Shown here: positions 1 through 64,000 of the stretch, piece by piece
How positions within the stretch are numbered: position 1 is the first letter of the stretch
How the letters are laid out: each line of letters starts with the position of its first letter
NCBI GenBank assembly: GCA_041666485.1
Contig: JBAYGW010000005.1
Coordinates: 3,654-67,653, forward strand
Direction: 5' to 3'
Length of the DNA: 64,000 bases
Origin: Patescibacteria group bacterium
Lineage (GTDB): Bacteria; Patescibacteriota; Patescibacteriia; UM-FILTER-42-10
Position numbers and translations under genes: made by a program
The notes under the pieces: generated by a model
Seen by the model: only the letters and a program-made list of their open reading frames with translations
Database searches by the model: none
What the model was told of the DNA's origin: nothing

Positions 1-1109
1 CTGTTTGGGAAATCGCTGAATATTACACCAAAGCTTTTAAGCATGACATTGCAGAGCTGAATATTGCAGAACCCGTGATCTGGTGCAAAGCCACAGACCA
101 CATCAAAGAGCAGATTGAACTGGTAAAAAAGCTTGAGGAAAAAGGTTATACCTATACCATTGGTGATGGAGTATATTTTGACACAAGTAAATTTGAAAGT
201 TATGGGCAGATGGCCCGACTTGATATAAAGGCACAAAAGGCCGGCGCCAGGGTAGCGGTCGTGGAAGGAAAGAAGAGTCCAAATGATTTTGCTTTGTGGA
301 AATTTTCACCAGACCCTTTGAAGGGTGAACCAAAACGCCAAATGGAATGGGAATCCCCTTGGGGAACCGGTTTCCCTGGATGGGCGATAGAATGTTCCGC
401 AATGGCGGTAAAATATTTAGGCCAGCCTTTTGATATTCATTGCGGTGGTGTGGATCATATTCCTGTTCACCATACCAATGAAATTGCACAGAGCGAAGCG
501 GCAAATGACAGGAAAATGGCAAACTATTGGCTACATGGAGAGTTCCTGATTCTCAAAGACGAAAAAATGGCTAAATCTGCCGGTAATTTCATTACTTTAG
601 AAACACTGAAAGAAAAAGGGATTAATCCCCTCGCCTATCGCTATTTACTGCTTACTACCCATTACCGTTCCAAACTGACTTTCAACTGGACAAACCTGGA
701 AGGCGCTAACACCGCGCTTAATTCCATTTACCGGCAGATGGAAGAGCTGGACAGTTCTAATCCGGTAGTTAATGAGGATTTTAAACAACAATTTGAGGAT
801 GCAATTAATGACGATTTGAATATGCCAAAAGCATTGGCCTTGGTCTGGAAAGTACTCAAATCTAATCTTCCGGCAACCGCTAAAAAAGGAACCCTGCTGG
901 AATTTGATAAAGTGCTTGGACTGGGTCTGGATAAGTCTGACCTTACAGAAGAAACACCAAAGCACGTTAAGACATTGGCAACAAAGAGGGAGCATGCGCG
1001 TTTAGCCAAGGATTTTAAGGAGGCTGATAAATTGCGGGCGGAAATTGAAGCTGAGGGATATATTGTCACTGATACATCAGAGGGGCCAAAAATTTCTAAA
1101 AAGAAATAA
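1..1109 (+). CDS. cysS: Cysteinyl-tRNA synthetase, C-terminal part (5' end lies upstream of the window)
   Basis: Frame is open from position 3. KMSKS-type motif 'KMAKSAGN'. Class I aaRS anticodon-binding region resembling CysRS. Confidence 0.85.
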   Translation, partial: VWEIAEYYTKAFKHDIAELNIAEPVIWCKATDHIKEQIELVKKLEEKGYTYTIGDGVYFDTSKFESYGQMARLDIKAQKAGARVAVVEGKKSPNDFALWKFSPDPLKGEPKRQMEWESPWGTGFPGWAIECSAMAVKYLGQPFDIHCGGVDHIPVHHTNEIAQSEAANDRKMANYWLHGEFLILKDEKMAKSAGNFITLETLKEKGINPLAYRYLLLTTHYRSKLTFNWTNLEGANTALNSIYRQMEELDSSNPVVNEDFKQQFEDAINDDLNMPKALALVWKVLKSNLPATAKKGTLLEFDKVLGLGLDKSDLTEETPKHVKTLATKREHARLAKDFKEADKLRAEIEAEGYIVTDTSEGPKISKKK

Positions 1110-1669
1110 TGTTATTATTGAATCTGGATCAGTTAATTTTTGAAAAAATTTATCAGGTTATTCCTCATAACCTGTTTTTTGATTGGTTTTTTCTGACTGT
1201 TTCAACAATTGCCCATCCGAAAATAATTTGGTTTCCTTTAATCATTTTATTTTTAATTTTTTATAAGCAGCATAAAGGCTGGGTGTTTTTTGAATCCGCG
1301 ATTGCCATCGGCATCGGCGTGGTAGTCAATGAATATATGATTAAAAATATTTTCGCACGTTTAAGGCCTTTTGAATTTTACGACTGGGTAACCACCATTG
1401 ACCACACTGCCACCGGATATTCTTTCCCATCAAGCCACGCACTGGTCGCGTTCAGTTTTGCAGCCGTAATAATTCTGAATACAAAACAAAAATGGCTGCA
1501 CAATTTACTGATTGTTTTTGCCGTATTGGTTTGCCTTTCCCGTATCTATCTGGGAGTGCATTTCCCCGGCGACGTTATCACAGGGGCCATAATCGGAACG
1601 CTGCTCGGCTGGCTGGCGTCCAAATTTCTTCCGCGCTTTTACAAGGCTCTATTTCACAAACAGATGTAA
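1109..1669 (+). CDS. PAP2-family phosphatase (undecaprenyl-diphosphate / phosphatidic acid phosphatase-like)
   Basis: PAP2 motifs 'PSSHA' and 'SRIYLGVHFPGDV'. Multiple TM segments. Start overlaps the cysS stop. Confidence 0.7.
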   Translation: MLLLNLDQLIFEKIYQVIPHNLFFDWFFLTVSTIAHPKIIWFPLIILFLIFYKQHKGWVFFESAIAIGIGVVVNEYMIKNIFARLRPFEFYDWVTTIDHTATGYSFPSSHALVAFSFAAVIILNTKQKWLHNLLIVFAVLVCLSRIYLGVHFPGDVITGAIIGTLLGWLASKFLPRFYKALFHKQM

Positions 1670-1718
1670 ATTGGTAAACAAAAAATCCCGCATTAATCTC
1701 GCTGGATTTTTTTATATT

Positions 1719-2288
1719 CTAAATATCGTATTTATATCTTTTCTTCGCTGCCGCTCCGCCTTTGATCATAATCATCAGCAAGATCGGCGCGAGTACCCAG
1801 ATAAACTGGCTGATTTCTAAAGTAAATAGTGTCTTGGTCAGCGGGGCAAGCCCTTCAATGGCTGACTTCGGCAGGAATGATAAGGTAATGCTGATCAAAA
1901 GTCCGACGTGCAAAATACTGAAAATAATCACCTGCCACCATTTTCCCCGTTCGTCAGAACTGGCGACTGTGGAGATTAAAGCGGATCGGGAAAGCATAAA
2001 AAATAACGCAACAAAAACAGCTACAAAAGCTGTTATTTTAACTACAAAGAATTGATTTACTCCGATCTCTCCGGTAGTATCCCCCAAAAACGGCGCGGTA
2101 TTGATCACGGCCATGGCCATATAGATGCTGATCAGGATTACGATAATCCGGTCACGACCCAGTGACATGCCGTAAAGCAGCGCAGCGATGACAAAAAACA
2201 GGATAATAAAGAGGTCCCAAGTTGGTTCTGACCAGTCGAAATTAGCTACCCACGAACCGGTGTCTGCTACAACTGTTGTGAAAAACAT
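1719..2288 (-). CDS. Hypothetical polytopic membrane protein
   Basis: 189-aa ORF with 5-6 hydrophobic segments. No recognisable motif. Confidence 0.4.
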   Translation of the reverse strand: MFFTTVVADTGSWVANFDWSEPTWDLFIILFFVIAALLYGMSLGRDRIIVILISIYMAMAVINTAPFLGDTTGEIGVNQFFVVKITAFVAVFVALFFMLSRSALISTVASSDERGKWWQVIIFSILHVGLLISITLSFLPKSAIEGLAPLTKTLFTLEISQFIWVLAPILLMIMIKGGAAAKKRYKYDI

Positions 2289-2394
2289 TGTGTTTCTCCC
2301 CCTTTTGTTTTATTTTAGCTGATTACTTTGTAAGTATAACACAAAAACAATAAATAGGCAATTGCGATGCCTAAATTACTGTGGATAAACTGAT

Positions 2395-3480
2395 TTAATC
2401 CAGTTTTTGCAGATTTTCCAATAATTCGCGCTGTTTCCGCGATAATTTTTCGGGTGTTTTTACGATGATTTCTACCAACTGATCGCCCCTACCCCGGGCA
2501 TTCAGGTGCATAACCCCCTTGCCTTTGATTTTGAAAACTTTACCGGATTGAGTGCCGGCCGGAACCCTTAACTGCCCTTCGCCGTCCAAAGTATTTACAT
2601 TGATTTTATCTCCCAATGCCGCCTGGGCAAAACTGATTTCCGCAACTGTAAAAACATTGTCCCCGTCCCGCTGAAATTCCGCGTGCGGTATAACTCGGAT
2701 GGAAACATACAAATCTCCCGCCTGACTTCCGCGCTGACCCGCTTCCCCTTCGCCGGAAAGACGGATGGACTGTCCGTTATTGATACCGGCCGGAATTTTT
2801 ATCTTAATCCGCTTGCTGGCACGCTCCACACCGGTGCCACGGCAGTTTGTACATTTATCTTTAATAGTCTTTCCTTCGCCTTTGCATTCCGGGCATATTC
2901 CACGGGTTCGGATCTGTCCTAAAATAGTTCTTTGCAGCTGATCCACCTGGCCGGAACCTTTGCACATCGGACATTCCACAATCCCGCTGGAGCTTTCCGC
3001 TCCGGAACCGCTGCATTTTTCGCAAGTAACTGTTTTATAAAGTTCCACTGTTTTTTCCGCGCCGAACGCCGCCTCTTCAAAAGTAACCTGCATTTCTGTT
3101 TCAATATCCATACCTCTTTGCTGGCGCGCGCTGGCTCTTGCTCTGCCTCCGCCGAAGAAGTCGCCGAAGATATCGCCCAGATCGCCAAAATCAAAATTTA
3201 TCCCGTCCGCTCCGCCGAACCCTGCTTGCCTGGGGTCAAATCCGGCACCGCCTGAAAAGCCACCCTGCTGGTCAAAAGCTGAGCCGAACTGGTCGTATTG
3301 TTTACGCTTGTCTTCCTTAGAAAGCACCTGATAAGCCTGATTTAATTCCTTAAACTTGGCTTCATCACCGGTATTTTTATCCGGGTGATATTGATGCGCT
3401 TTTTTCCGGAACGCTTTTTTGATTTCTTCCTGCGAAGCGTCTTTTGCTACGCCTAAAATTTCATAATAATCTGTTGCCAT
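2395..3480 (-). CDS. dnaJ: Chaperone DnaJ
   Basis: N-terminal J domain ('DYYEILGV...HPD'), G/F-rich linker, four CxxCxGxG zinc-finger repeats, C-terminal domains. Confidence 0.92.
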
Positions 3481-3491
3481 ATCGTTTCTTC

Positions 3492-4634
3492 CTATTCTCC
3501 CAATATTAATACATCAACATCTTTCTTTTCCTGAGTGATACGCACGAATTTAGTTGCAAATAAAATCATGAAAATTAAGGATGTAAACGAATTGATTAAG
3601 GTCAAAAATATAAATCCGAACAAATTTAACGCAAAGAATAAACTTAAAGCCAAAAGCGGTGTGATGAAATCCTCGTACGGTCCCAGGAACTGAAATGCGT
3701 ATTTGCGAATAATTTTTGCAATCACTTCCGAAAGTTTATCCGACCCCTTGGCGTCAATACCGACACTTTTGATAAATTCATCACGGGCATCGTTAATCTG
3801 CTCCTGAAAAATATTTTGTACGAAAGCAGATGATACCAGAGTTTGCGCGGATAGATCTTCGCTGTACAGACTATCCCGAATTTCGGGCGGCAGGGCATTA
3901 ATATCCACTTCCCCGCTCAGCACCTTGTTCCGCAAGTCATCAATCAGCGCCTGACCTTCTTTCACCTTCGGGCTGTTTATTGAATCTTCCAACTCTTGAT
4001 TCAGCTGACCACTGATACTTTCCACTACGCCGGCGCTCGTTTCAAAAATAAACTGGTCAAGCGTTTTGTCCGGATCATATCCTTTGATCTGAGTTGGGAT
4101 GATTTCATTGGCAATATTGGTGCTACTTATAATCAAAGAGTCAATTGCCTGACGCCCGCTATCTCTGTCCTGTTCCGAAGTAACGATATAGAATAGCATG
4201 GAAATAGAGAGCGCCATTGCCACCACCACTCCGCCGATTCCCCAGTGCATGATCTTGTACAAGGAAAACTTGATTCTTCCTTTCACCTCGTTATGCGTCC
4301 GGTGCGCATAGTACACGAAGATTAATATCTGTAAAAGAGAGATAATTAAAAGCCAGGGTGAGAAAGAGAAAAAGAGAAGCATCGGCAAACTGGAGAGCGC
4401 CCAGATTGGCAATTGGATTACTTCTTTCTTCACTACGATCGCGGTTGTGCTTACCAAAGCCAGATAAAAACAAAAAGCAATGACCGGGAAGATTAACCGG
4501 AGCAGCATCTGCCAGATGGATAGGTTTTGGCCGGACCATTCCAGATTGAAAACCGTAGACAAAGCATACCAAGCCAGCACGCTGGCTAAAACAGTCAGCA
4601 CCCCTAAAACAGCTATTTTGGTATTCTTGGTCAT
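3492..4634 (-). CDS. Hypothetical membrane protein (inserted between dnaK and dnaJ)
   Basis: 380-aa ORF with several N-terminal TM helices, a central acidic soluble region and C-terminal TM helices. No family recognised. Confidence 0.45.
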
Positions 4635-4651
4635 GGTTTTGTTTTATTTAA

Positions 4652-4972
4652 TTATGCTTTGAAGCCGACTTCGTCCGCCGGAGCATCCGTAACATCTATT
4701 GTACCAAAATTTGCCTCATAGCGCTTGACGTTGTCCTGCAGTGCCAAAAGAACACGTTTCATGTGGCCCGGTGAGGTTTTTACGCGGTTGGTAACCACGC
4801 CCACGCCTTCCGCCTGGTGAATATTGATAAAATCAATCGTAAACTCGTCTTTGGTATGCATGACGCGCATGCTGTTCGCGTAATTGGATCCGGCTAATAC
4901 GCTTTCCGGGATCTTAATTTGCATTTGTCGCTGTTGCCCTTGCGGGGGCTGTTGGCTTTGTTGTTGTGGCAT
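4652..4972 (-). CDS. Small hypothetical protein, DUF3467-like
   Basis: 106 aa, Q-rich N-terminus. Motif 'YANSMRVMHTKDEFTIDF' resembles the DUF3467 core as recalled from memory. Confidence 0.4.
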   Translation of the reverse strand: MPQQQSQQPPQGQQRQMQIKIPESVLAGSNYANSMRVMHTKDEFTIDFINIHQAEGVGVVTNRVKTSPGHMKRVLLALQDNVKRYEANFGTIDVTDAPADEVGFKA

Positions 4973-4980
4973 GGGTATTA

Positions 4981-6045
4981 TTATAGTTGGTTAATTAATT
5001 TGGTAAGCTTCTCTTTGGTAAATGTATTCATCTGCCACTTGCCAAGTCTCGCATACAATCTATTTGCCAAGTCACTTGGTCTGTTCGGGTTAGGGATGAT
5101 TTCAGCAATGAGTTGTTGTGATTTTTTCCAAGCGTCGTTTCCGTACGTCCAAGTATCTATTCCTCCTCCTTCATATGCCGGATCAATCCAAAGTGAAAAC
5201 GTGGTCTTGCCGTGATCATGTTCTACGGTGATAGTAGCCGTCTTTGGCGTTTTGTGGGCTGACACACCAGGTAGCACGAATCTGCCCTCGTTAATATCAT
5301 GAAATATATCCAAATATTCTTGCGCGGGTTTTTCTTGTTTGACTTCGGTATAGGCAGAAATAAAGTCTTGATCAGAGGGTAATCCCGGCTTTGTTTTGGA
5401 GGTCAGGTCTTTTTTCACTTCACTGCCGAATAACCTCGGGATGACTATTTCGTATGACCCATGCTTGTAGTATTTAAGTTCCACGGCGAAGATATCAAAT
5501 TCGCTGTTTTGGTTGATGTAAATGATGAGGTTTTTTAGCTGTTCGTGGAGCGAATCCATGAGTACCACGAATTTGAAACTGCCATCCTGGAAGCTTCGCC
5601 GTACTTGCTGGAGCAATTGGTCACGGCCTTCGTCAGTAAGCCCAAAGAATTCTTGCATTCTGGTGGGCAGTTCCGGTAGATTTTGTTTTACTAAATATGT
5701 ATTCAATTGCTCAAGGAAAGTATTCGCGTCACGTGTGTTGTGCCACAAGGACGCGCCGTAATCCAAGACCTGGGCGACTACTTTGCGCTTGTCCGGATTT
5801 TTATACAGCTTCGTTTCGATCAAATAAATGTCTCCGGTGTTGTCTATACCGACCGCATCAATGGGTCCGCTGTCAGTGGAAAATTCCCGGGCGAGAATAA
5901 GCAGTTTAATATCGTCTCTAATGTCATAGATCGGAACGCTTTCTGGGTTGTTGAAAATGTATTCTTGCAGAGAGTCTTCTTGGGGGAATGATGTAGGGTC
6001 TACTTTCTCCGCTCTTTTGCCGTTGTGAGTGATAATTAATGTCAT
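4981..6045 (-). CDS. Predicted PD-(D/E)xK nuclease (NucS/DUF91-like catalytic core) with an uncharacterised C-terminal domain
   Basis: 'GPIDAVGIDNTGDIYLIETKLYKN...VVAQVLDYGASLWH' matches the D...D-x-E-x-K plus 'QxxxY' architecture of NucS/DUF91/Shedu-type nucleases. About 230 aa of unknown function follow. Confidence 0.55.
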   Translation of the reverse strand: MTLIITHNGKRAEKVDPTSFPQEDSLQEYIFNNPESVPIYDIRDDIKLLILAREFSTDSGPIDAVGIDNTGDIYLIETKLYKNPDKRKVVAQVLDYGASLWHNTRDANTFLEQLNTYLVKQNLPELPTRMQEFFGLTDEGRDQLLQQVRRSFQDGSFKFVVLMDSLHEQLKNLIIYINQNSEFDIFAVELKYYKHGSYEIVIPRLFGSEVKKDLTSKTKPGLPSDQDFISAYTEVKQEKPAQEYLDIFHDINEGRFVLPGVSAHKTPKTATITVEHDHGKTTFSLWIDPAYEGGGIDTWTYGNDAWKKSQQLIAEIIPNPNRPSDLANRLYARLGKWQMNTFTKEKLTKLINQL

Positions 6046-6125
6046 ATGTGGATGGTATTTTTAATTTTAATAAATATTCCATTAAACTGAAGGTGGGAAT
6101 GCGCATTCCCACCTTCAGCTACTGT

Positions 6126-8048
6126 TTACTTATCCTTTTTTTCTTCTTTCTTTTCCTCAGTAAACTCGCCTTCTACCGGTTCTTTGTCTCCTTCTTTTTT
6201 CTCACCGGATTTATCAGCGTCGGCTTTTTTAGCCGCTTCTTCTTTCTGTTGTGCTTCATACATCGCCTGCCCGATCTTCTGGGCGGCGGTGGAGAGTTCT
6301 TCGGTCGCTTTTTTGATCGCTTCCACGTCGTCTTTGTCTTTCACATCATTAACCGCTTTTACCTTTTCTTCCACAGCTTTTTTATCTTCTTCCTTAATCT
6401 TATCTCCGCCTTCTTTGATCGCTTTTTCAGAAGTGATCACCATGGTTTCCGCCATGTTGCGGGCTTCAATCAGATTTTTCTTTTTCTTATCTTCTTCAGC
6501 GTGGATTTCCGCGTCTTTCTTCATCTTTTCCACTTCCTCATCGGACAGTCCGGAAGAAGCTTCAATACGGATGCTTTGTTCTTTATTGGTTGCTTTATCC
6601 TTTGCTTTCACGCTCAGAATTCCGTTGGCATCAATATCAAAGCCGACTTCCACCTGCGGGATTCCGCGCGGTGACGGAGGAATGCCATCCAGGATGAATC
6701 TGCCCAGTGATTTGTTATCGCTGGCCATTTCTCTTTCACCCTGCAGGACGTGAATCTCCACCGATGTCTGATTGTCTGCTGCGGTAGAAAATACCTGACT
6801 CTTGGATGCTGGGATTGTGGTGTTCTTTTCAATTAGCGGTGTGCGTACTCCGCCTAAAGTTTCGATACCTAGTGTTAACGGTGTAACGTCCAATAACAGC
6901 ACGTCTTTTACTTCTCCCTGCAAAACGCCGGCTTGTACAGCAGCGCCGATTGCTACTACTTCATCCGGGTTTACGGTTGAGTTCGGTTTTTTGCCGAAGA
7001 ATTCTTCTACCTTCTTCTGTACCAAAGGCATTCTGGTTTGTCCGCCGACTAATACGATTTCATTCATGTCTTTGGCTTCCAGGCCGGCATCTTTCAATGC
7101 CTTTTTGCAAGGTTCCAGAGTCTTTTCCACGAAATCACCGACAATATCTTCCAGTTTGGCGCGGGTCAGTTTTAATACCAAATGTTTCGGGCCGGATTCA
7201 TCCGTTGTGATGAACGGCTGGTTGATTTCCGTTTCCTGCGTGGATGACAGTTCTATTTTGGCTTTTTCCGCGGCTTCCTTGATTCTCTGCAGAGCCAGAT
7301 TGTCCTTGGACAGGTCAATTCCCTGATCCTTTTTGAATTCATCCAGAATCCAATGCATGATGCGCTGGTCAAAGTCATCTCCGCCGAGGTGCGTGTCGCC
7401 GTTGGTGGCTTTCACTTCCACAGTGTCATCGCCGATTTCCAAAATGGAAATATCAAATGTTCCGCCGCCCAAGTCATAGACCGCGATCTTTTCGTCTTTC
7501 TTCTTGTTGAACCCGTAAGCCAGCGCTGCGGCGGTCGGTTCGTTGATAATTCTTTTTACGTCAAACCCGGCAATCTTGCCCGCGTCTTTGGTCGCCTGCC
7601 TCTGTGAGTCGTCAAAATAGGCCGGTACGGTAATTACCGCTTCGGTTATTTTCTCACCCAGTTTGTCTTCGGCATCCGCCTTCAGTTTCTGCAGAATCAT
7701 CGCGGATACTTCCTGCGGGGTGTGCTGTTTATCACCCATTTTTACCGTCACACCGTCATTGTTTTTTTCAATTTTGTACGGAAGAGTCTTCGCATCATTC
7801 TGGACCTCATCATCTTCCCATCTGCGACCGATCAGACGCTTCACGGAAAATACCGTATTTTCCGGATTGGTTACCGCCTGTCTTTTGGCCAGCTGGCCGA
7901 CTAAGCGTTCTCCGCTTTTGGAAATTGCGACCACGGAAGGAGTGGTGCGGTTTCCTTCTTTATTTTCCAGCACTTTCGGCTCGCCCCCTTCAACGATCGC
8001 CATCGCTGAGTTGGTGGTACCGAGATCAATACCTAATATCTTTGCCAT
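6126..8048 (-). CDS. dnaK: Chaperone DnaK (Hsp70)
   Basis: '[16 protein letters not shown]', 'DLGGGTFD' and full Hsp70 architecture with a K/E-rich tail. Confidence 0.96.
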
Positions 8049-8106
8049 TTTACTTAATTCCTTTCTTTAATGATTGATAATGTTTAATAAGTTGGTCTTT
8101 TGAACC

Positions 8107-8157
8107 CGGGCGGACGAACGAATGAATCGCTCATCCGCCCGGAGCCAGAAGCTCCGG
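8107..8157 (-). terminator. Pair of overlapping, mutually exclusive GC-rich hairpins between hsp20 and dnaK (possible terminator/attenuator)
   Basis: CGGGCGGA...TCCGCCCG (8107-8141) and CCGGAGC-cagaa-GCTCCGG (8139-8157) share 3 nt. A weak T-run follows on the minus strand. Confidence 0.3.
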
Positions 8158-8164
8158 ATGATTC

Positions 8165-8596
8165 CTATTTGGAACCTTTTTTTAATACGTTTACTTTGAT
8201 TGTTTTTGGCATTACCTGTTCCGCTTTGGGAATAGTAATTTTTAGAATTCCGTTTTCAAAATCGGCATTGGCCTTATCACCGTCTACGGCAATCGGCAAT
8301 GCTACTGCGCGGTGGAATCCGCCGGTTCTTACCTCTTTGCGGTAATATTCCTTTTCATCTACTTCCGACTTCTTTTCCATAGAACCTTCAATGGTTAATA
8401 CATCATTTTCAATGGAAATATTTACCTTTTCCGGATCAACGCCGGCTAATGGTGTTTCCACAATTACCGAGTCCTTTGTCTGATAGACGTCAATCGCCGG
8501 AACGAATCCGCTGGACATGCCGGACATATATTCTTCCATAAATTTGTCCATGTCATCCCAAGGCTGGATCATCGGGCGATATTTCATAATATGCAT
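8165..8596 (-). CDS. Small heat-shock protein, Hsp20/alpha-crystallin family
   Basis: 143 aa. Alpha-crystallin domain pattern ('AVDVYQTKDSVIVETPLAGV...ENGILKITIPK'). Confidence 0.85.
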   Translation of the reverse strand: MHIMKYRPMIQPWDDMDKFMEEYMSGMSSGFVPAIDVYQTKDSVIVETPLAGVDPEKVNISIENDVLTIEGSMEKKSEVDEKEYYRKEVRTGGFHRAVALPIAVDGDKANADFENGILKITIPKAEQVMPKTIKVNVLKKGSK

Positions 8597-8622
8597 ATAT
8601 TTATCTCCTTGTTTGTTAATAA

Positions 8623-9132
8623 TTATTTTGCTACTTTGACTTTCGCCGGCTGGATTACCCTGCCGTTTAAACGAAAGCCAGTTGTTAATTCTTCTGTTAT
8701 CATTCCTTTTTCTAAATCTGACTCCACTTCTTCAATCGCCTCGTGCATCTCCGGATTAAACTGTTCACCGACTGTTTTGATTTCTTCAATTCCCAAACCT
8801 TTTAATATATTACTTAAATTATTCTGAATGTGCGTGATTCCGACCAGCCAGTTGGAACCCTCAATTTCCTTCGGCACATGTTTCATCGCCTGTTTAAACT
8901 GGTCCACAAGCGGAAATATGTCCAAAAGCATCCCCGCGTTAGCAAATTCAATCAATTCTGTCTGTCTTTGCTCCTGTTCCCTTTTGAAATTGATATAATC
9001 CGCCTTAGCGCGCTTCCAACCGTTGAGATACTCTTCCGCCTGGTTTTTCGCGGTTTCTAATTCTTTTTGAATGTTCTGATGCGGTTCCTGTACCTGTTTC
9101 TCGTGCTTATCGTGTTTATCGTGATGAGTCAT
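8623..9132 (-). CDS. grpE: Nucleotide exchange factor GrpE
   Basis: Coiled-coil N-terminus, GrpE C-terminal domain. Sits between hrcA and hsp20/dnaK. Confidence 0.85.
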   Translation of the reverse strand: MTHHDKHDKHEKQVQEPHQNIQKELETAKNQAEEYLNGWKRAKADYINFKREQEQRQTELIEFANAGMLLDIFPLVDQFKQAMKHVPKEIEGSNWLVGITHIQNNLSNILKGLGIEEIKTVGEQFNPEMHEAIEEVESDLEKGMITEELTTGFRLNGRVIQPAKVKVAK

Positions 9133-9141
9133 AAATATTGA

Positions 9142-9861
9142 TTACAAATTAGTTATAAGCTCCTGAGTGTATTTGATCAGCGCCCGGTTGTGGGAGTAAT
9201 TCATCCGCATCGGACCGAGGATTGCGATCAAACCCTCTTTATGGTCACTTTGAAATTTAGTTAAAATTGTACTGCATTGCTTGCCGAACGGATTATTTTT
9301 CCCCAGTAGAATATGCACGTCTCTGCTGATATCGTTGTAAATTCCCGCTACCGCTTCGTCCAGATGATCAATCACTTCGCTCAAATTGTAAATTAGATTC
9401 AGCTCGGCAAATTCCGGTTGTCGGAAAACATTGGTCAGACCGGTATAGTAAATATCTCTGGGCGAAAACCCCACCACCACCGCGCCGTTGGAAAGCGCCG
9501 CGACTTCCTTTGCCACCTGTTTCACCACCAATGAATCCTCGTTGTCTGATTTAAGAATTTCCTGCAACTGACTTTTGTGCTTTTCGCTTAAATCCTTTTC
9601 ATCCATAAAATTATCAATAAAAAAGCGGTAACCTTTTTCTGTTGGAATTCGTCCTGCTGAAGTATGGGGCTGAGTCAGATAGCCGTCTTTCTCCAGATCC
9701 ATCATTTCGTTGCGGATGGTGGCTGTAGACAAGTCAAAACCGCCTTTACCCACCAATAGGTTAGAACCAACCGGTATGGCGGTTTTAATATGCTGTTTGA
9801 TGATTGCCGCAAGCAGGGCTTTTTTACGATCGTTTAGCTCCATATTTGTATCCATTAGCAC
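9142..9861 (-). CDS. hrcA: Heat-inducible transcription repressor HrcA (short form). The true start is probably the downstream Met at 9843, because the CIRCE operator overlaps the first ATG.
   Basis: N-terminal winged-helix 'RKKALLAAIIKQHIKTAIPVGSNLL'. Position upstream of grpE-dnaK. CIRCE lies immediately 5'. Confidence 0.75.
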   Translation of the reverse strand: MLMDTNMELNDRKKALLAAIIKQHIKTAIPVGSNLLVGKGGFDLSTATIRNEMMDLEKDGYLTQPHTSAGRIPTEKGYRFFIDNFMDEKDLSEKHKSQLQEILKSDNEDSLVVKQVAKEVAALSNGAVVVGFSPRDIYYTGLTNVFRQPEFAELNLIYNLSEVIDHLDEAVAGIYNDISRDVHILLGKNNPFGKQCSTILTKFQSDHKEGLIAILGPMRMNYSHNRALIKYTQELITNL

Positions 9862-9881
9862 TCTTAATGGTAGAGTGCTAA
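9855..9881. promoter_or_regulatory. CIRCE operator (HrcA binding site), perfect inverted repeat TTAGCACTC-N9-GAGTGCTAA
   Basis: Exact match to the CIRCE consensus at 9855-9863 / 9873-9881. Confidence 0.9.
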
Positions 9882-9884
9882 TTC

Positions 9885-9912
9885 AGTATAGCATACCAAA
9901 AAAAGGGGTCAA
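9885..9912 (-). promoter_or_regulatory. Sigma-70-type promoter for the hrcA operon (TTGACC-16-TATACT on the minus strand), directly abutting CIRCE
   Basis: -35 at 9907-9912 (ggtcaa on plus strand), -10 at 9885-9890 (agtata on plus strand). Confidence 0.5.
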
Positions 9913-9919
9913 GTCCCCT
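9898..9919 (-). terminator. Hairpin AGGGG-tcaagt-CCCCT followed by a T-run on the minus strand. Likely terminator of the glycosyltransferase gene. Overlaps the hrcA -35.
   Basis: Seen at 9904-9919. The A7 tract at 9898-9904 on the plus strand gives a U-run on the minus strand. Confidence 0.45.
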
Positions 9920-9970
9920 GCTTTCCCTCGTTTAACTATAAATTAATTCAATCGGAAAGCGGTATTTTCC

Positions 9971-11245
9971 TTACTTTTTCCTTTTCTTATTATCCAAGGA
10001 TTCCATGAAATGCTCTATGATATCAACTGCCCGGTTGCCGTTACGGTATGAACGGATTGCTTTTTTGAATTTTTGCGCGTTCTTACGGTATTTATTGTGT
10101 TTTAATATTTTTTCAATCGCAAACCGGATTTCCGACGGTTTAACATCCAGAGCGTCTTTCAGCAGGGAATTCGGATTGACCCAGGTTGGTTTGATCGGAT
10201 TCAGGTTAATACCGCATTTCAGGCGTTCAATTCTTTTGGCGTTATACCACTGTCCGTAGTTATGCGGAATTACAATGCATGGCTTACCGTATTTCAAAGC
10301 CTGCATAACCGTGCCATGCCCGCCGTGATGAATGACAATATCACTGATCTCACATGCTCTCTGGCCGGGTAAATAGGTTTCCACCCACACATTTTTCGGT
10401 AGTTTGCCGATTTTCCTTTTATTGAAATTCGGTCCGAGACTGACAATCAACTGGTAGTCAGAATCCGTGATTGCTTCAACCGTATTATTGAACATATCCT
10501 GATTATAGATTGTTCCGCCAAGGGAAAGATAAATGATCGGCTTGTTTTTATTCAAGTCCTTAAACCAAGCCGGCTCTTTTTTTTCAAAACCCTTCCAGAG
10601 CAACGGGCCGACAAAATAAGCATCACTCGGCAGCGGAGAAAGCGAATTATATTCCGGAACATCCGCAACCAGTTTGAGATCCGCGTCGTACTGGGCATAA
10701 ACCGAAGCTTTAGCATACTGGTCGGATACTTTATGAAAAGGAACCTTCATCGCCTGGCGCGAAATAAAATTTACAAAAATCCAGCCGATAAAATAGTAAA
10801 ACTGGTTTAAAAGTTTCTTTTCGGAAAGATCCAGACCGTTTCCCTTCCAGAATTCTTTGAGGTAAATTGAATTGGCGATCGTAATCCACGGCACTTTTTT
10901 TATTCGGGTGGAGATACAGGCGGTAGTCCGCTTGTCAGAAATTACAACATCCGGTTTATATTTATCAATAATTGATAAATCTTCCTGCACGTAATTGGAA
11001 AGCAAATCCAAATATTCATTTTTCTGGGCAAATTTATACTCCTCCGCCACGTCAAAACTGGTTGATGGCGCCAGTGTATAAGTTCCGTAACCGGCTTTAC
11101 GCACAAAATTCCGCTTATCCATACTGACGGCAAAGCGGATATGATATTTAGACTTCGGCAACAGATCAGCAATCGCCAAACAACGGGTGATATGCGCCAA
11201 CCCGTCGGAGTGCGGAAGAAACAGAATTTTTTTTCTTTTGATCAT
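9971..11245 (-). CDS. GT1-family (UGT/MGT-like) glycosyltransferase
   Basis: C-terminal nucleotide-sugar binding signature 'HHGGHGTVMQALKYGKPCIVIPH'. 424 aa. Confidence 0.7.
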   Translation of the reverse strand: MIKRKKILFLPHSDGLAHITRCLAIADLLPKSKYHIRFAVSMDKRNFVRKAGYGTYTLAPSTSFDVAEEYKFAQKNEYLDLLSNYVQEDLSIIDKYKPDVVISDKRTTACISTRIKKVPWITIANSIYLKEFWKGNGLDLSEKKLLNQFYYFIGWIFVNFISRQAMKVPFHKVSDQYAKASVYAQYDADLKLVADVPEYNSLSPLPSDAYFVGPLLWKGFEKKEPAWFKDLNKNKPIIYLSLGGTIYNQDMFNNTVEAITDSDYQLIVSLGPNFNKRKIGKLPKNVWVETYLPGQRACEISDIVIHHGGHGTVMQALKYGKPCIVIPHNYGQWYNAKRIERLKCGINLNPIKPTWVNPNSLLKDALDVKPSEIRFAIEKILKHNKYRKNAQKFKKAIRSYRNGNRAVDIIEHFMESLDNKKRKK

Positions 11246-11248
11246 TCT

Positions 11249-11866
11249 TTAATGTGAATAAGGTTTCCCGGATAATTTGGCTATTTCCTGCATAACTTCC
11301 CCGGTGGCCTTGTATAAAAGCTCTTTGGTAATTTCTTGATTATAATATTTGTCTAACGTAATCGGCTTGCCGACTTTAATCTTCGCTCTGCCGATCCCTT
11401 TGAAAAAATCTTTAAAAGACGCCTTAACAGTAGAGCCGCGCGGGCCGTCAATCCCGACCGGCACAACCGGTACCCTGTTAATGATGGCTAGTCTGGCCAC
11501 GCCGGTTTTACCTTTTGCTAATTCTCTATCAGGATTAGCTTTGCCTTCAGGAAATATACCAACAACTTCGCCTCTTTTCAATACCCCGTCTAGTTTTTCC
11601 AGGGCGCCTGCGCGATTTTCCGGATCAATCGGTACCGCGTCAAAAATCCGGTAATTCCCCGTCTTCGCAATAAAATTGATATGCCGGTTGATTGTTTTTA
11701 TTACCGGCGCCAGCAGAATATATTGGTCAAAATAACTGACATGATTTGCGGCAATTATAAAAGCACCGCTCTGCGGAATGTTTTCACAACCCTCGGGCTT
11801 TTTGGTAAGCAAATTAGTAAAAAAATATATCGGTCTGACAAACCAGGAATTAAGTCGTATTTTCAT
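11249..11866 (-). CDS. 1-acyl-sn-glycerol-3-phosphate acyltransferase-like (PlsC family)
   Basis: HX4D motif 'NHVSYFD'. 'FPEG' motif. Confidence 0.7.
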   Translation of the reverse strand: MKIRLNSWFVRPIYFFTNLLTKKPEGCENIPQSGAFIIAANHVSYFDQYILLAPVIKTINRHINFIAKTGNYRIFDAVPIDPENRAGALEKLDGVLKRGEVVGIFPEGKANPDRELAKGKTGVARLAIINRVPVVPVGIDGPRGSTVKASFKDFFKGIGRAKIKVGKPITLDKYYNQEITKELLYKATGEVMQEIAKLSGKPYSH

Positions 11867-11868
11867 AT

Positions 11869-12987
11869 TTACAGTTTTAAAGATTTTCTGCGGATATAGA
11901 CACTCTCAACGATACCAATTGAAAGTAAGCTCATCATCAGCGAACTTCCTCCGGCGCTGATGAATGGCAGAGGCAATCCGGCGACCGGTGCCAAACCCAG
12001 ATTCATCCCGATATTAATGAACATCTGTACCACAATCATTACCATAATCCCCCAGGCCGCGTAAATGCCGAAATCATCCTGCGCAACCCGGATAATTCTG
12101 ATAATCCGCCAAAATAAAAGCCCAAATATGGAAATTACGAAAAAAACGCCAATAAATCCCAGCTCTTCTGCAATCACGGCAAAAACAAAATCCGTTTCTT
12201 TTGCCGGCAAGAAATTTAAACGGCTCTGCGGGCCGAGCGAAAGACCCCTACCCCAAAACTGGCCGGAACCGATGGAAATAATGGACTGACTGACATTATA
12301 GCCCTGCTTCAGCGGGTCGCGCGTCGGTTGAACAAAATTGAGCACACGTTCTTTCTGGTAATCAGCCAGGAAAAACCAGCTGACAAACATCACCAAAAGC
12401 ATTGTACCCAGGATAATCAGGATGTGCGACTTTTTGATCCTGGTCAGCCAGGTCATCCCCGCCCAGATTGAAATAAAAATAATTGCGGATCCTAAATCCG
12501 GCTGCATCAGTACCAGCAATACCGGCAGGGCGATGAATGATGCGCTGATCAAAACGTTTTTGAAAGTAAACGGCTCGGATGCCTTATGCGCCAGGTATCG
12601 GGCCAGAAAAATAATCATCAGTATTTTTACAATTTCTACCGGCTGAAAAACCTGTCCAAAAAAAGAATACCAGCCTTTGGTACCGCGCACCGTAATACCG
12701 AAAAATAGCACCCCCAATAAAAGTGACACCCCCACCCAATAAATAATATTGGCATACCCCCTCAAAAACCGGTAATCAAAAAAGGCCAGGCTGAATAAGA
12801 AAATTATTCCCAGGCCAAAAGCCACTGACTGCGTGATCAACAAACTGAACGATCCGCCTTCCTGATTGACTGAAATGCTGTAAATAGCCAGCAACCCGAA
12901 CAGCACCAGAATGGTTACAATAATAAACAGGATCCAGTCAAACTTTTTAAATTGAGATAAGTATTTATCAAATATCATACCGATCAA
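11869..12987 (-). CDS. SEDS-family peptidoglycan glycosyltransferase (FtsW/RodA)
   Basis: About 10 TM helices. Conserved SEDS blocks ('PDLGSA', 'AEELGFIG'). Confidence 0.8.
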   Translation of the reverse strand: MIGMIFDKYLSQFKKFDWILFIIVTILVLFGLLAIYSISVNQEGGSFSLLITQSVAFGLGIIFLFSLAFFDYRFLRGYANIIYWVGVSLLLGVLFFGITVRGTKGWYSFFGQVFQPVEIVKILMIIFLARYLAHKASEPFTFKNVLISASFIALPVLLVLMQPDLGSAIIFISIWAGMTWLTRIKKSHILIILGTMLLVMFVSWFFLADYQKERVLNFVQPTRDPLKQGYNVSQSIISIGSGQFWGRGLSLGPQSRLNFLPAKETDFVFAVIAEELGFIGVFFVISIFGLLFWRIIRIIRVAQDDFGIYAAWGIMVMIVVQMFINIGMNLGLAPVAGLPLPFISAGGSSLMMSLLSIGIVESVYIRRKSLKL

Positions 12988-13004
12988 AAGAAATAAATCA
13001 AACT

Positions 13005-13862
13005 CTAGAATTCATCCGGTGAATACAACATACCCGGGTCATAGGCGTTTACTTCCGGCACAATCTTAACATTGGTAATTGACCGGTATTCGTCACTCCA
13101 GGAGATCCCCAGCTCTTTTGAAGCAAGCGCGCCGAACCGGTCAAATTTTATTTCATTGATTGCAACCGGCCGGTCACCGCTGTACAGTACTACCTGAAAA
13201 TTTACCTGCCAGAAATTATAGACTGTATTATTTTTAATATTTGCACTGGCTCTGGTGGAAAACGAGGTATAAGTGCCGCGCTCGCCCTGAATCGGGAGAT
13301 AATCTACTTTTGCATTATTTATTTCAAAATTAAGCGCGGGCTTTTCTTGCGGGAACTCAATCCTCTGCCACCCCGGATTATCTATAACCAACTTAGCAGC
13401 CGGCTTTTGCGCCGAGCTCTTTACCGAATACTTAAAAATAAACCGCTCCTCCTGCGGCAATAAAAAGGTATCGCCGGAATCCAGGTCAACTCCGTCCAAA
13501 ACAAAATGATACTGCAAATTACTTGCCATCCATTTTGCGTTTGGATTTTTCACATCGGCCACCAAATGGTAGGTTTGCGTCTGGCCGGGAACCGGTACTA
13601 ACTCTGTATTGACCACCTGAATATTCTGCGGTGCATTCGCCTGTTGGTATGCCTTAAAATCTATATATGTCTGACTAATTTGACTAGGTATCGCAACATA
13701 TCTACTCCACGTATAAAGCAGGATGACAGAGGTAAACAGGATGTACAAAAAAACCAGTAAATCCGCCACGGCTAGCAAAATGACCCACCACTTTTTCAGC
13801 TGGTAACGGTGGGTAACCCACCAAATGCTTATTTTAAGTTGTTTATCGCTGTATTCCGGCAT
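13005..13862 (-). CDS. Hypothetical membrane-anchored protein
   Basis: 285 aa. Single N-terminal TM, beta-rich extracytoplasmic region. Confidence 0.4.
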   Translation of the reverse strand: MPEYSDKQLKISIWWVTHRYQLKKWWVILLAVADLLVFLYILFTSVILLYTWSRYVAIPSQISQTYIDFKAYQQANAPQNIQVVNTELVPVPGQTQTYHLVADVKNPNAKWMASNLQYHFVLDGVDLDSGDTFLLPQEERFIFKYSVKSSAQKPAAKLVIDNPGWQRIEFPQEKPALNFEINNAKVDYLPIQGERGTYTSFSTRASANIKNNTVYNFWQVNFQVVLYSGDRPVAINEIKFDRFGALASKELGISWSDEYRSITNVKIVPEVNAYDPGMLYSPDEF

Positions 13863-13979
13863 AGATTATTCGTTGATATAAAAATACCATAAAAGGGCAA
13901 AAAGATGAAGCTTATTCATGTACTGTGCAAGATATGATATACTACATACGTTATCAATCTAATACTTCAATTTAAAAAT

Positions 13980-14321
13980 ATGTTTGACACCAGTAAGGAT
14001 ATATTATTTCTCGTCATTGCACTCTGTGTGTTTGTTGTTACAGTATTTTCCGTCTGGATTTTATATTACATTGCACAAATATTGAAATCTTCAAAAGAGA
14101 TGGTGGAAGAGATAAAGAATAAAGTGGAAGAGTTCGGCAACATACTGAATTTGCTTAAAGATAAAATCACCCATTCAACCACCATGCTGACAACGGTGGT
14201 AAAAGGGGTAACTGATTTATTGAATATGTTCAAAGGCAGAAGTTTCAGAAAAAAGGATAATGATGAAGAAGCATACGAAGAAGAGGAAGTTTCAGAAAAA
14301 CCACGCCGCAAAAAGAAATAA
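13980..14321 (+). CDS. Small hypothetical membrane-anchored protein
   Basis: 113 aa. N-terminal TM, charged K/E-rich C-terminus. Followed by a clean terminator. Confidence 0.35.
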   Translation: MFDTSKDILFLVIALCVFVVTVFSVWILYYIAQILKSSKEMVEEIKNKVEEFGNILNLLKDKITHSTTMLTTVVKGVTDLLNMFKGRSFRKKDNDEEAYEEEEVSEKPRRKKK

Positions 14322-14340
14322 CTCTCAATCGGAAATTATA

Positions 14341-14368
14341 AGCCCTCACAAATACAGAGGGCTTTTTG
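14341..14368 (+). terminator. Rho-independent terminator (AGCCCTC-N9-GAGGGCT + TTTTT)
   Basis: Perfect 7-bp stem followed by a T5 run, 20 nt after the stop at 14321. Confidence 0.65.
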
Positions 14369-14374
14369 TTGCAT

Positions 14375-14403
14375 TGATCAGGTCGGGGGAAAAGTGTTAT
14401 AAT
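14375..14403 (+). promoter_or_regulatory. Candidate promoter of dnaE: TTGATC-17-TGtTATAAT (extended -10)
   Basis: -35 at 14375-14380, TGn at 14395-14397, -10 at 14398-14403. 28 nt upstream of the dnaE ATG. Confidence 0.45.
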
Positions 14404-14431
14404 TTACAACTGAATTAACAAAACATCCAGC

Positions 14432-17400
14432 ATGAGTTTCGTCCATCTCCACACGCACAGCCATTACAGTCTGCTCGACGGACTGCCGAAAATCGGCGAT
14501 TTGGTTGCTAAGGCAAAAAAGCTGAATATGAACGCCCTGGCTTTGACCGACCATGGAGTTTTGTATGGTGCGATTGAATTTTTTCAAAAAGCGACGGAGG
14601 CCGGAATCAAACCGATAATCGGCGTGGAAGCCTATGTGGCAAAAAACGGAATGTACAACAAAAGATCCCGGGTTGATGACCGGCCGTACCATCTGATCCT
14701 GCTGGCCAAAAACCAGACCGGTTATCAGAATCTGCTGTCGCTTGTTACCAAAGCTCATCTGGAAGGATTTTATTACAAACCGCGCATTGACTGGGAGTTA
14801 CTGCAAAAACACTCCAAAGGCTTGATTGCCATGACCGCCTGTTTGCAGGGAGAGATACCGTCCGCGATCAGAAACAGCGATTTGAAACACGCCGAGGAAT
14901 TGATTAAAAACTATGCTTATTTGTTCGGTGAAGGAAATTTTTATCTGGAGCTGCAGCATCATCCCAGTATTGAACAGCAACAGCGTGTGAATGATGCACT
15001 GATTGGTCTGGGTAAAAAATTGAACGTCCCGCTGGTCGCAACCAATGACGTGCATTATCTGGAACCGGCGGATGCCTATCCGCAGGATGTGCTTTTGTGC
15101 ATCCAAATGAAAAGAAAGCAGGAAGAAACGGACCGGATTTCCTATGTCGGGGAAGATTTTTCCTTAAAGACACTAGAACAAATGGCCAGGGATTTCAGCC
15201 ACGTCCCGGAAGCGATAGAAAATACAGTTAAAATTGCCGAGAAGTGCAATTTGGACATTGAGTTCGGTAAAATAATGCTCCCGCATTTTGAAACGCCGAA
15301 GGAGAAAAATGCCGACGAATATTTACGGGAGCTCTGCTACCAAGGGATTAGCAAAAGATTCGGTATAAATATTCCGTCCGACCCGGCAAAACAGAATATT
15401 AATGATGACGAAACAAAAAAGATAATTGACCGCCTGGAATATGAATTAACGGTAATTCACAAAACTGGATTCGCCTCGTATTTTTTGATTGTGCAGGATT
15501 TTGTTAACTGGGCAAAAAGCAACAAAATCGTGGTTGGTCCGGGCAGAGGCTCCGCCGCCGGCAGTATTGTTTCCTATGTATTAAATATAACAAACCTTGA
15601 TCCCCTGCACTACGAGCTGATGTTTGAAAGATTTCTAAATCCCGAAAGAATTTCAATGCCTGATATTGATATTGATTTTGCCGATTCCCGCCGGAACGAA
15701 GTTATTACTTACGTGGAAGAAAAGTACGGCAAGGATCATGTGGCACAGATCATCACTTTCGGAACTATGGCCGCGAGAGCTGCCATCCGCGATGTCGGCA
15801 GAGTACAGGGACTGCCCTACAATTTTTGCGACCAAGTGGCAAAAATGATTCCGATGTTCATGACGCTGGATGATGCACTGAAAGCCGTACCGGAACTGAA
15901 AAGCTTGTACAGCACTGATCCGGAAGCAAAGAAGCTGATTGATACGGCCAAAAAACTGGAAGGTGTCGCCCGACATACCTCCACCCATGCCTGCGGAATT
16001 GTGATTGCTCCGGATCCGCTGGAGATGCATGTACCGACTCAATATGCCAGTCAGGATGACAAAACGATCATCACCCAGTATTCGCTGAACCCGATTGAGG
16101 ATCTGGGTCTTTTGAAAATGGACTTCCTCGGACTGAAGAACCTGACGATTCTGGAGAATGCCTTGGATATTATTTTTAAAACAACCGGTGAAGAAATAGA
16201 CATTGATAAAATTCCGCTGGATGACAAAAATGCTTTTAAGCTGTTCCAGAAGGGCGATACAATCGGTGTATTCCAGCTGGAAAGTTCCGGTATGACCCGT
16301 TACCTGAAGGAACTGAAACCGACTGATCTTGAAGACATCATCGCAATGGTTTCACTGTACCGGCCGGGACCGATGGAACTGATTCCGGATTATATTGCCG
16401 GCAAGCGCGGAAAGAAAAAAATTTCCTATCTCCATCCGAAACTGGAACCAATTTTAAATAAAACGTACGGCATTGCCGTTTATCAGGAACAGATTCTGCA
16501 GATTGCCCGCGATTTGTGCGGTTTCACATTGGGAGAAGCCGACATTCTGCGTAAGGCAATCGGTAAAAAAATCCGTTCTCTGCTGATGGAACAGCGGGAA
16601 AAATTTGTCCAGGGAGCAATCAATAACGGCATCCAGAAGCGCATCGCGGAAAAGCTGTTTGATTTCGTTGAGCCATTCGCCGAATACGGGTTTAACCGGT
16701 CCCATGCCGCCTGTTACGCAATGATCGCCTACCAGACAGCATACCTGAAAGCCAACTGGCCGGCTCAATTTCTGGCCGCACTTTTGACCGCTGACTACGG
16801 CAACACCGACCGGATTGCCGTGGAAGTTGCGGAAACAAAAAAACACGGTATTGAAGTTGTACCGCCGGATGTTAATGAAAGTTTTTCCACTTTTACCGTA
16901 GTTAAAGAAAGCCTGGACACCGAACAGCCGCGCATTCGTTTCGGACTGATGGCTATAAAGAATATCGGCACCAATATTGTCCGCACCATCATTGATGAAA
17001 GAAAAAAAGACGGTAAATATCAAAACCTGGAGGATTTTCTGAGACGCGTGCAAACAAAGGATTTAAACAAAAAGTCGCTGGAGAGTCTGATTAAGTGCGG
17101 AGCCATGGATGATTTCGGTAACCGCCAGACACTCCTGGATAATTTGGAATCAATATTAATCTACGCCAAAAACAGCCAGCGGGAAAGACTGAACGGCCAG
17201 ACCAACCTCTTCGGTATGCTGCCCGCTGAACACAGCCCGAAGCTGCGATTAACCGAATCAGAACCGGTGGATAAAAAAACAAGACTGGGTTGGGAAAAAC
17301 AGCTGCTGGGAATGTACATTTCAGAGCACCCGCTGGATGATTACCGGGAACAGCTGGAAAAATTGACCAGCCCGATCAATACACTAAGTAAAGGACTGAA

Positions 17401-17902
17401 AAGAAATATCACCGTCGGCGGAATAATAACTTCAATCAAAAAAATAATTACAAAAACTAACGAACAGATGCTTTTTGTCACCCTGGAAGATCTGACCGGA
17501 GCGGTAGAAATTATTGTATTCCCTTCCACGCTGAAGGATAATCATGAAATCTGGGCAGAAGATAAAATGCTGCTGGTTACGGGAAAAGTAAATACCAAAG
17601 AAGGCATTCCGAAATTAATCTGCGAAAAAGTAAAAGAGTTTGACGGACAAGCAAATTACGGTAAACCGGAAGTAGCGGAAAAGAAAATTCATGTTGAAAT
17701 TGCTAATTTGGAAAAAGAGACGCTGGACAAATTGAAAATAATTTTTGAAAATAATCCGGGTGAATACAAAGTTTTTCTGGCATGGAAAAATGGCGGCAGC
17801 CCTAAAATTATTTCAACCAAAACCGCAATCAGTATCAGTGATGAAACAGTGGCTGAAATTGAAACTATCGTCGGTAGCGGTGCGGTAAAAATATCAGACT
17901 AG
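14432..17902 (+). CDS. dnaE: DNA polymerase III alpha subunit
   Basis: PHP domain 'FVHLHTHSHYSLLDG'. Polymerase core. OB-fold C-terminus. 1156 aa. Confidence 0.95.
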   Translation: MSFVHLHTHSHYSLLDGLPKIGDLVAKAKKLNMNALALTDHGVLYGAIEFFQKATEAGIKPIIGVEAYVAKNGMYNKRSRVDDRPYHLILLAKNQTGYQNLLSLVTKAHLEGFYYKPRIDWELLQKHSKGLIAMTACLQGEIPSAIRNSDLKHAEELIKNYAYLFGEGNFYLELQHHPSIEQQQRVNDALIGLGKKLNVPLVATNDVHYLEPADAYPQDVLLCIQMKRKQEETDRISYVGEDFSLKTLEQMARDFSHVPEAIENTVKIAEKCNLDIEFGKIMLPHFETPKEKNADEYLRELCYQGISKRFGINIPSDPAKQNINDDETKKIIDRLEYELTVIHKTGFASYFLIVQDFVNWAKSNKIVVGPGRGSAAGSIVSYVLNITNLDPLHYELMFERFLNPERISMPDIDIDFADSRRNEVITYVEEKYGKDHVAQIITFGTMAARAAIRDVGRVQGLPYNFCDQVAKMIPMFMTLDDALKAVPELKSLYSTDPEAKKLIDTAKKLEGVARHTSTHACGIVIAPDPLEMHVPTQYASQDDKTIITQYSLNPIEDLGLLKMDFLGLKNLTILENALDIIFKTTGEEIDIDKIPLDDKNAFKLFQKGDTIGVFQLESSGMTRYLKELKPTDLEDIIAMVSLYRPGPMELIPDYIAGKRGKKKISYLHPKLEPILNKTYGIAVYQEQILQIARDLCGFTLGEADILRKAIGKKIRSLLMEQREKFVQGAINNGIQKRIAEKLFDFVEPFAEYGFNRSHAACYAMIAYQTAYLKANWPAQFLAALLTADYGNTDRIAVEVAETKKHGIEVVPPDVNESFSTFTVVKESLDTEQPRIRFGLMAIKNIGTNIVRTIIDERKKDGKYQNLEDFLRRVQTKDLNKKSLESLIKCGAMDDFGNRQTLLDNLESILIYAKNSQRERLNGQTNLFGMLPAEHSPKLRLTESEPVDKKTRLGWEKQLLGMYISEHPLDDYREQLEKLTSPINTLSKGLKRNITVGGIITSIKKIITKTNEQMLFVTLEDLTGAVEIIVFPSTLKDNHEIWAEDKMLLVTGKVNTKEGIPKLICEKVKEFDGQANYGKPEVAEKKIHVEIANLEKETLDKLKIIFENNPGEYKVFLAWKNGGSPKIISTKTAISISDETVAEIETIVGSGAVKISD

Positions 17903-17941
17903 CGGTACTCTTCCGATAAAATCGGAATTTTGGTATGATAA

Positions 17942-17965
17942 GGGTGGAAAATAACCATCCTTTTT
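17942..17965 (+). terminator. Weak terminator hairpin GGGTGG-N7-CCATCC (one G-U pair) + TTTTT
   Basis: Located 40 nt after the dnaE stop. Confidence 0.35.
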
Positions 17966-17971
17966 AAGTAT

Positions 17972-19129
17972 ATGCCGGCAATTAAAAAAGCAAAAATAGG
18001 AAAACGCTATTCAAAAATGGCTGTGCTGTTTCTCGGCGTGGCTTTGGTTGCGGTCGTCGCTATTGTATATGTATCGCTCGCCAAAACAGTAATCACGATT
18101 ACGCCCAGTCCGGAAGCGGTCAGTATTTCCTTTGATTTACCTTTAACCGCCGGAACAAATCAGTCTGAAAGCACGTCATATTCCCTAACAGGGCGGTTAG
18201 TGGAAAAACAGATCAAGGAAACCAAGACATTTACCAATGTAACCAGTCAAAGCAAAGTGCAGGGCAAAGCAGAAGGCGTGGTTACAATCTACAATAATTA
18301 TGGAAGCAACCAGCCGTTAACCGCAACCACCCGTCTGCTTTCGGAAGACAATGTTCTGTTCCGAACCAAAGAAACAGTGACGGTCCCGGCAGGAGGACAG
18401 GTTGAGGTTGCTGTGGAAGCGGATCAGGCTAGCGAGGCGGGCAATATCGGTCCTTCCCGATTTACGATCGTCGCGCTTTGGAAAGGACTGCAGGACAAAA
18501 TTTATGCCGAAAGCTCGGACGCAATGTCTAACGGCCTCCGTGACGTAACAGTCGCAACGCTGGAAAATATCAATGACGCCAAGGAACAATTTGCGATTGA
18601 ATTGAAGGAAAAAGCGACGGAAGAATTATCCCGGGAAGTGGCAATTAATAATTCATCGGAAAAAATTCTGCCACAGGCAGTTACTTACCAAATCTTAGAG
18701 GAAGATGCCGATGTTGAACCAGATACCGAAGTGAATTCATTTGATATAACCAGTAAAATAAATGTCATCGCCGCGGTATTTGATGAAACCGAATTATTCA
18801 ACCACACCAAACAACTGCTCTCTGAGAGAGTACCGGCAAACAAAGAACTGGCCGGCACGGAAATTAGCCTTTTACAATACGAAATAAAATCTTACGACCT
18901 GGAAAATCAAACTGCTGTTTTGGATGTATCGCTAAACGGAACTACCTATGTTAAATTGACCAGTCCGATTTTTGACCGCGATAATCTTTTAAACCGTGAT
19001 AAGCAGGAAATCAAAACATATTTTCTGGATTTTCCGGAAATTCAAAATGTGGATGTGAAATTTTCTCCGTTTTGGGTGTTCCGCTCCCCTTCCTTGAAAG
19101 ATCATATTGAAATCGTAATTACCAAATAG
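17972..19129 (+). CDS. Hypothetical membrane-anchored protein
   Basis: 385 aa. N-terminal TM ('VLFLGVALVAVVAIVYVSLA'). Extracytoplasmic T/S/N-rich region. Confidence 0.4.
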   Translation: MPAIKKAKIGKRYSKMAVLFLGVALVAVVAIVYVSLAKTVITITPSPEAVSISFDLPLTAGTNQSESTSYSLTGRLVEKQIKETKTFTNVTSQSKVQGKAEGVVTIYNNYGSNQPLTATTRLLSEDNVLFRTKETVTVPAGGQVEVAVEADQASEAGNIGPSRFTIVALWKGLQDKIYAESSDAMSNGLRDVTVATLENINDAKEQFAIELKEKATEELSREVAINNSSEKILPQAVTYQILEEDADVEPDTEVNSFDITSKINVIAAVFDETELFNHTKQLLSERVPANKELAGTEISLLQYEIKSYDLENQTAVLDVSLNGTTYVKLTSPIFDRDNLLNRDKQEIKTYFLDFPEIQNVDVKFSPFWVFRSPSLKDHIEIVITK

Positions 19130-19336
19130 CTCTGTCACATATTTGACAATCAGCCTGTTTTGGCATATCTTTAATCTACTTTCAAGCGATTGAGAAAGCC
19201 GACCAACTTTCTTCTCTCTAATCTGGAGAGGTGGATAAAACCGCTAAGCTTGCAAGCAAATCTATATAAAAGCGCCTAATTCTTGTATTATTACACTTAG
19301 GAATATGGGTGGAACCGTCCCGCAAAATCCGGGACC

Positions 19337-19364
19337 CCAAACACAATTAGTTGTTTGGTTTTTT
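19337..19364 (+). terminator. Terminator-like hairpin CCAAACA-N8-TGTTTGG + TTTTTT, at the 3' end of a candidate sRNA
   Basis: AT-rich stem with a T6 run. No CDS ends nearby, so it probably terminates a non-coding transcript starting near 19178. Confidence 0.4.
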
Positions 19365-19378
19365 AATTTTTAAATCTT

Positions 19379-19867
19379 ATGAAAGAATTATCACATTTCT
19401 GCGTAACTGACGTTTTTCTCGAAAATGAATTTGAGGAAGTTCTGATGTTGAAACGCAGTAAAAAGAAAAAGATCTTGCCAAATTTATACAATGGCCTGGG
19501 AGGTAAGATTGATAATGGTGAAACACCACTTCAGGCAATCCAAAGAGAAGCAAAGGAAGAAGCCGGAGTTATTTCAATGGAAAATTTACAGTACAGAGCG
19601 AATCTGTCTGTAAAAGATAAATTCGGATTTTGGCAGATATATATTTTTTACGGCAATGTCTACAAGAAAAATATAATTATTAAGGAAGTTGACGAAGGGA
19701 CATTGGAGTGGATACCAAAGAATAAATTACTTGACTATCAACTTGTCCCCGATTTGAATAACTGGTTACCAAAGATGTTCGCAAATCCAGAGGCCTTCCA
19801 ATTTGTAAAAATTGAATATGATGATAAATATAATTTAAAAAAAATAATGATTACACCATTAACTTAA
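19379..19867 (+). CDS. NUDIX hydrolase
   Basis: Nudix box 'GGKIDNGETPLQAIQREAKEEAGV' (Gx5Ex7REUxEExGU). Confidence 0.75.
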   Translation: MKELSHFCVTDVFLENEFEEVLMLKRSKKKKILPNLYNGLGGKIDNGETPLQAIQREAKEEAGVISMENLQYRANLSVKDKFGFWQIYIFYGNVYKKNIIIKEVDEGTLEWIPKNKLLDYQLVPDLNNWLPKMFANPEAFQFVKIEYDDKYNLKKIMITPLT

Positions 19868-19872
19868 ATAAT

Positions 19873-21672
19873 ATGAAAAAAGAAACACCAATTGAGCTTA
19901 AACGCCATTCGCTCGCGCATGTCATGGCGGCGGCCGTTGCCAATCTGTACCCCGGAGCTAAATTCGGCGTCGGTCCGATAATTGATAACGGGTTTTATTA
20001 TGATATTGATCTCCCAGAACAGCTTTCGCCTGATGATCTGAAAAAAATTGAAAAAGAAATGATCCGGCTGATTAATCAGAAACTCGCTTTTGAGCTGGAA
20101 GAGCTTCCGATCAAAAAAGCGATTGAATTTTTTACCAAACAGAAACAGGATTATAAAATTGAGCTACTTAATGATCTGCAACAGAAAGGCACCACCCGGA
20201 TTTCAGAGGAAGAAGCACAGGATCTGGATCCGAAGCAGAAAGACAAAGTAACAATTTATAAAACCGGCGATTTCACTGATTTATGCCGCGGCCCGCATGT
20301 TGATACTACAGAGCAACTGCAGAATTGCGCATTTTCTTTGGATAGAATCGCCGGAGCCTATTGGCGCGGTGATGAGAAGAATAAACAACTGACCAGAATT
20401 TACGGTTTGGCATTCAACAGCAAAAAAGAACTGTCGGAGTATAAACACAATCTGGAACTGGCCAAAGAAAGAGACCACCGAAAAATCGGCAAAGAGCTGG
20501 GGCTTTTCCATATTTCACCGGAAGTAGGCGCGGGATTACCGCTTTGGACCCCGAAGGGCACAACCATCCGTAGGGAGCTGGAAAAATTCCTGACTGAACT
20601 GCAGGAAAAGGACGGCTATGACCAGGTGATTACTCCGCATATCGGCAAAATTGATCTATATAAAACATCCGGCCACTGGCAGAATTACCGTGAAAACATC
20701 TATTCCCCGATGAATATTGACGGGGAAGAATTTGTGCTGAAGCCGATGAACTGCCCGCACCACATTCATATCTATTCCTCTCAAATGCGCAGTTATCGGG
20801 ATCTGCCGATTCGTCTTTCCGAATTCGGCACTGTTTACCGCTATGAACAATCCGGCGAACTGACCGGCCTGGTCCGGGCGCGCGGGTTTACGATTGATGA
20901 TGCTCATATCTTCTGCCGAACTGATCAGATTAAAGAAGAATTTTCCAATGTGATTGAACTGATCAAAACAGTTTTCTCCACCCTGAAATTCAAAGACTTT
21001 GAAGCACGCATCGGACTCCGGGATCCGAAATCCAGCAAATATGTCGGATCGGATGAGCTGTGGGAACGCGCTGAAAAAGAGATTGAAGAAGTGGTTAAAT
21101 CAAAGAAAGTTAAATACATCAAACAGGAGGGTGAAGCCGCTTTCTACGGACCGAAGCTGGATTTCGTAGTCAGAGACGTGATCAATCGTGAATGGCAACT
21201 GGGAACGATCCAGGTGGATTATAACCTGCCTGAGCGGTTTAAACTGGTATACAAAGGTGCGGACGATAAAGACCACCGTCCGGTGATGATCCACCGCGCG
21301 CCTTTCGGTTCCATGGAGCGGTTTGTCGGAATCATGATTGAACATTTCGGCGGAGCTTTCCCGACCTGGCTCTCCCCTACGCAAGTTTATGTCATTCCGG
21401 TCGGCAAAGACCATTTCAAATTCTCAGAGGAATTGGGCAAATCGCTGAAAGCACAGGGTATCCGTACGGAAGTTGATCTGAACCGGGAAACGGTCGGCTA
21501 TAAAATCCGTAAAGCGGAAAAACTGAAAGTATCCTACATGCTGGTAATCGGCGACAAGGAAGTAAAAGATAAAGATCTGACTGTCCGCGCCAGAGGATCC
21601 AAAGATACCAAGCAGATGAAACAGGAAGAATTTGTGGAAAAGATCCAGAAAGAAATTAAGGAAAGGAAATAA
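19873..21672 (+). CDS. thrS: Threonyl-tRNA synthetase (lacks long N-terminal editing extension)
   Basis: Class II motifs. 'HRKIGKELGLF'. Anticodon-binding C-terminus. Confidence 0.93.
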   Translation: MKKETPIELKRHSLAHVMAAAVANLYPGAKFGVGPIIDNGFYYDIDLPEQLSPDDLKKIEKEMIRLINQKLAFELEELPIKKAIEFFTKQKQDYKIELLNDLQQKGTTRISEEEAQDLDPKQKDKVTIYKTGDFTDLCRGPHVDTTEQLQNCAFSLDRIAGAYWRGDEKNKQLTRIYGLAFNSKKELSEYKHNLELAKERDHRKIGKELGLFHISPEVGAGLPLWTPKGTTIRRELEKFLTELQEKDGYDQVITPHIGKIDLYKTSGHWQNYRENIYSPMNIDGEEFVLKPMNCPHHIHIYSSQMRSYRDLPIRLSEFGTVYRYEQSGELTGLVRARGFTIDDAHIFCRTDQIKEEFSNVIELIKTVFSTLKFKDFEARIGLRDPKSSKYVGSDELWERAEKEIEEVVKSKKVKYIKQEGEAAFYGPKLDFVVRDVINREWQLGTIQVDYNLPERFKLVYKGADDKDHRPVMIHRAPFGSMERFVGIMIEHFGGAFPTWLSPTQVYVIPVGKDHFKFSEELGKSLKAQGIRTEVDLNRETVGYKIRKAEKLKVSYMLVIGDKEVKDKDLTVRARGSKDTKQMKQEEFVEKIQKEIKERK

Positions 21673-21675
21673 CAT

Positions 21676-22737
21676 ATGTCAGCAGAATTCCGACCAAACA
21701 CAACCCCGCCACCTGATAATGACCGGGTTGAAGATGAAATAATTGATACTGAACCAAAATGGAAAAAACCGGTTGATCTGCAATTAGAAATGCCGGCGCT
21801 GTTTGATTTGGGAAATATATCAAAGATAACCGGTAAACCGATTGAACGCATAGAAGTCGTAAATTCAGCAAGAAAGAATAGTGGGGATCTTGAAAAATTC
21901 TTGGTCAGATATTATGCGGAATGCAGTGTTTATTATGCAACATCTAATACAAACTACCAGATGAAACCGGCATATAATAACCATCTGGCCCTCCACACGC
22001 AAATGCCGGATCAAACAGTACCGAAACCAGTCGGTTTTATTGAAGAGGTTAATGCTGTCATTTATGAAGAACTGGCGGGAGAGAATTTTGTTGAGCATAT
22101 GCAAAGTTCTTCATATGAAAATAAGTTAGAACTATTTCGAAAAGCCGGCAAAGTATTAAATCAAATGCACCAAGTAAATCCTGAGTCTGTTGATTCCAGC
22201 GCAAATACATCCAACGCCAGTCTGGAAAACATAATGTCATCAATTAACTCTGATACATTTATTGAGCTTGAAGCACGAGATCCGGAATTCACTGCCAGAC
22301 TGAAAGAATTATACGAAAAACTTGTTGCATATGAAACAAGACTAATAGCTGATTCTGAATTAGTAGTTGCGCATGGCGATTTTCATCCTAAAAATCTTAT
22401 AGTTACCGATGAAGAAAGTATCGGCATTGTTGATTTTACCGACGTATCTGTTACTGCACGCGGGCGTGATATCGGCGGGTTTTTGGAACAGACATATGCA
22501 ATAATCAGAGACCAGGAAGATTTAGAAACAGACGAACGGATTAGTCAATATCAAGAAGCTTTCATCGCCGGTTATGGCGATGGCATTAAGCTGGATGATC
22601 AGGAGGTCAAATTCTATCAAGCTTGGCAAGCATGGCGAAATTCAATGTATTACGCAGGAAAAGTAGTGCCTGATTTTGTTAGAGCAGAAAATTATCTACA
22701 AAGAGCAGTAAACCATTTTGCGGAAGTCCGCCAATAA
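21676..22737 (+). CDS. APH/ChoK-like phosphotransferase (kinase-fold) family protein
   Basis: Catalytic loop 'HGDFHPKN' and 'IVDFTD' (Brenner and DFG-like motifs). Starts 4 nt after the thrS stop. Confidence 0.6.
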   Translation: MSAEFRPNTTPPPDNDRVEDEIIDTEPKWKKPVDLQLEMPALFDLGNISKITGKPIERIEVVNSARKNSGDLEKFLVRYYAECSVYYATSNTNYQMKPAYNNHLALHTQMPDQTVPKPVGFIEEVNAVIYEELAGENFVEHMQSSSYENKLELFRKAGKVLNQMHQVNPESVDSSANTSNASLENIMSSINSDTFIELEARDPEFTARLKELYEKLVAYETRLIADSELVVAHGDFHPKNLIVTDEESIGIVDFTDVSVTARGRDIGGFLEQTYAIIRDQEDLETDERISQYQEAFIAGYGDGIKLDDQEVKFYQAWQAWRNSMYYAGKVVPDFVRAENYLQRAVNHFAEVRQ

Positions 22738-22740
22738 TTA

Positions 22741-24027
22741 ATGCCGAAATATTACAACCACATCCTGGGCTGCCAGATGAACAAGCTGGACGCGGAAAAG
22801 ATGGATGCCCTACTAGATGCGATGGGTTTCACATCAACCACTAAGGAATCAGAAGCGGATCTGATCAATGTTTTGGCGTGTTCAGTCAGACAGTCCGCTA
22901 TCAACCGGATCGACGGCAAATTGAAAGTTTGGAATAAACTGCGGAAAGAAAAACCGCTAACCACCCTTCTGACCGGATGTGTACTGCCTAAAGACAAAAA
23001 AGGAATCGGCAAGCAGTTTGACATTTTACTGGACATGTCGCAATTGCACACACTCCCCCAGCTTTTGAAAAAGCGCATGCAGGATATTGAGGACATTTTC
23101 CCTGACAGCGACTATTTCAAACTGCCGACCAAACACAAATCTCCTTTTCAGGCATTTGTAACAATCCAAAACGGGTGTAATAAATTTTGCCGGTATTGCG
23201 CCGTCCCCTACACCAGGGGCAGAGAAATTTCGAGACCCGCCGACCAGATTATTGCAGAGGTTAAAGACCTGGTTGAAAATGGATATAAAGAAATTACCCT
23301 GCTCGGCCAAACTGTAAATTCCTATATCAATCCGGAAAAAGGAACAGTTAAATCATTTGCTGATTTGCTTAAAGTATTGGGGCAAATCAAAGGCGATTTC
23401 TGGATTCGTTTTATTTCTCCATACCCGACTGATTTTTCTGATGAATTGATCGACGTTATAGTCAGTGATAAAAAAATATGCCCGCATCTGCACATACCGG
23501 TTCAAGCAGGCAGTAACGACATGCTGAAAAAAATGCTCCGGAAATACACGAGGGAAGAATATTTGGACCTGATCAAAAGGATCCGTAACAAAATGCCGGA
23601 TGTGGCAATAACTACGGATATCATCGTCGGGTTCTGCGATGAAACAGAAGAGAATTTTGCAGACACATTGGACTTGTACGAAAAAGTTAAATTTGATATG
23701 GCATACTTAGCGCAGTATTCCAAAAGACCCGGCACACAAGCGACAAAACTTTTTAAAGACAATATTCCGCAGAAAGTGAAAAAGCAACGGGAAGTGGCTT
23801 TGAATGAAGTGGTAAAGAAATATGCGCTTCTGAATAATCAGAAACTACTGAATAAAACAGTTACAGTCCTGCCGGAGAACATGAGAAAGGGTTTGTTGTT
23901 CGGGAAGACTGATAATAATAAACCAATCCAAATACAACGCGGAACCAAGGATCTGATTGGAAAATTTATTTCCGTCAAAGTCACCAAAGTTAATCCGTGG
24001 AGTTTGGAAGGCAGTTTAAAAAAATAA
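22741..24027 (+). CDS. miaB: tRNA methylthiotransferase MiaB (radical SAM)
   Basis: N-terminal 'GCQMN'. Radical-SAM 'CNKFCRYCAVP'. TRAM-like C-terminus. Confidence 0.85.
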   Translation: MPKYYNHILGCQMNKLDAEKMDALLDAMGFTSTTKESEADLINVLACSVRQSAINRIDGKLKVWNKLRKEKPLTTLLTGCVLPKDKKGIGKQFDILLDMSQLHTLPQLLKKRMQDIEDIFPDSDYFKLPTKHKSPFQAFVTIQNGCNKFCRYCAVPYTRGREISRPADQIIAEVKDLVENGYKEITLLGQTVNSYINPEKGTVKSFADLLKVLGQIKGDFWIRFISPYPTDFSDELIDVIVSDKKICPHLHIPVQAGSNDMLKKMLRKYTREEYLDLIKRIRNKMPDVAITTDIIVGFCDETEENFADTLDLYEKVKFDMAYLAQYSKRPGTQATKLFKDNIPQKVKKQREVALNEVVKKYALLNNQKLLNKTVTVLPENMRKGLLFGKTDNNKPIQIQRGTKDLIGKFISVKVTKVNPWSLEGSLKK

Positions 24028-24051
24028 GCCTTGTCCAAGCGGGAGCAAAGC

Positions 24052-24570
24052 TTAATGATTGAAAAGTGAGAACAGGCGGTATGCCGCGAGAGCTGTGGTC
24101 AGAACACCGACCATGTTCCCAGTGAAAATGAGCAGATACGCGCGCGGCAGTTTCAGAAGCCGCGCTGTGATGACGGATGCCGTGACCGCGTACGGCAGAA
24201 GCGGGATGGCGACCAGGATGAAGATCACGACGCTCGGGTACCGGCTGTTCACGATGTAGCTTGTGAGCATGTCGCGGAAACGTTGCAGACCGGCGTTGAT
24301 TGCGAAAAGCCGCAGCTCCATCTGGTGTGAACGGCCATTGGCGCCGTTCTGCCGGAGGACGCGTCTGGTGAGCGCAATCGTCTGCTCGCCCAGCCACAGC
24401 AGCATCTCGGGGAAGTAGAACATCAGCGACATCCCGATGCTCGAGCCGATGAGCAGTGTGAGGAACCCCTTCCAGAAGCCATACCCGGCCAGAAAGACAG
24501 CAAACGCCGTCACCTCTTCCTGCCAGATGGCCGACCAAACGAAGAATAGCTCGTCCAACAAGAAAACCAC
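24052..24570 (-). CDS. Hypothetical membrane protein encoded in a GC-rich island (possibly DedA/VTT-like)
   Basis: 172 aa, 4-5 TM segments. Codon usage and GC content differ sharply from the neighbours. The family call is weak. Confidence 0.35.
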   Translation of the reverse strand: MVFLLDELFFVWSAIWQEEVTAFAVFLAGYGFWKGFLTLLIGSSIGMSLMFYFPEMLLWLGEQTIALTRRVLRQNGANGRSHQMELRLFAINAGLQRFRDMLTSYIVNSRYPSVVIFILVAIPLLPYAVTASVITARLLKLPRAYLLIFTGNMVGVLTTALAAYRLFSLFNH

Positions 24571-24692
24571 GTGTTGACCTCCTGTCAGGGTGAATCCAAA
24601 GGCAGGAACGAAGTATCATAATTTAACATAAACTTATTTGTAGGTCAACGTTTAAAAACAGTAACCATTGCGAGGAGTCCCGTTAGTAATCT

Positions 24693-24764
24693 GTCATGCT
24701 GAACTAGTTTCAGCATCTCCGGTTCCATAGCGATGAGGGATTCTGAAACGAGTTCAGAATGACA
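24693..24764. repeat. 72-bp palindromic MITE/REP-like element, copy A
   Basis: GTCATGCTGAAC...GTTCAGAATGAC terminal inverted repeats with two internal hairpins. Near-identical arms to copy B at 36978-37047. Confidence 0.6.
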
Positions 24765-24826
24765 ATTGATAGCACTCGGGGGGGGCATCCCGCTCTTGTC
24801 TAAACAATCGTATCGATAACAAACAA

Positions 24827-25705
24827 ATGAAAAAACTAATCGTAATCCTAGGTCCAACCGCATCCGGAAAAACCGGCATGTCTTTAGCATTGGCAAAAAA
24901 ATTTAAAGGCTTCGTTATCTCCGCAGACTCGCGTCAGATTTACCGCGGAATGGATATCGGCACCGGAAAATTGACCAGGGATAAATGGCAAGGAATCACC
25001 CACCGCATGATTGATATTATTGATCCCGATCAGGAATACAGTCTGGCGCAGTTTCAAAAAACAGTATTTGCCATTATTAATGAAGAGCAAAACTTATTGC
25101 CGATCATGGTCGGCGGAACCGGACTTTATATTCAGTCGATCGTGGATAATCTGGATATTCCCAAAGGAGGAATGGATAAAGTTTTGCGCAAGGAATTGGA
25201 TGCAAAAACACCTGAGGAACTTTTCAAAATGCTGATTCAGCTGGACTATAAATCCGCCCAGGAAATAGATATTAATAATAAAAGAAGGCTGATCCGGGCG
25301 ATAGAAGTTTTCAAAGTTTCCGGCGAAAAGTATTCGGAAAAAAAAGGAAAAAACAGTCCCCTAGTGCAGGCACTGCAAATCGGCATTAAATTATCCAGAG
25401 AAGAAATGTACCGGCGCATTGACCGGCGGGTGGATGAAATGATCCAAGCAGGCCTTTTGGATGAAGTAAAAACGCTTGGTGAAAAGTTCGGCTTTGATAT
25501 CCCCTCCATGTCCGCCATCGGCTACCAACAACTGTCCGCGTATTTTAAAAAGGAAATTTCATTAGCTGAAGCGGTGGCCCAAATCAAGAACGACTCACAT
25601 CATTATGCCAAAAGGCAGATGACCTGGTTTAAGCGCGACCATCGGATCAAATGGATAACATCCGTGGATGAAGCGGAAGAGCTGGTTGCTGATTTTCTGG
25701 GGTAA
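24827..25705 (+). CDS. miaA: tRNA dimethylallyltransferase
   Basis: P-loop 'GPTASGKT'. IPPT family layout. 292 aa. Confidence 0.9.
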   Translation: MKKLIVILGPTASGKTGMSLALAKKFKGFVISADSRQIYRGMDIGTGKLTRDKWQGITHRMIDIIDPDQEYSLAQFQKTVFAIINEEQNLLPIMVGGTGLYIQSIVDNLDIPKGGMDKVLRKELDAKTPEELFKMLIQLDYKSAQEIDINNKRRLIRAIEVFKVSGEKYSEKKGKNSPLVQALQIGIKLSREEMYRRIDRRVDEMIQAGLLDEVKTLGEKFGFDIPSMSAIGYQQLSAYFKKEISLAEAVAQIKNDSHHYAKRQMTWFKRDHRIKWITSVDEAEELVADFLG

Positions 25706-25710
25706 TTGCC
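25657..25710. repeat. Direct repeat copy 1 (3' end of miaA) of a ~41-54 bp duplication
   Basis: 'gaagcggaagagctggttgctgattttctggggtaattgcc' recurs at 26190-26230 with 3 mismatches. Confidence 0.7.
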
Positions 25711-25874
25711 TAATCTTCTTCATATAACAAAACGGTGATAAGATACAAGATATGCGATATGTTCGCATAATAACAAGTTTGCGTACAGACACACCTTATC
25801 CTACAATGCTTACCCTCATTCCCCAATTACCAGTTACTAGTTACTAACTACTTAATCAATATAATACTGCCATT

Positions 25875-26165
25875 ATGAAATTTGACGAGCCGCCAAAACC
25901 AGAAGGATTCAGCAAATATCAGATGGATATCATGCACGAAATTGAGCATGGCCGAGCTTCAAGCGTTGAAGAAGCGGTTAAAATAGTGGAACTGGCCATG
26001 TTTGAGCAACGCATAGAACAATTTTCCGAAGACGATTTAAAACGCGATGCGGACGGATCCTGGCATACTTTTGAACAAAAAATCAAGGCGGTTTTCCCCG
26101 AACTACCGGAAGATCGGCAAAGAGCTATGAAAGCGGCCGTCACCATGCATTTATGCGGAATGTGA
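25875..26165 (+). CDS. Small acidic hypothetical protein, flanked by the miaA-3' direct repeats
   Basis: 96-aa ORF. No motif recognised. Confidence 0.35.
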   Translation: MKFDEPPKPEGFSKYQMDIMHEIEHGRASSVEEAVKIVELAMFEQRIEQFSEDDLKRDADGSWHTFEQKIKAVFPELPEDRQRAMKAAVTMHLCGM

Positions 26166-26176
26166 TTTAGCGGCTG

Positions 26177-26230
26177 TTAAATCGGTGCAAGAAGCGGAAG
26201 AGCTGGTTGCTGGTTTTTTGGGGTAATTCC
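26177..26230. repeat. Direct repeat copy 2: an in-frame remnant of the miaA 3' end ('..EAEELVAGFLG*')
   Basis: Matches 25657-25710. Would encode the same last 10 aa as MiaA with one substitution. Confidence 0.7.
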
Positions 26231-26266
26231 CCTAGTGTCAAAGCATATGTGTAGCTACGGGAAGGC

Positions 26267-26374
26267 ATCAGTACCCATTGCGAATCCTGATTCGCCAGCT
26301 GGCGAACGAAGGGTGAAGCAACCCCGATATATCAGCACCCATTGCGAACCTTGTGCAACAAGGTGTGGCAATCC
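26267..26374. repeat. Two tandem ~45-58-nt units with conserved flanks (TCAGYACCCATTGCGAAYC ... GGTGNRGCAAYCCC) and different perfect palindromes at the core
   Basis: Unit 1 core is TTCGCCAGCTGGCGAA (26290-26305). Unit 2 core is CCTTGTgcaACAAGG (26348-26362). Confidence 0.5.
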
Positions 26375-26561
26375 CGTTCCTTTTGACTTAAGTGTATCCA
26401 TTCCGGGGGTCTTCTCCTGTCTTTTGCTTTCATCCTTATGTGTGGCCCCGGTCCCAGATTTTGGGGTTTTCTCGTTGTTCTTCTTAATAAAACAAAATGG
26501 TGGTAAAATACAGGATATAAAGAAAATAAGTGTTTATGAATTAATCTAATTATATTTTCAC

Positions 26562-27632
26562 ATGAAAAATGGTAAGCATAAGAATAATGTAGTAGAGCTT
26601 TTTTCAGGTTGCGGTGGTTTTTCTTGTGGTTTTGAAAAAGCGGGATTTAATATTTTTTTAGGAGTCGATAATGATCAACCATCTTTAGATACATTTAAAA
26701 AAAATCATCAAAATTCAGTAGTCATGAATTTAGATTTATCACGAAATAATGCAATCGATAAAATTATTAAAGTTACTAATGGAACGAAGGTTGATATTAT
26801 AATTGCTGGTCCTCCATGCCAGGGTTTCTCTTTAACTGGAACCAGACTAAAAGATGATAAAAGGAATAAATTATTTAATACCGTTTTTGATTTAGCAGAA
26901 CATTTAAAACCAAAAGCAATCATAATAGAAAACGTTCCAGGCCTCGAAACACTTTATGGAGGTGTAGCAAAAAAAAGGATTTTAGAAAGATATGATGAGT
27001 TAGGTTATGAAGTAACTAGCCATGTACTTTTTGCACCAGATTTTGGTGTACCACAGATTAGAAAAAGAATTGTTTTTGTAGGAATATTAAAAAAAATTGG
27101 TAAAAAATTCATTTTTTCAAAACCATTGCTTAATAAAGACAATTATGTAAATTGTGAAGAGGCAATTGGTGACTTGCCAAAACGAGAAAAAGAGTTTGGG
27201 AATGAAGTTGATAAGTATATAAAGGCACCAAAAACTAAATACCAAAAAGAGATGAGGGGAAAAACAATAAAGTTATTTAATCACGTAAGCACAAAACATT
27301 CACCCCATGTTATTGATGTTATCTCCCAAGTACCGGAAGGTGGCAACTACAAAAACTTACCGAAAGGTGTTGGAGAAACAAGAAAATTCAACGAGGCATG
27401 GACACGTTATCATAGTAAAAAACCATCAAAAACAATAGATACGGGTCATAGAAATCATTTTCATTACAAATATAATCGTGTGCCTACTGTTAGAGAAAAC
27501 GCACGTTTACAGTCTTTTCCTGATCATTTTATATTCACTGGAAGCAAAACTCAACAATATAGGCAGGTTGGTAACGCTGTACCTCCACTATTAGCATATT
27601 CTATTGCAAAAGAATTATTGAAGTATATTTAA
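26562..27632 (+). CDS. DNA (cytosine-5)-methyltransferase, copy 1
   Basis: Motif I 'LFSGCGGFSCGF', motif IV 'GPPCQGFS', motif VI 'ENVPGL', motif X 'GNAVPP'. Very AT-rich gene. Confidence 0.9.
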   Translation: MKNGKHKNNVVELFSGCGGFSCGFEKAGFNIFLGVDNDQPSLDTFKKNHQNSVVMNLDLSRNNAIDKIIKVTNGTKVDIIIAGPPCQGFSLTGTRLKDDKRNKLFNTVFDLAEHLKPKAIIIENVPGLETLYGGVAKKRILERYDELGYEVTSHVLFAPDFGVPQIRKRIVFVGILKKIGKKFIFSKPLLNKDNYVNCEEAIGDLPKREKEFGNEVDKYIKAPKTKYQKEMRGKTIKLFNHVSTKHSPHVIDVISQVPEGGNYKNLPKGVGETRKFNEAWTRYHSKKPSKTIDTGHRNHFHYKYNRVPTVRENARLQSFPDHFIFTGSKTQQYRQVGNAVPPLLAYSIAKELLKYI

Positions 27633-27636
27633 CTCT

Positions 27637-28866
27637 ATGTCTAGAAAAAGAAAAGTTAATGTAATAGACTTATTTGCAGGTTGCGGTGGATTAACTGATG
27701 GTTTTGAGTATAAAAATAATTACAATATCTTAGCTACTGTTGAATGGGATAAACAATGCTGCAATACGTTGCAAAATAGATTATCTAAAAAATGGGGTTA
27801 TAAAAATGCGGCAGATTTGGTATTAAACTTTGATATTCAAAGAATAAAAGAATTACTAACTGGTTGGAAAAATGATGTAAAATACGGAAATAATGTCGGC
27901 CTTAAAAAACTAATAGGGAAAAATAAAGTTGATGTAATAGTAGGCGGACCACCATGTCAGGCATACTCTGTGGCCGGAAGAATTAGAGATAAAAATGGGA
28001 TGCACACAGACTATAGGAATTTTCTTTTTGAAAGTTACATTGCTTTAGTTAAAGAATTTAAACCTAAATTCTTTATTTTTGAAAACGTGCCTGGAATATT
28101 GAGTGCAAAACCTGGTGGAATCTCAATTATTGACAGAATAAGAGAATCATTTGGTAAAATAGGATACACCATTGCTGATGACTTAAGAAAAATAGCTATT
28201 GTTGACAGCTCTGATTTTGGTGTTCCTCAAATTAGAAAAAGAGTCATTATTTTAGGTGTAAACAAAAACGTTTATCGTAATAATGCCAACGAAATTATAA
28301 GGGATTTCTACTTCAATATTTTACCTTCCTTGAAATTTAAAAATAAGATGACTGTTAAAGATGCCTTGAATGACTTACCTAAATTCTTTCCATTGAATGA
28401 AAATAAACATAATAATCAATCCCACTCAATTTCCAAAAAATCAAATATATATAATCACATACCTAGATTTCATAGTAAAAGAGATATTGAAATATTTAAA
28501 ATACTTACTAATGATATTAAAAAAAGAGAAAATAAGTATACTTCTATTGCAGAGCTAAAAAAATTGTACTTCAAATTTACTGGAAAAAATTCTAATATCC
28601 ACAAATATCATGTTTTAAAAGAAGATGAACCAAGTAACACTATACCTGCTCACTTATATAAAGACGGTTTAAGACATATTCACCCTGACCCAAAACAAGC
28701 AAGAAGTATAACAGTAAGGGAGGCAGCTAGATTACAAAGCTTTGAAGATAATTTTGAATTTTTAGGAACCATGGGAGATCAATATAAAATGATTGGAAAT
28801 GCCGTCCCCCCAAAATTAGCATATGCTATTTCTGAAGCATTGTATAATTTAATTGAAAAATATTAA
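27637..28866 (+). CDS. DNA (cytosine-5)-methyltransferase, copy 2 (larger target-recognition region)
   Basis: Motif I 'LFAGCGGLTDGF', motif IV 'GGPPCQAYS', motif VI 'ENVPGIL', motif X 'GNAVPP'. Confidence 0.9.
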   Translation: MSRKRKVNVIDLFAGCGGLTDGFEYKNNYNILATVEWDKQCCNTLQNRLSKKWGYKNAADLVLNFDIQRIKELLTGWKNDVKYGNNVGLKKLIGKNKVDVIVGGPPCQAYSVAGRIRDKNGMHTDYRNFLFESYIALVKEFKPKFFIFENVPGILSAKPGGISIIDRIRESFGKIGYTIADDLRKIAIVDSSDFGVPQIRKRVIILGVNKNVYRNNANEIIRDFYFNILPSLKFKNKMTVKDALNDLPKFFPLNENKHNNQSHSISKKSNIYNHIPRFHSKRDIEIFKILTNDIKKRENKYTSIAELKKLYFKFTGKNSNIHKYHVLKEDEPSNTIPAHLYKDGLRHIHPDPKQARSITVREAARLQSFEDNFEFLGTMGDQYKMIGNAVPPKLAYAISEALYNLIEKY

Positions 28867-28883
28867 GCAATAATTTATATTTT

Positions 28884-29870
28884 ATGCCAAAATTTTACAT
28901 AAAAAAATTAACCCCCCAAGAACTTGGATATCGTTCAGGTAGACCAAAAGGTGGCGGTAGATATTTTTATGTTTCAAAGGATTGTTTAGAATTTTTCCCC
29001 CCTTTATCTGAAAACATACTCAATGATTCAGTTTTAATACCTATAATTCCTCCATTCTCGAATAATAAAGTATATAGTAATTTTGTTTATCATAATGATA
29101 AACATGCAATTGAAAACGGTACGAGGGATGAATATAGACTCTATCTTAATAAACAGATTGATCCTAATGGTGAATATTTTAGCATTGACGACATTGTTGT
29201 TTTTGAAAAACAAGAAGAAAAAATTGATCAAGAAATTATTCCAACATATTTTTTAAACAGATTTTTAGCGAGTGCACCAGAATACAATATCTTAAACAAT
29301 ATAATTGAAAAATCTGAAATCAGAGGTGGACATGCACTATATGATGGTGAGCTTTCTGTTTCAACACAAACAACTAAATTTTCTGCAGATAATCGAGTAA
29401 TAATTCCTGAAGAAGTTGAAAAAGAAGTAAAAGATAAACTTACTGAAAACGAAGAAGAAATGGGTGCACACTTATTTAATTCAATAAGTTTTAGGGATTT
29501 TGTCTTAAATAGTTATGGTTATAAATGTGCAATCACAAATAAATCAATCACATGGAAAAATCTTAATAATTTAGAGGCTGCACACATTAAACCGAAATCA
29601 CACAGAGGAAGTTTTCTGCCATGTAATGGAATAGCCTTGTCAAGAGATATGCACTGGGCATTTGATAAAGGATTTATCTCCATAAACGACGATTATACAG
29701 TTTTAGTACACAAGGACGTGAAAGAAACAATGCTTAAAGAAATAGACGGAAAGAAAATTAACTTACCAATAGAAGATTTCTTTAAACCAAACAAAGAGTA
29801 TCTTAAACATCACAGAGAAAATGTATTCGGTCTATTTCATCATTCAGGATCGTTAAGGTCAATTAATTAA
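28884..29870 (+). CDS. Putative restriction endonuclease, HNH (His-Me finger) family, cognate to the adjacent methyltransferases
   Basis: C-terminal 'YKCAITN...LEAAHIKPKSH...NGIALSRDMHWAFDKG' HNH signature. N-terminal region resembles a DNA-binding module. Operonic with the two MTases. Confidence 0.6.
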   Translation: MPKFYIKKLTPQELGYRSGRPKGGGRYFYVSKDCLEFFPPLSENILNDSVLIPIIPPFSNNKVYSNFVYHNDKHAIENGTRDEYRLYLNKQIDPNGEYFSIDDIVVFEKQEEKIDQEIIPTYFLNRFLASAPEYNILNNIIEKSEIRGGHALYDGELSVSTQTTKFSADNRVIIPEEVEKEVKDKLTENEEEMGAHLFNSISFRDFVLNSYGYKCAITNKSITWKNLNNLEAAHIKPKSHRGSFLPCNGIALSRDMHWAFDKGFISINDDYTVLVHKDVKETMLKEIDGKKINLPIEDFFKPNKEYLKHHRENVFGLFHHSGSLRSIN

Positions 29871-30122
29871 ATCAACAAATGTATTTTTAGATTAGGCCGA
29901 ACAGATGCGGATAAATACCCATTACAATACCACTCATGACAAAAATACAAAAAATTGTGGAATATTTCAAAATAAGCAATATGTTCAAATAACAGCAAGT
30001 TATCAGACATAATTTTTATATAATTTTGTTAATTTCCCACGTAACTTGTAGAATTCAGAAATAATGAATAAAGTTTCATTATCATTCAACCAAAACAATA
30101 TTCACAAATAACCATAGATACT

Positions 30123-31406
30123 ATGAAAACACGTTTTCAAACAATGTCTATAAATCGTCTCTTTAAGTATCGTGAAAGAATCGATTTAGAACCGTCTTTT
30201 CAGCGTGAGAAAGTTTGGTCCAGTGACAAGCAACAACACTTCCTAGACACACTTCTAAAAGGTTGGGGAGTGCCAAAATTATACCTTCAACTAGATGAAA
30301 GCCCATCGGGTAAAAGAAACTACATCTGTATTGATGGGAAGCAACGCCTTACATCAGTTTTTTCTTTTTTAGAAAATCGTATACCTCTTAGTAAAAAATA
30401 CTCAGGTGAATTTGGTGGCAAATATTATCTTGATTTACCAGATAAAATTCAGAATAAATTTGATGACTATAAACTTCATATCGAGGAAGTAACTGATCCG
30501 GAAGAAAAGGAAATGAGCGAGCTTTTTAAGCGGTTGCAGCTTGGCTCACCACTCAACTCGGGAGAGAAGCTAATGGCTATAGTTGGAGATATGCACAATC
30601 TTGTAAAGAAATATTCCGTCCATCCATTTTTTAAAAAGAAAGTGGCATTACCGAATACTAGATATGCTCATTTTACTGTATGTGCTCAGGTTTGTTGCTT
30701 AGAGACTGTTGGGATTACAGATATCCCACTTCGCAAATTAGAATTGTTTTTTTCGAGCCACGAGGATTTTCGTAGCAGTGGTTTTGAACTTAAAACAAAG
30801 ATACAAAAAATTAAAGAAGTGCTAGATTATCTCAACAAAATGTTCGCCGCAGAATCACCTGACCTTCGCAATAGAGCAAGTGTAGTATCTATTTATCTAC
30901 TTGTATCTGATTTGATAGATAAGGGAAATATTAAAGGGAAGGAAAATAAATTAAGACGGTTCTTTGCAACATTTACAAAAGAATTACGAAATGAAATTGA
31001 AAAAGGTGTTGGGGCAAAGGACGCACAATTTATAAACTATCAGTCAGCGATTATTCAGGGTGCTGATGATCAAAAGTCTATCAAACTTAGGAGAGAAATA
31101 TTATTGAATAAACTTTATAGTTACGATCCTTTTTTCTATCGAATTATGCATCCACAACTTTCTCCAATTGAAAAATTTAGTAATTTATATGGGAACGTGG
31201 AAGATCGTCTCGGAAACTCGCAGCGAGTAGATGATTGGCTGGTAAGTAAAAAACCGAGAATCAAAACCGTGACTTGTCGAGGTAAAAAAGAGACGTTTAT
31301 AACACATATTAGACATTGCATCCACCATAATAAACATGGTAAATACACAAAATTAGATCTTCGTAATGCAACAAACTTATTAAATCAAATAGGCACTCCA
31401 ACCTAA
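30123..31406 (+). CDS. DUF262 (ParB/Srx-like) domain protein with a His-rich C-terminus. GmrSD-like candidate type IV restriction enzyme.
   Basis: DUF262 blocks 'EPSFQREKVWS', 'LLKGWGVPKLYL', 'IDGKQRLTS'. C-terminal 'HIRHCIHHNKHG...NATNLL' may be a degenerate His-Me finger. Confidence 0.6.
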   Translation: MKTRFQTMSINRLFKYRERIDLEPSFQREKVWSSDKQQHFLDTLLKGWGVPKLYLQLDESPSGKRNYICIDGKQRLTSVFSFLENRIPLSKKYSGEFGGKYYLDLPDKIQNKFDDYKLHIEEVTDPEEKEMSELFKRLQLGSPLNSGEKLMAIVGDMHNLVKKYSVHPFFKKKVALPNTRYAHFTVCAQVCCLETVGITDIPLRKLELFFSSHEDFRSSGFELKTKIQKIKEVLDYLNKMFAAESPDLRNRASVVSIYLLVSDLIDKGNIKGKENKLRRFFATFTKELRNEIEKGVGAKDAQFINYQSAIIQGADDQKSIKLRREILLNKLYSYDPFFYRIMHPQLSPIEKFSNLYGNVEDRLGNSQRVDDWLVSKKPRIKTVTCRGKKETFITHIRHCIHHNKHGKYTKLDLRNATNLLNQIGTPT

Positions 31407-31423
31407 ATACTATGATTAATATA

Positions 31424-31463
31424 CAAAAAAACAAGCCCTGAAATATTCAGAGCCTGTTTTGTT
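31424..31463. terminator. Bidirectional terminator between the convergent DUF262 and carbamoyltransferase genes
   Basis: A7 - GCCCTGAA-atat-TTCAGAGC (one mismatch) - TTTTGTT. Confidence 0.5.
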
Positions 31464-31477
31464 ATATGATTATTATC

Positions 31478-32413
31478 CTATTTCCCCATCAGCCACAGAA
31501 TGATGGCTTTTTGAATATGCATCCTGTTTTCCGCCTGATCGAATATTATGGAGTTTGGATGATCAATAGCGTCACGGGATATCTCATAACCCACGTGGCA
31601 GGGCATACAGTGCATAATTCCGGCCTTGGGGCTGTATTTATCCACGATTCCGGCATTGAGCTGGAACGGCTTGAATTCTTCAATTCTCTTGTCATATTCC
31701 GCTTTAAACTCCGGTTTGACCTTGCCGTCTTCGAAAAATTCCATATCCATCCAGGTGTCCGTATGCACGTAATCCGTATCTTTCATTGCCTCTTCAATAT
31801 CCACTGTTTTATGCACCTTCCCTGTTGCTTCTGCCATTTGGTTCAGCTCTTCATCAACACTGATTTCGTGTACTTTCGGTGCTGCCAGATAGATATCTAT
31901 TCCCAGTTTGGTGCAGACCAGCTTCAAAGTATTGCTGACGTTGTTTTCGATTCCGAGCCAGGTTACTTTTTTAATATTTTCAATTCCCCCGCTGTGTTCC
32001 ACCATCGTCAAAAGATCCCCGAGTGACTGGCATGGATGGTATTTTTCGGAGCAGGCGTCGATTACCGGAATTTTATTGAGGGATGCGGCAATATTGACAT
32101 CATTAAAAGATTTTGCCCGGAACATTAATACGTCGCCGAAACGCATTACGGCCTGAATCTCGTCTTTGTAATCAGTCAGGGCAAATTGCGATGTCCGACT
32201 GTCCAGAAATATTGCATGTCCGCCCAGCTGAGTCATGCCGGCTTCAAAAGAAAGCCTGGTGCGGGTGGATGTCTTCTGGAAAAGCATGATTAATGTTTTG
32301 TTTTTCAAAACATCTCCGTATCTTTCCGGATTAGCTTTGATCTCCTGCGCTTTGCGGATAATCTCCAGAATATCCTCTTTGGAATAGTCTTTTAGTGTAA
32401 GACAGTGTTTCAT
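31478..32413 (-). CDS. Ornithine-carbamoyltransferase-like transcarbamylase (specificity uncertain)
   Basis: 'STRTR', 'HPCQ' and C-terminal 'HCMPCH' (OTCase HCLP-like). Distinct from the bona fide pyrB at 38506. Confidence 0.65.
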   Translation of the reverse strand: MKHCLTLKDYSKEDILEIIRKAQEIKANPERYGDVLKNKTLIMLFQKTSTRTRLSFEAGMTQLGGHAIFLDSRTSQFALTDYKDEIQAVMRFGDVLMFRAKSFNDVNIAASLNKIPVIDACSEKYHPCQSLGDLLTMVEHSGGIENIKKVTWLGIENNVSNTLKLVCTKLGIDIYLAAPKVHEISVDEELNQMAEATGKVHKTVDIEEAMKDTDYVHTDTWMDMEFFEDGKVKPEFKAEYDKRIEEFKPFQLNAGIVDKYSPKAGIMHCMPCHVGYEISRDAIDHPNSIIFDQAENRMHIQKAIILWLMGK

Positions 32414-32420
32414 TGTTTTC

Positions 32421-32488
32421 GTAATTAGTAATTAGTTATTGGTAATTGGTAAGAAGTAATTCGTAATTGGTAAATTATAATTGGTAAT
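32421..32488. repeat. Array of degenerate GTAATTGGTAA-type short tandem repeats (about 6 units) in the promoter region of the carbamoyltransferase gene
   Basis: 'gtaattagtaattagttattggtaattggtaagaagtaattcgtaattggtaaattataattggtaa'. Confidence 0.6.
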
Positions 32489-32533
32489 ATGATGTAACCA
32501 TTGTATGTCCTGAGCGAAGTCGAAGGACGAGCC

Positions 32534-33340
32534 TTACTGAGTTCTTTTCAAATACGCGTCCCATGCCACTTTTTTATATTCTTTTGCGGAAGCAACCGGG
32601 TCATCCGCGCCGTAAATCCCCCGCCCGACGATTATTATATCAGAACCGGCACTTATCACATCCGCCGGAGTGGTATATTGCTGTTTCAGCGCATCTGTGC
32701 CGCCTGCGAGCTTTACTCCCGGAGTCATTATAATAAACTCTTCACTGTTTAGTCCAGAGAGTTTAGCCAGTTCCTGTACATCCCCGCCGTTTCCGATAAA
32801 ACCGATCACAAAATCAGAATAAGTCCGTGCCATATCCACCGCTTTTTTGGTGTATTCATCGGTTGCCAGGTTTCCTGTGGAACTCATCTGTGCCAGCAAA
32901 ATTAATGCTCTCTCTTGTCCGTTCTCTTCGGCCACAGCCTTTAGACCTTCAATAATTCCGGGACCGGGGACAATATGCGCATTGACCATATCCGACCATT
33001 CAACAATTTTATAAATCCCTTTCCCGTACTGCATTTTCACTGTATTGCCGATATCCGCAAATTTTCGGTCCTCAAAGATCAAAAAATTGTGCTTTTTAGC
33101 GAGGTTAGATAACTCTGCGATAAATCCTTCATTAAAGCCTTCTATAATATCTATATGTGTTTTTAGGATGCATAGTTCCGGACCAATCTGGTCCGCCAGT
33201 TTTAGTACTAAATCCGCCTCCGGTTCATCCACCGCCAGTGCGAGGTTAGTCTGTTTTTCATCCATCAGTTGATACAATCTTTTAGCCACCGGGTTTTTGG
33301 CTAATTGTGAACGCTTGAGATATGTTTTAGATTGATTCAT
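32534..33340 (-). CDS. pyrF: Orotidine-5'-phosphate decarboxylase
   Basis: 'ILKTHIDI', 'DRKFADIGNTV', 'GRGI' motifs. Confidence 0.85.
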   Translation of the reverse strand: MNQSKTYLKRSQLAKNPVAKRLYQLMDEKQTNLALAVDEPEADLVLKLADQIGPELCILKTHIDIIEGFNEGFIAELSNLAKKHNFLIFEDRKFADIGNTVKMQYGKGIYKIVEWSDMVNAHIVPGPGIIEGLKAVAEENGQERALILLAQMSSTGNLATDEYTKKAVDMARTYSDFVIGFIGNGGDVQELAKLSGLNSEEFIIMTPGVKLAGGTDALKQQYTTPADVISAGSDIIIVGRGIYGADDPVASAKEYKKVAWDAYLKRTQ

Positions 33341-33352
33341 AGGTAAAATTAA

Positions 33353-34132
33353 TTATTCACTTGGTTCCGCTTCTCTTTTACTTTGCATTCTGGCAAAAGT
33401 CATATAATCAAGTTCCTCCTGCGTCAGTTCCGGATTTTTGAGTTTGTAATAATCAGTATCCGACATCCCTTTTAGATCAGTCTGGTCATATCCGAGGCGC
33501 TGTGCGATTTCCAGGACCTTCTCTTCACTGTCCGCTTCTATCTCAGCCCAGGGCGTACCGGCCGGACCTTCATTCAGCTCAACTTTGCATCCGTCCAGTG
33601 CAAATGTCGTCCGGTATTTCTCTTTCTGCGATTTAACAATATAACCGACCGAGTTTAAAAGTTCAATGATCGAGCTATCCTCCGGCAACTCCGTTTCCAG
33701 TTCCACCCGGTTATCAATTCCTTCTTTATTTTTTCTTGTTTCCTTGACTGTAAAAAGCATCTTGCCGGTATCCTGACGCAATCTGACCATCCGCGTCTTC
33801 GCTCCTTTCGATGTACGCACAATCAGTTCACCATCCTCTGTTTCGGATACTATTTCAATGCCAAGAAATCTGAACATTTCTTTCAGCTTATCTCTATTAT
33901 TGATCTCCTCCAGACTAAACGGCACCTCCGAATTGTTTTCCAGCATATCCGATTTACGGAAACTGCGATCAGACAGTAATCGCCTTTCTCCGATCGGTTC
34001 CGCCCCCAGTGCATTAAGACGTTCTAAAAACTGTTGCGGATCGCCAAGATTAACAATCTTCGCTTCGATCTCTCTGGGCAGTTCCTGTTGTTCACCGGAA
34101 TTTTCGCCCGGAATAAATGGTTTATCAATCAT
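33353..34132 (-). CDS. CYTH-domain (triphosphate tunnel metalloenzyme) protein embedded in the pyr operon
   Basis: N-terminal 'EIEAKI' ExExK motif and acidic/basic pattern of the CYTH fold. About 60-aa C-terminal extension. Confidence 0.55.
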   Translation of the reverse strand: MIDKPFIPGENSGEQQELPREIEAKIVNLGDPQQFLERLNALGAEPIGERRLLSDRSFRKSDMLENNSEVPFSLEEINNRDKLKEMFRFLGIEIVSETEDGELIVRTSKGAKTRMVRLRQDTGKMLFTVKETRKNKEGIDNRVELETELPEDSSIIELLNSVGYIVKSQKEKYRTTFALDGCKVELNEGPAGTPWAEIEADSEEKVLEIAQRLGYDQTDLKGMSDTDYYKLKNPELTQEELDYMTFARMQSKREAEPSE

Positions 34133-34158
34133 ATATTTAACAAATTATCAGTACAATT

Positions 34159-34833
34159 TTACTGAGAAACTCCGTACTTGGCAAGATAGGCTTCCACCCT
34201 GTCCTTCGTTGCATCATCCAGATATATTTTCCCGTCAATTTTCTGGTTGTGTAGCACGTCGATCACCTCTCGTACTGTCACAATTGCTTTTACCGGGATG
34301 CCGAATGATTTTTCAAATTCCAAAAGTGCATCATTGCCGTCATTATCCATTTCCTGCCGGTTGAATGCTATCACCAACCCGGAGAAGATGACATTTTCAA
34401 ATTTTGCTTTGATCATATTCACAGCGTCTTCTTTGGTCTTGCCGGTAGTCATTACATCGTCAATCAGAATAATCTTTTGGCCAGGTGTAGGTTCATAGCC
34501 GACAAACGCGCTTTTGTCGCCGTAATCTTTTACCTCTTTCCGGTCAAAAAGATATCCTTTGTCCATGCCGAAATCTTTCGCCAGCGCCATGGACGTGGCA
34601 ACTGCCAGCGGGATTCCTTTGTAGGCCGGCCCGAAGATCACATCAAAATCCACCACTTCCTCGCGGATCAGCGCGGCGTAAAAATAACCCAGTTTATAGA
34701 TTGAAGATCCGGTATTGAAATTACCGGTTGTGAAAAAATACGGGGAAATGCGTCCGCTTTTTAACGTGAACTCGCCGAATTTCAATGCTTCCGATCTAAC
34801 CAAGAATTCTATAAAATCTTTCTTATAACTCAT
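34159..34833 (-). CDS. pyrE: Orotate phosphoribosyltransferase
   Basis: PRPP-binding 'ILIDDVMTTGKT'. OPRTase layout. Confidence 0.85.
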   Translation of the reverse strand: MSYKKDFIEFLVRSEALKFGEFTLKSGRISPYFFTTGNFNTGSSIYKLGYFYAALIREEVVDFDVIFGPAYKGIPLAVATSMALAKDFGMDKGYLFDRKEVKDYGDKSAFVGYEPTPGQKIILIDDVMTTGKTKEDAVNMIKAKFENVIFSGLVIAFNRQEMDNDGNDALLEFEKSFGIPVKAIVTVREVIDVLHNQKIDGKIYLDDATKDRVEAYLAKYGVSQ

Positions 34834-36109
34834 AATTTATCTCCTTACCTTTAAATTGTTCGTTAATTTCCAAAGAATTGTAAACAATATTTCCGCCGAC
34901 GATTGTTGATACGGGCCAGCCGGTCAGATTCTTCCCGACAAAGGGCGTCCATCCGCATTTAGATTCCATTTCTTCATTGATCACTTCTTTTTCCAGTGAC
35001 ATATCAACGAGTACCAGATCCGCATCGTAGCCCTCCGCTATCTTTCCCTTGTTTTTGATTTTAAATATTCTGGCGGGGTTTTCGCAGACTAACTCAACAA
35101 TTTTCTTCAAATCAATCCTTCCTTTACTCACCTCGTTCAAGAGTAATGGTAACATAGTTTCCACCCCCGGCACACCGGCTGGTGCTTGCCAATACGACTG
35201 CATCTTTTCTTCCTTGGTGTGCGGTGCGTGATCCGTTGCTATCGTATCAACCGTGCCGTCCATTATCCCGCGCCATAGCGCTAAGCGGTCCGCTTCAGGT
35301 CTGAGTGGTGGATTCATCTTGACCCAATTCCCCTGTTTGCCGTATTCACTGCTGTTTAAAAATAAATGATGCGGAGCAACCTCGCAGGTTACCGGAAGGC
35401 CTTTGCTCTTTGCGGATTTGATCAGTTTCAGTTCCCCTGCGGAGCTGACATGACAAAAATGGACGCGGGCTTTGGTTTGTTCCACAATTTCAAGAATATT
35501 TTTTACGGCAATTATTGCCGCCTCCGGCGCCCGTACTTTGGTATGAATCATCGGATCATCCGAATCTTTAAATTCAACGCTTTTTTGCTTAATAAATTCT
35601 TCGTCCTCGGCATGGATCAAAAAAAGTTTGTTGCACTCATTAAATATTTTCTTTACATCTTCCATTTTATCTACCAAAAGATCCCCGGTGGATGACCCGA
35701 AATATATTTTTACTGCCGAAATATTTTTAGCGGAATTTAGAAATTCCAGATTGTCTGTTGTGGCACCGATATGAAAACCGTAATTGATCACACTCTTTTT
35801 TGCTTTTTCCCGTTTCAAATTTAAAGATGCATTATCAATGATCGGCGGGTTGTTGTTCGGCATATCCAGGACTGTGGTGACCCCTCCTTTTACCGCGGAA
35901 CGCGATCCGGTCAGCCAGTCCTCTTTTTGTTCTCCGCCCGGCTCTCGGAAATGTACATGGCCGTCGATTAAACCGGGTAATAATAAAAGACCGGCGCAGT
36001 CAATTGTTTCCTTTTCTATGCCTTTGCCGATTTTACTGATTATTCCGTCTTTAATATGCACATCCGCCTCCTCCGATCCCAGACGGCAATTCTTCAGTGT
36101 ATATTCCAT
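34823..36109 (-). CDS. pyrC: Dihydroorotase
   Basis: Metal-binding 'IDGHVHFREPG'. Amidohydrolase fold. 428 aa. Confidence 0.85.
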   Translation of the reverse strand: MEYTLKNCRLGSEEADVHIKDGIISKIGKGIEKETIDCAGLLLLPGLIDGHVHFREPGGEQKEDWLTGSRSAVKGGVTTVLDMPNNNPPIIDNASLNLKREKAKKSVINYGFHIGATTDNLEFLNSAKNISAVKIYFGSSTGDLLVDKMEDVKKIFNECNKLFLIHAEDEEFIKQKSVEFKDSDDPMIHTKVRAPEAAIIAVKNILEIVEQTKARVHFCHVSSAGELKLIKSAKSKGLPVTCEVAPHHLFLNSSEYGKQGNWVKMNPPLRPEADRLALWRGIMDGTVDTIATDHAPHTKEEKMQSYWQAPAGVPGVETMLPLLLNEVSKGRIDLKKIVELVCENPARIFKIKNKGKIAEGYDADLVLVDMSLEKEVINEEMESKCGWTPFVGKNLTGWPVSTIVGGNIVYNSLEINEQFKGKEINYEL

Positions 36110-36111
36110 AT

Positions 36112-36927
36112 TTAAAATTCCTTCTTTACTCCGGACCCTGACCTGTGGAATTTACCGAATTCAGTGATTGTTCTGGCGCGTTCTGAATCGACGACCGGCC
36201 CTTTGATACACATCGGCTCGCCGGTACCGTCCACGGAACAGGCTCCGCAGACTCCCATACCGCATTTCATGTAGCGTTCAATGCTGATCTGGCAATTAAT
36301 ATTGAGCGGTTCGCAAATATCAAACACCGCTTTTTCCATCAGCTCCGGACCGCAGGTATAAACCAAATCAATTTTTTCTTTACTTAATATTTCTTTCAAG
36401 GGACCTGTAACCATCCCTTTAATTCCGAATGACCCGTCATTGGTCGTGGTATAAACCTTCGCTTTTAAATTATTTAAACGGTCCAGGAATAGCAAATATT
36501 CTTTTGAACGCGCTCCGTTGATAAAATGAATTTCAACATTGTCTTTGGCCAGCTCTTCCGCCATGTTTAATAATGGAGCAACACCGTACCCACCCCCGAC
36601 CATCACCACTTTTTTCGCTCCTTTCTCTTTCCAGAATCCATGTCCATACGGCCCGCGGATTCCTACCCGGTCGCCCACTTTCAGTTTAAAAAGTTCCTCA
36701 GTAAAAGGACCGACTTTCGCAATAGCTAAACCCATCTCATTTCCGGTATCGTAGGCAATACTGAAGGGCTTTTCGTCCAATCCTGGTATCCAGAGCATCG
36801 CAAACTGCCCGGGCTGTGAATTTAAAGCATGCTGAAAATAAAATGTATCCACATTTACATTTTCCTTCTGGCGCCGGACGATCGGCAACATCAGCGGTTT
36901 ATCCAGTTTATTGATCCATTTTTCCAT
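36112..36927 (-). CDS. pyrK: Dihydroorotate dehydrogenase electron-transfer subunit
   Basis: FAD/NAD-binding fold and C-terminal 2Fe-2S cysteines 'CGMGVCGAC'. Confidence 0.85.
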   Translation of the reverse strand: MEKWINKLDKPLMLPIVRRQKENVNVDTFYFQHALNSQPGQFAMLWIPGLDEKPFSIAYDTGNEMGLAIAKVGPFTEELFKLKVGDRVGIRGPYGHGFWKEKGAKKVVMVGGGYGVAPLLNMAEELAKDNVEIHFINGARSKEYLLFLDRLNNLKAKVYTTTNDGSFGIKGMVTGPLKEILSKEKIDLVYTCGPELMEKAVFDICEPLNINCQISIERYMKCGMGVCGACSVDGTGEPMCIKGPVVDSERARTITEFGKFHRSGSGVKKEF

Positions 36928-36977
36928 AAATAATTCCCTAATTTCTTTAAAGTCTAAACAAATTCACATTTTCTCAG

Positions 36978-37047
36978 GTCATCCTGAACTCGTTTCAGGA
37001 TCTATACTTGTTAATGGCGGAGACTCTGAAACAAGTTCAGAGTGACA
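36978..37047. repeat. 72-bp palindromic MITE/REP-like element, copy B (pyrD-pyrK spacer)
   Basis: GTCATCCTGAAC...GTTCAGAGTGAC. Both internal hairpins are conserved with copy A. The central ~22 nt differ. Confidence 0.6.
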
Positions 37048-37086
37048 TAAACAAAGTCAGAATTTGTAACTATTTTAATTAGCATT

Positions 37087-37137
37087 CAATTACCAATTAC
37101 ATATTACCAGTTACTAATTACAAATTCCCAATTACTT
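37087..37137. repeat. TTACCAATTAC-type short repeat array (reverse orientation of the 32421 array), overlapping the pyrD 3' end
   Basis: 'caattaccaattacatattaccagttactaattacaaattcccaattactta'. Confidence 0.55.
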
Positions 37138-38049
37138 ATTATGCGCCAACCCGATTATCTCACTAATAGAATCAAATCCTTCCGCCTCCATATATTCTTT
37201 AATCTCATCACAAATCAGCCTGAACACTTCCGCACCGCGGTAATATACTGCCGTTCCTACCTGAACCGCTGTTGCTCCCAGCATCATCATTTCAATCGCG
37301 TCTCTGCCGGTCGTGACCCCGCCGATACCGATCACCGGAATTTTTACCGACTGGTATATGTCAGAAACGCACCGCACCGCAATCGGCCGGAGCGCCGGAC
37401 CGGTAACACCCCCCATGCCAAAATGCAGAATCGGTTTTTTGGCATAGATATCCAGGTGAATCCCGGGTCCCATGGAATTAACCGCGGAGATTGCGTCCGC
37501 ACCACCCGCTTCCGCCGCCTTGGCTACTTCACCGATCGGCTGGCTTTCCGGCGATACTTTGATAAATAAAGGTAACTTAGTTTTCTCTCTGATTCTTCTG
37601 GTAATTTCCTCGGTGGCCTTCGGCGTTCCCTGTCCCGCCATCGTTCCGTAACCCGGAGTATGCGGGCAGGATAAAACCGCTTCCACTGCTGAAAATTCGT
37701 CGGTCAGAAAATTCTCCGCCATATAGGCGAACTCATCCGCATCTTTACCGATAATACTGGCAATCACCGGCGCTTTTAATTCTTTCAGATTAATAAACTC
37801 CGCTTTGGCTTTTTCCAGACCGGGGTTGGAGTAACCGACCGCATTCATAAAACCGCCCTCAATCGCGTGCATGTTCGGCGCATCATGACCTTTGCGTTCT
37901 TCCCGGCTGATGGATTTTATCACACAACCGCCGGCACCGTTTTGGATAACGTATTTCAAAGAATCCCGGATTACCCCAAGAATTCCGGACGCCAGGATCG
38001 TCGGATTAGCAAAATCAATTCCCGCTAATTTTATGGAAACATCTGGCAT
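37132..38049 (-). CDS. pyrD: Dihydroorotate dehydrogenase 1B catalytic subunit
   Basis: FMN-binding TIM-barrel motifs ('SAVNSMG', 'IGIGGV'). Paired with pyrK. Confidence 0.9.
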   Translation of the reverse strand: MPDVSIKLAGIDFANPTILASGILGVIRDSLKYVIQNGAGGCVIKSISREERKGHDAPNMHAIEGGFMNAVGYSNPGLEKAKAEFINLKELKAPVIASIIGKDADEFAYMAENFLTDEFSAVEAVLSCPHTPGYGTMAGQGTPKATEEITRRIREKTKLPLFIKVSPESQPIGEVAKAAEAGGADAISAVNSMGPGIHLDIYAKKPILHFGMGGVTGPALRPIAVRCVSDIYQSVKIPVIGIGGVTTGRDAIEMMMLGATAVQVGTAVYYRGAEVFRLICDEIKEYMEAEGFDSISEIIGLAHNK

Positions 38050-38052
38050 AAA

Positions 38053-38502
38053 TCAGGCAAGGGTTATTTCATCAATCCCGAAAGTTCTTTCGCAAAAGAA
38101 ACAGTATAATTCAATCGGTTTTTCTTTGGCCAGTGTGAATTTCGTTACTACCGGCTCGTGGTTAGTTACACAGTTCGGGTTTCCGCATTTGATTATTCCG
38201 TCTATCTGTTCCGGGATCTTGATCGGAATTTTTTTGGCTACTTTGAAATCCCTGATGATGTTGATCGTGGCATTGGTTGCGACAATCGCGAGCCTGTTGA
38301 CCTCTTCCGGTGTCAGTTCCCGATTTTCAATTTTGACAACATCTTTCTTCCCGCTGCGTTTGCTTTTGAAATGCATTCCTAAAGTGACAATATTCTGGTC
38401 ATTGGCGACTCCCAAAAGATTGATCACATCCATTCCCTTGCCGGAAGGAATATGGTCAATTACCGTACCGTCTTTGATTGCGTAAACTTTGTAAGCGCGC
38501 AT
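38053..38502 (-). CDS. pyrI: Aspartate carbamoyltransferase regulatory subunit
   Basis: C-terminal zinc domain 'CGNPNCVTNHE...CFFCER'. Confidence 0.85.
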   Translation of the reverse strand: MRAYKVYAIKDGTVIDHIPSGKGMDVINLLGVANDQNIVTLGMHFKSKRSGKKDVVKIENRELTPEEVNRLAIVATNATINIIRDFKVAKKIPIKIPEQIDGIIKCGNPNCVTNHEPVVTKFTLAKEKPIELYCFFCERTFGIDEITLA

Positions 38503-38505
38503 AGT

Positions 38506-39426
38506 TTATTTTCCTAAGGTTAAGGCTAAAAGCGCTTCGCGTACCCAGAGGCCGTTGGAAGCTTGCTGAAAGTAATAAGCGTATGGAGTGTCATCCACTT
38601 CGTAATTAATTTCGTTCACTCTGGGCAGCGGATGCAAAATCCTAAAATTCTTCTTAACGTGTTTCAGCAGTTCGTTATTGATAATGTAAACATCTTTCAC
38701 TTTTTCATATTCCACCGCGTCCGCAAATCTTTCCTTCTGAATGCGGGTCGCATAAAAAATATCCATCTTTGACATTAATGACTCCGGGCGGGTGTGTTCG
38801 GAATACTTTACTTTATTCGCTTTAATTTCATTCAGTACATGTTTCGGCATTTTTAATTCTTCCGGTGAGATAAAGTACAGCCGGCAGTTAAACAGCGATA
38901 GAGCATACGCCAGAGAGTGTACGGTCCGGCCATATTTCAGATCCCCGACCATCGCCACATTCAGACCGTTCAGTTTTTTCTGCGTTTCCAGTATGGAAAA
39001 CAGGTCCAGAAAAGTCTGGGTCGGATGCTGATTGGCACCGTCACCGCCGTTTAAAATCGGGTTATTGGAAACATCCGCCGCCAGGCGCGCCGCTCCTTCC
39101 AGTGAATGCCGCATCACAATCACGTCGCAGTATTTTTCCACAATCCGGATGGAATCCGACAAAGACTCACCTTTTGCCGAAGAACTGGTTTTGGCATCCG
39201 CCAAAGTGATAACGGATCCGCCTAAACGTTGCATAGCCGATTCAAAAGAGAAACGGGTTCTGGTGGACGGCTCAAAAAAGAGGCTCGCCATAATCTTACC
39301 CTTAAGCAAATCCGGTTTTGGGGTATTTTTAAAATCCTTTGCTTTTTTTAGTACATGTAAAATCTCCTGCTTGGAAAAGTCCCTGATTGAGATAATGTCC
39401 CTGTTTTTGAAGTTGATATTGTTCAT
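38506..39426 (-). CDS. pyrB: Aspartate carbamoyltransferase catalytic subunit
   Basis: 'STRTRFSFE', 'HPTQ'-region and ATCase-type 'HPLPR'. Confidence 0.9.
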   Translation of the reverse strand: MNNINFKNRDIISIRDFSKQEILHVLKKAKDFKNTPKPDLLKGKIMASLFFEPSTRTRFSFESAMQRLGGSVITLADAKTSSSAKGESLSDSIRIVEKYCDVIVMRHSLEGAARLAADVSNNPILNGGDGANQHPTQTFLDLFSILETQKKLNGLNVAMVGDLKYGRTVHSLAYALSLFNCRLYFISPEELKMPKHVLNEIKANKVKYSEHTRPESLMSKMDIFYATRIQKERFADAVEYEKVKDVYIINNELLKHVKKNFRILHPLPRVNEINYEVDDTPYAYYFQQASNGLWVREALLALTLGK

Positions 39427-39595
39427 ATTTTGTCCTTAGGATAAAAAAAATCCCTTTTCAGGGAATAAATCACCGTACAATATATTTTCGGAACAAATTG
39501 TCGGTAATGTTGTTAATCATTTCAATCGCTAGTGTAGCAGTTATCAAATCGCCTGTAAACCCCCTCATTATACCTAGTTTTCCACAGATACTTGC

Positions 39596-41086
39596 TTAAC
39601 CGATCATTTTTTTCAGCATTTCAGTGGCTACTTTCGGATTGACCTTACCCTTAGTTTCCTTCATCACCTGGCCGACCAAAAACTGCAGAACATTTTCATT
39701 CCCGGACTGATAATCCGCCACCGCCTGTTCATTTTCTTTCACAATTTTTTCCACGATTGATTCAATTTCCGATGAATCATTCATCTGTTTCAGATTCTTT
39801 TCCTGAACCACCTGTGAGGGATCGGAGCCTTTTTCAAACATAACCCTCAGCACTTGTTGTGCCGCACTGCTGTTAATTTCTTCCAAATATACCATCTTCA
39901 CAAGCTCTGCCATATTCTCCGGGCTGATTTTTATCTTTTCCGGTGCGGTCTGACTTTCTTTTAACAACATAAAAAGTTCGGTTGTAATCCAGTTCACTGT
40001 CATTTGCAACAATTTCTTTTCCGTTTTATCATCCAACGCTGATTTATCCTCCTGACTTGCAACCCAGGCACTCAGTTCAGTGATTGTATTTTCAAAAAAA
40101 TCGGCAATTGATTGGGAATAGGTTAAAGTAACCGCCTGAGAACAAGTTGTGCCAAGCTCCTGATGGAATCTTTTTCTTTTTTCATCCGGCAGTTCGGGCA
40201 GTTTCGCTTCTACACTACTGATGTACTCTTCAGTAAAATGGAGTGGCGCCAAGTCCGGTTCGGGGAAATAGCGGTAATCCTGTTGCTCTTCTTTACTGCG
40301 TTCTTCCTTGGTAATTCCCCGGTCATCCAGCCAGCGCATGGTTATCAGCTTGTCGGGCGGTGTTCCCGCCTCCCACAGTTTGGTTTGTCTTTCTATCTCA
40401 AAAGTGAGTGCACGTTCTACACCACGGAATGAATTCATATTTTTAATTTCCGTTTTGGTGTAAAACTTTCTGTCTCCTTCCGGCCGCAGGGAAATATTCG
40501 CATCACAACGCAGATTACCTTTTTCCATATCGGCATCGGAGATATCCAAGTATTCCAAAAGCAGTTTCAGGTCTGTCAGAAATATTCTGGCCTCCGCCGG
40601 CGTCCTGATATCCGGCTCCGTTACAATTTCAATCAGAGGCGAGCCCGCGCGGTTAAAATCCACCAGACTGTAATCCGCACCCTGCGGGTGCGTCAATTTT
40701 GCCGCGTCCTCTTCCATATGCAGGCGGGTAATCCCGATGCGTTTCCGTTCTTCGCCGATGGTGATAATCAAACGCCCGTCTTCACCGACCGGCTGGTCCA
40801 ACTGGGAAATCTGGTAGCCTTTCGGCAAATCGGGATAAAAATAGTTTTTCCGGTCAAATTTGGAATGCTCATTAATCTTGCAATGCAAAGCCAGCGCGGT
40901 GAGCAGCGCGTGATCTACCGCCTGTTGGTTGGTTACCGGCAGTACTCCGGGGTGCCCCATGCAGATCGGGCAAACATTAGTATTCGGCTTGACTTGATCA
41001 CTGTCATTGGAACATGCACAAAACATCTTGCTCTTGGTATTGAGCTGTACGTGTATTTCCAGACCGATAATTGTTTCCAGTTTCAT
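39596..41086 (-). CDS. gatB: Asp/Glu-tRNA amidotransferase subunit B
   Basis: 'MKLETIIGLEIHVQL'. GatB/YqeY C-terminal domain. Confidence 0.9.
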   Translation of the reverse strand: MKLETIIGLEIHVQLNTKSKMFCACSNDSDQVKPNTNVCPICMGHPGVLPVTNQQAVDHALLTALALHCKINEHSKFDRKNYFYPDLPKGYQISQLDQPVGEDGRLIITIGEERKRIGITRLHMEEDAAKLTHPQGADYSLVDFNRAGSPLIEIVTEPDIRTPAEARIFLTDLKLLLEYLDISDADMEKGNLRCDANISLRPEGDRKFYTKTEIKNMNSFRGVERALTFEIERQTKLWEAGTPPDKLITMRWLDDRGITKEERSKEEQQDYRYFPEPDLAPLHFTEEYISSVEAKLPELPDEKRKRFHQELGTTCSQAVTLTYSQSIADFFENTITELSAWVASQEDKSALDDKTEKKLLQMTVNWITTELFMLLKESQTAPEKIKISPENMAELVKMVYLEEINSSAAQQVLRVMFEKGSDPSQVVQEKNLKQMNDSSEIESIVEKIVKENEQAVADYQSGNENVLQFLVGQVMKETKGKVNPKVATEMLKKMIG

Positions 41087-41098
41087 GGGGTAATTGTA

Positions 41099-41779
41099 TC
41101 ACGCCTTAATTATTGATGAAACAACCTCCCACACCTTCTCATGAATCACTTCGCGGGAAAGCAGTTCGTCATTTTCCACGCAATTCACAATATGAAAACC
41201 ATATTTTTCTGCTGCTTCCATGTATGTTTTTTCCGCGTTTTCCAGATGGTTCAGATCCTCTTCGTGGATATCATGCGTTTTGCCTTTCAAATATTCCCTG
41301 GCTTCTTTTTTTCCGACCAACCCCTGTGCGATTTTAGCCGGCACATACAAGATAATTGTTGCATCCGGACGCGGTATTCCGAGCTGGTTGTATTCCATAT
41401 TATCTAGCCAGGCAAAATATTTTTCTCGGTCTTTTACATCTTTAATTTTTCCTCCCTGATGTCCCATGTTAGAGGAAACATAACGGTTGGCAATCACAAT
41501 TTTTCCTTCATTCAGACTTCTGCGTAAATCCTTGCTGGCAGAATAGCGGTCCATCGCATAAAAAAGCGAGGCGGTATATGGATTTACTTCATCCGCTTTG
41601 CCAAACTCGCCGTTCAGATAGTCCTCCACCATTACAGCGGATCGTTTCCCGTATCTCGGGAAATCAGCGTACTCTTTGGCAAACCCTTCTTTCTCTAAAC
41701 GCGCCAACAATAAATCCGTCTGGGTCTTTTTTCCGGACCCGTCCGTCCCGTCTAAAACAATCAGCTTGCCTTTTAGCAT
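41099..41779 (-). CDS. tmk: Thymidylate kinase (eukaryote/archaeal-like long form)
   Basis: P-loop 'VLDGTDGSGKKTQ', DRY-like region, LID. 226 aa. Confidence 0.7.
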   Translation of the reverse strand: MLKGKLIVLDGTDGSGKKTQTDLLLARLEKEGFAKEYADFPRYGKRSAVMVEDYLNGEFGKADEVNPYTASLFYAMDRYSASKDLRRSLNEGKIVIANRYVSSNMGHQGGKIKDVKDREKYFAWLDNMEYNQLGIPRPDATIILYVPAKIAQGLVGKKEAREYLKGKTHDIHEEDLNHLENAEKTYMEAAEKYGFHIVNCVENDELLSREVIHEKVWEVVSSIIKA

Positions 41780-42264
41780 TATTTTTCCAGTTCTAAAAAT
41801 GTAAATTGAAGATTCTCGTGCCGGCCGTTCCCTTTGACCGTTACTTTTTCAAATGCAGAATAATCAGGAAAGAAAGTATCACCGTCAAAATCGCCTTTGA
41901 CAATTGTCAGATAAAGTTTGTCCGCTAAGGGAATCGCCTGTTTATATATTTCTCCGCCACCGATGATGAATATCTCATCCCCGCCCTCCTGCTTGGCTGC
42001 AAACTCAATCGCATTCTCTAAGGAAGATGATACAAATCCACCCTTTGTGGCTTTTAGATTGTGCGAGACAATGATATTCGTTCTGTTTGGTAAGGGCCGT
42101 CCGATCGATTCATGTGTTTTCCGACCCATAATTACCGGGTGACCGGTTGTGATCATTTTAAATCTTTGTAAATCTTCCGGTATATTCCATAATAACTTGC
42201 CATTTTTACCAATGGCGTGGTTTTCAGATAATGCGCAGATGATATTAATTTTTGATTTGATCAT
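41779..42264 (-). CDS. folA: Dihydrofolate reductase
   Basis: 'IGKNGKLLW', 'VIMGRKT', 'IIGGGEIY'. Confidence 0.8.
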   Translation of the reverse strand: MIKSKINIICALSENHAIGKNGKLLWNIPEDLQRFKMITTGHPVIMGRKTHESIGRPLPNRTNIIVSHNLKATKGGFVSSSLENAIEFAAKQEGGDEIFIIGGGEIYKQAIPLADKLYLTIVKGDFDGDTFFPDYSAFEKVTVKGNGRHENLQFTFLELEK

Positions 42265-42330
42265 GGTTTTTATATCAAGGCTCAGATTATTTTATTTTCC
42301 GTCATTCGAAACAAGCCCGGAATGACAGTT

Positions 42331-43230
42331 CTAAACCGCTATTTGGGCGACAATCCTCGGATGCGGATCGTAACCTTCTAAATTAAAATCCTCAAATTTA
42401 AATTTGAAAATATCCTTAACATCCGGATTTATTTTCATGACCGGCAATGTCTTGGGCTCCCGTGATAACTGCAGTTTAACCTGATCCATGTGATTATTAT
42501 AAATATGCACATCGCCAAATGTATGGATAAATTCACCCGGTTCAAGTCCCGTTACCTGTGCCATCATCATGGTTAATAGCGAATATGAAGCAATATTAAA
42601 AGGCACACCCAAGAATACATCGGCACTGCGCTGATAAAGCTGGCAGGATAATTTGCCGTTTACCACGTAAAACTGGAATACGGTATGACAGAGTGGTGGC
42701 GCGGATGTTTTACCTTTAATTAAAGACTGAATATCCGCCACATTCCACCCGCTGACCAGAATCCTTCTGGAATCCGGAGTGGTTTTAATCATATCCACTG
42801 CATTCTGGATCTGGTTGATCTTTGTTCCGTCCGGCGCTTCCCAACGGATCCACTGCTTGCCGTAAACCGGTCCCAGATCTCCCCATTTTTCCGCGAAACC
42901 ATTTTCCGATTTTATTTTCTCAACAAATTCATCCAGAGATTCATTCTGATATTCCGGACTGGCCTTATATGTTTCGTACGGCCATTCATTCCAGATCCGC
43001 ACGCCGTTATCAACAAGGTATTTAATATTTGTATCGCCGGTCAGAAACCAAAGCAGTTCGTGAATTATACCTTTCACAAACATTTTTTTGGTGGTGAGCA
43101 GGGGAAAACCGTCCTGCAGGTTTACGCGCATCTGATATCCGAAATAACTGCGCGTACCTGTACCGGTACGGTCAGATTTGTTTGTTCCTTTATCCAATAT
43201 CGTTTGTAATAAATCCTGATATTGTTTCAT
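42331..43230 (-). CDS. thyA: Thymidylate synthase
   Basis: Active-site '[12 protein letters not shown]'. ThyA fold. 299 aa. Confidence 0.9.
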
Positions 43231-43775
43231 TTCTTCCTTCTATTAAATTTCATCATCATTTCAACATAAGAACTGCCGATAATAAGATCCTTTTCTGAAA
43301 CACCAATTTTTTTATAAAATTCCTTGATTGCAATCAGGGCTTTCTTTGACTCAGTATTCATCATTTCAACTTCCATATACTCCCCTAACCCTTTTACCTT
43401 GTCCAGAACTATATTCAGTCTACCATATTTATAGTCTTCCCTAACCTTGTCTACAACCACACACTTGATAAACCTTAATTCACTCAACATTTGCTGTACT
43501 AGCCTTACATCTGTTATCGGTAGCTCATACTCTGCCGCTTCATAAACACTGGATATTTTATGAACTTCTAGTGAACCTTTATTTGATCCACCGTCATATC
43601 GTATACGAAATTTTAGTCTGCTGTTTTTACCGTAATACTTTTCTCCCTTTGCCGGTGTATAGTAAATATCTACAATTCTTTTACTTCCTTTTCTTCTTGC
43701 ACCAATCTTTACCAGCTCTTTCCGTATTTTCAAAAGAGAAGCGATTCTTGCTTTAATTTCAACTTCTGTCTGCAT
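43227..43775 (-). CDS. CYTH-domain protein (second paralog), translationally coupled to thyA (ATGA overlap)
   Basis: 'EVEIKARI' CYTH N-terminal motif. 182 aa. Confidence 0.55.
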
Positions 43776-43860
43776 TATATTATTGCTACTGCTAAATAGT
43801 ATTGATCATAAGGCATGCGAGCGTTCGACTGAAGCTCACGCCGACGGCTCACCACCTACT

Positions 43861-43895
43861 CCCTAATCCCTATTCCCTACACCCTAATCCCTAAC
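43861..43895. repeat. Heptamer tandem repeat (CCCTAAN)x5, reverse complement of TAGGGNN. G-tracts lie on the minus, mRNA-sense strand.
   Basis: 'ccctaatccctattccctacaccctaatccctaac', 4 nt downstream of the dut stop. Confidence 0.7.
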
Positions 43896-43898
43896 AAA

Positions 43899-44321
43899 CT
43901 ACTTACCGGTACTACCGAACCCGCCTTCACCCCTGGGTGATTCAGAAAGCTCGTCCACTTCCTCAATTTCCGCTGTTTCAATTTTCTGAATCAGAAGCTG
44001 TGCTATTTTATCCCCCTTGCTGATAGTGAAATCCTCATCACCCGCATTGTATAAAACTACCCCGTACTCTCCACGATAAGTATATTCAATCACACCGCCA
44101 AAACTAGTGATACCGTATTTTGATGCCAATCCGCTTTTATCCCAAATCAGCGAAACATATCCTTCGGGCAATTCCAGGGCAAATCCGGTTTTAAAATGGT
44201 GTCTTGTTCCGGGTTTTAATATAACATCTTCCAGAGAAAAAATATCCATTCCGGCATCGCCGATATGCGCATATTTTGGGATCTGCAGATCCGGGTGCAG
44301 TCTTTTAATTTTTATCTTCAT
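43899..44321 (-). CDS. dut: dUTP diphosphatase
   Basis: 140 aa. Trimeric dUTPase motifs ('GDAGMD', 'SGLASKYG', 'GVIEYTYRG'). Confidence 0.75.
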   Translation of the reverse strand: MKIKIKRLHPDLQIPKYAHIGDAGMDIFSLEDVILKPGTRHHFKTGFALELPEGYVSLIWDKSGLASKYGITSFGGVIEYTYRGEYGVVLYNAGDEDFTISKGDKIAQLLIQKIETAEIEEVDELSESPRGEGGFGSTGK

Positions 44322-44860
44322 TCCACTAATTTATCTAATTGCTTATAGAAATCTTCTATGGTTCCATTATTATCAATAATCACATCCGCTTTTTCAATCA
44401 TGTCCTGAATATGAACCTCCGCTTCCGCATCGCTGTCTTTTTGAAATTCTTCCCAGTTTTTTTCGGAATCACCAGGATTCTCATTTCTATTGATTAATCT
44501 TTCGTAGCGCGTTTTAGCATCAACCTGCAAACTGACCAGCTTAAATCCCGGGATCGCTTTCAGGTGTTCAATATCAGTCCAGCGCCTGACACCGTCAATT
44601 ACAATTATTTCGCAATCAGCTTTTTTCACGTCCTCCGCAATTGCTTTTGACAAAATATCCTGAGAAAAATTTTCCCTTAAAACCTGTGAAATATTCTGCA
44701 GATTTTCCCGGGTCTGTGGTAAGTAAACCCGATCCGCTACGTCACGCAGAATAGTTGAAAAACGGAAACTTTCGGCTCCGTATTTTTCGCTCAGATATTT
44801 GCAGGCGGTACCTTTCCCGCTTGCGATCAGTCCTGTAAATCCAAGAACTTTCTTGTTCAT
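44318..44860 (-). CDS. P-loop nucleotide/nucleoside kinase (possible dNMP kinase)
   Basis: Walker A 'GLIASGKGT'. Context in a deoxynucleotide cluster. Family assignment is tentative. Confidence 0.45.
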   Translation of the reverse strand: MNKKVLGFTGLIASGKGTACKYLSEKYGAESFRFSTILRDVADRVYLPQTRENLQNISQVLRENFSQDILSKAIAEDVKKADCEIIVIDGVRRWTDIEHLKAIPGFKLVSLQVDAKTRYERLINRNENPGDSEKNWEEFQKDSDAEAEVHIQDMIEKADVIIDNNGTIEDFYKQLDKLVE

Positions 44861-44871
44861 GAAATGAATAA

Positions 44872-45414
44872 TTATTTTTTTGTTTTCATTTCCACATCAC
44901 CCTCATCCGGTTTCATCACTTCTATATCACTTGAGAATATTTCCTGTAACTGCTTCTGCCATTCTTTATTTTCCTGATAAACTTCCACTTCAATCCCCGC
45001 TTCTTTCAGAAAATCCACAACTTTTGAATTGCGGTACACTTTTCCCATTACAACTTTCTTTATGCCGGCCGCAATGATGTATTTTGTACAATGGATACAG
45101 GGGCTATATTTCGTGTACATAGTTGACCCTTGAGTATTAGTCCCTGAAACCGTTGCAGCCTGAAGAATAGCATTGTGCTCGCCGTGGATAGTTCTGACAC
45201 AGTGCCCTTCTTCCATCAGATGACCCACTTCATCACAGTGCGGGAGACCTGGTGGCGAACCGTTATAGCCAGTGGAAATAATCCTACGGTCTTTAACCAA
45301 AACAGCGCCTGCGCGCAGACGATCGCAAGTACTGCGGGTTCCGATAATTTTTGCAATCGCCATGAAATAATCATCCCACGATGGGCGGACATGTTTATTG
45401 GTTTCTTTTTCCAT
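44872..45414 (-). CDS. dCMP deaminase
   Basis: Zinc motifs 'HGEHNAILQA' and 'PCIHCTKYI'. Confidence 0.8.
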   Translation of the reverse strand: MEKETNKHVRPSWDDYFMAIAKIIGTRSTCDRLRAGAVLVKDRRIISTGYNGSPPGLPHCDEVGHLMEEGHCVRTIHGEHNAILQAATVSGTNTQGSTMYTKYSPCIHCTKYIIAAGIKKVVMGKVYRNSKVVDFLKEAGIEVEVYQENKEWQKQLQEIFSSDIEVMKPDEGDVEMKTKK

Positions 45415-45438
45415 ATTCTTCTCCCTAAAGTTTATGGT

Positions 45439-46161
45439 TTAGGCAACAACCTTCACACTTGGTCCCATAGAACTCGCTAGATGAACCTGCTTGATATAAG
45501 TTCCTTTAAGCGATTCTGGTTTTGCTTTTTTTATCGCATCCATCAATACCGCATAGTTCTCTTTCAATTTTTCGTCATCAAATGACACTTTCCCGATCAT
45601 CTGGTGAATATTGCCTGAATCATCAGAACGATACATAGCCTTACCCGACACTAATTCTGATATAGTTTTTTTCACATCCTTAGTGATAGTATCAGTTTTC
45701 GGGTTCGGCATTAATCCTTTTTGCCCCAGAATCTTGGCGATACTGCCCAGATTTTTCATGATCTGCGGCTCAGCGATGGCAATATCAAAATCACATTTCT
45801 TGGTGGATTTAATCTCTTTTATCACCGACTCGTCGCCGATAATATCCGCACCCGCCTCTTTCGCCTCTTTTTCCTTTTCCGGGGAAACAAATGCCGCGAT
45901 CCGGAGTTTTTTTCCTAAACCATGAGGAATCAAAAATGTACCTCTGATCATTTGATCCGCTTTCTTGGTATCAATACCCAGACTGATATGCACTTCCACC
46001 GAAGAATCAAACTTGGTGGTAGATGTTTCTCTGATAATTTTAATCGCTTCAGCTATCGGATATACCTTAGTTCTGTCGATTTTTTTGCTTGCTTCAATGT
46101 AACGCTTGCTTTTTTTGGTCATTGTATTTTCCTTCGTGGTGCAAACCCCCGGTTTTACCAA
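45439..46161 (-). CDS. rplA: 50S ribosomal protein L1 (probable true start at 46122, Met14)
   Basis: 'KKSKRYIEASKKIDRTKVYPIAEAIKIIRE...' L1 signature. Confidence 0.9.
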   Translation of the reverse strand: MVKPGVCTTKENTMTKKSKRYIEASKKIDRTKVYPIAEAIKIIRETSTTKFDSSVEVHISLGIDTKKADQMIRGTFLIPHGLGKKLRIAAFVSPEKEKEAKEAGADIIGDESVIKEIKSTKKCDFDIAIAEPQIMKNLGSIAKILGQKGLMPNPKTDTITKDVKKTISELVSGKAMYRSDDSGNIHQMIGKVSFDDEKLKENYAVLMDAIKKAKPESLKGTYIKQVHLASSMGPSVKVVA

Positions 46162-46179
46162 GGTCCCACAAGTTAATTA

Positions 46180-47076
46180 TTATTTATCTTCTAATTTTTT
46201 ATGAGTTTCCTGCTCCTTACGCACTGTTCGCCAATGGTACCAGAATAAAGGAATACCTAACAGAATAAACGGCAGATTGCGTGCGGCTTCGGTTTGAGTG
46301 TTATCAAATGAAGTTTGAGATAATGTCTGCCAGTTATCATAATCAACAATCCATCCTTCAGCCGTTGTTACAGTTGCTGCATCAAACTGACATTTTTCCG
46401 CACAATCAATAATGCTCTGTACAGAGTTTTTTTCCATTGACATAGCTGTTTGCTGACTGATGACTTTCTGATTCAATTTGTCAGCCTCAGATGCCGTGGG
46501 GAAAACCCAGGTTTTGAGGATAAGATTGATCATAATCCCGCCGGCAATTACAAACATCAACAATGCCCCCAGTGAAACCAGATAGTAATAGATCGGGCGG
46601 ATTACGGTAGAACCACCTTCTTTCTTAGCATCCTTCTGTACAGACCGGAAATGAATGATAAATATCGGTAATGCGATAATTAAGAAAGAGAGCGCTGCCA
46701 CTGCTGCCTGTGAATTTTGATAATTTGGATTATTACTTGTTTCCTGCCACGCTGCGTAACTTTCTTGCCAAGTGGTAATTAAAGTTTTGTTGTCGTCCGT
46801 AATCTGGCATTCCCCCGTGCAATCAATACTGGTTGTCGGTTCTCCGACTTTTTGATCTGCCACGTTAAAATACAAAGACGGTGGCGGACCGGCACGATAC
46901 GGATCATTATTTGCATCAGTTAAAACCCATGTTTTCAAACCCAGGTTGATTAACGCAATTAGGGAGCCAACAACCAAAGCCAGGGTAATGAAAGAAGCCA
47001 AATAAAAATAGATATGTCTTATAATATTCGCTTTTTTCTGCTTGCTTGGTTGCTGTTCTTCCATGGAATAATTCAT
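46180..47076 (-). CDS. Hypothetical membrane protein with internal tandem duplication, inserted between rplA and rplK
   Basis: Two repeats of [TM-'LKTWV'-Cys-containing ectodomain]. 298 aa. Confidence 0.45.
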   Translation of the reverse strand: MNYSMEEQQPSKQKKANIIRHIYFYLASFITLALVVGSLIALINLGLKTWVLTDANNDPYRAGPPPSLYFNVADQKVGEPTTSIDCTGECQITDDNKTLITTWQESYAAWQETSNNPNYQNSQAAVAALSFLIIALPIFIIHFRSVQKDAKKEGGSTVIRPIYYYLVSLGALLMFVIAGGIMINLILKTWVFPTASEADKLNQKVISQQTAMSMEKNSVQSIIDCAEKCQFDAATVTTAEGWIVDYDNWQTLSQTSFDNTQTEAARNLPFILLGIPLFWYHWRTVRKEQETHKKLEDK

Positions 47077-47086
47077 GAATAATTAA

Positions 47087-47509
47087 TTATTCAATAGTTA
47101 TGCCCATCTGGCGGGCAGTGCCTTCAATAATTTTCATCGCGCCCTCAATATCATTGGCGTTCAGATCTGGCATTTTCTTTTCCGCAATTTCCCTGATCTG
47201 AGCCTTGGTTACTTTGCCGACTTTGGTGATTAAAGGATTACCGGATCCTTTCTGGATTCCGGCCGCTTTTTTTAGAAGTTCTGCTGCCGGAGGAGTTTTG
47301 AGAATAAAAGAATAAGTCCGATCTTCATAAACGGTTATCTCAACAGGTGTTATATCACCGCCGAGATCCTTGGTCTCATTATTGAACTTGGTGCAAAATT
47401 CCTGGATATTCAAGCCGTGTTGACCTAAAGCCGGTCCGACTGGAGGCGCAGGATTTGCTTTGCCTGCCGGAATCTGTAATTTTATAACTGTCTTAATTTT
47501 CTTTGCCAT
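47087..47509 (-). CDS. rplK: 50S ribosomal protein L11
   Basis: '[22 protein letters not shown]' L11 signature. Confidence 0.92.
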
Positions 47510-47611
47510 TTTTTTGATAGTTTAAGTTATGAGATTTACGCTTGAAGATTTAAGTTTCCGGCACATCTAGAAGCAATGTACCAACTATCAACCTTGATCT
47601 TACAAATATTT

Positions 47612-47944
47612 TTAAAGCTCTTTAACACTTATTAATTTGATTCTGTTTTCAAATCCACCTCTTTCTTCATGCTTGGTATCTTTTTTTCTTTTCACATCAT
47701 CCGGAGAAATCTGTTCTAAATCCTGTACAGCTTCAATCAATTCCAGCAAGTCGGCGAGTTCGTTGATAATTTCGTCTTTTCCATCAGCCGATAGCAGTTC
47801 TTTTGCTTCTTCAACAAACTTTTCTCTGAGCATTGTGCGATATTCATCCTCTTCCAACTGTTCATACTGACATTCATCCCCGGATGCTTCAATGACTTCC
47901 GGGATTCGGTCGCGCACCAGCTTGTTATATTCTACATCTTTCAC
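47612..47944 (-). CDS. MazG/HisE-like nucleotide pyrophosphohydrolase-fold small protein
   Basis: 'YNKLVRDRIPEVI' and EExxE helices typical of all-alpha NTP pyrophosphatases. Confidence 0.5.
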   Translation of the reverse strand: MKDVEYNKLVRDRIPEVIEASGDECQYEQLEEDEYRTMLREKFVEEAKELLSADGKDEIINELADLLELIEAVQDLEQISPDDVKRKKDTKHEERGGFENRIKLISVKEL

Positions 47945-47955
47945 ATTAATATCTG

Positions 47956-48501
47956 TTAGAGTTTCTTAATCTGCAGTGAATCAAGCTCGGTAGGCGTTTC
48001 TCGGCCGAACATGGATACCAGTACTTTAACTTTGCCGCGGGCATCATCAACTTCCGAAACTTTTCCTTCCATTTCCTTGAAAGGACCGTCGGTAATCCGG
48101 ACGGGATCGCCAACCGCGACATCAATCTTGTATTTCGGCTCTTCAATCCCCATCCGCTTCTGCAGGTTCTTTACTTCATCCTCGGAAATAGGAGTCGGCG
48201 TTGTGCCGGTTCCCACAAATCCGGTTACATTCGGAGTGTTTCGCACGACATACCACGATTCATCAGTAACGATCATTTCCACCAGCACATATCCTGGAAA
48301 AATTTTTTCGGTTACAATTTTACGTTTTCCATTTTTTATCTTAATCTTTTTTTCGGTAGGAATTAAAACGTTGAAAATTTTATCCTCCATATCCATTGAT
48401 TCAATTCTCTGTCGAAGGTTTCGGGAGACATTTTCTTCATATCCCGAATAAGTATGTAGTACATACCAACGTTTTCCATGTTTTGCAGTTTGTTTTGGCA
48501 T
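47956..48501 (-). CDS. nusG: Transcription termination/antitermination factor NusG
   Basis: NGN 'KRWYVLHTYSGYE'. C-terminal KOW 'GDPVRITDGPFKEMEGKV'. Confidence 0.92.
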   Translation of the reverse strand: MPKQTAKHGKRWYVLHTYSGYEENVSRNLRQRIESMDMEDKIFNVLIPTEKKIKIKNGKRKIVTEKIFPGYVLVEMIVTDESWYVVRNTPNVTGFVGTGTTPTPISEDEVKNLQKRMGIEEPKYKIDVAVGDPVRITDGPFKEMEGKVSEVDDARGKVKVLVSMFGRETPTELDSLQIKKL

Positions 48502-48504
48502 AGC

Positions 48505-48744
48505 TTATTTTATTAATTGCTCAAGCCCTAAATTCAATAAATAATCGGCCAGTCCTAGGAACACAGCCACCGATATACTAACCCCGATCACAATCAAAGT
48601 GTGCTTAATCGCCTCCTTGCGGCTGGGCCATGTAACTTTTCTTAATTCATCTTTCGATTCTTTGAAATATCGAAATATTTTGTTGTTGGTTATTGGCATT
48701 TTTTGGTCTTTAAAAAGCCCTCGTCGGGCTCTGATTTTTATCAA
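48505..48744 (-). CDS. secE: Preprotein translocase subunit SecE
   Basis: 'ELRKVTWPSRKEAIKHTLIVIGVSI' plus single TM. Canonical position upstream of nusG. Confidence 0.8.
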   Translation of the reverse strand: MIKIRARRGLFKDQKMPITNNKIFRYFKESKDELRKVTWPSRKEAIKHTLIVIGVSISVAVFLGLADYLLNLGLEQLIK

Positions 48745-48806
48745 TCAAATCATACCCGAAATCAAAATAATTTGCAAGTGCTTGGGTTAAAAATTGTGAA
48801 ATTTCG

Positions 48807-50903
<2,097 letters not shown>

Positions 50904-50920
50904 CTACCTTTCTTCAAGTA

Positions 50921-53308
50921 TTATTGTGCTCGAATTTGAGCGTTAAACTTTTGTTCTAATGATTTAATTATCTGATTATGAAATTTTTGCGCTTCAGCAA
51001 GCGAAAGCGTCCGGTCATCGGCACGGTAATCCAAGTGCAGCGCCATACTTTTTTTACCATCGCCAATCTGTTTTCCGATATAGACATCAAACAGCTCCAC
51101 TCGGGCAAGCAACTCACCACCGGCCTGCCAGACAGCATGTTCAATCTGTTTGTATAAAATCTTCCGGTCAATAACAAACGCCACATCCAACATTACACTG
51201 GGATATTTTGGCAATACATTAAATATTTTTAAAGTTGTAAGATAATCCAGAAACACAACTAGAAAATATATCGGCCGATCCAGGTCAAAATTTTTGGCTA
51301 CTGTTCCGGAAAGCTGTGAAAGTGTTGCGATCACTTTACCGTTATGAGTAAATTTCAATGACTTGCGTGTATTATACGCATCCCAATACGGGCAATCAGT
51401 CGCACCGGATTTTTCCAGCAGTTCGCTTTCGTACTTCACGTTCTGTTCCTCAAAAAGCTGTTCTAATGTGCCTTTCAGCTCAAAAAATTCCCCGCCGTCT
51501 TTTGACTCTCCAGTGATAACCGCGCTTAACAGCGGCGCCTCGTGAGTTTTGCCGCCGGTCTTTGGAAAATACACATTGGAAAGCTCAAATAATTTCAAAT
51601 TTTCTGTATGCTTCAGATTTTCGTGGACATTATTTAACAGACCCGACAGCAGTTCAGTCCGCAGATACTGTTGATTTGAGGCAAGCGGGTTGGCGACCTC
51701 AATATGGTCTGATATTTTTAAACCCATTCTTTGTATATTTTCTTTACTGGTAAAGGAATAATTATAAACCTCAGTAAACCCTTTTCCTTTAAAATAGGCT
51801 TTCACCTGTCTGATTCTGGACAAATATTTCGGCTCCACGGGTGGCTCTAAATTGCCGGTTGGTACGGATTCGCCCAGCTTATTGTAACCATAAATTCGGG
51901 AAATTTCTTCAATAATATCTTCCGGGATTTTCAGATCAGGACGATAAGTCGGGGCCAGAACTTCCAGTGTATTTTTACCTCGCTTGGTGACTTCCGCACC
52001 CAGTGAATTTAATATGGAAATAATTTCTTTTGCCGGAATTTTTATTCCAAGAATATTTTCAATTTTATCAGTATTAACCGTAATTTTAACCGGTTCCAGT
52101 TGCCATGTTCCGATATCAACCACCTGTTCTAATATGGCAGTCGGCATCATTTCCTTCAACAGGGAAAATGTATAAGTTAAATGCGCCAAAGTCTGGTTTG
52201 GGTCAACTGTCTTTTCGTAACGGCCGACCGCGTCTGTTCTAGCCCCGAGTTTGCGCGATGTCCGTCGGATAGTTATCGGATCAAAAGCCGCCGCCTGCAA
52301 AACAATGGTTTTGGTTTTTTCATTAATCTCACTGTTCGCTCCGCCCATAATTCCGGCCAGATCAATTATCCTTTCCCCGTCTTCAATAATCAGCATCCCG
52401 GCTTCCAAATTCCAGGTTTTACTATCCAGTGTTGTTACTTTCTCGCCGTTCTTTGCCGGACGGACCGTCATTGTTTTCCCCTTAATTTTATCATAGTCAA
52501 AAGCGTGTAACGGCTGACCGCGGTCCAACATGATGTAGTTTGTTAAGTCCACAATGTTATTAATTGACCGCACTCCGACTGATTCTAAACGCTTGCGCAC
52601 CCATTCTGGGGAAGGCCCGACTTTTATTCCGCTAATCACCAACGCCGAATAACGCGGGCACAATTTTACATCCTTTACTTCTACTTTAACAATCTGATTT
52701 TTTTTCGGTTCCTCTGAAATATCATATAATTCCCTTTTCAATTTTGATCCCGTAATCGCCGCGATCTCCCGGGCGACGCCGAAGTGCCCCATCAGATCCG
52801 GTCGGTTGGCAAGTACATCCAAATCAAGCACCACGTCATCTAATCCTAATTCTTTAACAACATCATTACCTATTTTTGCCTTATCATCTAAAAATAAAAT
52901 TTCATGATCACCTTTTTTCGGCAATCCCAGTTCTTCTGAGGAGCAAATCATCCCGCAGGATTCCACACCTCTGATATTTGCCTTTTTCAGTTCCATGCCG
53001 TTCGGCAATTTCGCGCCCACCATGGCAAACGGCACTTTCTTACCAACAGATTCCGGTTTGATATTAACTCCACCGCAGACTACTTCAAATTTTTCTTTAC
53101 CGTTGTTAACTGATACCAGATTTAACTTATCGGCGTTAGGATGTTTTTTGATACCTAAAATCTCCGCTACCACTACATTTGAAATATTACCGCTAGTTTT
53201 TTCAATCGTATTCACTTCAACCGAACAGATCGTCAAATCATCAGCCAGTTTTTCTGGAGTTGTCCGAATCGCGACATATTCTTTTAACCAATTAAGTGAT
53301 ACTTTCAT
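50921..53308 (-). CDS. pheT: Phenylalanyl-tRNA synthetase beta subunit
   Basis: tRNA-binding OB N-terminus. B3/B4, B5 and FDX-ACB domains. 795 aa. Confidence 0.9.
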   Translation of the reverse strand: MKVSLNWLKEYVAIRTTPEKLADDLTICSVEVNTIEKTSGNISNVVVAEILGIKKHPNADKLNLVSVNNGKEKFEVVCGGVNIKPESVGKKVPFAMVGAKLPNGMELKKANIRGVESCGMICSSEELGLPKKGDHEILFLDDKAKIGNDVVKELGLDDVVLDLDVLANRPDLMGHFGVAREIAAITGSKLKRELYDISEEPKKNQIVKVEVKDVKLCPRYSALVISGIKVGPSPEWVRKRLESVGVRSINNIVDLTNYIMLDRGQPLHAFDYDKIKGKTMTVRPAKNGEKVTTLDSKTWNLEAGMLIIEDGERIIDLAGIMGGANSEINEKTKTIVLQAAAFDPITIRRTSRKLGARTDAVGRYEKTVDPNQTLAHLTYTFSLLKEMMPTAILEQVVDIGTWQLEPVKITVNTDKIENILGIKIPAKEIISILNSLGAEVTKRGKNTLEVLAPTYRPDLKIPEDIIEEISRIYGYNKLGESVPTGNLEPPVEPKYLSRIRQVKAYFKGKGFTEVYNYSFTSKENIQRMGLKISDHIEVANPLASNQQYLRTELLSGLLNNVHENLKHTENLKLFELSNVYFPKTGGKTHEAPLLSAVITGESKDGGEFFELKGTLEQLFEEQNVKYESELLEKSGATDCPYWDAYNTRKSLKFTHNGKVIATLSQLSGTVAKNFDLDRPIYFLVVFLDYLTTLKIFNVLPKYPSVMLDVAFVIDRKILYKQIEHAVWQAGGELLARVELFDVYIGKQIGDGKKSMALHLDYRADDRTLSLAEAQKFHNQIIKSLEQKFNAQIRAQ

Positions 53309-53317
53309 GGTGAATTG

Positions 53318-53355
53318 TTAGGGTATAGGGTTTAGGGAGAAGGGATTAGGGTTAG
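53318..53355. repeat. Heptamer tandem repeat (TAGGGNN)x5 with five GGG tracts at 7-nt period. Fills the pheS-pheT spacer and overlaps the pheS stop.
   Basis: 'ttagggtatagggtttagggagaagggattagggttag'. Confidence 0.7.
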
Positions 53356-54392
53356 AATTGTTTTAAAAACCTTATGTCGTTCTCAAACAAAGCGCGGATG
53401 TCGGCGATCTTATGTTTGATCATCAAGGGCCGTTCAATGCCGAAACCAAAGGCAAAACCCTGATACTTTTTCGGGTCATAGTTCGCTGCTTTCAGGACAT
53501 TCGGATGGATCATACCGCAGCCACCCATCTCCAGCCAGCCGGTGTTTTTACAGGTCGGGCATCCTTTTCCGTCGCAAATGGTACAGGAGACGTCAAATTC
53601 CGCTCCCGGCTCCACGAACGGGAAATAAGAAATGCGAAAACGGACCTTAATGTCCTTCTCCAGGATTTCTCTCATTGCATAATGCAGTGTTCCCTTCAAA
53701 TCAGAAAAAGTTATATCAGTGTCAACAGCTACACCGTCAAATTGATGAAACATTGGTGTATGGGAAATATCTTCATCACGGCGGTAGCATTTACCGGTGG
53801 CAATCACACGCAGTGGCGGCTTTCTCTTTTCCATCGTTCTGACTTGTGATGCGGAGGAGGTATGCGTTCTCAACAATAATTCGCCGTATTTACCGACAGA
53901 CGCATTTTTTCCTTTTTTAATGTAAAAAGTATCCTGCATATCGCGCGCCGGGTGATCTGCCGGCACATTCAATGCCTGAAAGTTGTAATAATCATTTTCA
54001 ATTTCCGGTCCGTCAACAATATCAAAATTCATGGAACGGAACACATCCCAGATTTTTTCCAGCATCTGGGTAATCGGATGCAAATGTCCTGCTTGCGTTC
54101 TGACACCCGGCAGTGTCGGATCAAAAAACTCTGTTCCTTCTTCAGGGTAACTTGAAAATTTTAATTCCGCTGTTTTCAGCGCATTAGTCAGCTCATTTTT
54201 GATTTCATTTGCCAATTTACCGATTACCGGCTTCATTTCATCCGAAATATCCTTGATTTCCCGTAGCACCTTAGTAATTTTGCCTTTTCTGCCCAAATAC
54301 TCAATCTCCAGATTTTTCAAACTTTCGGAGTCATTAACTTTCTGGATCTCTTCCAGTGCTTTTTGCTTCAGTTGTTCCAGGGTTTTTTTCAT
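53352..54392 (-). CDS. pheS: Phenylalanyl-tRNA synthetase alpha subunit
   Basis: Class II core motifs. 346 aa. Confidence 0.9.
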   Translation of the reverse strand: MKKTLEQLKQKALEEIQKVNDSESLKNLEIEYLGRKGKITKVLREIKDISDEMKPVIGKLANEIKNELTNALKTAELKFSSYPEEGTEFFDPTLPGVRTQAGHLHPITQMLEKIWDVFRSMNFDIVDGPEIENDYYNFQALNVPADHPARDMQDTFYIKKGKNASVGKYGELLLRTHTSSASQVRTMEKRKPPLRVIATGKCYRRDEDISHTPMFHQFDGVAVDTDITFSDLKGTLHYAMREILEKDIKVRFRISYFPFVEPGAEFDVSCTICDGKGCPTCKNTGWLEMGGCGMIHPNVLKAANYDPKKYQGFAFGFGIERPLMIKHKIADIRALFENDIRFLKQF

Positions 54393-54398
54393 ATAATA

Positions 54399-54803
54399 TT
54401 ATTCTTGATGTTGCTCATGTTGCGTAACCGGATTTTCTCTGCCCAGTAAAAAGAATTCCAGCAGTCCTAAACCCATAATCAGCAAGACCGCGTTCCACCA
54501 GGTAAACAGATTGTTAGCTTGGAGCATTAAAGAAATCACAATTAGGGAAGAAAATAAGACCGACTGGCGCAATGAAACCCCGATGTGACGGAATAGTACC
54601 GATCTTTTCACAAAAATAGCACGTACAAAAAAGCCAAATAAGGCAAATGTTCCCATTAGCGACAAAAAAAGCATGATATAGAAAGAAAAAAGCCCGACAA
54701 AACCTGAGTTAAAAGGGTCAATATTCAGAATAACCAATACAAAAGCCCCCCACGAAATGAGGGTCCCAAATCCCATAATTAACAGGTATCTTCTTAACGG
54801 CAT
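54399..54803 (-). CDS. Hypothetical small membrane protein
   Basis: 134 aa, 4 TM segments. Confidence 0.4.
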   Translation of the reverse strand: MPLRRYLLIMGFGTLISWGAFVLVILNIDPFNSGFVGLFSFYIMLFLSLMGTFALFGFFVRAIFVKRSVLFRHIGVSLRQSVLFSSLIVISLMLQANNLFTWWNAVLLIMGLGLLEFFLLGRENPVTQHEQHQE

Positions 54804-55007
54804 ATAACACTAAAGAATCTTATCTCATCGTAGTTTTTTGAAGAGATTTCCACCTAGATTGTAACAGATTTTCGTGATTTCAGCAAACGATTTTTTGGGG
54901 CAAAAAAGGTCATTTTTCCAAAGAAAAAAGGCTCCGAACATTCATGGGAGTGAATGGGAACCTTTCGGGAAACGAGGGGTCGAGCATAGCTCGACAAAGG
55001 TGCGATG

Positions 55008-55442
55008 CTACGCGATACGCTGGACTTCGAATCCGACGTATTCGCGCTTGATGAACTTGCCTCTGAAGGTCGTGGTCGTATGGTACTTCTCCTGATAGAC
55101 CAGGATCACCAGCTCGCCCGGCTGCCTTTGGGTGATGTGGTCTGCGGGTACGCAGACCAAGCCCACCGGCGTGTCGATGACCATGACCACCTGGTCGCAC
55201 GTGGCAACCGTTGTTACGAACTTGCGTCCGTTAGTGGCCGCCGTGGCAACTCCCAGGTTCTGAGTGAATAGGCCGTGGAACACGACCTGCCCCGAGATCG
55301 CCTGTGATGCGGAGTGCTCCACGACGATCTTGTTGTCGAAGATCCCCGCGACCAGGAGGATCAGGGCGATGGCCAACAGGACAATTAGAAGGCCCTTCTG
55401 GAACCGATAGCGAAGCTCCGCCTCATGAGAATCGTATGCCAT
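55008..55442 (-). CDS. Hypothetical N-terminally membrane-anchored protein in GC-rich island 2
   Basis: 144 aa. TM 'LLIVLLAIALILLVAGIF'. GC-rich codon usage unlike the neighbours. Confidence 0.4.
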   Translation of the reverse strand: MAYDSHEAELRYRFQKGLLIVLLAIALILLVAGIFDNKIVVEHSASQAISGQVVFHGLFTQNLGVATAATNGRKFVTTVATCDQVVMVIDTPVGLVCVPADHITQRQPGELVILVYQEKYHTTTTFRGKFIKREYVGFEVQRIA

Positions 55443-55503
55443 GACTCACACTCTCCTAATTCGTCGACCGTGTTGCTATCCGAGCTGATTCCCAGATAGC
55501 GTG

Positions 55504-55983
55504 TTAGTTGCCGACGGGGAGCGCAGCGAGCAGGGCCCGGGGTTCGTTTTCCGGGCGGAGGTGCCGGGGGTGGATTTTCAGAACACGGGTCCTGCTTCCT
55601 TCGCTGACCACGGTGGTGACCACAGCCGTTGCCGGCCGAGTTGAGTCGGCGGGGCAAATCTCCACCAACTGTTTGGCCACCACGAGTATGGCCCTGCCGT
55701 TGTAGCTCGACAGGTTGTCGGAGCTGATAGAGACCATGTACGCGGTATTCGCGTACTTGTTCTTGAGGAGATTGACCGTCAGGAAGGATTCCAGCCGGTA
55801 CTCCCCCTCGGTGAGCTGGGACAGCCCGATCACCGGGATGCTGTACGCACGCAGATTCTTGATCTGCTGGCGGTAGACGAGACTGCTCCCGATCCCGAGG
55901 AAGATGGCGAAGAAGGCGAGGACAACCCAGAAACGGGTGGCGGTGTACCAGTGGTACCGCTTGGCGAGCTGCAAGTTAGGCAT
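55504..55983 (-). CDS. Hypothetical N-terminally membrane-anchored protein in GC-rich island 2 (possible paralog of 55008-55442)
   Basis: 159 aa. Same topology. Shared 'CPAD/VPAD' region. Confidence 0.4.
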   Translation of the reverse strand: MPNLQLAKRYHWYTATRFWVVLAFFAIFLGIGSSLVYRQQIKNLRAYSIPVIGLSQLTEGEYRLESFLTVNLLKNKYANTAYMVSISSDNLSSYNGRAILVVAKQLVEICPADSTRPATAVVTTVVSEGSRTRVLKIHPRHLRPENEPRALLAALPVGN

Positions 55984-56102
55984 GATCTACACCTTTCACT
56001 TCCGTGTGTGGAAACACCCTCACGCGCAAAGGCGTTTCAGAGAAGAACCTGATCCACGCGTGACCGAGTATACTAGCACATCTCAACCGGATTGTCAAGC
56101 CA

Positions 56103-56186
56103 CGTCAGAAGGTACGATTGCGCAATCGCACCTTCTGACGGTGTTAAGACTCAATCAAAACAGGCGCGACATCAATGTCGCGCCTG
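56103..56186. repeat. Two long GC-rich palindromes: a 40-bp near-perfect one (CGTCAGAAGGTACGATTGCG/CGCAATCGcACCTTCTGACG) and an 11-bp-stem hairpin (CAGGCGCGACAT-caa-ATGTCGCGCCTG)
   Basis: Seen directly. They lie between the GC island and the 3' end of the pilus operon. The second hairpin is likely a terminator for the minus-strand pilus operon. Confidence 0.6.
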
Positions 56187-56207
56187 CACACTAAAATAAA
56201 TATTAAA

Positions 56208-57248
56208 CTATTCCTCTATCCAGCCGTCTTGACTGATGTTGTAGGAAAGAATTATATTGGCAATTTGGTTATAAATACCCTCCAGGTCGGAAGCGGATGG
56301 TGCGTAGAAATACATGTTAGGATCTGTGGCAATATCGTTACGTAAAAAGTCTTCATTCACGCTACTCCCTAACCCGATCGCAAAAATCAAAATCCCGACG
56401 TTGTCCGCTTCATCCGCCTTTGTTCTGGCATAAAGTTCCGCGGCGCTGATTGGTGACGGCACATTTGCTACACCATCGGTTAACAGAATTTCAACTTTGA
56501 TATCCCCGGACGGCACATTTGTCTGTATATTAGTTGTAGCCAATCCAATTGCATCGCCAATATTGGTATTGCCGGTCGGCGTCGGTATTATATTTACCGC
56601 TGCCTGCGCGGCGGCAAAATCATTTGAGGAAGAAAAATTTAGTTGCGCTGATTGATTATAAGAAACAACTCCGATCTTATCATAAAGTGGATCCATTTCA
56701 TCAATAAACGATTTCGCCGCTTCTTTGGCAAAAATCATCGGTCGTGGACCCCACAACCCGCCATTATTTATACATTCTATGGAGTTGAGATACGCGGGAT
56801 TCGTGCAACCATCACCATCATCATCCATGCTACCAGAACGGTCTATTATGTGATAAATGGTAGTGTCGTTTCTTGTGGCAGAAGCACCCGCATCGGCATA
56901 ATAACTGGCAACAGTACGAACGCTATTGGCAAACGTTCCGGTTCCAACTAATTTGCCGGAAGCGACACCGGCATTATGCTGTGCCACAACTTCACACTCT
57001 ACCCCGTCAATATTGATTGTTGTTCCAGTATAGTTTTCGTCTGTGCGTAATTGCAGATATCCTTCTTCAATGCAGGTTTGAGCTGAGTAAAATGCTTTTT
57101 CCGTGGAAATAGAATTTCTGGCGATAATTTTTTCTCTAGTGGCCGTAACATTGTTGGAAAAGACAAATAAAAACATAACAATCATCGTAAAGAAAACCAT
57201 TAAAATGGTGATACTGCCTTCCTGATTTCTTTTTCTAAAATTATTCAT
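56208..57248 (-). CDS. Pilus-associated protein with N-terminal prepilin-like TM segment and C-terminal von Willebrand factor A (MIDAS) domain
   Basis: 'IIDRSGSMDDDG' DxSxS MIDAS motif. N-terminal hydrophobic helix. Last gene of the pilus operon. Confidence 0.6.
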   Translation of the reverse strand: MNNFRKRNQEGSITILMVFFTMIVMFLFVFSNNVTATREKIIARNSISTEKAFYSAQTCIEEGYLQLRTDENYTGTTINIDGVECEVVAQHNAGVASGKLVGTGTFANSVRTVASYYADAGASATRNDTTIYHIIDRSGSMDDDGDGCTNPAYLNSIECINNGGLWGPRPMIFAKEAAKSFIDEMDPLYDKIGVVSYNQSAQLNFSSSNDFAAAQAAVNIIPTPTGNTNIGDAIGLATTNIQTNVPSGDIKVEILLTDGVANVPSPISAAELYARTKADEADNVGILIFAIGLGSSVNEDFLRNDIATDPNMYFYAPSASDLEGIYNQIANIILSYNISQDGWIEE

Positions 57249-57249
57249 G

Positions 57250-57762
57250 TTACTGTTGTCTGAATGATATCGTAGAATTTATATCAGACTCTCCTGTTCC
57301 TTTTTCAACAATCAAATTAATCCTAAGAGATGAAGAGACTTTCTTAAACGAAACTAGCGAAACATTTACATCTTCATCAGTTAAAAGCTTCATACTAGAC
57401 GGAGCGGGAATCAAATTCATATCCTGTCCATAATACATTTTCCCGCCATTTAATTCATATACTGTAATAATGTTGTCGGGGGCAACAGGGTTAGTATAAA
57501 AATGAGAATAGACTATCGCTTTTGTTCCGCTTGCCTGGATGTCCACATCATAGGCATTACGCAAGGAATAAGTCATTTTTTCAATAATTTGTCTGGCATT
57601 GTACTGCGCTGTCTGCTGATTGTTGGTCAGTACTCGCTGTTCGGTACTGTTTACCAGAAACATAGTCAGCATCAGGGTAACGATACTGGAAATACCCAAA
57701 TACACCATCAACTCCATCAGGGTCGTACCTCGCTGATTAAATTTGATCAGTCTTAATTTCAT
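57250..57762 (-). CDS. Minor (pseudo)pilin, class III signal peptide
   Basis: 'RGTTLMELMVYLGI' prepilin cleavage/methylation motif. Confidence 0.6.
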   Translation of the reverse strand: MKLRLIKFNQRGTTLMELMVYLGISSIVTLMLTMFLVNSTEQRVLTNNQQTAQYNARQIIEKMTYSLRNAYDVDIQASGTKAIVYSHFYTNPVAPDNIITVYELNGGKMYYGQDMNLIPAPSSMKLLTDEDVNVSLVSFKKVSSSLRINLIVEKGTGESDINSTISFRQQ

Positions 57763-58247
57763 TGTCCTAACCAGTTAGTAATATAGCTGGCAAATGAGAT
57801 ATCTCTCATATTATCTCTCTCCTGCCATTCCACTTTTACGTCAAGCCGCCTTGCTTGATTATCTTCCGTCCCCGATGCACTCAAATTACCGGCCGCGTCT
57901 CTATAAGCTTTGCTAATATGTATCGTCCGATAATACTTGCCGTTAAGTTCCTGTGCCGGGTTTGCCGGATCACTTGGCAATATTTCAAATGTATTACCGT
58001 TTTCTTGAATCTGATAAAAACCTTCGGATAAAACGCTAATCAAATTCCAGTCTGACTGTTTTATAGCAAAAAGCTGTTCCATTGATTCTTTAGCATAAGC
58101 TGTCGCTTCCACTTCTTGTTTTGAAGCAATCACTAACTGGTGATTGACTCCGATCAGATTACCGATCGCCAAAGAAAAAACCGCTGCCAGACTGATACTT
58201 AGCAGTACTTCAATCAACAGACTTCCTTTTTGATTATGCCAGTTCAT
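57759..58247 (-). CDS. Minor (pseudo)pilin
   Basis: 'KGSLLIEVLLSISL' prepilin motif. Confidence 0.6.
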   Translation of the reverse strand: MNWHNQKGSLLIEVLLSISLAAVFSLAIGNLIGVNHQLVIASKQEVEATAYAKESMEQLFAIKQSDWNLISVLSEGFYQIQENGNTFEILPSDPANPAQELNGKYYRTIHISKAYRDAAGNLSASGTEDNQARRLDVKVEWQERDNMRDISFASYITNWLGQ

Positions 58248-58684
58248 AAAGATAATATTTTAACTGTTCCCGGTTTCCTGATTTCAATACGGGAACTATT
58301 TACCCCCGCATAAAGGATAAATAAATCCAAATCCTGATCCGGGATGCCTGTTAGCTTATTAAAAACTATGTCGTCACTTGCCGAACACGTGAATTCTTGC
58401 GGAAAGTTGTATGTTTCTGATACTAATTCCGGATTCACTGATAATAAATCTATTGCATTGCCGCTGCAACGCACCGCCCATGCACGACCTGATTCCGCTG
58501 ACTGCGCTCTGCTTTGTGCTTCACGAACTATCTGCGCGACCTTATCTGCTTCAGTTACAGCTTGTGCACCTGTTTTACCTTTTGATAAAGAAATCACCGC
58601 CACACCGGCAATCAGACTGACTGCGGTTATGACGATCAGTACCTCAATTACAGTGAAGCCAAATTGTTTTTTCAGGTTTTTCAT
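58244..58684 (-). CDS. Type IV (pseudo)pilin / major pilin candidate
   Basis: 'KKQFGFTVIEVLIVITAV' canonical G-F-T-x-x-E motif. Confidence 0.7.
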   Translation of the reverse strand: MKNLKKQFGFTVIEVLIVITAVSLIAGVAVISLSKGKTGAQAVTEADKVAQIVREAQSRAQSAESGRAWAVRCSGNAIDLLSVNPELVSETYNFPQEFTCSASDDIVFNKLTGIPDQDLDLFILYAGVNSSRIEIRKPGTVKILSL

Positions 58685-59889
58685 AATATATTTGCAAAAT
58701 TCCAGAGGGGATACATCACTGCTAGGGCTAATCCGCCGACCAACACACCGGTGATCAATAACATTACCGGTTCAATTAATGTTGACAGATTGTCGCTCCA
58801 GTTCTGAATGTCGTCATCATAATATTTTGCCGAATGATGAAGCATATCATCCAAATAGCCGGTCTTTTCTCCGGTTGATATCATTTTCTGGAACAGCGGT
58901 AAAAACAGATCTGGGTCGCCTTTGAAAATATCGGAAAGCGAAACCCCACGTCTTACAAAAACTTCACCCGCTCGGATAGCGTCACGATAAACAACATTAC
59001 TCGCGGCGTTGCTGGCTAATGTCAAACTTTGATCAATTGAGACACCGGACTTGGTTAGCATGTGTAGCGATCTGGAAATCATTGCTAAATTTAATTTTCT
59101 GATAACCATTCCGATCATCGGCAGACGAAGTGTTAAACGATGGATTGATTTTTTGAATTTCTCCGAATATCTAATACTCAAACGAAATGAAATAATACAT
59201 AACGCAATTCCAACTGCCAGTAACAAACCATAGTTGACGATAAAATTGCTGATTGCAATTAAGATACGGGTAAATACGGGCAATTGTGCGGAAACATCAT
59301 CGTAGATGGCCGCGATTCTTGGAATCACCACCACCATCATCACGGCAACAATTGCAATCATCGTTACAAAAATAAGTGCCGGGTAGATTAATGAATTTCT
59401 GATCTTTCTTAATAATTTATAATCGCTCTCTTGCTGGGTTGTCAGAAATTCCAGCACATCAACCAGTTTTCCTCCGTGTTCGCCGATTCTGATCATGGCA
59501 ATTGCCACCGGAGAAAAAACATTTTTGTACTTTTCCAAAGCAGATGAAAGTGTTTTTCCTGAATTCACTGCTTTTTCCAAATCCGAAATAATTATCTTCA
59601 TATTTGGATTGGAGTTCTGTTCTCTGGAAGAAGCTAATGCTTCAGGAAGATTTAATCCGGCTCTCATCATTGTCATCAGACTGCGCAAAAAAAGGATGCG
59701 GTCAATTCTGGAAATATACCGGAACATGCTCTGCCAAAATGCATTTCCACTTTTTATTTTCACCAAGGTAACAACTGAATTTCCTTCACTGGAAAGCTGC
59801 TTTGACACTCTCTTCTTTGTCCAACCCCGAGCTAATCCACGGTGAATGGTATTTTCTAGATCAATAAATGTGTATTCAAAATTTTTCAT
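58681..59889 (-). CDS. pilC: Type IV pilus / type II secretion platform protein (PilC/GspF family)
   Basis: Two GspF repeats and 3 TM. 402 aa. Confidence 0.85.
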   Translation of the reverse strand: MKNFEYTFIDLENTIHRGLARGWTKKRVSKQLSSEGNSVVTLVKIKSGNAFWQSMFRYISRIDRILFLRSLMTMMRAGLNLPEALASSREQNSNPNMKIIISDLEKAVNSGKTLSSALEKYKNVFSPVAIAMIRIGEHGGKLVDVLEFLTTQQESDYKLLRKIRNSLIYPALIFVTMIAIVAVMMVVVIPRIAAIYDDVSAQLPVFTRILIAISNFIVNYGLLLAVGIALCIISFRLSIRYSEKFKKSIHRLTLRLPMIGMVIRKLNLAMISRSLHMLTKSGVSIDQSLTLASNAASNVVYRDAIRAGEVFVRRGVSLSDIFKGDPDLFLPLFQKMISTGEKTGYLDDMLHHSAKYYDDDIQNWSDNLSTLIEPVMLLITGVLVGGLALAVMYPLWNFANIL

Positions 59890-59897
59890 ATTTTTGA

Positions 59898-61565
59898 TTA
59901 TTTAGTAACCCGTATTACCTCTTCTAGGGTAGTTTGTTTATTTAGTACTTTAATTATTCCATCTTCATACATCGTTTTCATATTCTTTGCCCTTGCTGTA
60001 TCTTCTATTGAAGATGAATGTGCCCGGTTGATTATCAAATCATGAATATCTTCATCAACTTTCAGAACTTCAAAAATTCCGGTTCTTCCAGAATATCCGG
60101 TATTCAGACACGCGGGACATCCTTTGCCTTTTGCAACGGTTGGTTGTTCTTTATTGGAATACTTTGCTACCAGCCCTTTCGGAATTGAATCAACAACATA
60201 TTCAGTTTTGCAGGAATCACAAATATTTCGGACTAAACGCTGACCAATAATCGCCTTTAAAGTAGACGCGATCAAATATGGCTCCACACCCATATCAAGT
60301 AACCTCGGGATTGCGGCGGCGGCGCTGTTAGTGTGTAGAGAAGTTAATACTAGGTGGCCGGTCATTGCCGCATTAATTGCGATCGTTGCCGTTTCTTTGT
60401 CCCGGATTTCTCCGATCATAATAATATCCGGATCCTGACGCAATATTGAACGCAGGCCATTAGCAAAATTTAAATCCACATGCGGATTTACCTGTATCTG
60501 ATTCGCACCGGTCAAATGATATTCAATCGGATCTTCAATTGTGGAAATATTTACTTGCTGGTTATTTATTTCTTTCACAAGAGAGTATAAAGTTGTCGTC
60601 TTACCTGAACCGGTCGGTCCGGTAATTAAAATCATCCCGTTGGAAAACCCCAGTATCTTTTTTAAATCTTCGCGGTTGCTTTTTTCCAAACCCAGTGTAT
60701 CCAGCGAAAGGTTTTCATTATCCGTATCCAGAAATCTTAACGAGGCTTTTTGGCCGTGCAATGTCGGGATAATTGATAAACGCACCGCGACTTTATACCC
60801 GGATTCATTGAAACTGAACCGTCCGTCCTGCGGGCGCATGTGCTCGTCAATGCGAAGTTGAGATAATATTTTAGTACGTGCAATTATCGGAGCGAGTAGT
60901 TCTTTCGGCAAAGTGAAAAATTCATGAAGCATCCCATCCATCCGAAAACGAACTGAAACCGAATTCTCGCGCGGTTCAATATGCATATCACTTGCCTCGC
61001 TTTTAATGCCAAAAATTATTAACTGGTTCAGCAGTGAAATAATCGGGGCTTCCTGCCCCATTGTTTCCGGAGTATTATTGACTCTACAAGCTCTGATAAT
61101 CAGTTCATCAATTGCTTTTTTGCTGGATTCTGCGGAATTATTAAATGCTTCTTCCAAATATTGTTTAATATCTCTCTGATTAGCCAGATACACCGCCACA
61201 TCTTTATTCAGTGACCTTTTAACATATGCAATTAATTCCGTATTCTCCGGTCTGGCCATTGCCACGTAGACATATGCTTCATCCTCCTGAAAAGGCAAAA
61301 CCAAATGTTCCAAACAAATGGAAGATGGGAGTTTTTTAACCACTTCCTGGTATATTTTAACCTGATTCAAATCAACCACCTGCAGTGAATGGGAATCCTG
61401 GAGCAGTGAAATCAACTTGGATGACGGGACAATTCCTTGCTCAATACAAAAATCCAAAACATTACCCATTTGGAGTTTTTCATACTCTTTGAGCTTATTG
61501 GATGTTTCTTTGGATAATATACCCTCTTTTCTTAGGGCATCGGTTACTTGTTTTGTCGCTATCAT
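59898..61565 (-). CDS. pilB: Type IV pilus assembly ATPase (PilB/GspE family)
   Basis: Walker A 'GPTGSGKTTTLYS'. Asp/His boxes. Tetracysteine 'CDSC...CPAC'. Confidence 0.9.
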   Translation of the reverse strand: MIATKQVTDALRKEGILSKETSNKLKEYEKLQMGNVLDFCIEQGIVPSSKLISLLQDSHSLQVVDLNQVKIYQEVVKKLPSSICLEHLVLPFQEDEAYVYVAMARPENTELIAYVKRSLNKDVAVYLANQRDIKQYLEEAFNNSAESSKKAIDELIIRACRVNNTPETMGQEAPIISLLNQLIIFGIKSEASDMHIEPRENSVSVRFRMDGMLHEFFTLPKELLAPIIARTKILSQLRIDEHMRPQDGRFSFNESGYKVAVRLSIIPTLHGQKASLRFLDTDNENLSLDTLGLEKSNREDLKKILGFSNGMILITGPTGSGKTTTLYSLVKEINNQQVNISTIEDPIEYHLTGANQIQVNPHVDLNFANGLRSILRQDPDIIMIGEIRDKETATIAINAAMTGHLVLTSLHTNSAAAAIPRLLDMGVEPYLIASTLKAIIGQRLVRNICDSCKTEYVVDSIPKGLVAKYSNKEQPTVAKGKGCPACLNTGYSGRTGIFEVLKVDEDIHDLIINRAHSSSIEDTARAKNMKTMYEDGIIKVLNKQTTLEEVIRVTK

Positions 61566-61731
61566 TTTTTTACCAAAAAGATTTTGCTAAGGTAAGCACA
61601 TTTTTTTGCTTTCAAATACTTTGTTTTATTACTACTAATAAAACATGCAACCTTATACCAAATCCGCTACTTTGTCAATCCCCCCCAAGCAATTACCTTT
61701 GTTTGAAGAAAAAATAATCAAATATTATAAT

Positions 61732-61766
61732 AAAAAATCCCGCAAATACCAAGAGGGTATTGCGGG
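61732..61766 (-). terminator. Rho-independent terminator (CCCGCAAATACC-aagag-GGTATTGCGGG, U-run on minus strand)
   Basis: 27 nt downstream of the stop of the 61793-62257 gene. A6 on the plus strand. Confidence 0.6.
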
Positions 61767-61792
61767 TAGCCGGTTAAAGCCAAAAGAGCTGG

Positions 61793-62257
61793 TTACAGGT
61801 TGACGACAAGCGTTTCCGCCTGAATAAAGTGGATCGGACCGAAGTCCCGGCGCATGCGCGCCAGCTCCTTTTCGGACCAGTCCGGTGCCACCGCCTTGCC
61901 GCAGTCCACCGTGTCGGCCAGATGTTCCTCAGTAAGCAACTCAAACGCTTCGGGAGTGACCTGGCAGAGTTTGCCGGTCACAACCATCTCAAATTCATCG
62001 CGGACGTTCTCCGCGATGACGGCATTCAGCGTCCTGAAATCGATTGCGTTTCCGGCGAAGAAGAATTTCGTCCCGTCCTGGCAGCAGATATATACGCCGC
62101 CTTCGGGAACTGATGCATTCTGCCGAATTGACATGAAGACGTTCCCCATGTCATCACAACGCTCCACCCAGAGGCGGAGATTCTCAACGCGATCGACGGA
62201 GGCACTTGCCTGCTTACTCATGTACCATTCCCCTTCAAGGCTTCGGTTCACATCCAT
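61793..62257 (-). CDS. Hypothetical protein, GC-elevated
   Basis: 154-aa ORF followed by a strong terminator. GC visibly higher than flanks. No secure family. Confidence 0.4.
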   Translation of the reverse strand: MDVNRSLEGEWYMSKQASASVDRVENLRLWVERCDDMGNVFMSIRQNASVPEGGVYICCQDGTKFFFAGNAIDFRTLNAVIAENVRDEFEMVVTGKLCQVTPEAFELLTEEHLADTVDCGKAVAPDWSEKELARMRRDFGPIHFIQAETLVVNL

Positions 62258-62365
62258 GTGGCGAACTGACGTCCACCTGCGGTAGAAATGCCAATACTAC
62301 CAGAATATAATTTTATGTCAACCCCGCTAGAAATTAGATTTATAACGGGGTGAAGGCGGATATAC

Positions 62366-62393
62366 AAAAAAGGCCTGCGAATTTAGCAAGCCT
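62366..62393 (-). terminator. Terminator hairpin (AGGCCTGC-N7-GCAAGCCT) with U-run on the minus strand, after the ABC permease gene
   Basis: Seen directly. One mismatch in the stem. Confidence 0.45.
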
Positions 62394-62408
62394 TTCATCA
62401 AATATTTA

Positions 62409-63629
62409 TTATTTATCTTTCTGTTTCTGTATCAGGTATTTAAAAGATATTTTCCGGTTTACCTCCAGCGATCCAACTTCAAATAATTTAAAGGCAAAAT
62501 AGAAACCGGCCATCACATATAATGTTACAACAACAACCCCCAATATTGACTCCCACATGGTTAATGCGCCAATAGAGCTACGGAAAATCAAAATCAGCGG
62601 AGCGGTAAATGGAGTAAAGCTCACTATCCTGGATAATACTCCTGATGGTTCCGCCAATAAAAATGATGCGAAATAAATCGGGATAATTGAAAGAATGATA
62701 AAGACTGAAGAAAACTGCTGGGCATCACGATATTTTGGCATTGCCGCGCCAACCCCCACCATGATGCTGGAAAGAAACAGAAAACCGCCGATCGTATAGA
62801 ATACGGATAGCAGGATCTGCCCGAATGTTACATCAACGGCCGACCAATCTATTGTAATAGGAAAAATATTCGTAGAAGCAACCACAATCCCGGTCATCAA
62901 AACCCCCAATGCAAACAGTGAAGTCAGAGATACGCCGGTAAGTCCAACTAGTTTTCCCCAGATCAGCTGGCGCGGTTTAACAATGGATAATATTGTTTCA
63001 ATCATCCGATTCTCTTTTTCTTCCGAAACACTGGATAACATAAATCCGGATGAAAACATAACCATTACAAAATAAACCAATATAGAAACTATCGGGATAA
63101 TAAATACTTCAAACCGCTGGTCTACCGCCACTCCATTTTTGTACAGAGTCTTTTCCAACTTTATATCACTGGAAAATAAAGCAATCCTAGCCGGATCTTT
63201 AATTTCCATCAAAATATTTTGCTTCAGCATTTCTACAGCCACCGCGTTGAACCGGTCACGCGAAATTAGGCTGGTATCCGGGGCGTAAATCTGAATTACC
63301 TTTTCAGTCAGTATATTTTCCGGATAATAAAATGCCGCATCTGCGCTTCCTCCCCTAACCTGCTCCTTAGCAATCTCAATATCGTCAGCAATAAAATATG
63401 GAGGTACAATCATATTTTTAGAAATTATTCCGGACCGGTCAACGATCAGAATGTTATCAATATTCTTCACTTCCTCCGCTATCTTTTTCTCAACCTGTGT
63501 CGCCGATGTACCTGAAACAGCGGCTAAGCCCAGATAAATAACCGGAACAATTACAATCATAATCCAAAAAGACGGTTTTTGTACTATCTTTAAATATTCT
63601 TTTTTTGCAACCTTTAGGATTGTGTTCAT
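62409..63629 (-). CDS. ABC-2 family transporter permease
   Basis: 406 aa. N-terminal TM, large extracytoplasmic loop, 5 C-terminal TM. Adjacent to an ABC ATPase. Confidence 0.7.
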   Translation of the reverse strand: MNTILKVAKKEYLKIVQKPSFWIMIVIVPVIYLGLAAVSGTSATQVEKKIAEEVKNIDNILIVDRSGIISKNMIVPPYFIADDIEIAKEQVRGGSADAAFYYPENILTEKVIQIYAPDTSLISRDRFNAVAVEMLKQNILMEIKDPARIALFSSDIKLEKTLYKNGVAVDQRFEVFIIPIVSILVYFVMVMFSSGFMLSSVSEEKENRMIETILSIVKPRQLIWGKLVGLTGVSLTSLFALGVLMTGIVVASTNIFPITIDWSAVDVTFGQILLSVFYTIGGFLFLSSIMVGVGAAMPKYRDAQQFSSVFIILSIIPIYFASFLLAEPSGVLSRIVSFTPFTAPLILIFRSSIGALTMWESILGVVVVTLYVMAGFYFAFKLFEVGSLEVNRKISFKYLIQKQKDK

Positions 63630-63631
63630 AG

Positions 63632-64000
63632 TTATTTTGATACCATTACAAATATTTCTTCCAAAGAAGGTGCTGCTACTTCAAACTTTGTGATTTTCAA
63701 TTCTGTACCTGCTAAATACGATAGCGTTTCCTTTGGCGTGATTCCTTCTTTTAAAATTAGAGAGGCGGAATTAGTCGTATCATTGGCGACTGAATAAAGC
63801 CGGTCATTCTCCGGCAGTACGCCCCGAAACTGCACGTGAATCCGGTCTTCGCCGAACTGCGCTTTTACTTCATCCACCGCTCCGTATAAAATACGTTTGC
63901 CATCCTGGATCATAATCAGGCGGTTGGCAATTTTTTCCACTTCTTCCATCTGATGAGTAATAAATATGATCGTGCTGCCCTTTTCCTTCATTTCCAAAAG
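63632..64000 (-). CDS. ABC transporter ATP-binding protein, C-terminal part (5' end beyond the window)
   Basis: D-loop/H-loop 'TIIFITHQMEEV'. C-terminal regulatory region. Confidence 0.75.
   Translation of the reverse strand, partial: LLEMKEKGSTIIFITHQMEEVEKIANRLIMIQDGKRILYGAVDEVKAQFGEDRIHVQFRGVLPENDRLYSVANDTTNSASLILKEGITPKETLSYLAGTELKITKFEVAAPSLEEIFVMVSK

Follow-up and report, generated by a model that had tools for sequence, protein, structure and literature searches.

Composition and setting of the locus

The window, meaning the whole 64-kb stretch of DNA analysed here, carries four co-oriented open reading frames (ORFs) between the native genes miaA and pyrB (26562-27632, 27637-28866, 28884-29870 and 30123-31406 in the ORF listing). 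They encode two C5-cytosine DNA methyltransferases (M1 and M2), an HNH protein (hereafter the R protein) and a DUF262 protein (Table 1). In the GC profile, the four genes have GC contents of 31.7%, 29.4%, 30.3% and 35.1%, respectively, and the block as a whole (26519-31427) has 31.2% GC compared with 43.3% in the remainder of the window. Same-sized windows elsewhere in the stretch have a mean of 43.3% (sd 1.4, minimum 39.6%), which places the block about 9 sd lower.

Table 1. Features of the miaA-pyrB interval, with positions numbered along the window
Feature	Position	Strand	Remarks
miaA (tRNA isopentenyltransferase), native left flank	24827..25705	+	PF01715 E 2.8e-76; 68% aa identity to the syntenic L065 gene
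Repeat copy 1: miaA 3' end and 48 nt downstream	25660..25753	+	matches both parts of copy 2
orf96, small lineage-conserved protein between the repeat copies	25875..26165	+	other Patescibacteria assemblies have homologues, 56-84% identical
Repeat copy 2: 26181-26231 and 26479-26518	26181..26518	+	interrupted by a 247-bp, 50%-GC insert, 26232-26478
M1, C5-cytosine DNA methyltransferase, 356 aa	26562..27632	+	PF00145 E 3e-71; PADLOC MTase_II E 8.5e-114
M2, C5-cytosine DNA methyltransferase, 409 aa, different target-recognition domain	27637..28866	+	PF00145 E 9e-64; PADLOC MTase_II E 7.8e-126
R protein, N-terminal B3-like DNA-binding pseudobarrel (predicted), aa 1-155	28884..29348	+	
R protein, acidic linker, aa ~156-200	29349..29483	+	length differs among homologues
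R protein, C-terminal HNH nuclease domain, McrA/TagI/VcaM4I-type	29484..29870	+	
Spacer between R-M cassette and DUF262 gene, promoter-like hexamers	29871..30122		252 bp, 26% GC
DUF262 protein, ParB-DUF262 NTPase-like and helical (ParBDB-like) domain, aa 1-340	30123..31142	+	
DUF262 protein, C-terminal 88-aa domain with conserved Cys/His motif	31143..31406	+	kept in 19 members of the family
Bidirectional intrinsic-terminator-like hairpin between the convergent DUF262 gene and pyrB	31428..31460		15 pairs; A-run 5', T-run 3'
pyrB (aspartate carbamoyltransferase-like), native right flank	31478..32413	-	PF00185, PF02729; 88% aa identity to the syntenic L065 gene

The flanking genes are kept in the nearest syntenic relative (L065), where miaB-orf172-miaA and pyrB-pyrF show 68-88% aa identity and the miaA/pyrB gap is filled by 2.2 kb of unrelated small ORFs; all four genes of the block are absent from this relative, the single one from which absence was judged. 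A genomic island is recognized by atypical composition and by being missing from a syntenic relative; both features are found here, the latter in one relative. An exact-match look-up of MiaA returned only its own contig and a 1.3-kb fragment. No integrase or transposase was found among the ORFs between 25.7 and 31.5 kb by ORF listing and Pfam, no tRNA or Rfam anchor for integration anywhere in the 64-kb window, and no att or direct repeats flanking the island. The initial annotation had described an acquired, AT-rich island of four co-oriented genes, devoid of integrase and transposase and closed on one side by a bidirectional terminator, and in these respects it is borne out.

The other boundary that had been proposed, a repeat footprint of miaA, is not an island edge. 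The repeat at the miaA 3' end is genuine and longer than initially described, pairing 25660-25710 with 26181-26231 at 88% and 25714-25753 with 26479-26518 at 85%, and its two copies enclose a 427-bp segment that holds the 96-aa orf96 gene. The closest orf96 homologue noted (P0389) is 84% identical and lies on a 284-kb contig; no Pfam or PHROG match was obtained for orf96. The insert within the second repeat copy was considered as an RNA or mobile element and rejected, since it folds no more stably than expected (z 0.44 and 0.18); it has no Rfam match and no second copy in the window.

The methyltransferase-nuclease cassette

M1 and M2, annotated from the outset as complete m5C methyltransferases on the basis of motifs I, IV, VI and X, each carry motifs I (FxGxGG), IV (PPCQ), VI (ENV), VIII (QxRKR), IX (TVRE) and X (GNAV), as expected of PF00145 members, in which motifs VIII and IX flank a variable target-recognition domain. 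The two proteins are 33% identical overall and 27% identical in the target-recognition domain, and this domain shares 46-70% (M1) and 49-59% (M2) identity with that of the respective orthologues. At the level of sequence, the divergence between the two domains fits a separate enzyme for each strand of an asymmetric site, in which case M1 and M2 would each methylate C5 of cytosine on one strand.

The three genes are separated by 4 and 17 nt only, and in 45 of 54 species-genome loci a homologue covering the full length of the HNH protein directly adjoins an M1 orthologue (51-68% identity) as well as an M2 orthologue (53-62%). The same cassette occurs on a metagenome contig (L001; M1 74%, M2 64%), and the phyla that carry it include Bacteroidota, Bacillota, Cyanobacteria, Omnitrophota and Pseudomonadota, with the gene order M1-M2-(B3small)-R or R-M1-M2. 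The optional B3small is a 145-aa RE_NgoFVII_C protein that occurs in about 12 related cassettes. Co-inheritance of separate methyltransferase and nuclease genes is what characterizes a Type II restriction-modification (R-M) system, and because the synteny is strict across phyla, the trio can be treated as one R-M unit, as had been proposed; judged by gene order, it forms a conserved, horizontally mobile cassette. Furthermore, the same methyltransferase pair accompanies a PLD-type nuclease on a Lactococcus plasmid, and the nuclease module has therefore been swapped. This pairing, with HNH here and PLD there, offers a clean natural example of nuclease exchange on a constant modification module. 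A lead toward the recognition site via LlaJI/HgaI, pursued by tblastn with a B3-AAA_5 relative (P0327), returned AAA-domain matches only and yielded no specificity. No vsr gene or remnant was found in the window.

The ORF at 28884, initially annotated as an HNH nuclease, matches HNH_2 (PF13391; E 2.8e-9), and its domain has the beta-beta-alpha core with catalytic His, Asn and metal-binding His of the HNH/His-Me finger, H234, N248 and H257 being invariant among homologues. The N-terminal domain adopts a seven-stranded pseudobarrel in the predicted structure, in which pLDDT is mostly 84-94 in this domain compared with 55-76 in the linker. Pfam BfiI_DBD scores 17.1-18.6 bits, below its cut-off of 25, and weak B3-family matches occur in 9 of 28 homologues (seven BfiI_DBD, two EcoRII-N). 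A direct sequence tie to solved B3 domains was rejected: the profile search against the PDB gave only BfiI, at E 0.34 over 20 residues, and for this reason the assignment as a B3-like pseudobarrel rests on the predicted fold. With recognition and cleavage in separate domains, the modelled protein has the two-domain, Type IIS-like layout of a DNA-binding domain plus a nuclease domain, in line with the nuclease type first suggested. No published description of a B3-like and HNH domain combination was found.

The DUF262 protein

The initial annotation had described the fourth gene product as a DUF262/His-Me protein of GmrSD type. The DUF262 part stands: the GmrSD_N/DUF262 family (PF03235) matches at E 7e-16 and 59.3 bits (cut-off 33.2), the QR..W and DGKQR motifs conserved in the family are retained, and the fold matches BrxU and SspE. 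The nuclease part does not. No DUF1524/HNH domain was detected by Pfam, NCBIfam, PDB profile search, hhalign or fold search, and the label of a GmrSD-type Type IV enzyme fails because this defining feature is undetectable. The C-terminal 88 aa match nothing in PDB or Pfam by profile search; within the family they carry the motif C-x(5-9)-E-[TS]-x-x-x-H-[IV]-R-x-x-x-H-H-x-x-H. In distant relatives, the C-terminus is instead occupied by a PF01844 HNH domain, with which the 88-aa domain could not be aligned (hhalign probability 0.24%).

In the comparison loci, the DUF262 gene is not part of the conserved M1-M2-R cassette, and its genomic placement indicates a solo gene outside it. Nine contexts of the family were compared, and no partner is constant among them. 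In four (the window, L151/L152, L153 and L154), the DUF262 gene lies directly downstream of, and co-oriented with, a Type II R-M cassette. These four leave room for functional coupling.

Interpretation and comparison with known systems

Altogether, the locus is a genuine but fairly ordinary defence island, composed of an R-M cassette and a separate DUF262 gene. We consider it likely that the block was acquired and combines a Type II R-M unit of Type IIS-like layout with an independent, stand-alone DUF262 unit. Some 4.9 kb of foreign DNA would then occupy the variable gap that separates the convergent miaA and pyrB of a Patescibacteria genome, with two independent defence units, one spanning 26562-29870 and the other 30123-31406. 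The cassette seems to be a recent acquisition. The first would be a three-gene operon, in which the R protein would recognize its site in unmethylated form through the B3-like domain and, with the McrA-type HNH domain tethered to it, cut nearby DNA a short distance away; cutting probably requires dimerisation or two sites. In EcoRII and UbaLAI, the B3 domain is an allosteric effector and not the sole specificity element, and a Type IIE-like mode is for this reason possible by analogy. Acidic linkers comparable to that of the R protein occur in BfiI and NgoAVII (PMC4267654), for which a restraining effect on the nuclease has been proposed; the linker may act likewise here. Related reader-HNH fusions, such as EcoWI and others, cut at a fixed N4-N10 from the site (PMC7461809). 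The second unit would be a single gene, probably with its own promoter, whose product joins an NTPase-like sensor of the ParB-DUF262 kind to a helical domain that binds DNA and, at the C-terminus, a small Cys/His domain. This protein may act alone as a DNA-sensing defence protein that tolerates the m5C marks of the neighbouring methyltransferases; with no recognisable nuclease in it, the effector step is a guess, and the Cys/His domain would be an effector or metal-binding module.

Alternative readings differ in which part of this picture they replace. Explaining the low GC by compositional noise at this spot, or by a bias of the individual genes, without horizontal acquisition is hardly credible: other stretches of the window do fall to 35-39% GC (for example, 19.0-20.0 kb), but the size-matched deviation and the relative without the block speak against it, and the closest homologues of the island genes sit in unrelated phyla. 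A very improbable reading makes the HNH protein a modification-dependent Type IV nuclease of the McrA/TagI/VcaM4I kind, beside orphan or anti-restriction methyltransferases. Its PF13391 subfamily includes the solved members VcaM4I, TagI, EcoKMcrA and ScoMcrA, all modification-dependent, and its best NCBIfam match, under the cut-off of that family, is to a phosphorothioate-dependent enzyme family. However, the reader domain resembles a B3-like pseudobarrel and not SRA, EVE, SBD or NEco, and an m5C-attacking nuclease would be lethal beside two m5C methyltransferases with which it is so regularly co-inherited.

The remaining alternatives concern the DUF262 gene. Loss of an effector, leaving a non-functional remnant of a Menshen (NsnABC) or GmrSD enzyme, would explain why the best PADLOC match is NsnA (E 5.9e-26, aa 6-325), why no nuclease domain is detectable and why distant relatives end in an HNH domain. 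This is nevertheless quite improbable: the full-length architecture, Cys/His motif included, is kept at 35-70% identity in at least 19 clusters that come from various environments, the family retains its NTPase motifs, and the NsnB ABC-ATPase and NsnC effector of Menshen adjoin the gene neither in the window nor in the 8 other contexts, so that purifying selection on a solo gene is indicated. It is also unlikely that all four genes form one system, with the DUF262 protein as an accessory sensor/motor or second nuclease working with the cassette. The four R-M-associated contexts point in that direction, three of them having two m5C methyltransferases, and M1 shares ~51% identity with the methyltransferase that comes first in the cassettes of L153 and L154. 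Against this, five of the nine contexts have no R-M neighbour, the partner types differ (HNH, BpuJI_N/NOV_C, MvaI/BcnI), only 2 of 57 comparison loci with an R-gene relative have a DUF262 gene nearby (25-27% identical), and the spacer with its promoter-like sites separates the genes in the window. One form such a system might take is a DUF262 protein that covers phages with hypermodified cytosines and reads the m5C pattern of the cassette as 'self'. Rather unlikely, too, is the proposal that the DUF262-ParBDB protein with its Cys/His domain is a new single-gene defence effector tied to cytosine-methylating R-M systems, and the M1/M2 pair a fixed 'modification chassis' on which HNH, PLD or BpuJI-N/NOV_C nucleases are swapped; if true, its C-terminus would be a nuclease or metal-binding module not previously described. 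Such an effector might attack hypermodified-cytosine DNA and spare the m5C pattern next door.

Under the favoured reading of two independent units, the island is a record of layered defence gained by horizontal transfer in a Patescibacteria lineage with a reduced genome. Should the R protein prove to be a Type IIS enzyme with site specificity, the repertoire of restriction enzymes would gain a new combination of domains and perhaps, as a tool, a new specificity; current understanding of R-M systems is not overturned.

Among known systems, LlaJI has two m5C methyltransferases, an R1 protein made of a B3 domain and a McrB-like AAA+ domain, and a McrC-like R2, and recognizes GACGC. The present cassette is set apart from it, as LlaJI is described, by the lack of an AAA+ motor and McrC subunit, the fused HNH domain being the part that would cut. 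NgoAVII/CglI combines a PLD + B3 R-protein with a helicase-like partner and recognizes GCCGC, whereas the cassette has no PLD domain, helicase or ATPase subunit; NgoAVII/CglI is described with a single methyltransferase (PMC4267653). Compared with the PLD + B3 enzyme, the R protein carries HNH in place of the PLD nuclease and has the reverse domain order, its B3-like domain being N-terminal, and detectable sequence similarity is limited to a 19-residue patch. TagI, VcaM4I, EcoKMcrA and EcoWI share the layout of a reader domain plus PF13391 HNH; they read modified DNA (m5C/hm5C or phosphorothioate) without a cognate methyltransferase, whereas in the R protein the reader is B3-like, and two methyltransferases are inherited together with the protein. 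As for the second unit, GmrSD, BrxU and SspE are Type IV enzymes that combine DUF262 with DUF1524, in place of which the DUF262 protein ends in its 88-aa Cys/His domain without database match. With Menshen NsnA it has in common the two-domain core of a ParB-DUF262 and ParBDB sensor (PMC12065111), from which it differs by the extra conserved C-terminal domain.

A low-GC block between miaA and pyrB

In this Patescibacteria metagenome-assembled genome, the four ORFs of the proposed defence island were recovered at precisely the coordinates of the initial annotation. They share one orientation and fill the interval between miaA and pyrB (see table). The products of the third and fourth are 100% identical to NCBI protein entries that derive from a 96-kb contig. 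Their GC contents are 31.7, 29.4, 30.3 and 35.1%, and the block as a whole (26519-31427) stands at 31.2% against 43.3% in the remaining window, below every same-sized window elsewhere (sd 1.4, minimum 39.6%), which bears out the low-GC description. The bidirectional terminator placed on the side away from miaA corresponds to a 15-pair hairpin flanked by A and T runs. As previously stated, no integrase or transposase was found among the ORFs or domain matches, and searches of the window returned no tRNA or Rfam family.

Coordinates of the island, its flanks and other features of the window
Feature	Position	Strand	Remark
Baseplate_J-like ORF	17972-19129		385 aa, weak match; beside DNA polymerase III alpha gene
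GC of 35-39%	18750-20000		around Baseplate_J-like ORF
57%-GC block	24000-24650		in 43%-GC genome
orf172	24052-24570	-	172-aa hydrophobic ORF inside 57%-GC block
miaA	24827-25705	+	left flank of the four ORFs
Repeat, first copy	25660-25753		miaA 3' end and next 48 nt
Heptamer array, inverted partial copy	25823-25869		47 nt, upstream of orf96
orf96	25875-26165		small protein, enclosed by repeats
Repeat, second copy, piece 1	26181-26231		88% identity
Insert splitting second copy	26232-26478		247 bp, 50% GC
Repeat, second copy, piece 2	26479-26518		85% identity
M1	26562-27632	+	m5C methyltransferase
M2	27637-28866	+	m5C methyltransferase
R	28884-29870	+	B3-HNH nuclease
DUF262 gene	30123-31406	+	fourth ORF
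Hairpin	31428-31460		between fourth ORF and pyrB
pyrB-pyrF-pyrE-pyrC block	31478 onwards	-	convergent, right flank
Heptamer array	32421-32488		upstream of pyrB operon
Heptamer array	37087-37141		after 36927

In the closest syntenic relative found (L065; amino acid identity of 80% for MiaB, 68% for MiaA, 88% for PyrB and 81% for PyrF), the orders miaB-orf172-miaA and pyrB-pyrF are retained. In line with the annotation of the block as an island, this single relative compared lacks all four genes, its 2.2-kb miaA-pyrB gap holding three unrelated small ORFs. Gene content at this locus thus suggests that the gap is a variable hotspot and that, judged against L065, the AT-rich block was probably gained in the window's own lineage.

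The repeat at miaA had been taken as the edge of the island. It is real, recurring about 520 bp downstream as two pieces, and it encloses orf96 rather than the AT-rich genes. Homologues of orf96 occur in related Patescibacteria with up to 84% identity (best on a 284-kb contig), the distant ones being named Candidatus Buchananbacteria, and by this conservation orf96 is not mobile-element cargo. The repeat is read as the scar of a rearrangement in a gap prone to recombination, rather than as att sites belonging to the island. For the insert that splits its second copy, no excess RNA structure, Rfam match or second full copy in the window was found; within it lie two direct repeats of 18 nt (CAGTACCCATTGCGAA-like), and a similar 15-mer lies at 24659-24673.

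Further features were observed around the locus. The orf172 product has a syntenic L065 copy with 41% identity and no Pfam match (precomputed annotation) or PHROG match. Intergenic tandem heptamer arrays, (GTAATTA)n and its complement CAATTAC, may serve this genome as promoters or operators. Away from the island, GC falls around the Baseplate_J-like ORF.

A three-gene restriction-modification cassette with an exchangeable nuclease

M1 and M2 are both complete C5-cytosine enzymes, as first described (PF00145, E 3e-71 and 9e-64), carrying motifs I, IV, VI and X and also VIII and IX. Between the two, identity is 33% overall, falling to 27% in the target-recognition domain, and the M1/M2 and M2/R gaps measure 4 and 17 nt. 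With each species represented by a single genome, a scan yielded 55 loci with relatives of the R protein, or 54 after L011, on the same Sphingobacterium contig as L003, was set aside. A full-length R homologue directly adjoins orthologues of M1 (51-68% identity) and M2 (53-62%) in 45 of the 54, in the order M1-M2-R or R-M1-M2. At one locus (L038) the contig end falls within the cassette, and the other eight hold only a truncated or partial R relative, none with both methyltransferases together. Hosts include Bacteroidota, Bacillota, Cyanobacteria, Omnitrophota, Gastranaerophilales and Pseudomonadota. The same cassette was met at three separately retrieved loci, often with vsr nearby; no vsr was found in the window. 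Altogether, this adjacency bears out the earlier pairing of the methyltransferases with the HNH protein and supports a single, mobile restriction-modification cassette formed by genes 1-3. Furthermore, target-recognition domains are about as similar to those of orthologues as the catalytic core (M1 46-70%, M2 49-59%), a pattern compatible with one specificity common to the family. At L003 (1-16987, Sphingobacterium sp.), the cassette is embedded in a dense defence island that also encodes AbiH, Abi_2, RhuM, Vsr, a McrBC-like pair, Mrr_cat and two more HNH_2 proteins.

The nuclease partner varies. On the Lactococcus lactis plasmid p275D (NZ_CP016702, 5548-9181), a convergent 349-aa PLD-domain restriction enzyme stands with a C-protein and with M1 and M2 orthologues (54% identity each), and M1 alone shares about 51% identity with the first methyltransferase encoded in cassettes that have a BpuJI_N/NOV_C nuclease. 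The modification module is thus kept while the nuclease is exchanged. About 12 related loci encode B3small, an optional, stand-alone B3-like protein (145 aa, PF20731 RE_NgoFVII_C; e.g. L003 7553-7990, L004 7563-7997), between M2 and R, a gene absent from the window; its product matches the C-terminal, DNA-binding half of the p275D PLD enzyme (29% identity, E 8e-15). Its presence is puzzling beside an R nuclease that has its own B3 domain.

The DUF262 protein as a probable independent unit

The fourth gene encodes a 427-aa protein with a DUF262 (GmrSD_N) domain at residues 12-131, including the QR..W and DGKQR motifs. Of the initial reading as a DUF262/His-Me Type IV enzyme, the DUF262 part stood and the His-Me part did not. 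Neither Pfam nor NCBIfam detected DUF1524/HNH, so that a GmrSD label misses its defining nuclease domain. The last 88 residues, as a profile, matched nothing in PDB or Pfam; distant relatives have a PF01844 HNH domain at the C-terminal position, and hhalign of the C-termini against theirs gave a probability of 0.24%. The tail is conserved, with C385, E390, H395, R397 and an HH..H cluster in 19 clusters, and has a predicted hairpin-helix topology. In PADLOC, residues 6-325 match the profile for NsnA, the Menshen sensor that combines ParB-DUF262 and ParBDB (PMC12065111). Filing the protein as Menshen fails as well, because NsnB and NsnC are absent from the window and from eight other contexts.

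Across the comparison loci, the gene is not a member of the conserved M1-M2-R cassette. It directly follows a Type II cassette in four of nine DUF262-family contexts, three of these with two m5C methyltransferases. At L153 (99-5243) and L154 (2088-7284), the closest homologues (69% and 52% identity) come after an m5C methyltransferase, a BpuJI_N/NOV_C nuclease, a second m5C methyltransferase and Vsr; the family thus recurs beside cytosine-methylating systems. The nearest DUF262 homologue (69%, L153) and the nearest restriction-modification homologue (69-74%, L001) stand in unlike arrangements, so the two units have been shuffled independently. The protein is concluded to be a putative autonomous, defence-associated DNA sensor. 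If modification-dependent, it would have to tolerate m5C at the sites of the neighbouring cassette.

The B3-HNH nuclease and known systems

The R protein (328 aa) is full length against the 120 homologues listed and keeps every invariant residue in an alignment of 32 of these, among them the HNH-motif residues H234, N248 and H257. An AlphaFold model built from those 32 homologues (pLDDT 82.9, pTM 0.74) comprises two domains joined by an acidic linker (about residues 156-200) of lower confidence and variable length among homologues. By sequence, the N-terminal domain is barely recognisable (BfiI_DBD in Pfam, 17-19 bits where the cut-off is 25; profile against PDB, E 0.34). Run against 1.84 billion representatives, its profile found only 228 clusters at 50% identity, and the majority share the architecture of R at roughly 330 aa. 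The same B3 subtype is otherwise joined to AAA_5 (P0327, P0373), a layout like McrB/LlaJI.R1, to a GHKL ATPase (P0312, P0335), or to HTH and HNH_2 (P0324, P0330), and occurs in duplicate together with HNH_2 in P0258.

The HNH subfamily of R is that of modification-dependent enzymes, in which a reader domain positions a weakly specific cutter; cleavage by EcoWI-type fusions falls N4-N10 from the element read (PMC7461809). In BfiI and NgoAVII, a B3-like domain and a nuclease are likewise joined via an acidic linker (PMC4267654). On these parallels, a Type IIS-like mechanism would be the most economical, whereby the B3 domain would bind its site when unmethylated and cutting close by would fall to the HNH domain tethered to it. 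In the literature searched and in the PDB, no B3-like reader was found that is fused to a McrA-type HNH domain and acts as nuclease alongside two methyltransferases.

Follow-up and report, generated by a model that had tools for sequence, protein, structure and literature searches.

The GC-rich islet that separates the pheST operon from the type IV pilus operon in this Patescibacteria group bacterium is probably one transcription unit of foreign composition, in which ORF B would be an old import, probably together with a third gene (ORF3), and ORF A a later, lineage-specific insertion.

Composition and transcription signals of the islet

Within the window, i.e. the whole stretch of 64,000 nucleotides that was analyzed, the islet (54996-56100) has a GC content of 0.582, compared to 0.420 across the remaining sequence. 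In 300-bp windows from about 54950 to about 56150, GC was 0.58-0.61 versus approximately 0.40 on either side, and the islet forms the top 500-bp and 1-kb GC peak of the whole window (z of about 3.5-3.8). An earlier description made from the letters alone (the sequence-only reading) had placed a GC jump between the pheST and pilus operons, and the measured values (0.58 vs 0.42) agree with it. Its coordinates for the two minus-strand genes are exact (Table 1), Pfam families place pheS/pheT on one flank and a type IV pilus operon on the other, and the N-terminal anchoring it had ascribed to both proteins is recovered as hydrophobic helices at residues 4-41 and 3-46 of the AF2 models.

At the first, second and third codon positions, GC is 0.60/0.35/0.79 in ORF A and 0.56/0.43/0.84 in ORF B, with a strong three-base periodicity in the reading frame of each, and C and G are both enriched at the third positions of the islet, a pattern that the native genes of a 60%-GC genome also show. 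Since GC3 of the neighboring genes is 0.40-0.47 (about 0.45), the composition of the islet (GC3 of about 0.8) is foreign for its host, and the same contrast identifies ORF A and ORF B, both of which are preceded by Shine-Dalgarno sequences, as genuine coding genes. We regard the patch of about 1.1 kb as a small two-gene unit of foreign-looking, predicted membrane-anchored proteins, and as a fairly ordinary gene-transfer relic.

Table 1 Positions of the islet genes, their signals and related features in the window.
Feature	Position	Strand	Description
Probable 'island 1'	24052..24570	-	172-aa multi-pass membrane protein; GC3 0.78; own promoter; without the shared leader motif
Next-operon promoter	54858..54886	-	TTGCTG-N17-TACAAT; conserved; small membrane protein gene, pheS, pheT; host-side boundary
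Terminator-like hairpin	54920..54965	-	AAAGGTTCC...GGAGCC, then TTTTTTCTTT
Small hairpin	54979..54995	-	GTCGAGC-TAT-GCTCGAC
ORF A	55008..55442	-	144-aa orphan; N-terminal membrane anchor; GC3 0.79
Intercistronic spacer	55443..55503	-	Bears the ORF A Shine-Dalgarno AGGAGA (55452-55457); part of the insertion
ORF B	55504..55983	-	159 aa; N-terminal membrane anchor and beta-rich C-terminal domain; GC3 0.84
ORF B 5' leader	55984..56069	-	86 nt; motif CCACACACGGAAGTGA (55996-56011), GGA in short hairpin loop; Shine-Dalgarno AAAGGTG
Islet promoter	56070..56098	-	TTGACA-N17-TAGTAT, upstream TG (extended -10); scan: 10/12 matches plus TG
Long hairpin	56103..56140		Arm length about 17-19 nt; immediately precedes the -35 box
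Pilus-operon intrinsic terminator	56153..56186	-	3' of the VWA gene stop (56208); hairpin CAGGCGCGACAT-TG-ATGTCGCGCCTG, then TTTTGATT; terminator scan
ORF3	61793..62221	-	142-aa cytoplasmic ORFan; GC3 0.70; far side of the pilus operon
ORF3 leader	62222..62293	-	Conserved; contains CCACATGGATGTGA (62248-62261)
ORF3 promoter	62294..62321	-	TTGACA-N16-TAGTAT; related to the ORF B module

The unit is bounded on one side by the type IV pilus operon terminator and on the other by the promoter from which the small membrane gene, pheS and pheT would be transcribed. Its strong extended -10 promoter (56098-56070), of which TTGACA and TG-TA..T are kept in six of six genomes, would drive the 86-nt leader, ORF B, ORF A and finally a hairpin with a T-run (54965-54920). 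This last hairpin, which likely ends the ORF B/ORF A transcript, is kept in all relatives, with GGAACC in L003 preserving the pairing, and was missed by the terminator scan because its loop exceeds 8 nt. The small hairpin beside it belongs to the ancestral 3' region, as its L003 counterpart directly follows the ORF B stop codon. On the opposite side, the pilus-operon terminator is kept in the relatives, with an alternative and fully compensated stem in L001 and L011, and the long hairpin is possibly an insulator or a second terminator; at its site, L001 and L005 carry hairpins of different sequence, and L003 and L011 carry none. The palindromes that the sequence-only reading had noted at the boundaries do exist (54979-54995, 56103-56140 and 56161-56186), but they are ordinary hairpins, including the pilus-operon terminator, rather than boundary marks.

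Distribution of ORF B and drift of its silent sites

The ORF B family comprises about seven proteins, six of which come from one Kerfeldbacteria-like clade of Patescibacteria. All clade orthologs are GC-rich and are encoded directly upstream of the small membrane protein gene, the stable neighbor of ORF B, which is followed by pheST. This synteny, with a GC3 of 0.71-0.84, extends over six species-level lineages represented by independent assemblies, which argues against a recent acquisition. When 1.84 billion representative proteins were scanned exhaustively with HMMER, only five hits were obtained, and scans of metagenomes and genomes for further family members retrieved the known loci only, plus two relatives without ORF B. 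The sole real homolog beyond the clade, P0009 (24% identity, hhalign probability 95.6%), is encoded in a genome (L015) of 60% GC throughout, where its composition is native. In two more distant relatives, L009 and Ca. Kerfeldbacteria L010, no ORF B follows the VWA gene. Both of these genomes have the pilus operon, and the L012 ortholog has none upstream, so that ORF B lacks the conserved linkage to this operon expected of a type IV pilus accessory gene.

In the history that we propose, ORF B would have been imported from a much GC-richer source before the sampled members of the clade diverged, and would since have been kept under purifying selection (dN/dS 0.4-0.66) while its silent sites drift slowly to host composition. 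ORF3 (dN/dS 0.09-0.31) would probably have arrived together with ORF B, since the two are neighbors in L012, where the ORF3 ortholog lies immediately upstream of the ORF B ortholog, and have related promoter-leader modules.

Polarized third-position changes run from GC to AT and from AT to GC in ratios of 12:2 in ORF B, 19:4 in ORF3 and 50:101 in the flanking genes (Fisher p<=0.0002), where the counts are small and polarization by parsimony is biased in compositionally skewed sequences; the closest pair gave 8:1 for ORF B and 14:7 for ORF3. The implied equilibrium GC3 of about 0.34-0.5 equals the host level, and the GC-to-AT excess at silent sites fits slow amelioration of an old import. Against this reading, the silent sites of ORF B and of the flanking sequence are saturated relative to L012, yet GC3 is still 0.76-0.84, so that a single import before the split followed by neutral decay would need an ancestral GC3 near 1.0.

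High GC3 could instead be actively maintained whatever its origin, either by selection on silent sites (acting on mRNA stability or structure, or on rare codons that control expression) or by biased gene conversion. The persistence of the high values in six lineages, even where the L012 comparison is saturated, is consistent with this, as is the mosaic structure that recombination has given the locus. When the window is compared with L001, third-position divergence is 0.22 in ORF B and ORF3 versus 0.35-0.39 in flanking genes, and silent-site identity is 0.84 and 0.77 in the GC-rich genes versus 0.58-0.64 in flanking ones, a difference that could reflect either silent-site selection or later exchange within the clade. 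An apparent dS below that of the neighbors was set aside as partly an artifact of skewed composition and of the Jukes-Cantor correction near saturation. However, the strong GC-to-AT bias towards a host-like equilibrium is the opposite of what high-GC stationarity predicts, the ribosomal and chaperone genes in the window lack the compositional bias, and the GC-rich genes are no outliers beside pilB in the nucleotide identity profile. We consider active maintenance rather unlikely on balance and prefer an old import under amelioration.

ORF A and the origin of the islet

ORF A and the spacer form an insertion of about 500 bp (~55001-55503) between the ORF B stop codon and the terminator. The insertion is clean relative to five relatives, all of which lack it, and its flanks match the conserved sequence base for base on both sides; it is confined to the lineage of the window, and ORF A is present in one assembly only. 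No homolog of ORF A was found anywhere searched, viral contigs and plasmids included. It is reasonable to conclude that ORF A was inserted later than ORF B, as a separate event. Given its position between the ORF B stop codon and the terminator it would use the ORF B promoter, and we infer that the two genes are co-transcribed. An analogous lineage-specific insertion follows ORF3 in L005.

The sequence-only reading had taken the two products for paralogs sharing a C-terminal 'C/VPAD' region. The tetrapeptide is present, but no wider similarity was detected: pairwise BLASTP gave no alignment at E<=100, and when ORF A was compared with the profile of the ORF B family, hhalign aligned three columns, PAD only, with a probability of 0.4%. 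ORF A could still be a tandem duplicate of ORF B that diverged past recognition, since the two are alike in build (an N-terminal anchor and a domain of about 110 aa) and in composition, and lie adjacent on one putative transcript. We regard this as improbable, because ORF A is missing even from L001, whose ORF B is 83% identical to that of the window, and a duplicate born after the split from L001 should still be recognizable. The AlphaFold model of ORF A (pLDDT 51, confident in the transmembrane helix only) is too poor for a comparison of the two folds.

GC-rich islands in low-GC genomes are often structured RNAs, and the restriction of ORF A to a single assembly might suggest an artifact, but an assembly chimera, contamination or a structured RNA misread as ORFs is very unlikely to account for the islet. 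For ORF B, mis-assembly is excluded by the occurrence of its island at identical junctions in JGI, ENA, NCBI and Logan assemblies, and the exact alignment of the ORF A flanks with conserved sequence argues against a chimera there as well. Three-base periodicity, intact and conserved ORFs, Shine-Dalgarno sequences and dN/dS below 1 indicate coding sequence, and no Rfam match was obtained at gathering or E-value thresholds, so that a structured non-coding RNA was rejected.

As to the source, the earlier proposal of repeated acquisition from a high-GC donor stands in part. Repeated acquisition is reasonable because the window holds several such genes, with ORF A inserted separately and later, and a high-GC source is supported by the composition, the absence of ORF B from L009 and L010, the location of its sole outside homolog in a 60%-GC genome and the GC-to-AT silent changes. 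The donor itself did not emerge: beyond the clade, the search for a lineage with closer homologs yielded only P0009. The placement of L015 by its SufB protein is ambiguous: Ca. Kerfeldbacteria are nearest, Chloroflexota come almost as close, and other Patescibacteria are also among the neighbors. In a published survey, Patescibacteria themselves were the main donors of transfers into Patescibacteria, with 109 donor events versus one from Actinomycetota (PMC12455944). No tRNA was found in the window, no meaningful or att-like repeats in the islet flanks and no mobility genes among the ORFs; an origin from a mobile element was rejected, as viral contigs and plasmids held no relatives of the islet. 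That the symbiont recently received the islet from an actinobacterial (high-GC Gram-positive) host is hardly credible, although the high GC3 and a similarity over 23 residues between the C-terminal hairpin of ORF B and a SpaA-fold repeat of an LPXTG-type surface protein could be cited for it, given the age and synteny of ORF B in six lineages, the lack of any actinobacterial homolog in the HMMER scan, the low hhalign probability of the SpaA similarity (29% over 23 columns), the Kerfeldbacteria-like or Chloroflexota-like SufB of the only high-GC genome with a homolog, and the survey counts. The islet says nothing about the identity of the organism's host.

Shared leader, possible function and related systems

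The ORF B leader is near-invariant in five genomes and partly kept in L012, and its conservation exceeds that of the coding sequence. Its core is common to ORF B and ORF3 only: a covariance model of the leader found no extra copies across 166 kb. The window contains a single CACGCGTG palindrome. Rfam gave no match for the leader, and its consensus fold showed no covarying pairs and unremarkable folding z-scores (-0.5 to -2.2).

Searches of Pfam, NCBIfam, PHROGs and PADLOC with ORF A, ORF B, ORF3, island 1 and the neighboring island genes returned no protein family or defense system above threshold, and PDB sequence searches gave no match; in Foldseek against the PDB, the low-confidence models (pLDDT 59 and 51) had a best E of 0.17 and no fold match. 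Our guess, made with low confidence, is that both islet genes encode accessory proteins of the envelope or surface, whose N terminus would lie in the cell and whose C-terminal domain would face outward; the outer domain of ORF B may be fast-evolving, which we likewise hold with low confidence.

To our knowledge, almost nothing is known of gene regulation in CPR bacteria, and the shared leader motif provides a small, testable lead to it. The islet offers a clean, datable case in which a streamlined Patescibacteria genome would have kept foreign genes, combining an old clade-wide import with a later orphan placed in the same transcription unit. It also illustrates that where GC peaks most sharply in such a genome, the cause can be a protein-coding ORFan and need be neither a structured RNA nor an assembly error.

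Three known systems invite comparison. The first is the SpaA/Cna-B prealbumin fold (PF17802). For the ORF B domain, an all-beta structure of about six strands is predicted by an AlphaFold model of low confidence (pLDDT 59) in which only the transmembrane helix is confident, and 23 of its residues (VVTTVVSEGSRTRVLKIHPRHLR) resemble a SpaA-repeat hairpin (VVASWVSEAGKTHTLKLKPGHYI). In contrast to such proteins, ORF B has no LPXTG motif and no Pfam match at E<=1, and the hhalign alignment is limited to those 23 columns; a match over the whole fold was not found.

The second comparison concerns CsrA/RsmA binding sites, for which the SELEX consensus is RUACARGGAUGU (PMC7652899). As at these sites, the leaders present a GGA in the loop of a short hairpin close to the Shine-Dalgarno sequence. 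The ORF3 leader (C-ACA-U-GGA-UGU-G) holds the conserved ACA, GGA and GU elements, and a 4-bp hairpin shortly before the Shine-Dalgarno sequence carries this GGA in its loop; the ORF B leader reads CAC-GGAA-GUG, with more GGA motifs upstream (GUGGAU, GUGGAC). The ORF3 leader motif CCACAUGGAUGUGA and the ORF B leader motif CCACACACGGAAGUGA fit the CsrA-site consensus and are conserved in 11 of 11 leaders. The likeness is one of sequence only, and tblastn with CsrA probes gave no csrA match in 258 kb of sequence. A DNA inverted repeat (CACAT-GG-ATGTG), or a segment of an RNA switch, would account for the motif equally well. We suggest, with low confidence, that a protein or an RNA may jointly control the translation of ORF B and ORF3 through the shared GGA-hairpin leader. 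More speculatively, the promoter-leader module (about 60 nt, with the GGA hairpin beside the Shine-Dalgarno) might be a new cis-regulatory element, whether bound by an RNA-binding protein (CsrA-like or otherwise) or acting as a small RNA switch through alternative GUG...CACA...UGUG pairings, that subjects a small set of foreign-derived genes on either side of the pilus operon to joint control in a clade of CPR bacteria; the persistent GC-rich codon usage could then be tied to this control and not be a fading relic. We do not favor this proposal.

The closest parallel is the classical picture of Lawrence and Ochman, a compositionally atypical islet of horizontally acquired ORFans under amelioration. 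The islet shares with it a sharp contrast in GC and GC3, a patchy distribution, a tiny gene family, silent changes biased to host composition and a location between operons beside terminators. It differs in lacking an integrase, a tRNA and flanking direct repeats, and in that searches found no donor. Here, moreover, the contrast outlasts simple neutral decay across six species-level lineages, and a conserved promoter and leader of their own accompany the genes.

Composition and coding content of the islet

The GC-rich patch between the type IV pilus operon and the pheST operon, here called the islet, is a genuine transcription unit of two genes with foreign composition, made up of an old clade-wide import and a later orphan insertion, and features of this kind are known; the evidence does not support paralogy of its two genes, a recent acquisition or a donor among Actinobacteria. 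A by-eye jump in GC had been described from the sequence alone, and measurement bears it out: GC is 0.582 in 54996-56100 versus 0.420 in the remaining window, 300-bp windows give 0.58-0.61 over ~54950-56150 versus about 0.36-0.44 outside, and the islet is the top 500-bp and 1-kb GC peak across the 64 kb (z about 3.5-3.8). The sequence-only reading had also placed the two minus-strand ORFs, ORF A and ORF B, at exactly the coordinates found here, and had named both flanks correctly. The VWA protein next to the islet shares 58% identity with its counterpart in a Candidatus Kerfeldbacteria MAG, and GC3 is 0.40-0.47 in all genes neighbouring the two ORFs.

Coordinates of features in the window and in related loci (L numbers; positions there are those of the locus).
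Feature	Position	Strand	Description
ORF A	55008-55442	-	144 aa; GC1/2/3 0.60/0.35/0.79
ORF A insertion block	about 55001-55503		ORF A and its 61-nt spacer, ~500 bp
ORF B	55504-55983	-	159 aa; GC1/2/3 0.56/0.43/0.84
ORF B leader	55984-56069		86 nt
ORF B promoter	56070-56098		TTGACA-N17-TG·TAnnAT
Long perfect hairpin	56103-56140		2-4 nt upstream of ORF B -35 box
Pilus-operon intrinsic terminator	56160-56187		conserved; fully compensated alternative stem in L001 and L011
Type IV pilus operon flank	56208-61565		T2SSE, T2SSF, three pilin-like genes, VWA protein
ORF3	61793-62221	-	142 aa; GC3 0.70; GC3-rich ORFan beyond pilus operon
ORF3 with promoter and leader	61793-62321		conserved promoter and leader
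Small hairpin	54979-54995		counterpart right after ORF B stop in L003
Hairpin with T-run	54920-54965		conserved; downstream of ORF A block
Opposite flank			small membrane protein gene, then pheS, pheT
Small membrane protein gene	54399-54803	-	upstream of pheS; 134 aa
Probable 'island 1'	24052-24570	-	172-aa multi-pass membrane protein; GC3 0.78; second-highest GC peak
Spurious ORF	23990-24619		longer than, and overlapping, 24052-24570
Low-GC island	26562-31406	+	four genes; GC 0.29-0.35, GC3 about 0.2
L001 and L005 hairpins	about 7850-7880 in each		long, perfect
L005 insertion	1616-2425		~585 bp, after ORF3
L005 gene between pheS and pheT	10173-10532		bAvd/23S_rRNA_IVP Pfam matches
L009 region after VWA gene	3055-8484		includes several genes of very low GC, 0.26-0.33
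L012 GC-rich block	5484-7795		larger, ~3 kb

ORF A and ORF B are protein-coding genes, since they show codon periodicity, carry Shine-Dalgarno sequences and keep their ORF length in relatives; these coding signals rule out a reading of the islet as structured RNA, for which no Rfam match was found. Both products begin with basic residues followed by a hydrophobic helix, in agreement with the N-terminal anchors proposed earlier. Because the basic flank of a membrane helix lies inside (the positive-inside rule), the arrangement is consistent with an internal N terminus and an external C-terminal domain. The two proteins had been taken for paralogues; BLASTP returned no alignment between them at E<=100 and the ORF B family profile aligned with ORF A over the tripeptide PAD alone (probability 0.4%), so that, judged on sequence, they are not detectable paralogues. 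In the structural model of ORF A (pLDDT 51) the transmembrane helix alone is confident.

An old gene and a later insertion

A word-indexed search for ORF B identified four relatives. When 1.84 billion representative proteins were scanned exhaustively with HMMER, the only other real relatives to emerge were the proteins P0007 and P0009. A further match, P0008, was rejected as a homologue, being limited to a 23-residue hairpin in a SpaA-fold repeat (hhalign probability 29%). In the related loci L001/L002, L003, L005, L011 and L012 the ORF B orthologue is directly followed by the same small membrane protein gene, pheS and pheT, and the orthologues are GC-rich (GC3 0.71-0.83 versus host GC3 0.30-0.50), which argues against recent acquisition. 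Since these loci were assembled independently (JGI, ENA, NCBI and Logan), mis-assembly, named earlier as a possible refutation, is excluded for ORF B. ORF B is an old import shared across the clade.

Two relatives, L009 and L010, possess the pilus operon but not ORF B, and L012 has ORF B without an upstream pilus operon; linkage of the two is thus not conserved. In L010 (Kerfeldbacteria) the VWA gene is followed by a 1047-aa CARDB protein, and in L009 by a GIY-YIG-like ORF and several low-GC restriction-modification-like genes, the latter content marking the slot after the VWA gene as a variable site. The sole ORF B homologue outside the clade is P0009 (hhalign probability 95.6%, 123 columns), from a genome with GC3 0.66-0.79 in all its genes, whose SufB is nearest that of a Kerfeldbacteria MAG (75%), with Ardenticatena (Chloroflexota) and other Patescibacteria almost tied. 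These sequences give no specific pointer to Actinobacteria, and the suggested actinobacterial donor is not borne out. A published survey traced most inferred transfers into Patescibacteria to other members of that group, with 109 events versus 1 from Actinomycetota (PMC12455944).

When six genomes were aligned from the ORF B stop to the next gene, ORF A and its spacer formed one clean block, missing in 5/5 relatives, and on this alignment ORF A appears to be a later insertion than ORF B. The block lies upstream of the conserved hairpin and T-run, whose stem change in L003 preserves pairing, and therefore inside the ORF B transcription unit; ORF A has its own Shine-Dalgarno sequence, AGGAGA. 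No ORF A homologue was found in a ~15-billion-protein collection, the related loci, viral contigs or plasmids, and the gene is known from a single assembly.

The palindromes that had been read as boundaries of the islet do exist, but as a terminator and hairpins rather than marks of an integration site; the window has neither tRNA nor integrase genes, and the islet is not bordered by direct repeats. The small hairpin belongs to the ancestral 3' region, given its counterpart in L003. The long hairpin has equivalents at the same site in L001 and L005, of unrelated sequence, and none in L003 and L011: in three genomes a structure is conserved without conservation of sequence.

Silent sites and other compositional outliers

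With L012 serving solely as the outgroup, third-position changes were polarised (GC->AT : AT->GC). ORF B gave 12:2 and ORF3 gave 19:4, versus 50:101 when the small membrane protein gene, pheS and pheT were pooled (Fisher p<=0.0002); for the closest pair, the window and L001, the counts were 8:1 and 14:7 versus 7:10, 35:60 and 84:93. From the per-site rates, GC3 would settle at an equilibrium of about 0.34-0.5, the host level, and at third positions the GC-rich genes have an excess of both C and G, like native genes of the 60%-GC genome that carries P0009. This pattern fits slow amelioration of imported genes. Relative to L012, however, silent sites of ORF B and of the flanking genes are both saturated and GC3 is nonetheless 0.76-0.84, so that a single pre-split import followed by neutral decay needs an ancestral GC3 near 1.0.

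Two further observations likewise fit less than cleanly. Compared with L001, the window has synonymous-codon identities of 0.84 (ORF B) and 0.77 (ORF3) versus 0.58-0.64 for flanking genes, although in the nucleotide identity profile of the same pair the GC-rich genes are no outliers relative to pilB. The window contig (k141_146642) and an L001-type relative (k141_1386931, L002) belong to the same metagenome assembly, ERZ27249449, and two related species with the same GC-rich genes therefore co-occur. Adjacent pilus genes pair the genomes in conflict: by the VWA gene the window goes with L001 and L003 with L005, but by the 170-aa pilin-like gene the window's partner is L005, which leaves L001 and L003 together; the locus is therefore a recombination mosaic, and window-L001 nucleotide identity ranges from 0.66 to 0.93 along the pilus operon. 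The gap left by simple amelioration could be closed by a later spread of the GC-rich genes within the clade, by a donor very rich in GC, or by weak selection at silent sites.

Repeated acquisition from a high-GC donor had also been proposed. The foreign composition, the presence of several GC3-rich genes and the later arrival of ORF A make repeated acquisition a reasonable reading; the actinobacterial source is not supported. The L005 insertion, a lineage-specific addition with a 124-aa ORFan (GC3 0.55) and its own promoter, lies between duplicated ORF3 terminators and mirrors the placement of ORF A behind ORF B; together the two support repeated small additions at these slots. The other GC-rich island of the sequence-only reading is probably the gene at 24052-24570; its product has weak, sub-threshold VTT/DedA similarity, and the gene has its own promoter without the leader motif described below, faces a convergent miaB-like gene at its 3' end and is divergent from miaA.

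Several further observations concern gene content. The L012 block precedes the orthologues of ORF3 and ORF B, at a locus with no pilus operon. It contains ORFans of 52 aa and 226 aa, the larger of which is membrane-anchored, plus an oppositely oriented HIT-like 146-aa gene, and a TTGACA/TG-extended promoter lies before each of the three. The low-GC island is probably of restriction-modification type, a second and opposite compositional anomaly; its first two genes have initial FxGxG-type motifs, of the kind typically seen in DNA cytosine methyltransferases. The L005 gene between pheS and pheT is absent from the window; bAvd, one of its matches, is an accessory protein of diversity-generating retroelements. 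The small membrane protein is called at 125-126 aa in relatives, and conservation of the upstream ATGCCGTTAAGAAGATACCTG... in all genomes makes the longer start probably correct.

A shared promoter and leader

The promoter motif upstream of ORF B is present in 6/6 genomes, and its leader is nearly invariant in five, above the conservation of the ORF B protein. ORF3, which probably starts at the ATG at 62221, has a promoter of the same type. In L012 its orthologue lies immediately upstream of that of ORF B, so that in the window clade a normal-GC pilus operon stands between two GC-rich genes. The two leaders share a core, GC[GA][CG]GTG[AG]...TT[TC]...CCACA-N-GGA[AT]GTGA, followed by the Shine-Dalgarno sequence. 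Each genome carries exactly two copies of the strict motif, with no further copy in the window, and a covariance model recovered these 11 leader copies alone in 166 kb (46-64 bits; next best match 11.6 bits). The leader displays no covariation, and its folding z-scores are unremarkable.

In ORF B dN/dS is 0.4-0.66 and in ORF3 it is 0.09-0.31, versus 0.02-0.11 in neighbours, so both are selected genes; ORF B changes rapidly except in a conserved block near its C terminus (VVAKQLVEICPADS...VTTVVSEG..TR). None of the GC-rich genes matched a family, a defence system, a solved structure or a fold. Our best guess, held with low confidence, is that the products of ORF A and ORF B are accessory proteins of the envelope or surface, and that the shared leader puts ORF B and ORF3 under common regulation.

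This promoter-leader motif is the one part of the finding that might lead somewhere new. No csrA gene was found in the 258 kb examined. The ORF3 leader hairpin CACA-UGGA-UGUG has the ACA, GGA and GU elements of a CsrA site, with GGA in a short hairpin loop, and the SELEX consensus for CsrA is RUACARGGAUGU (PMC7652899); this is a resemblance only.
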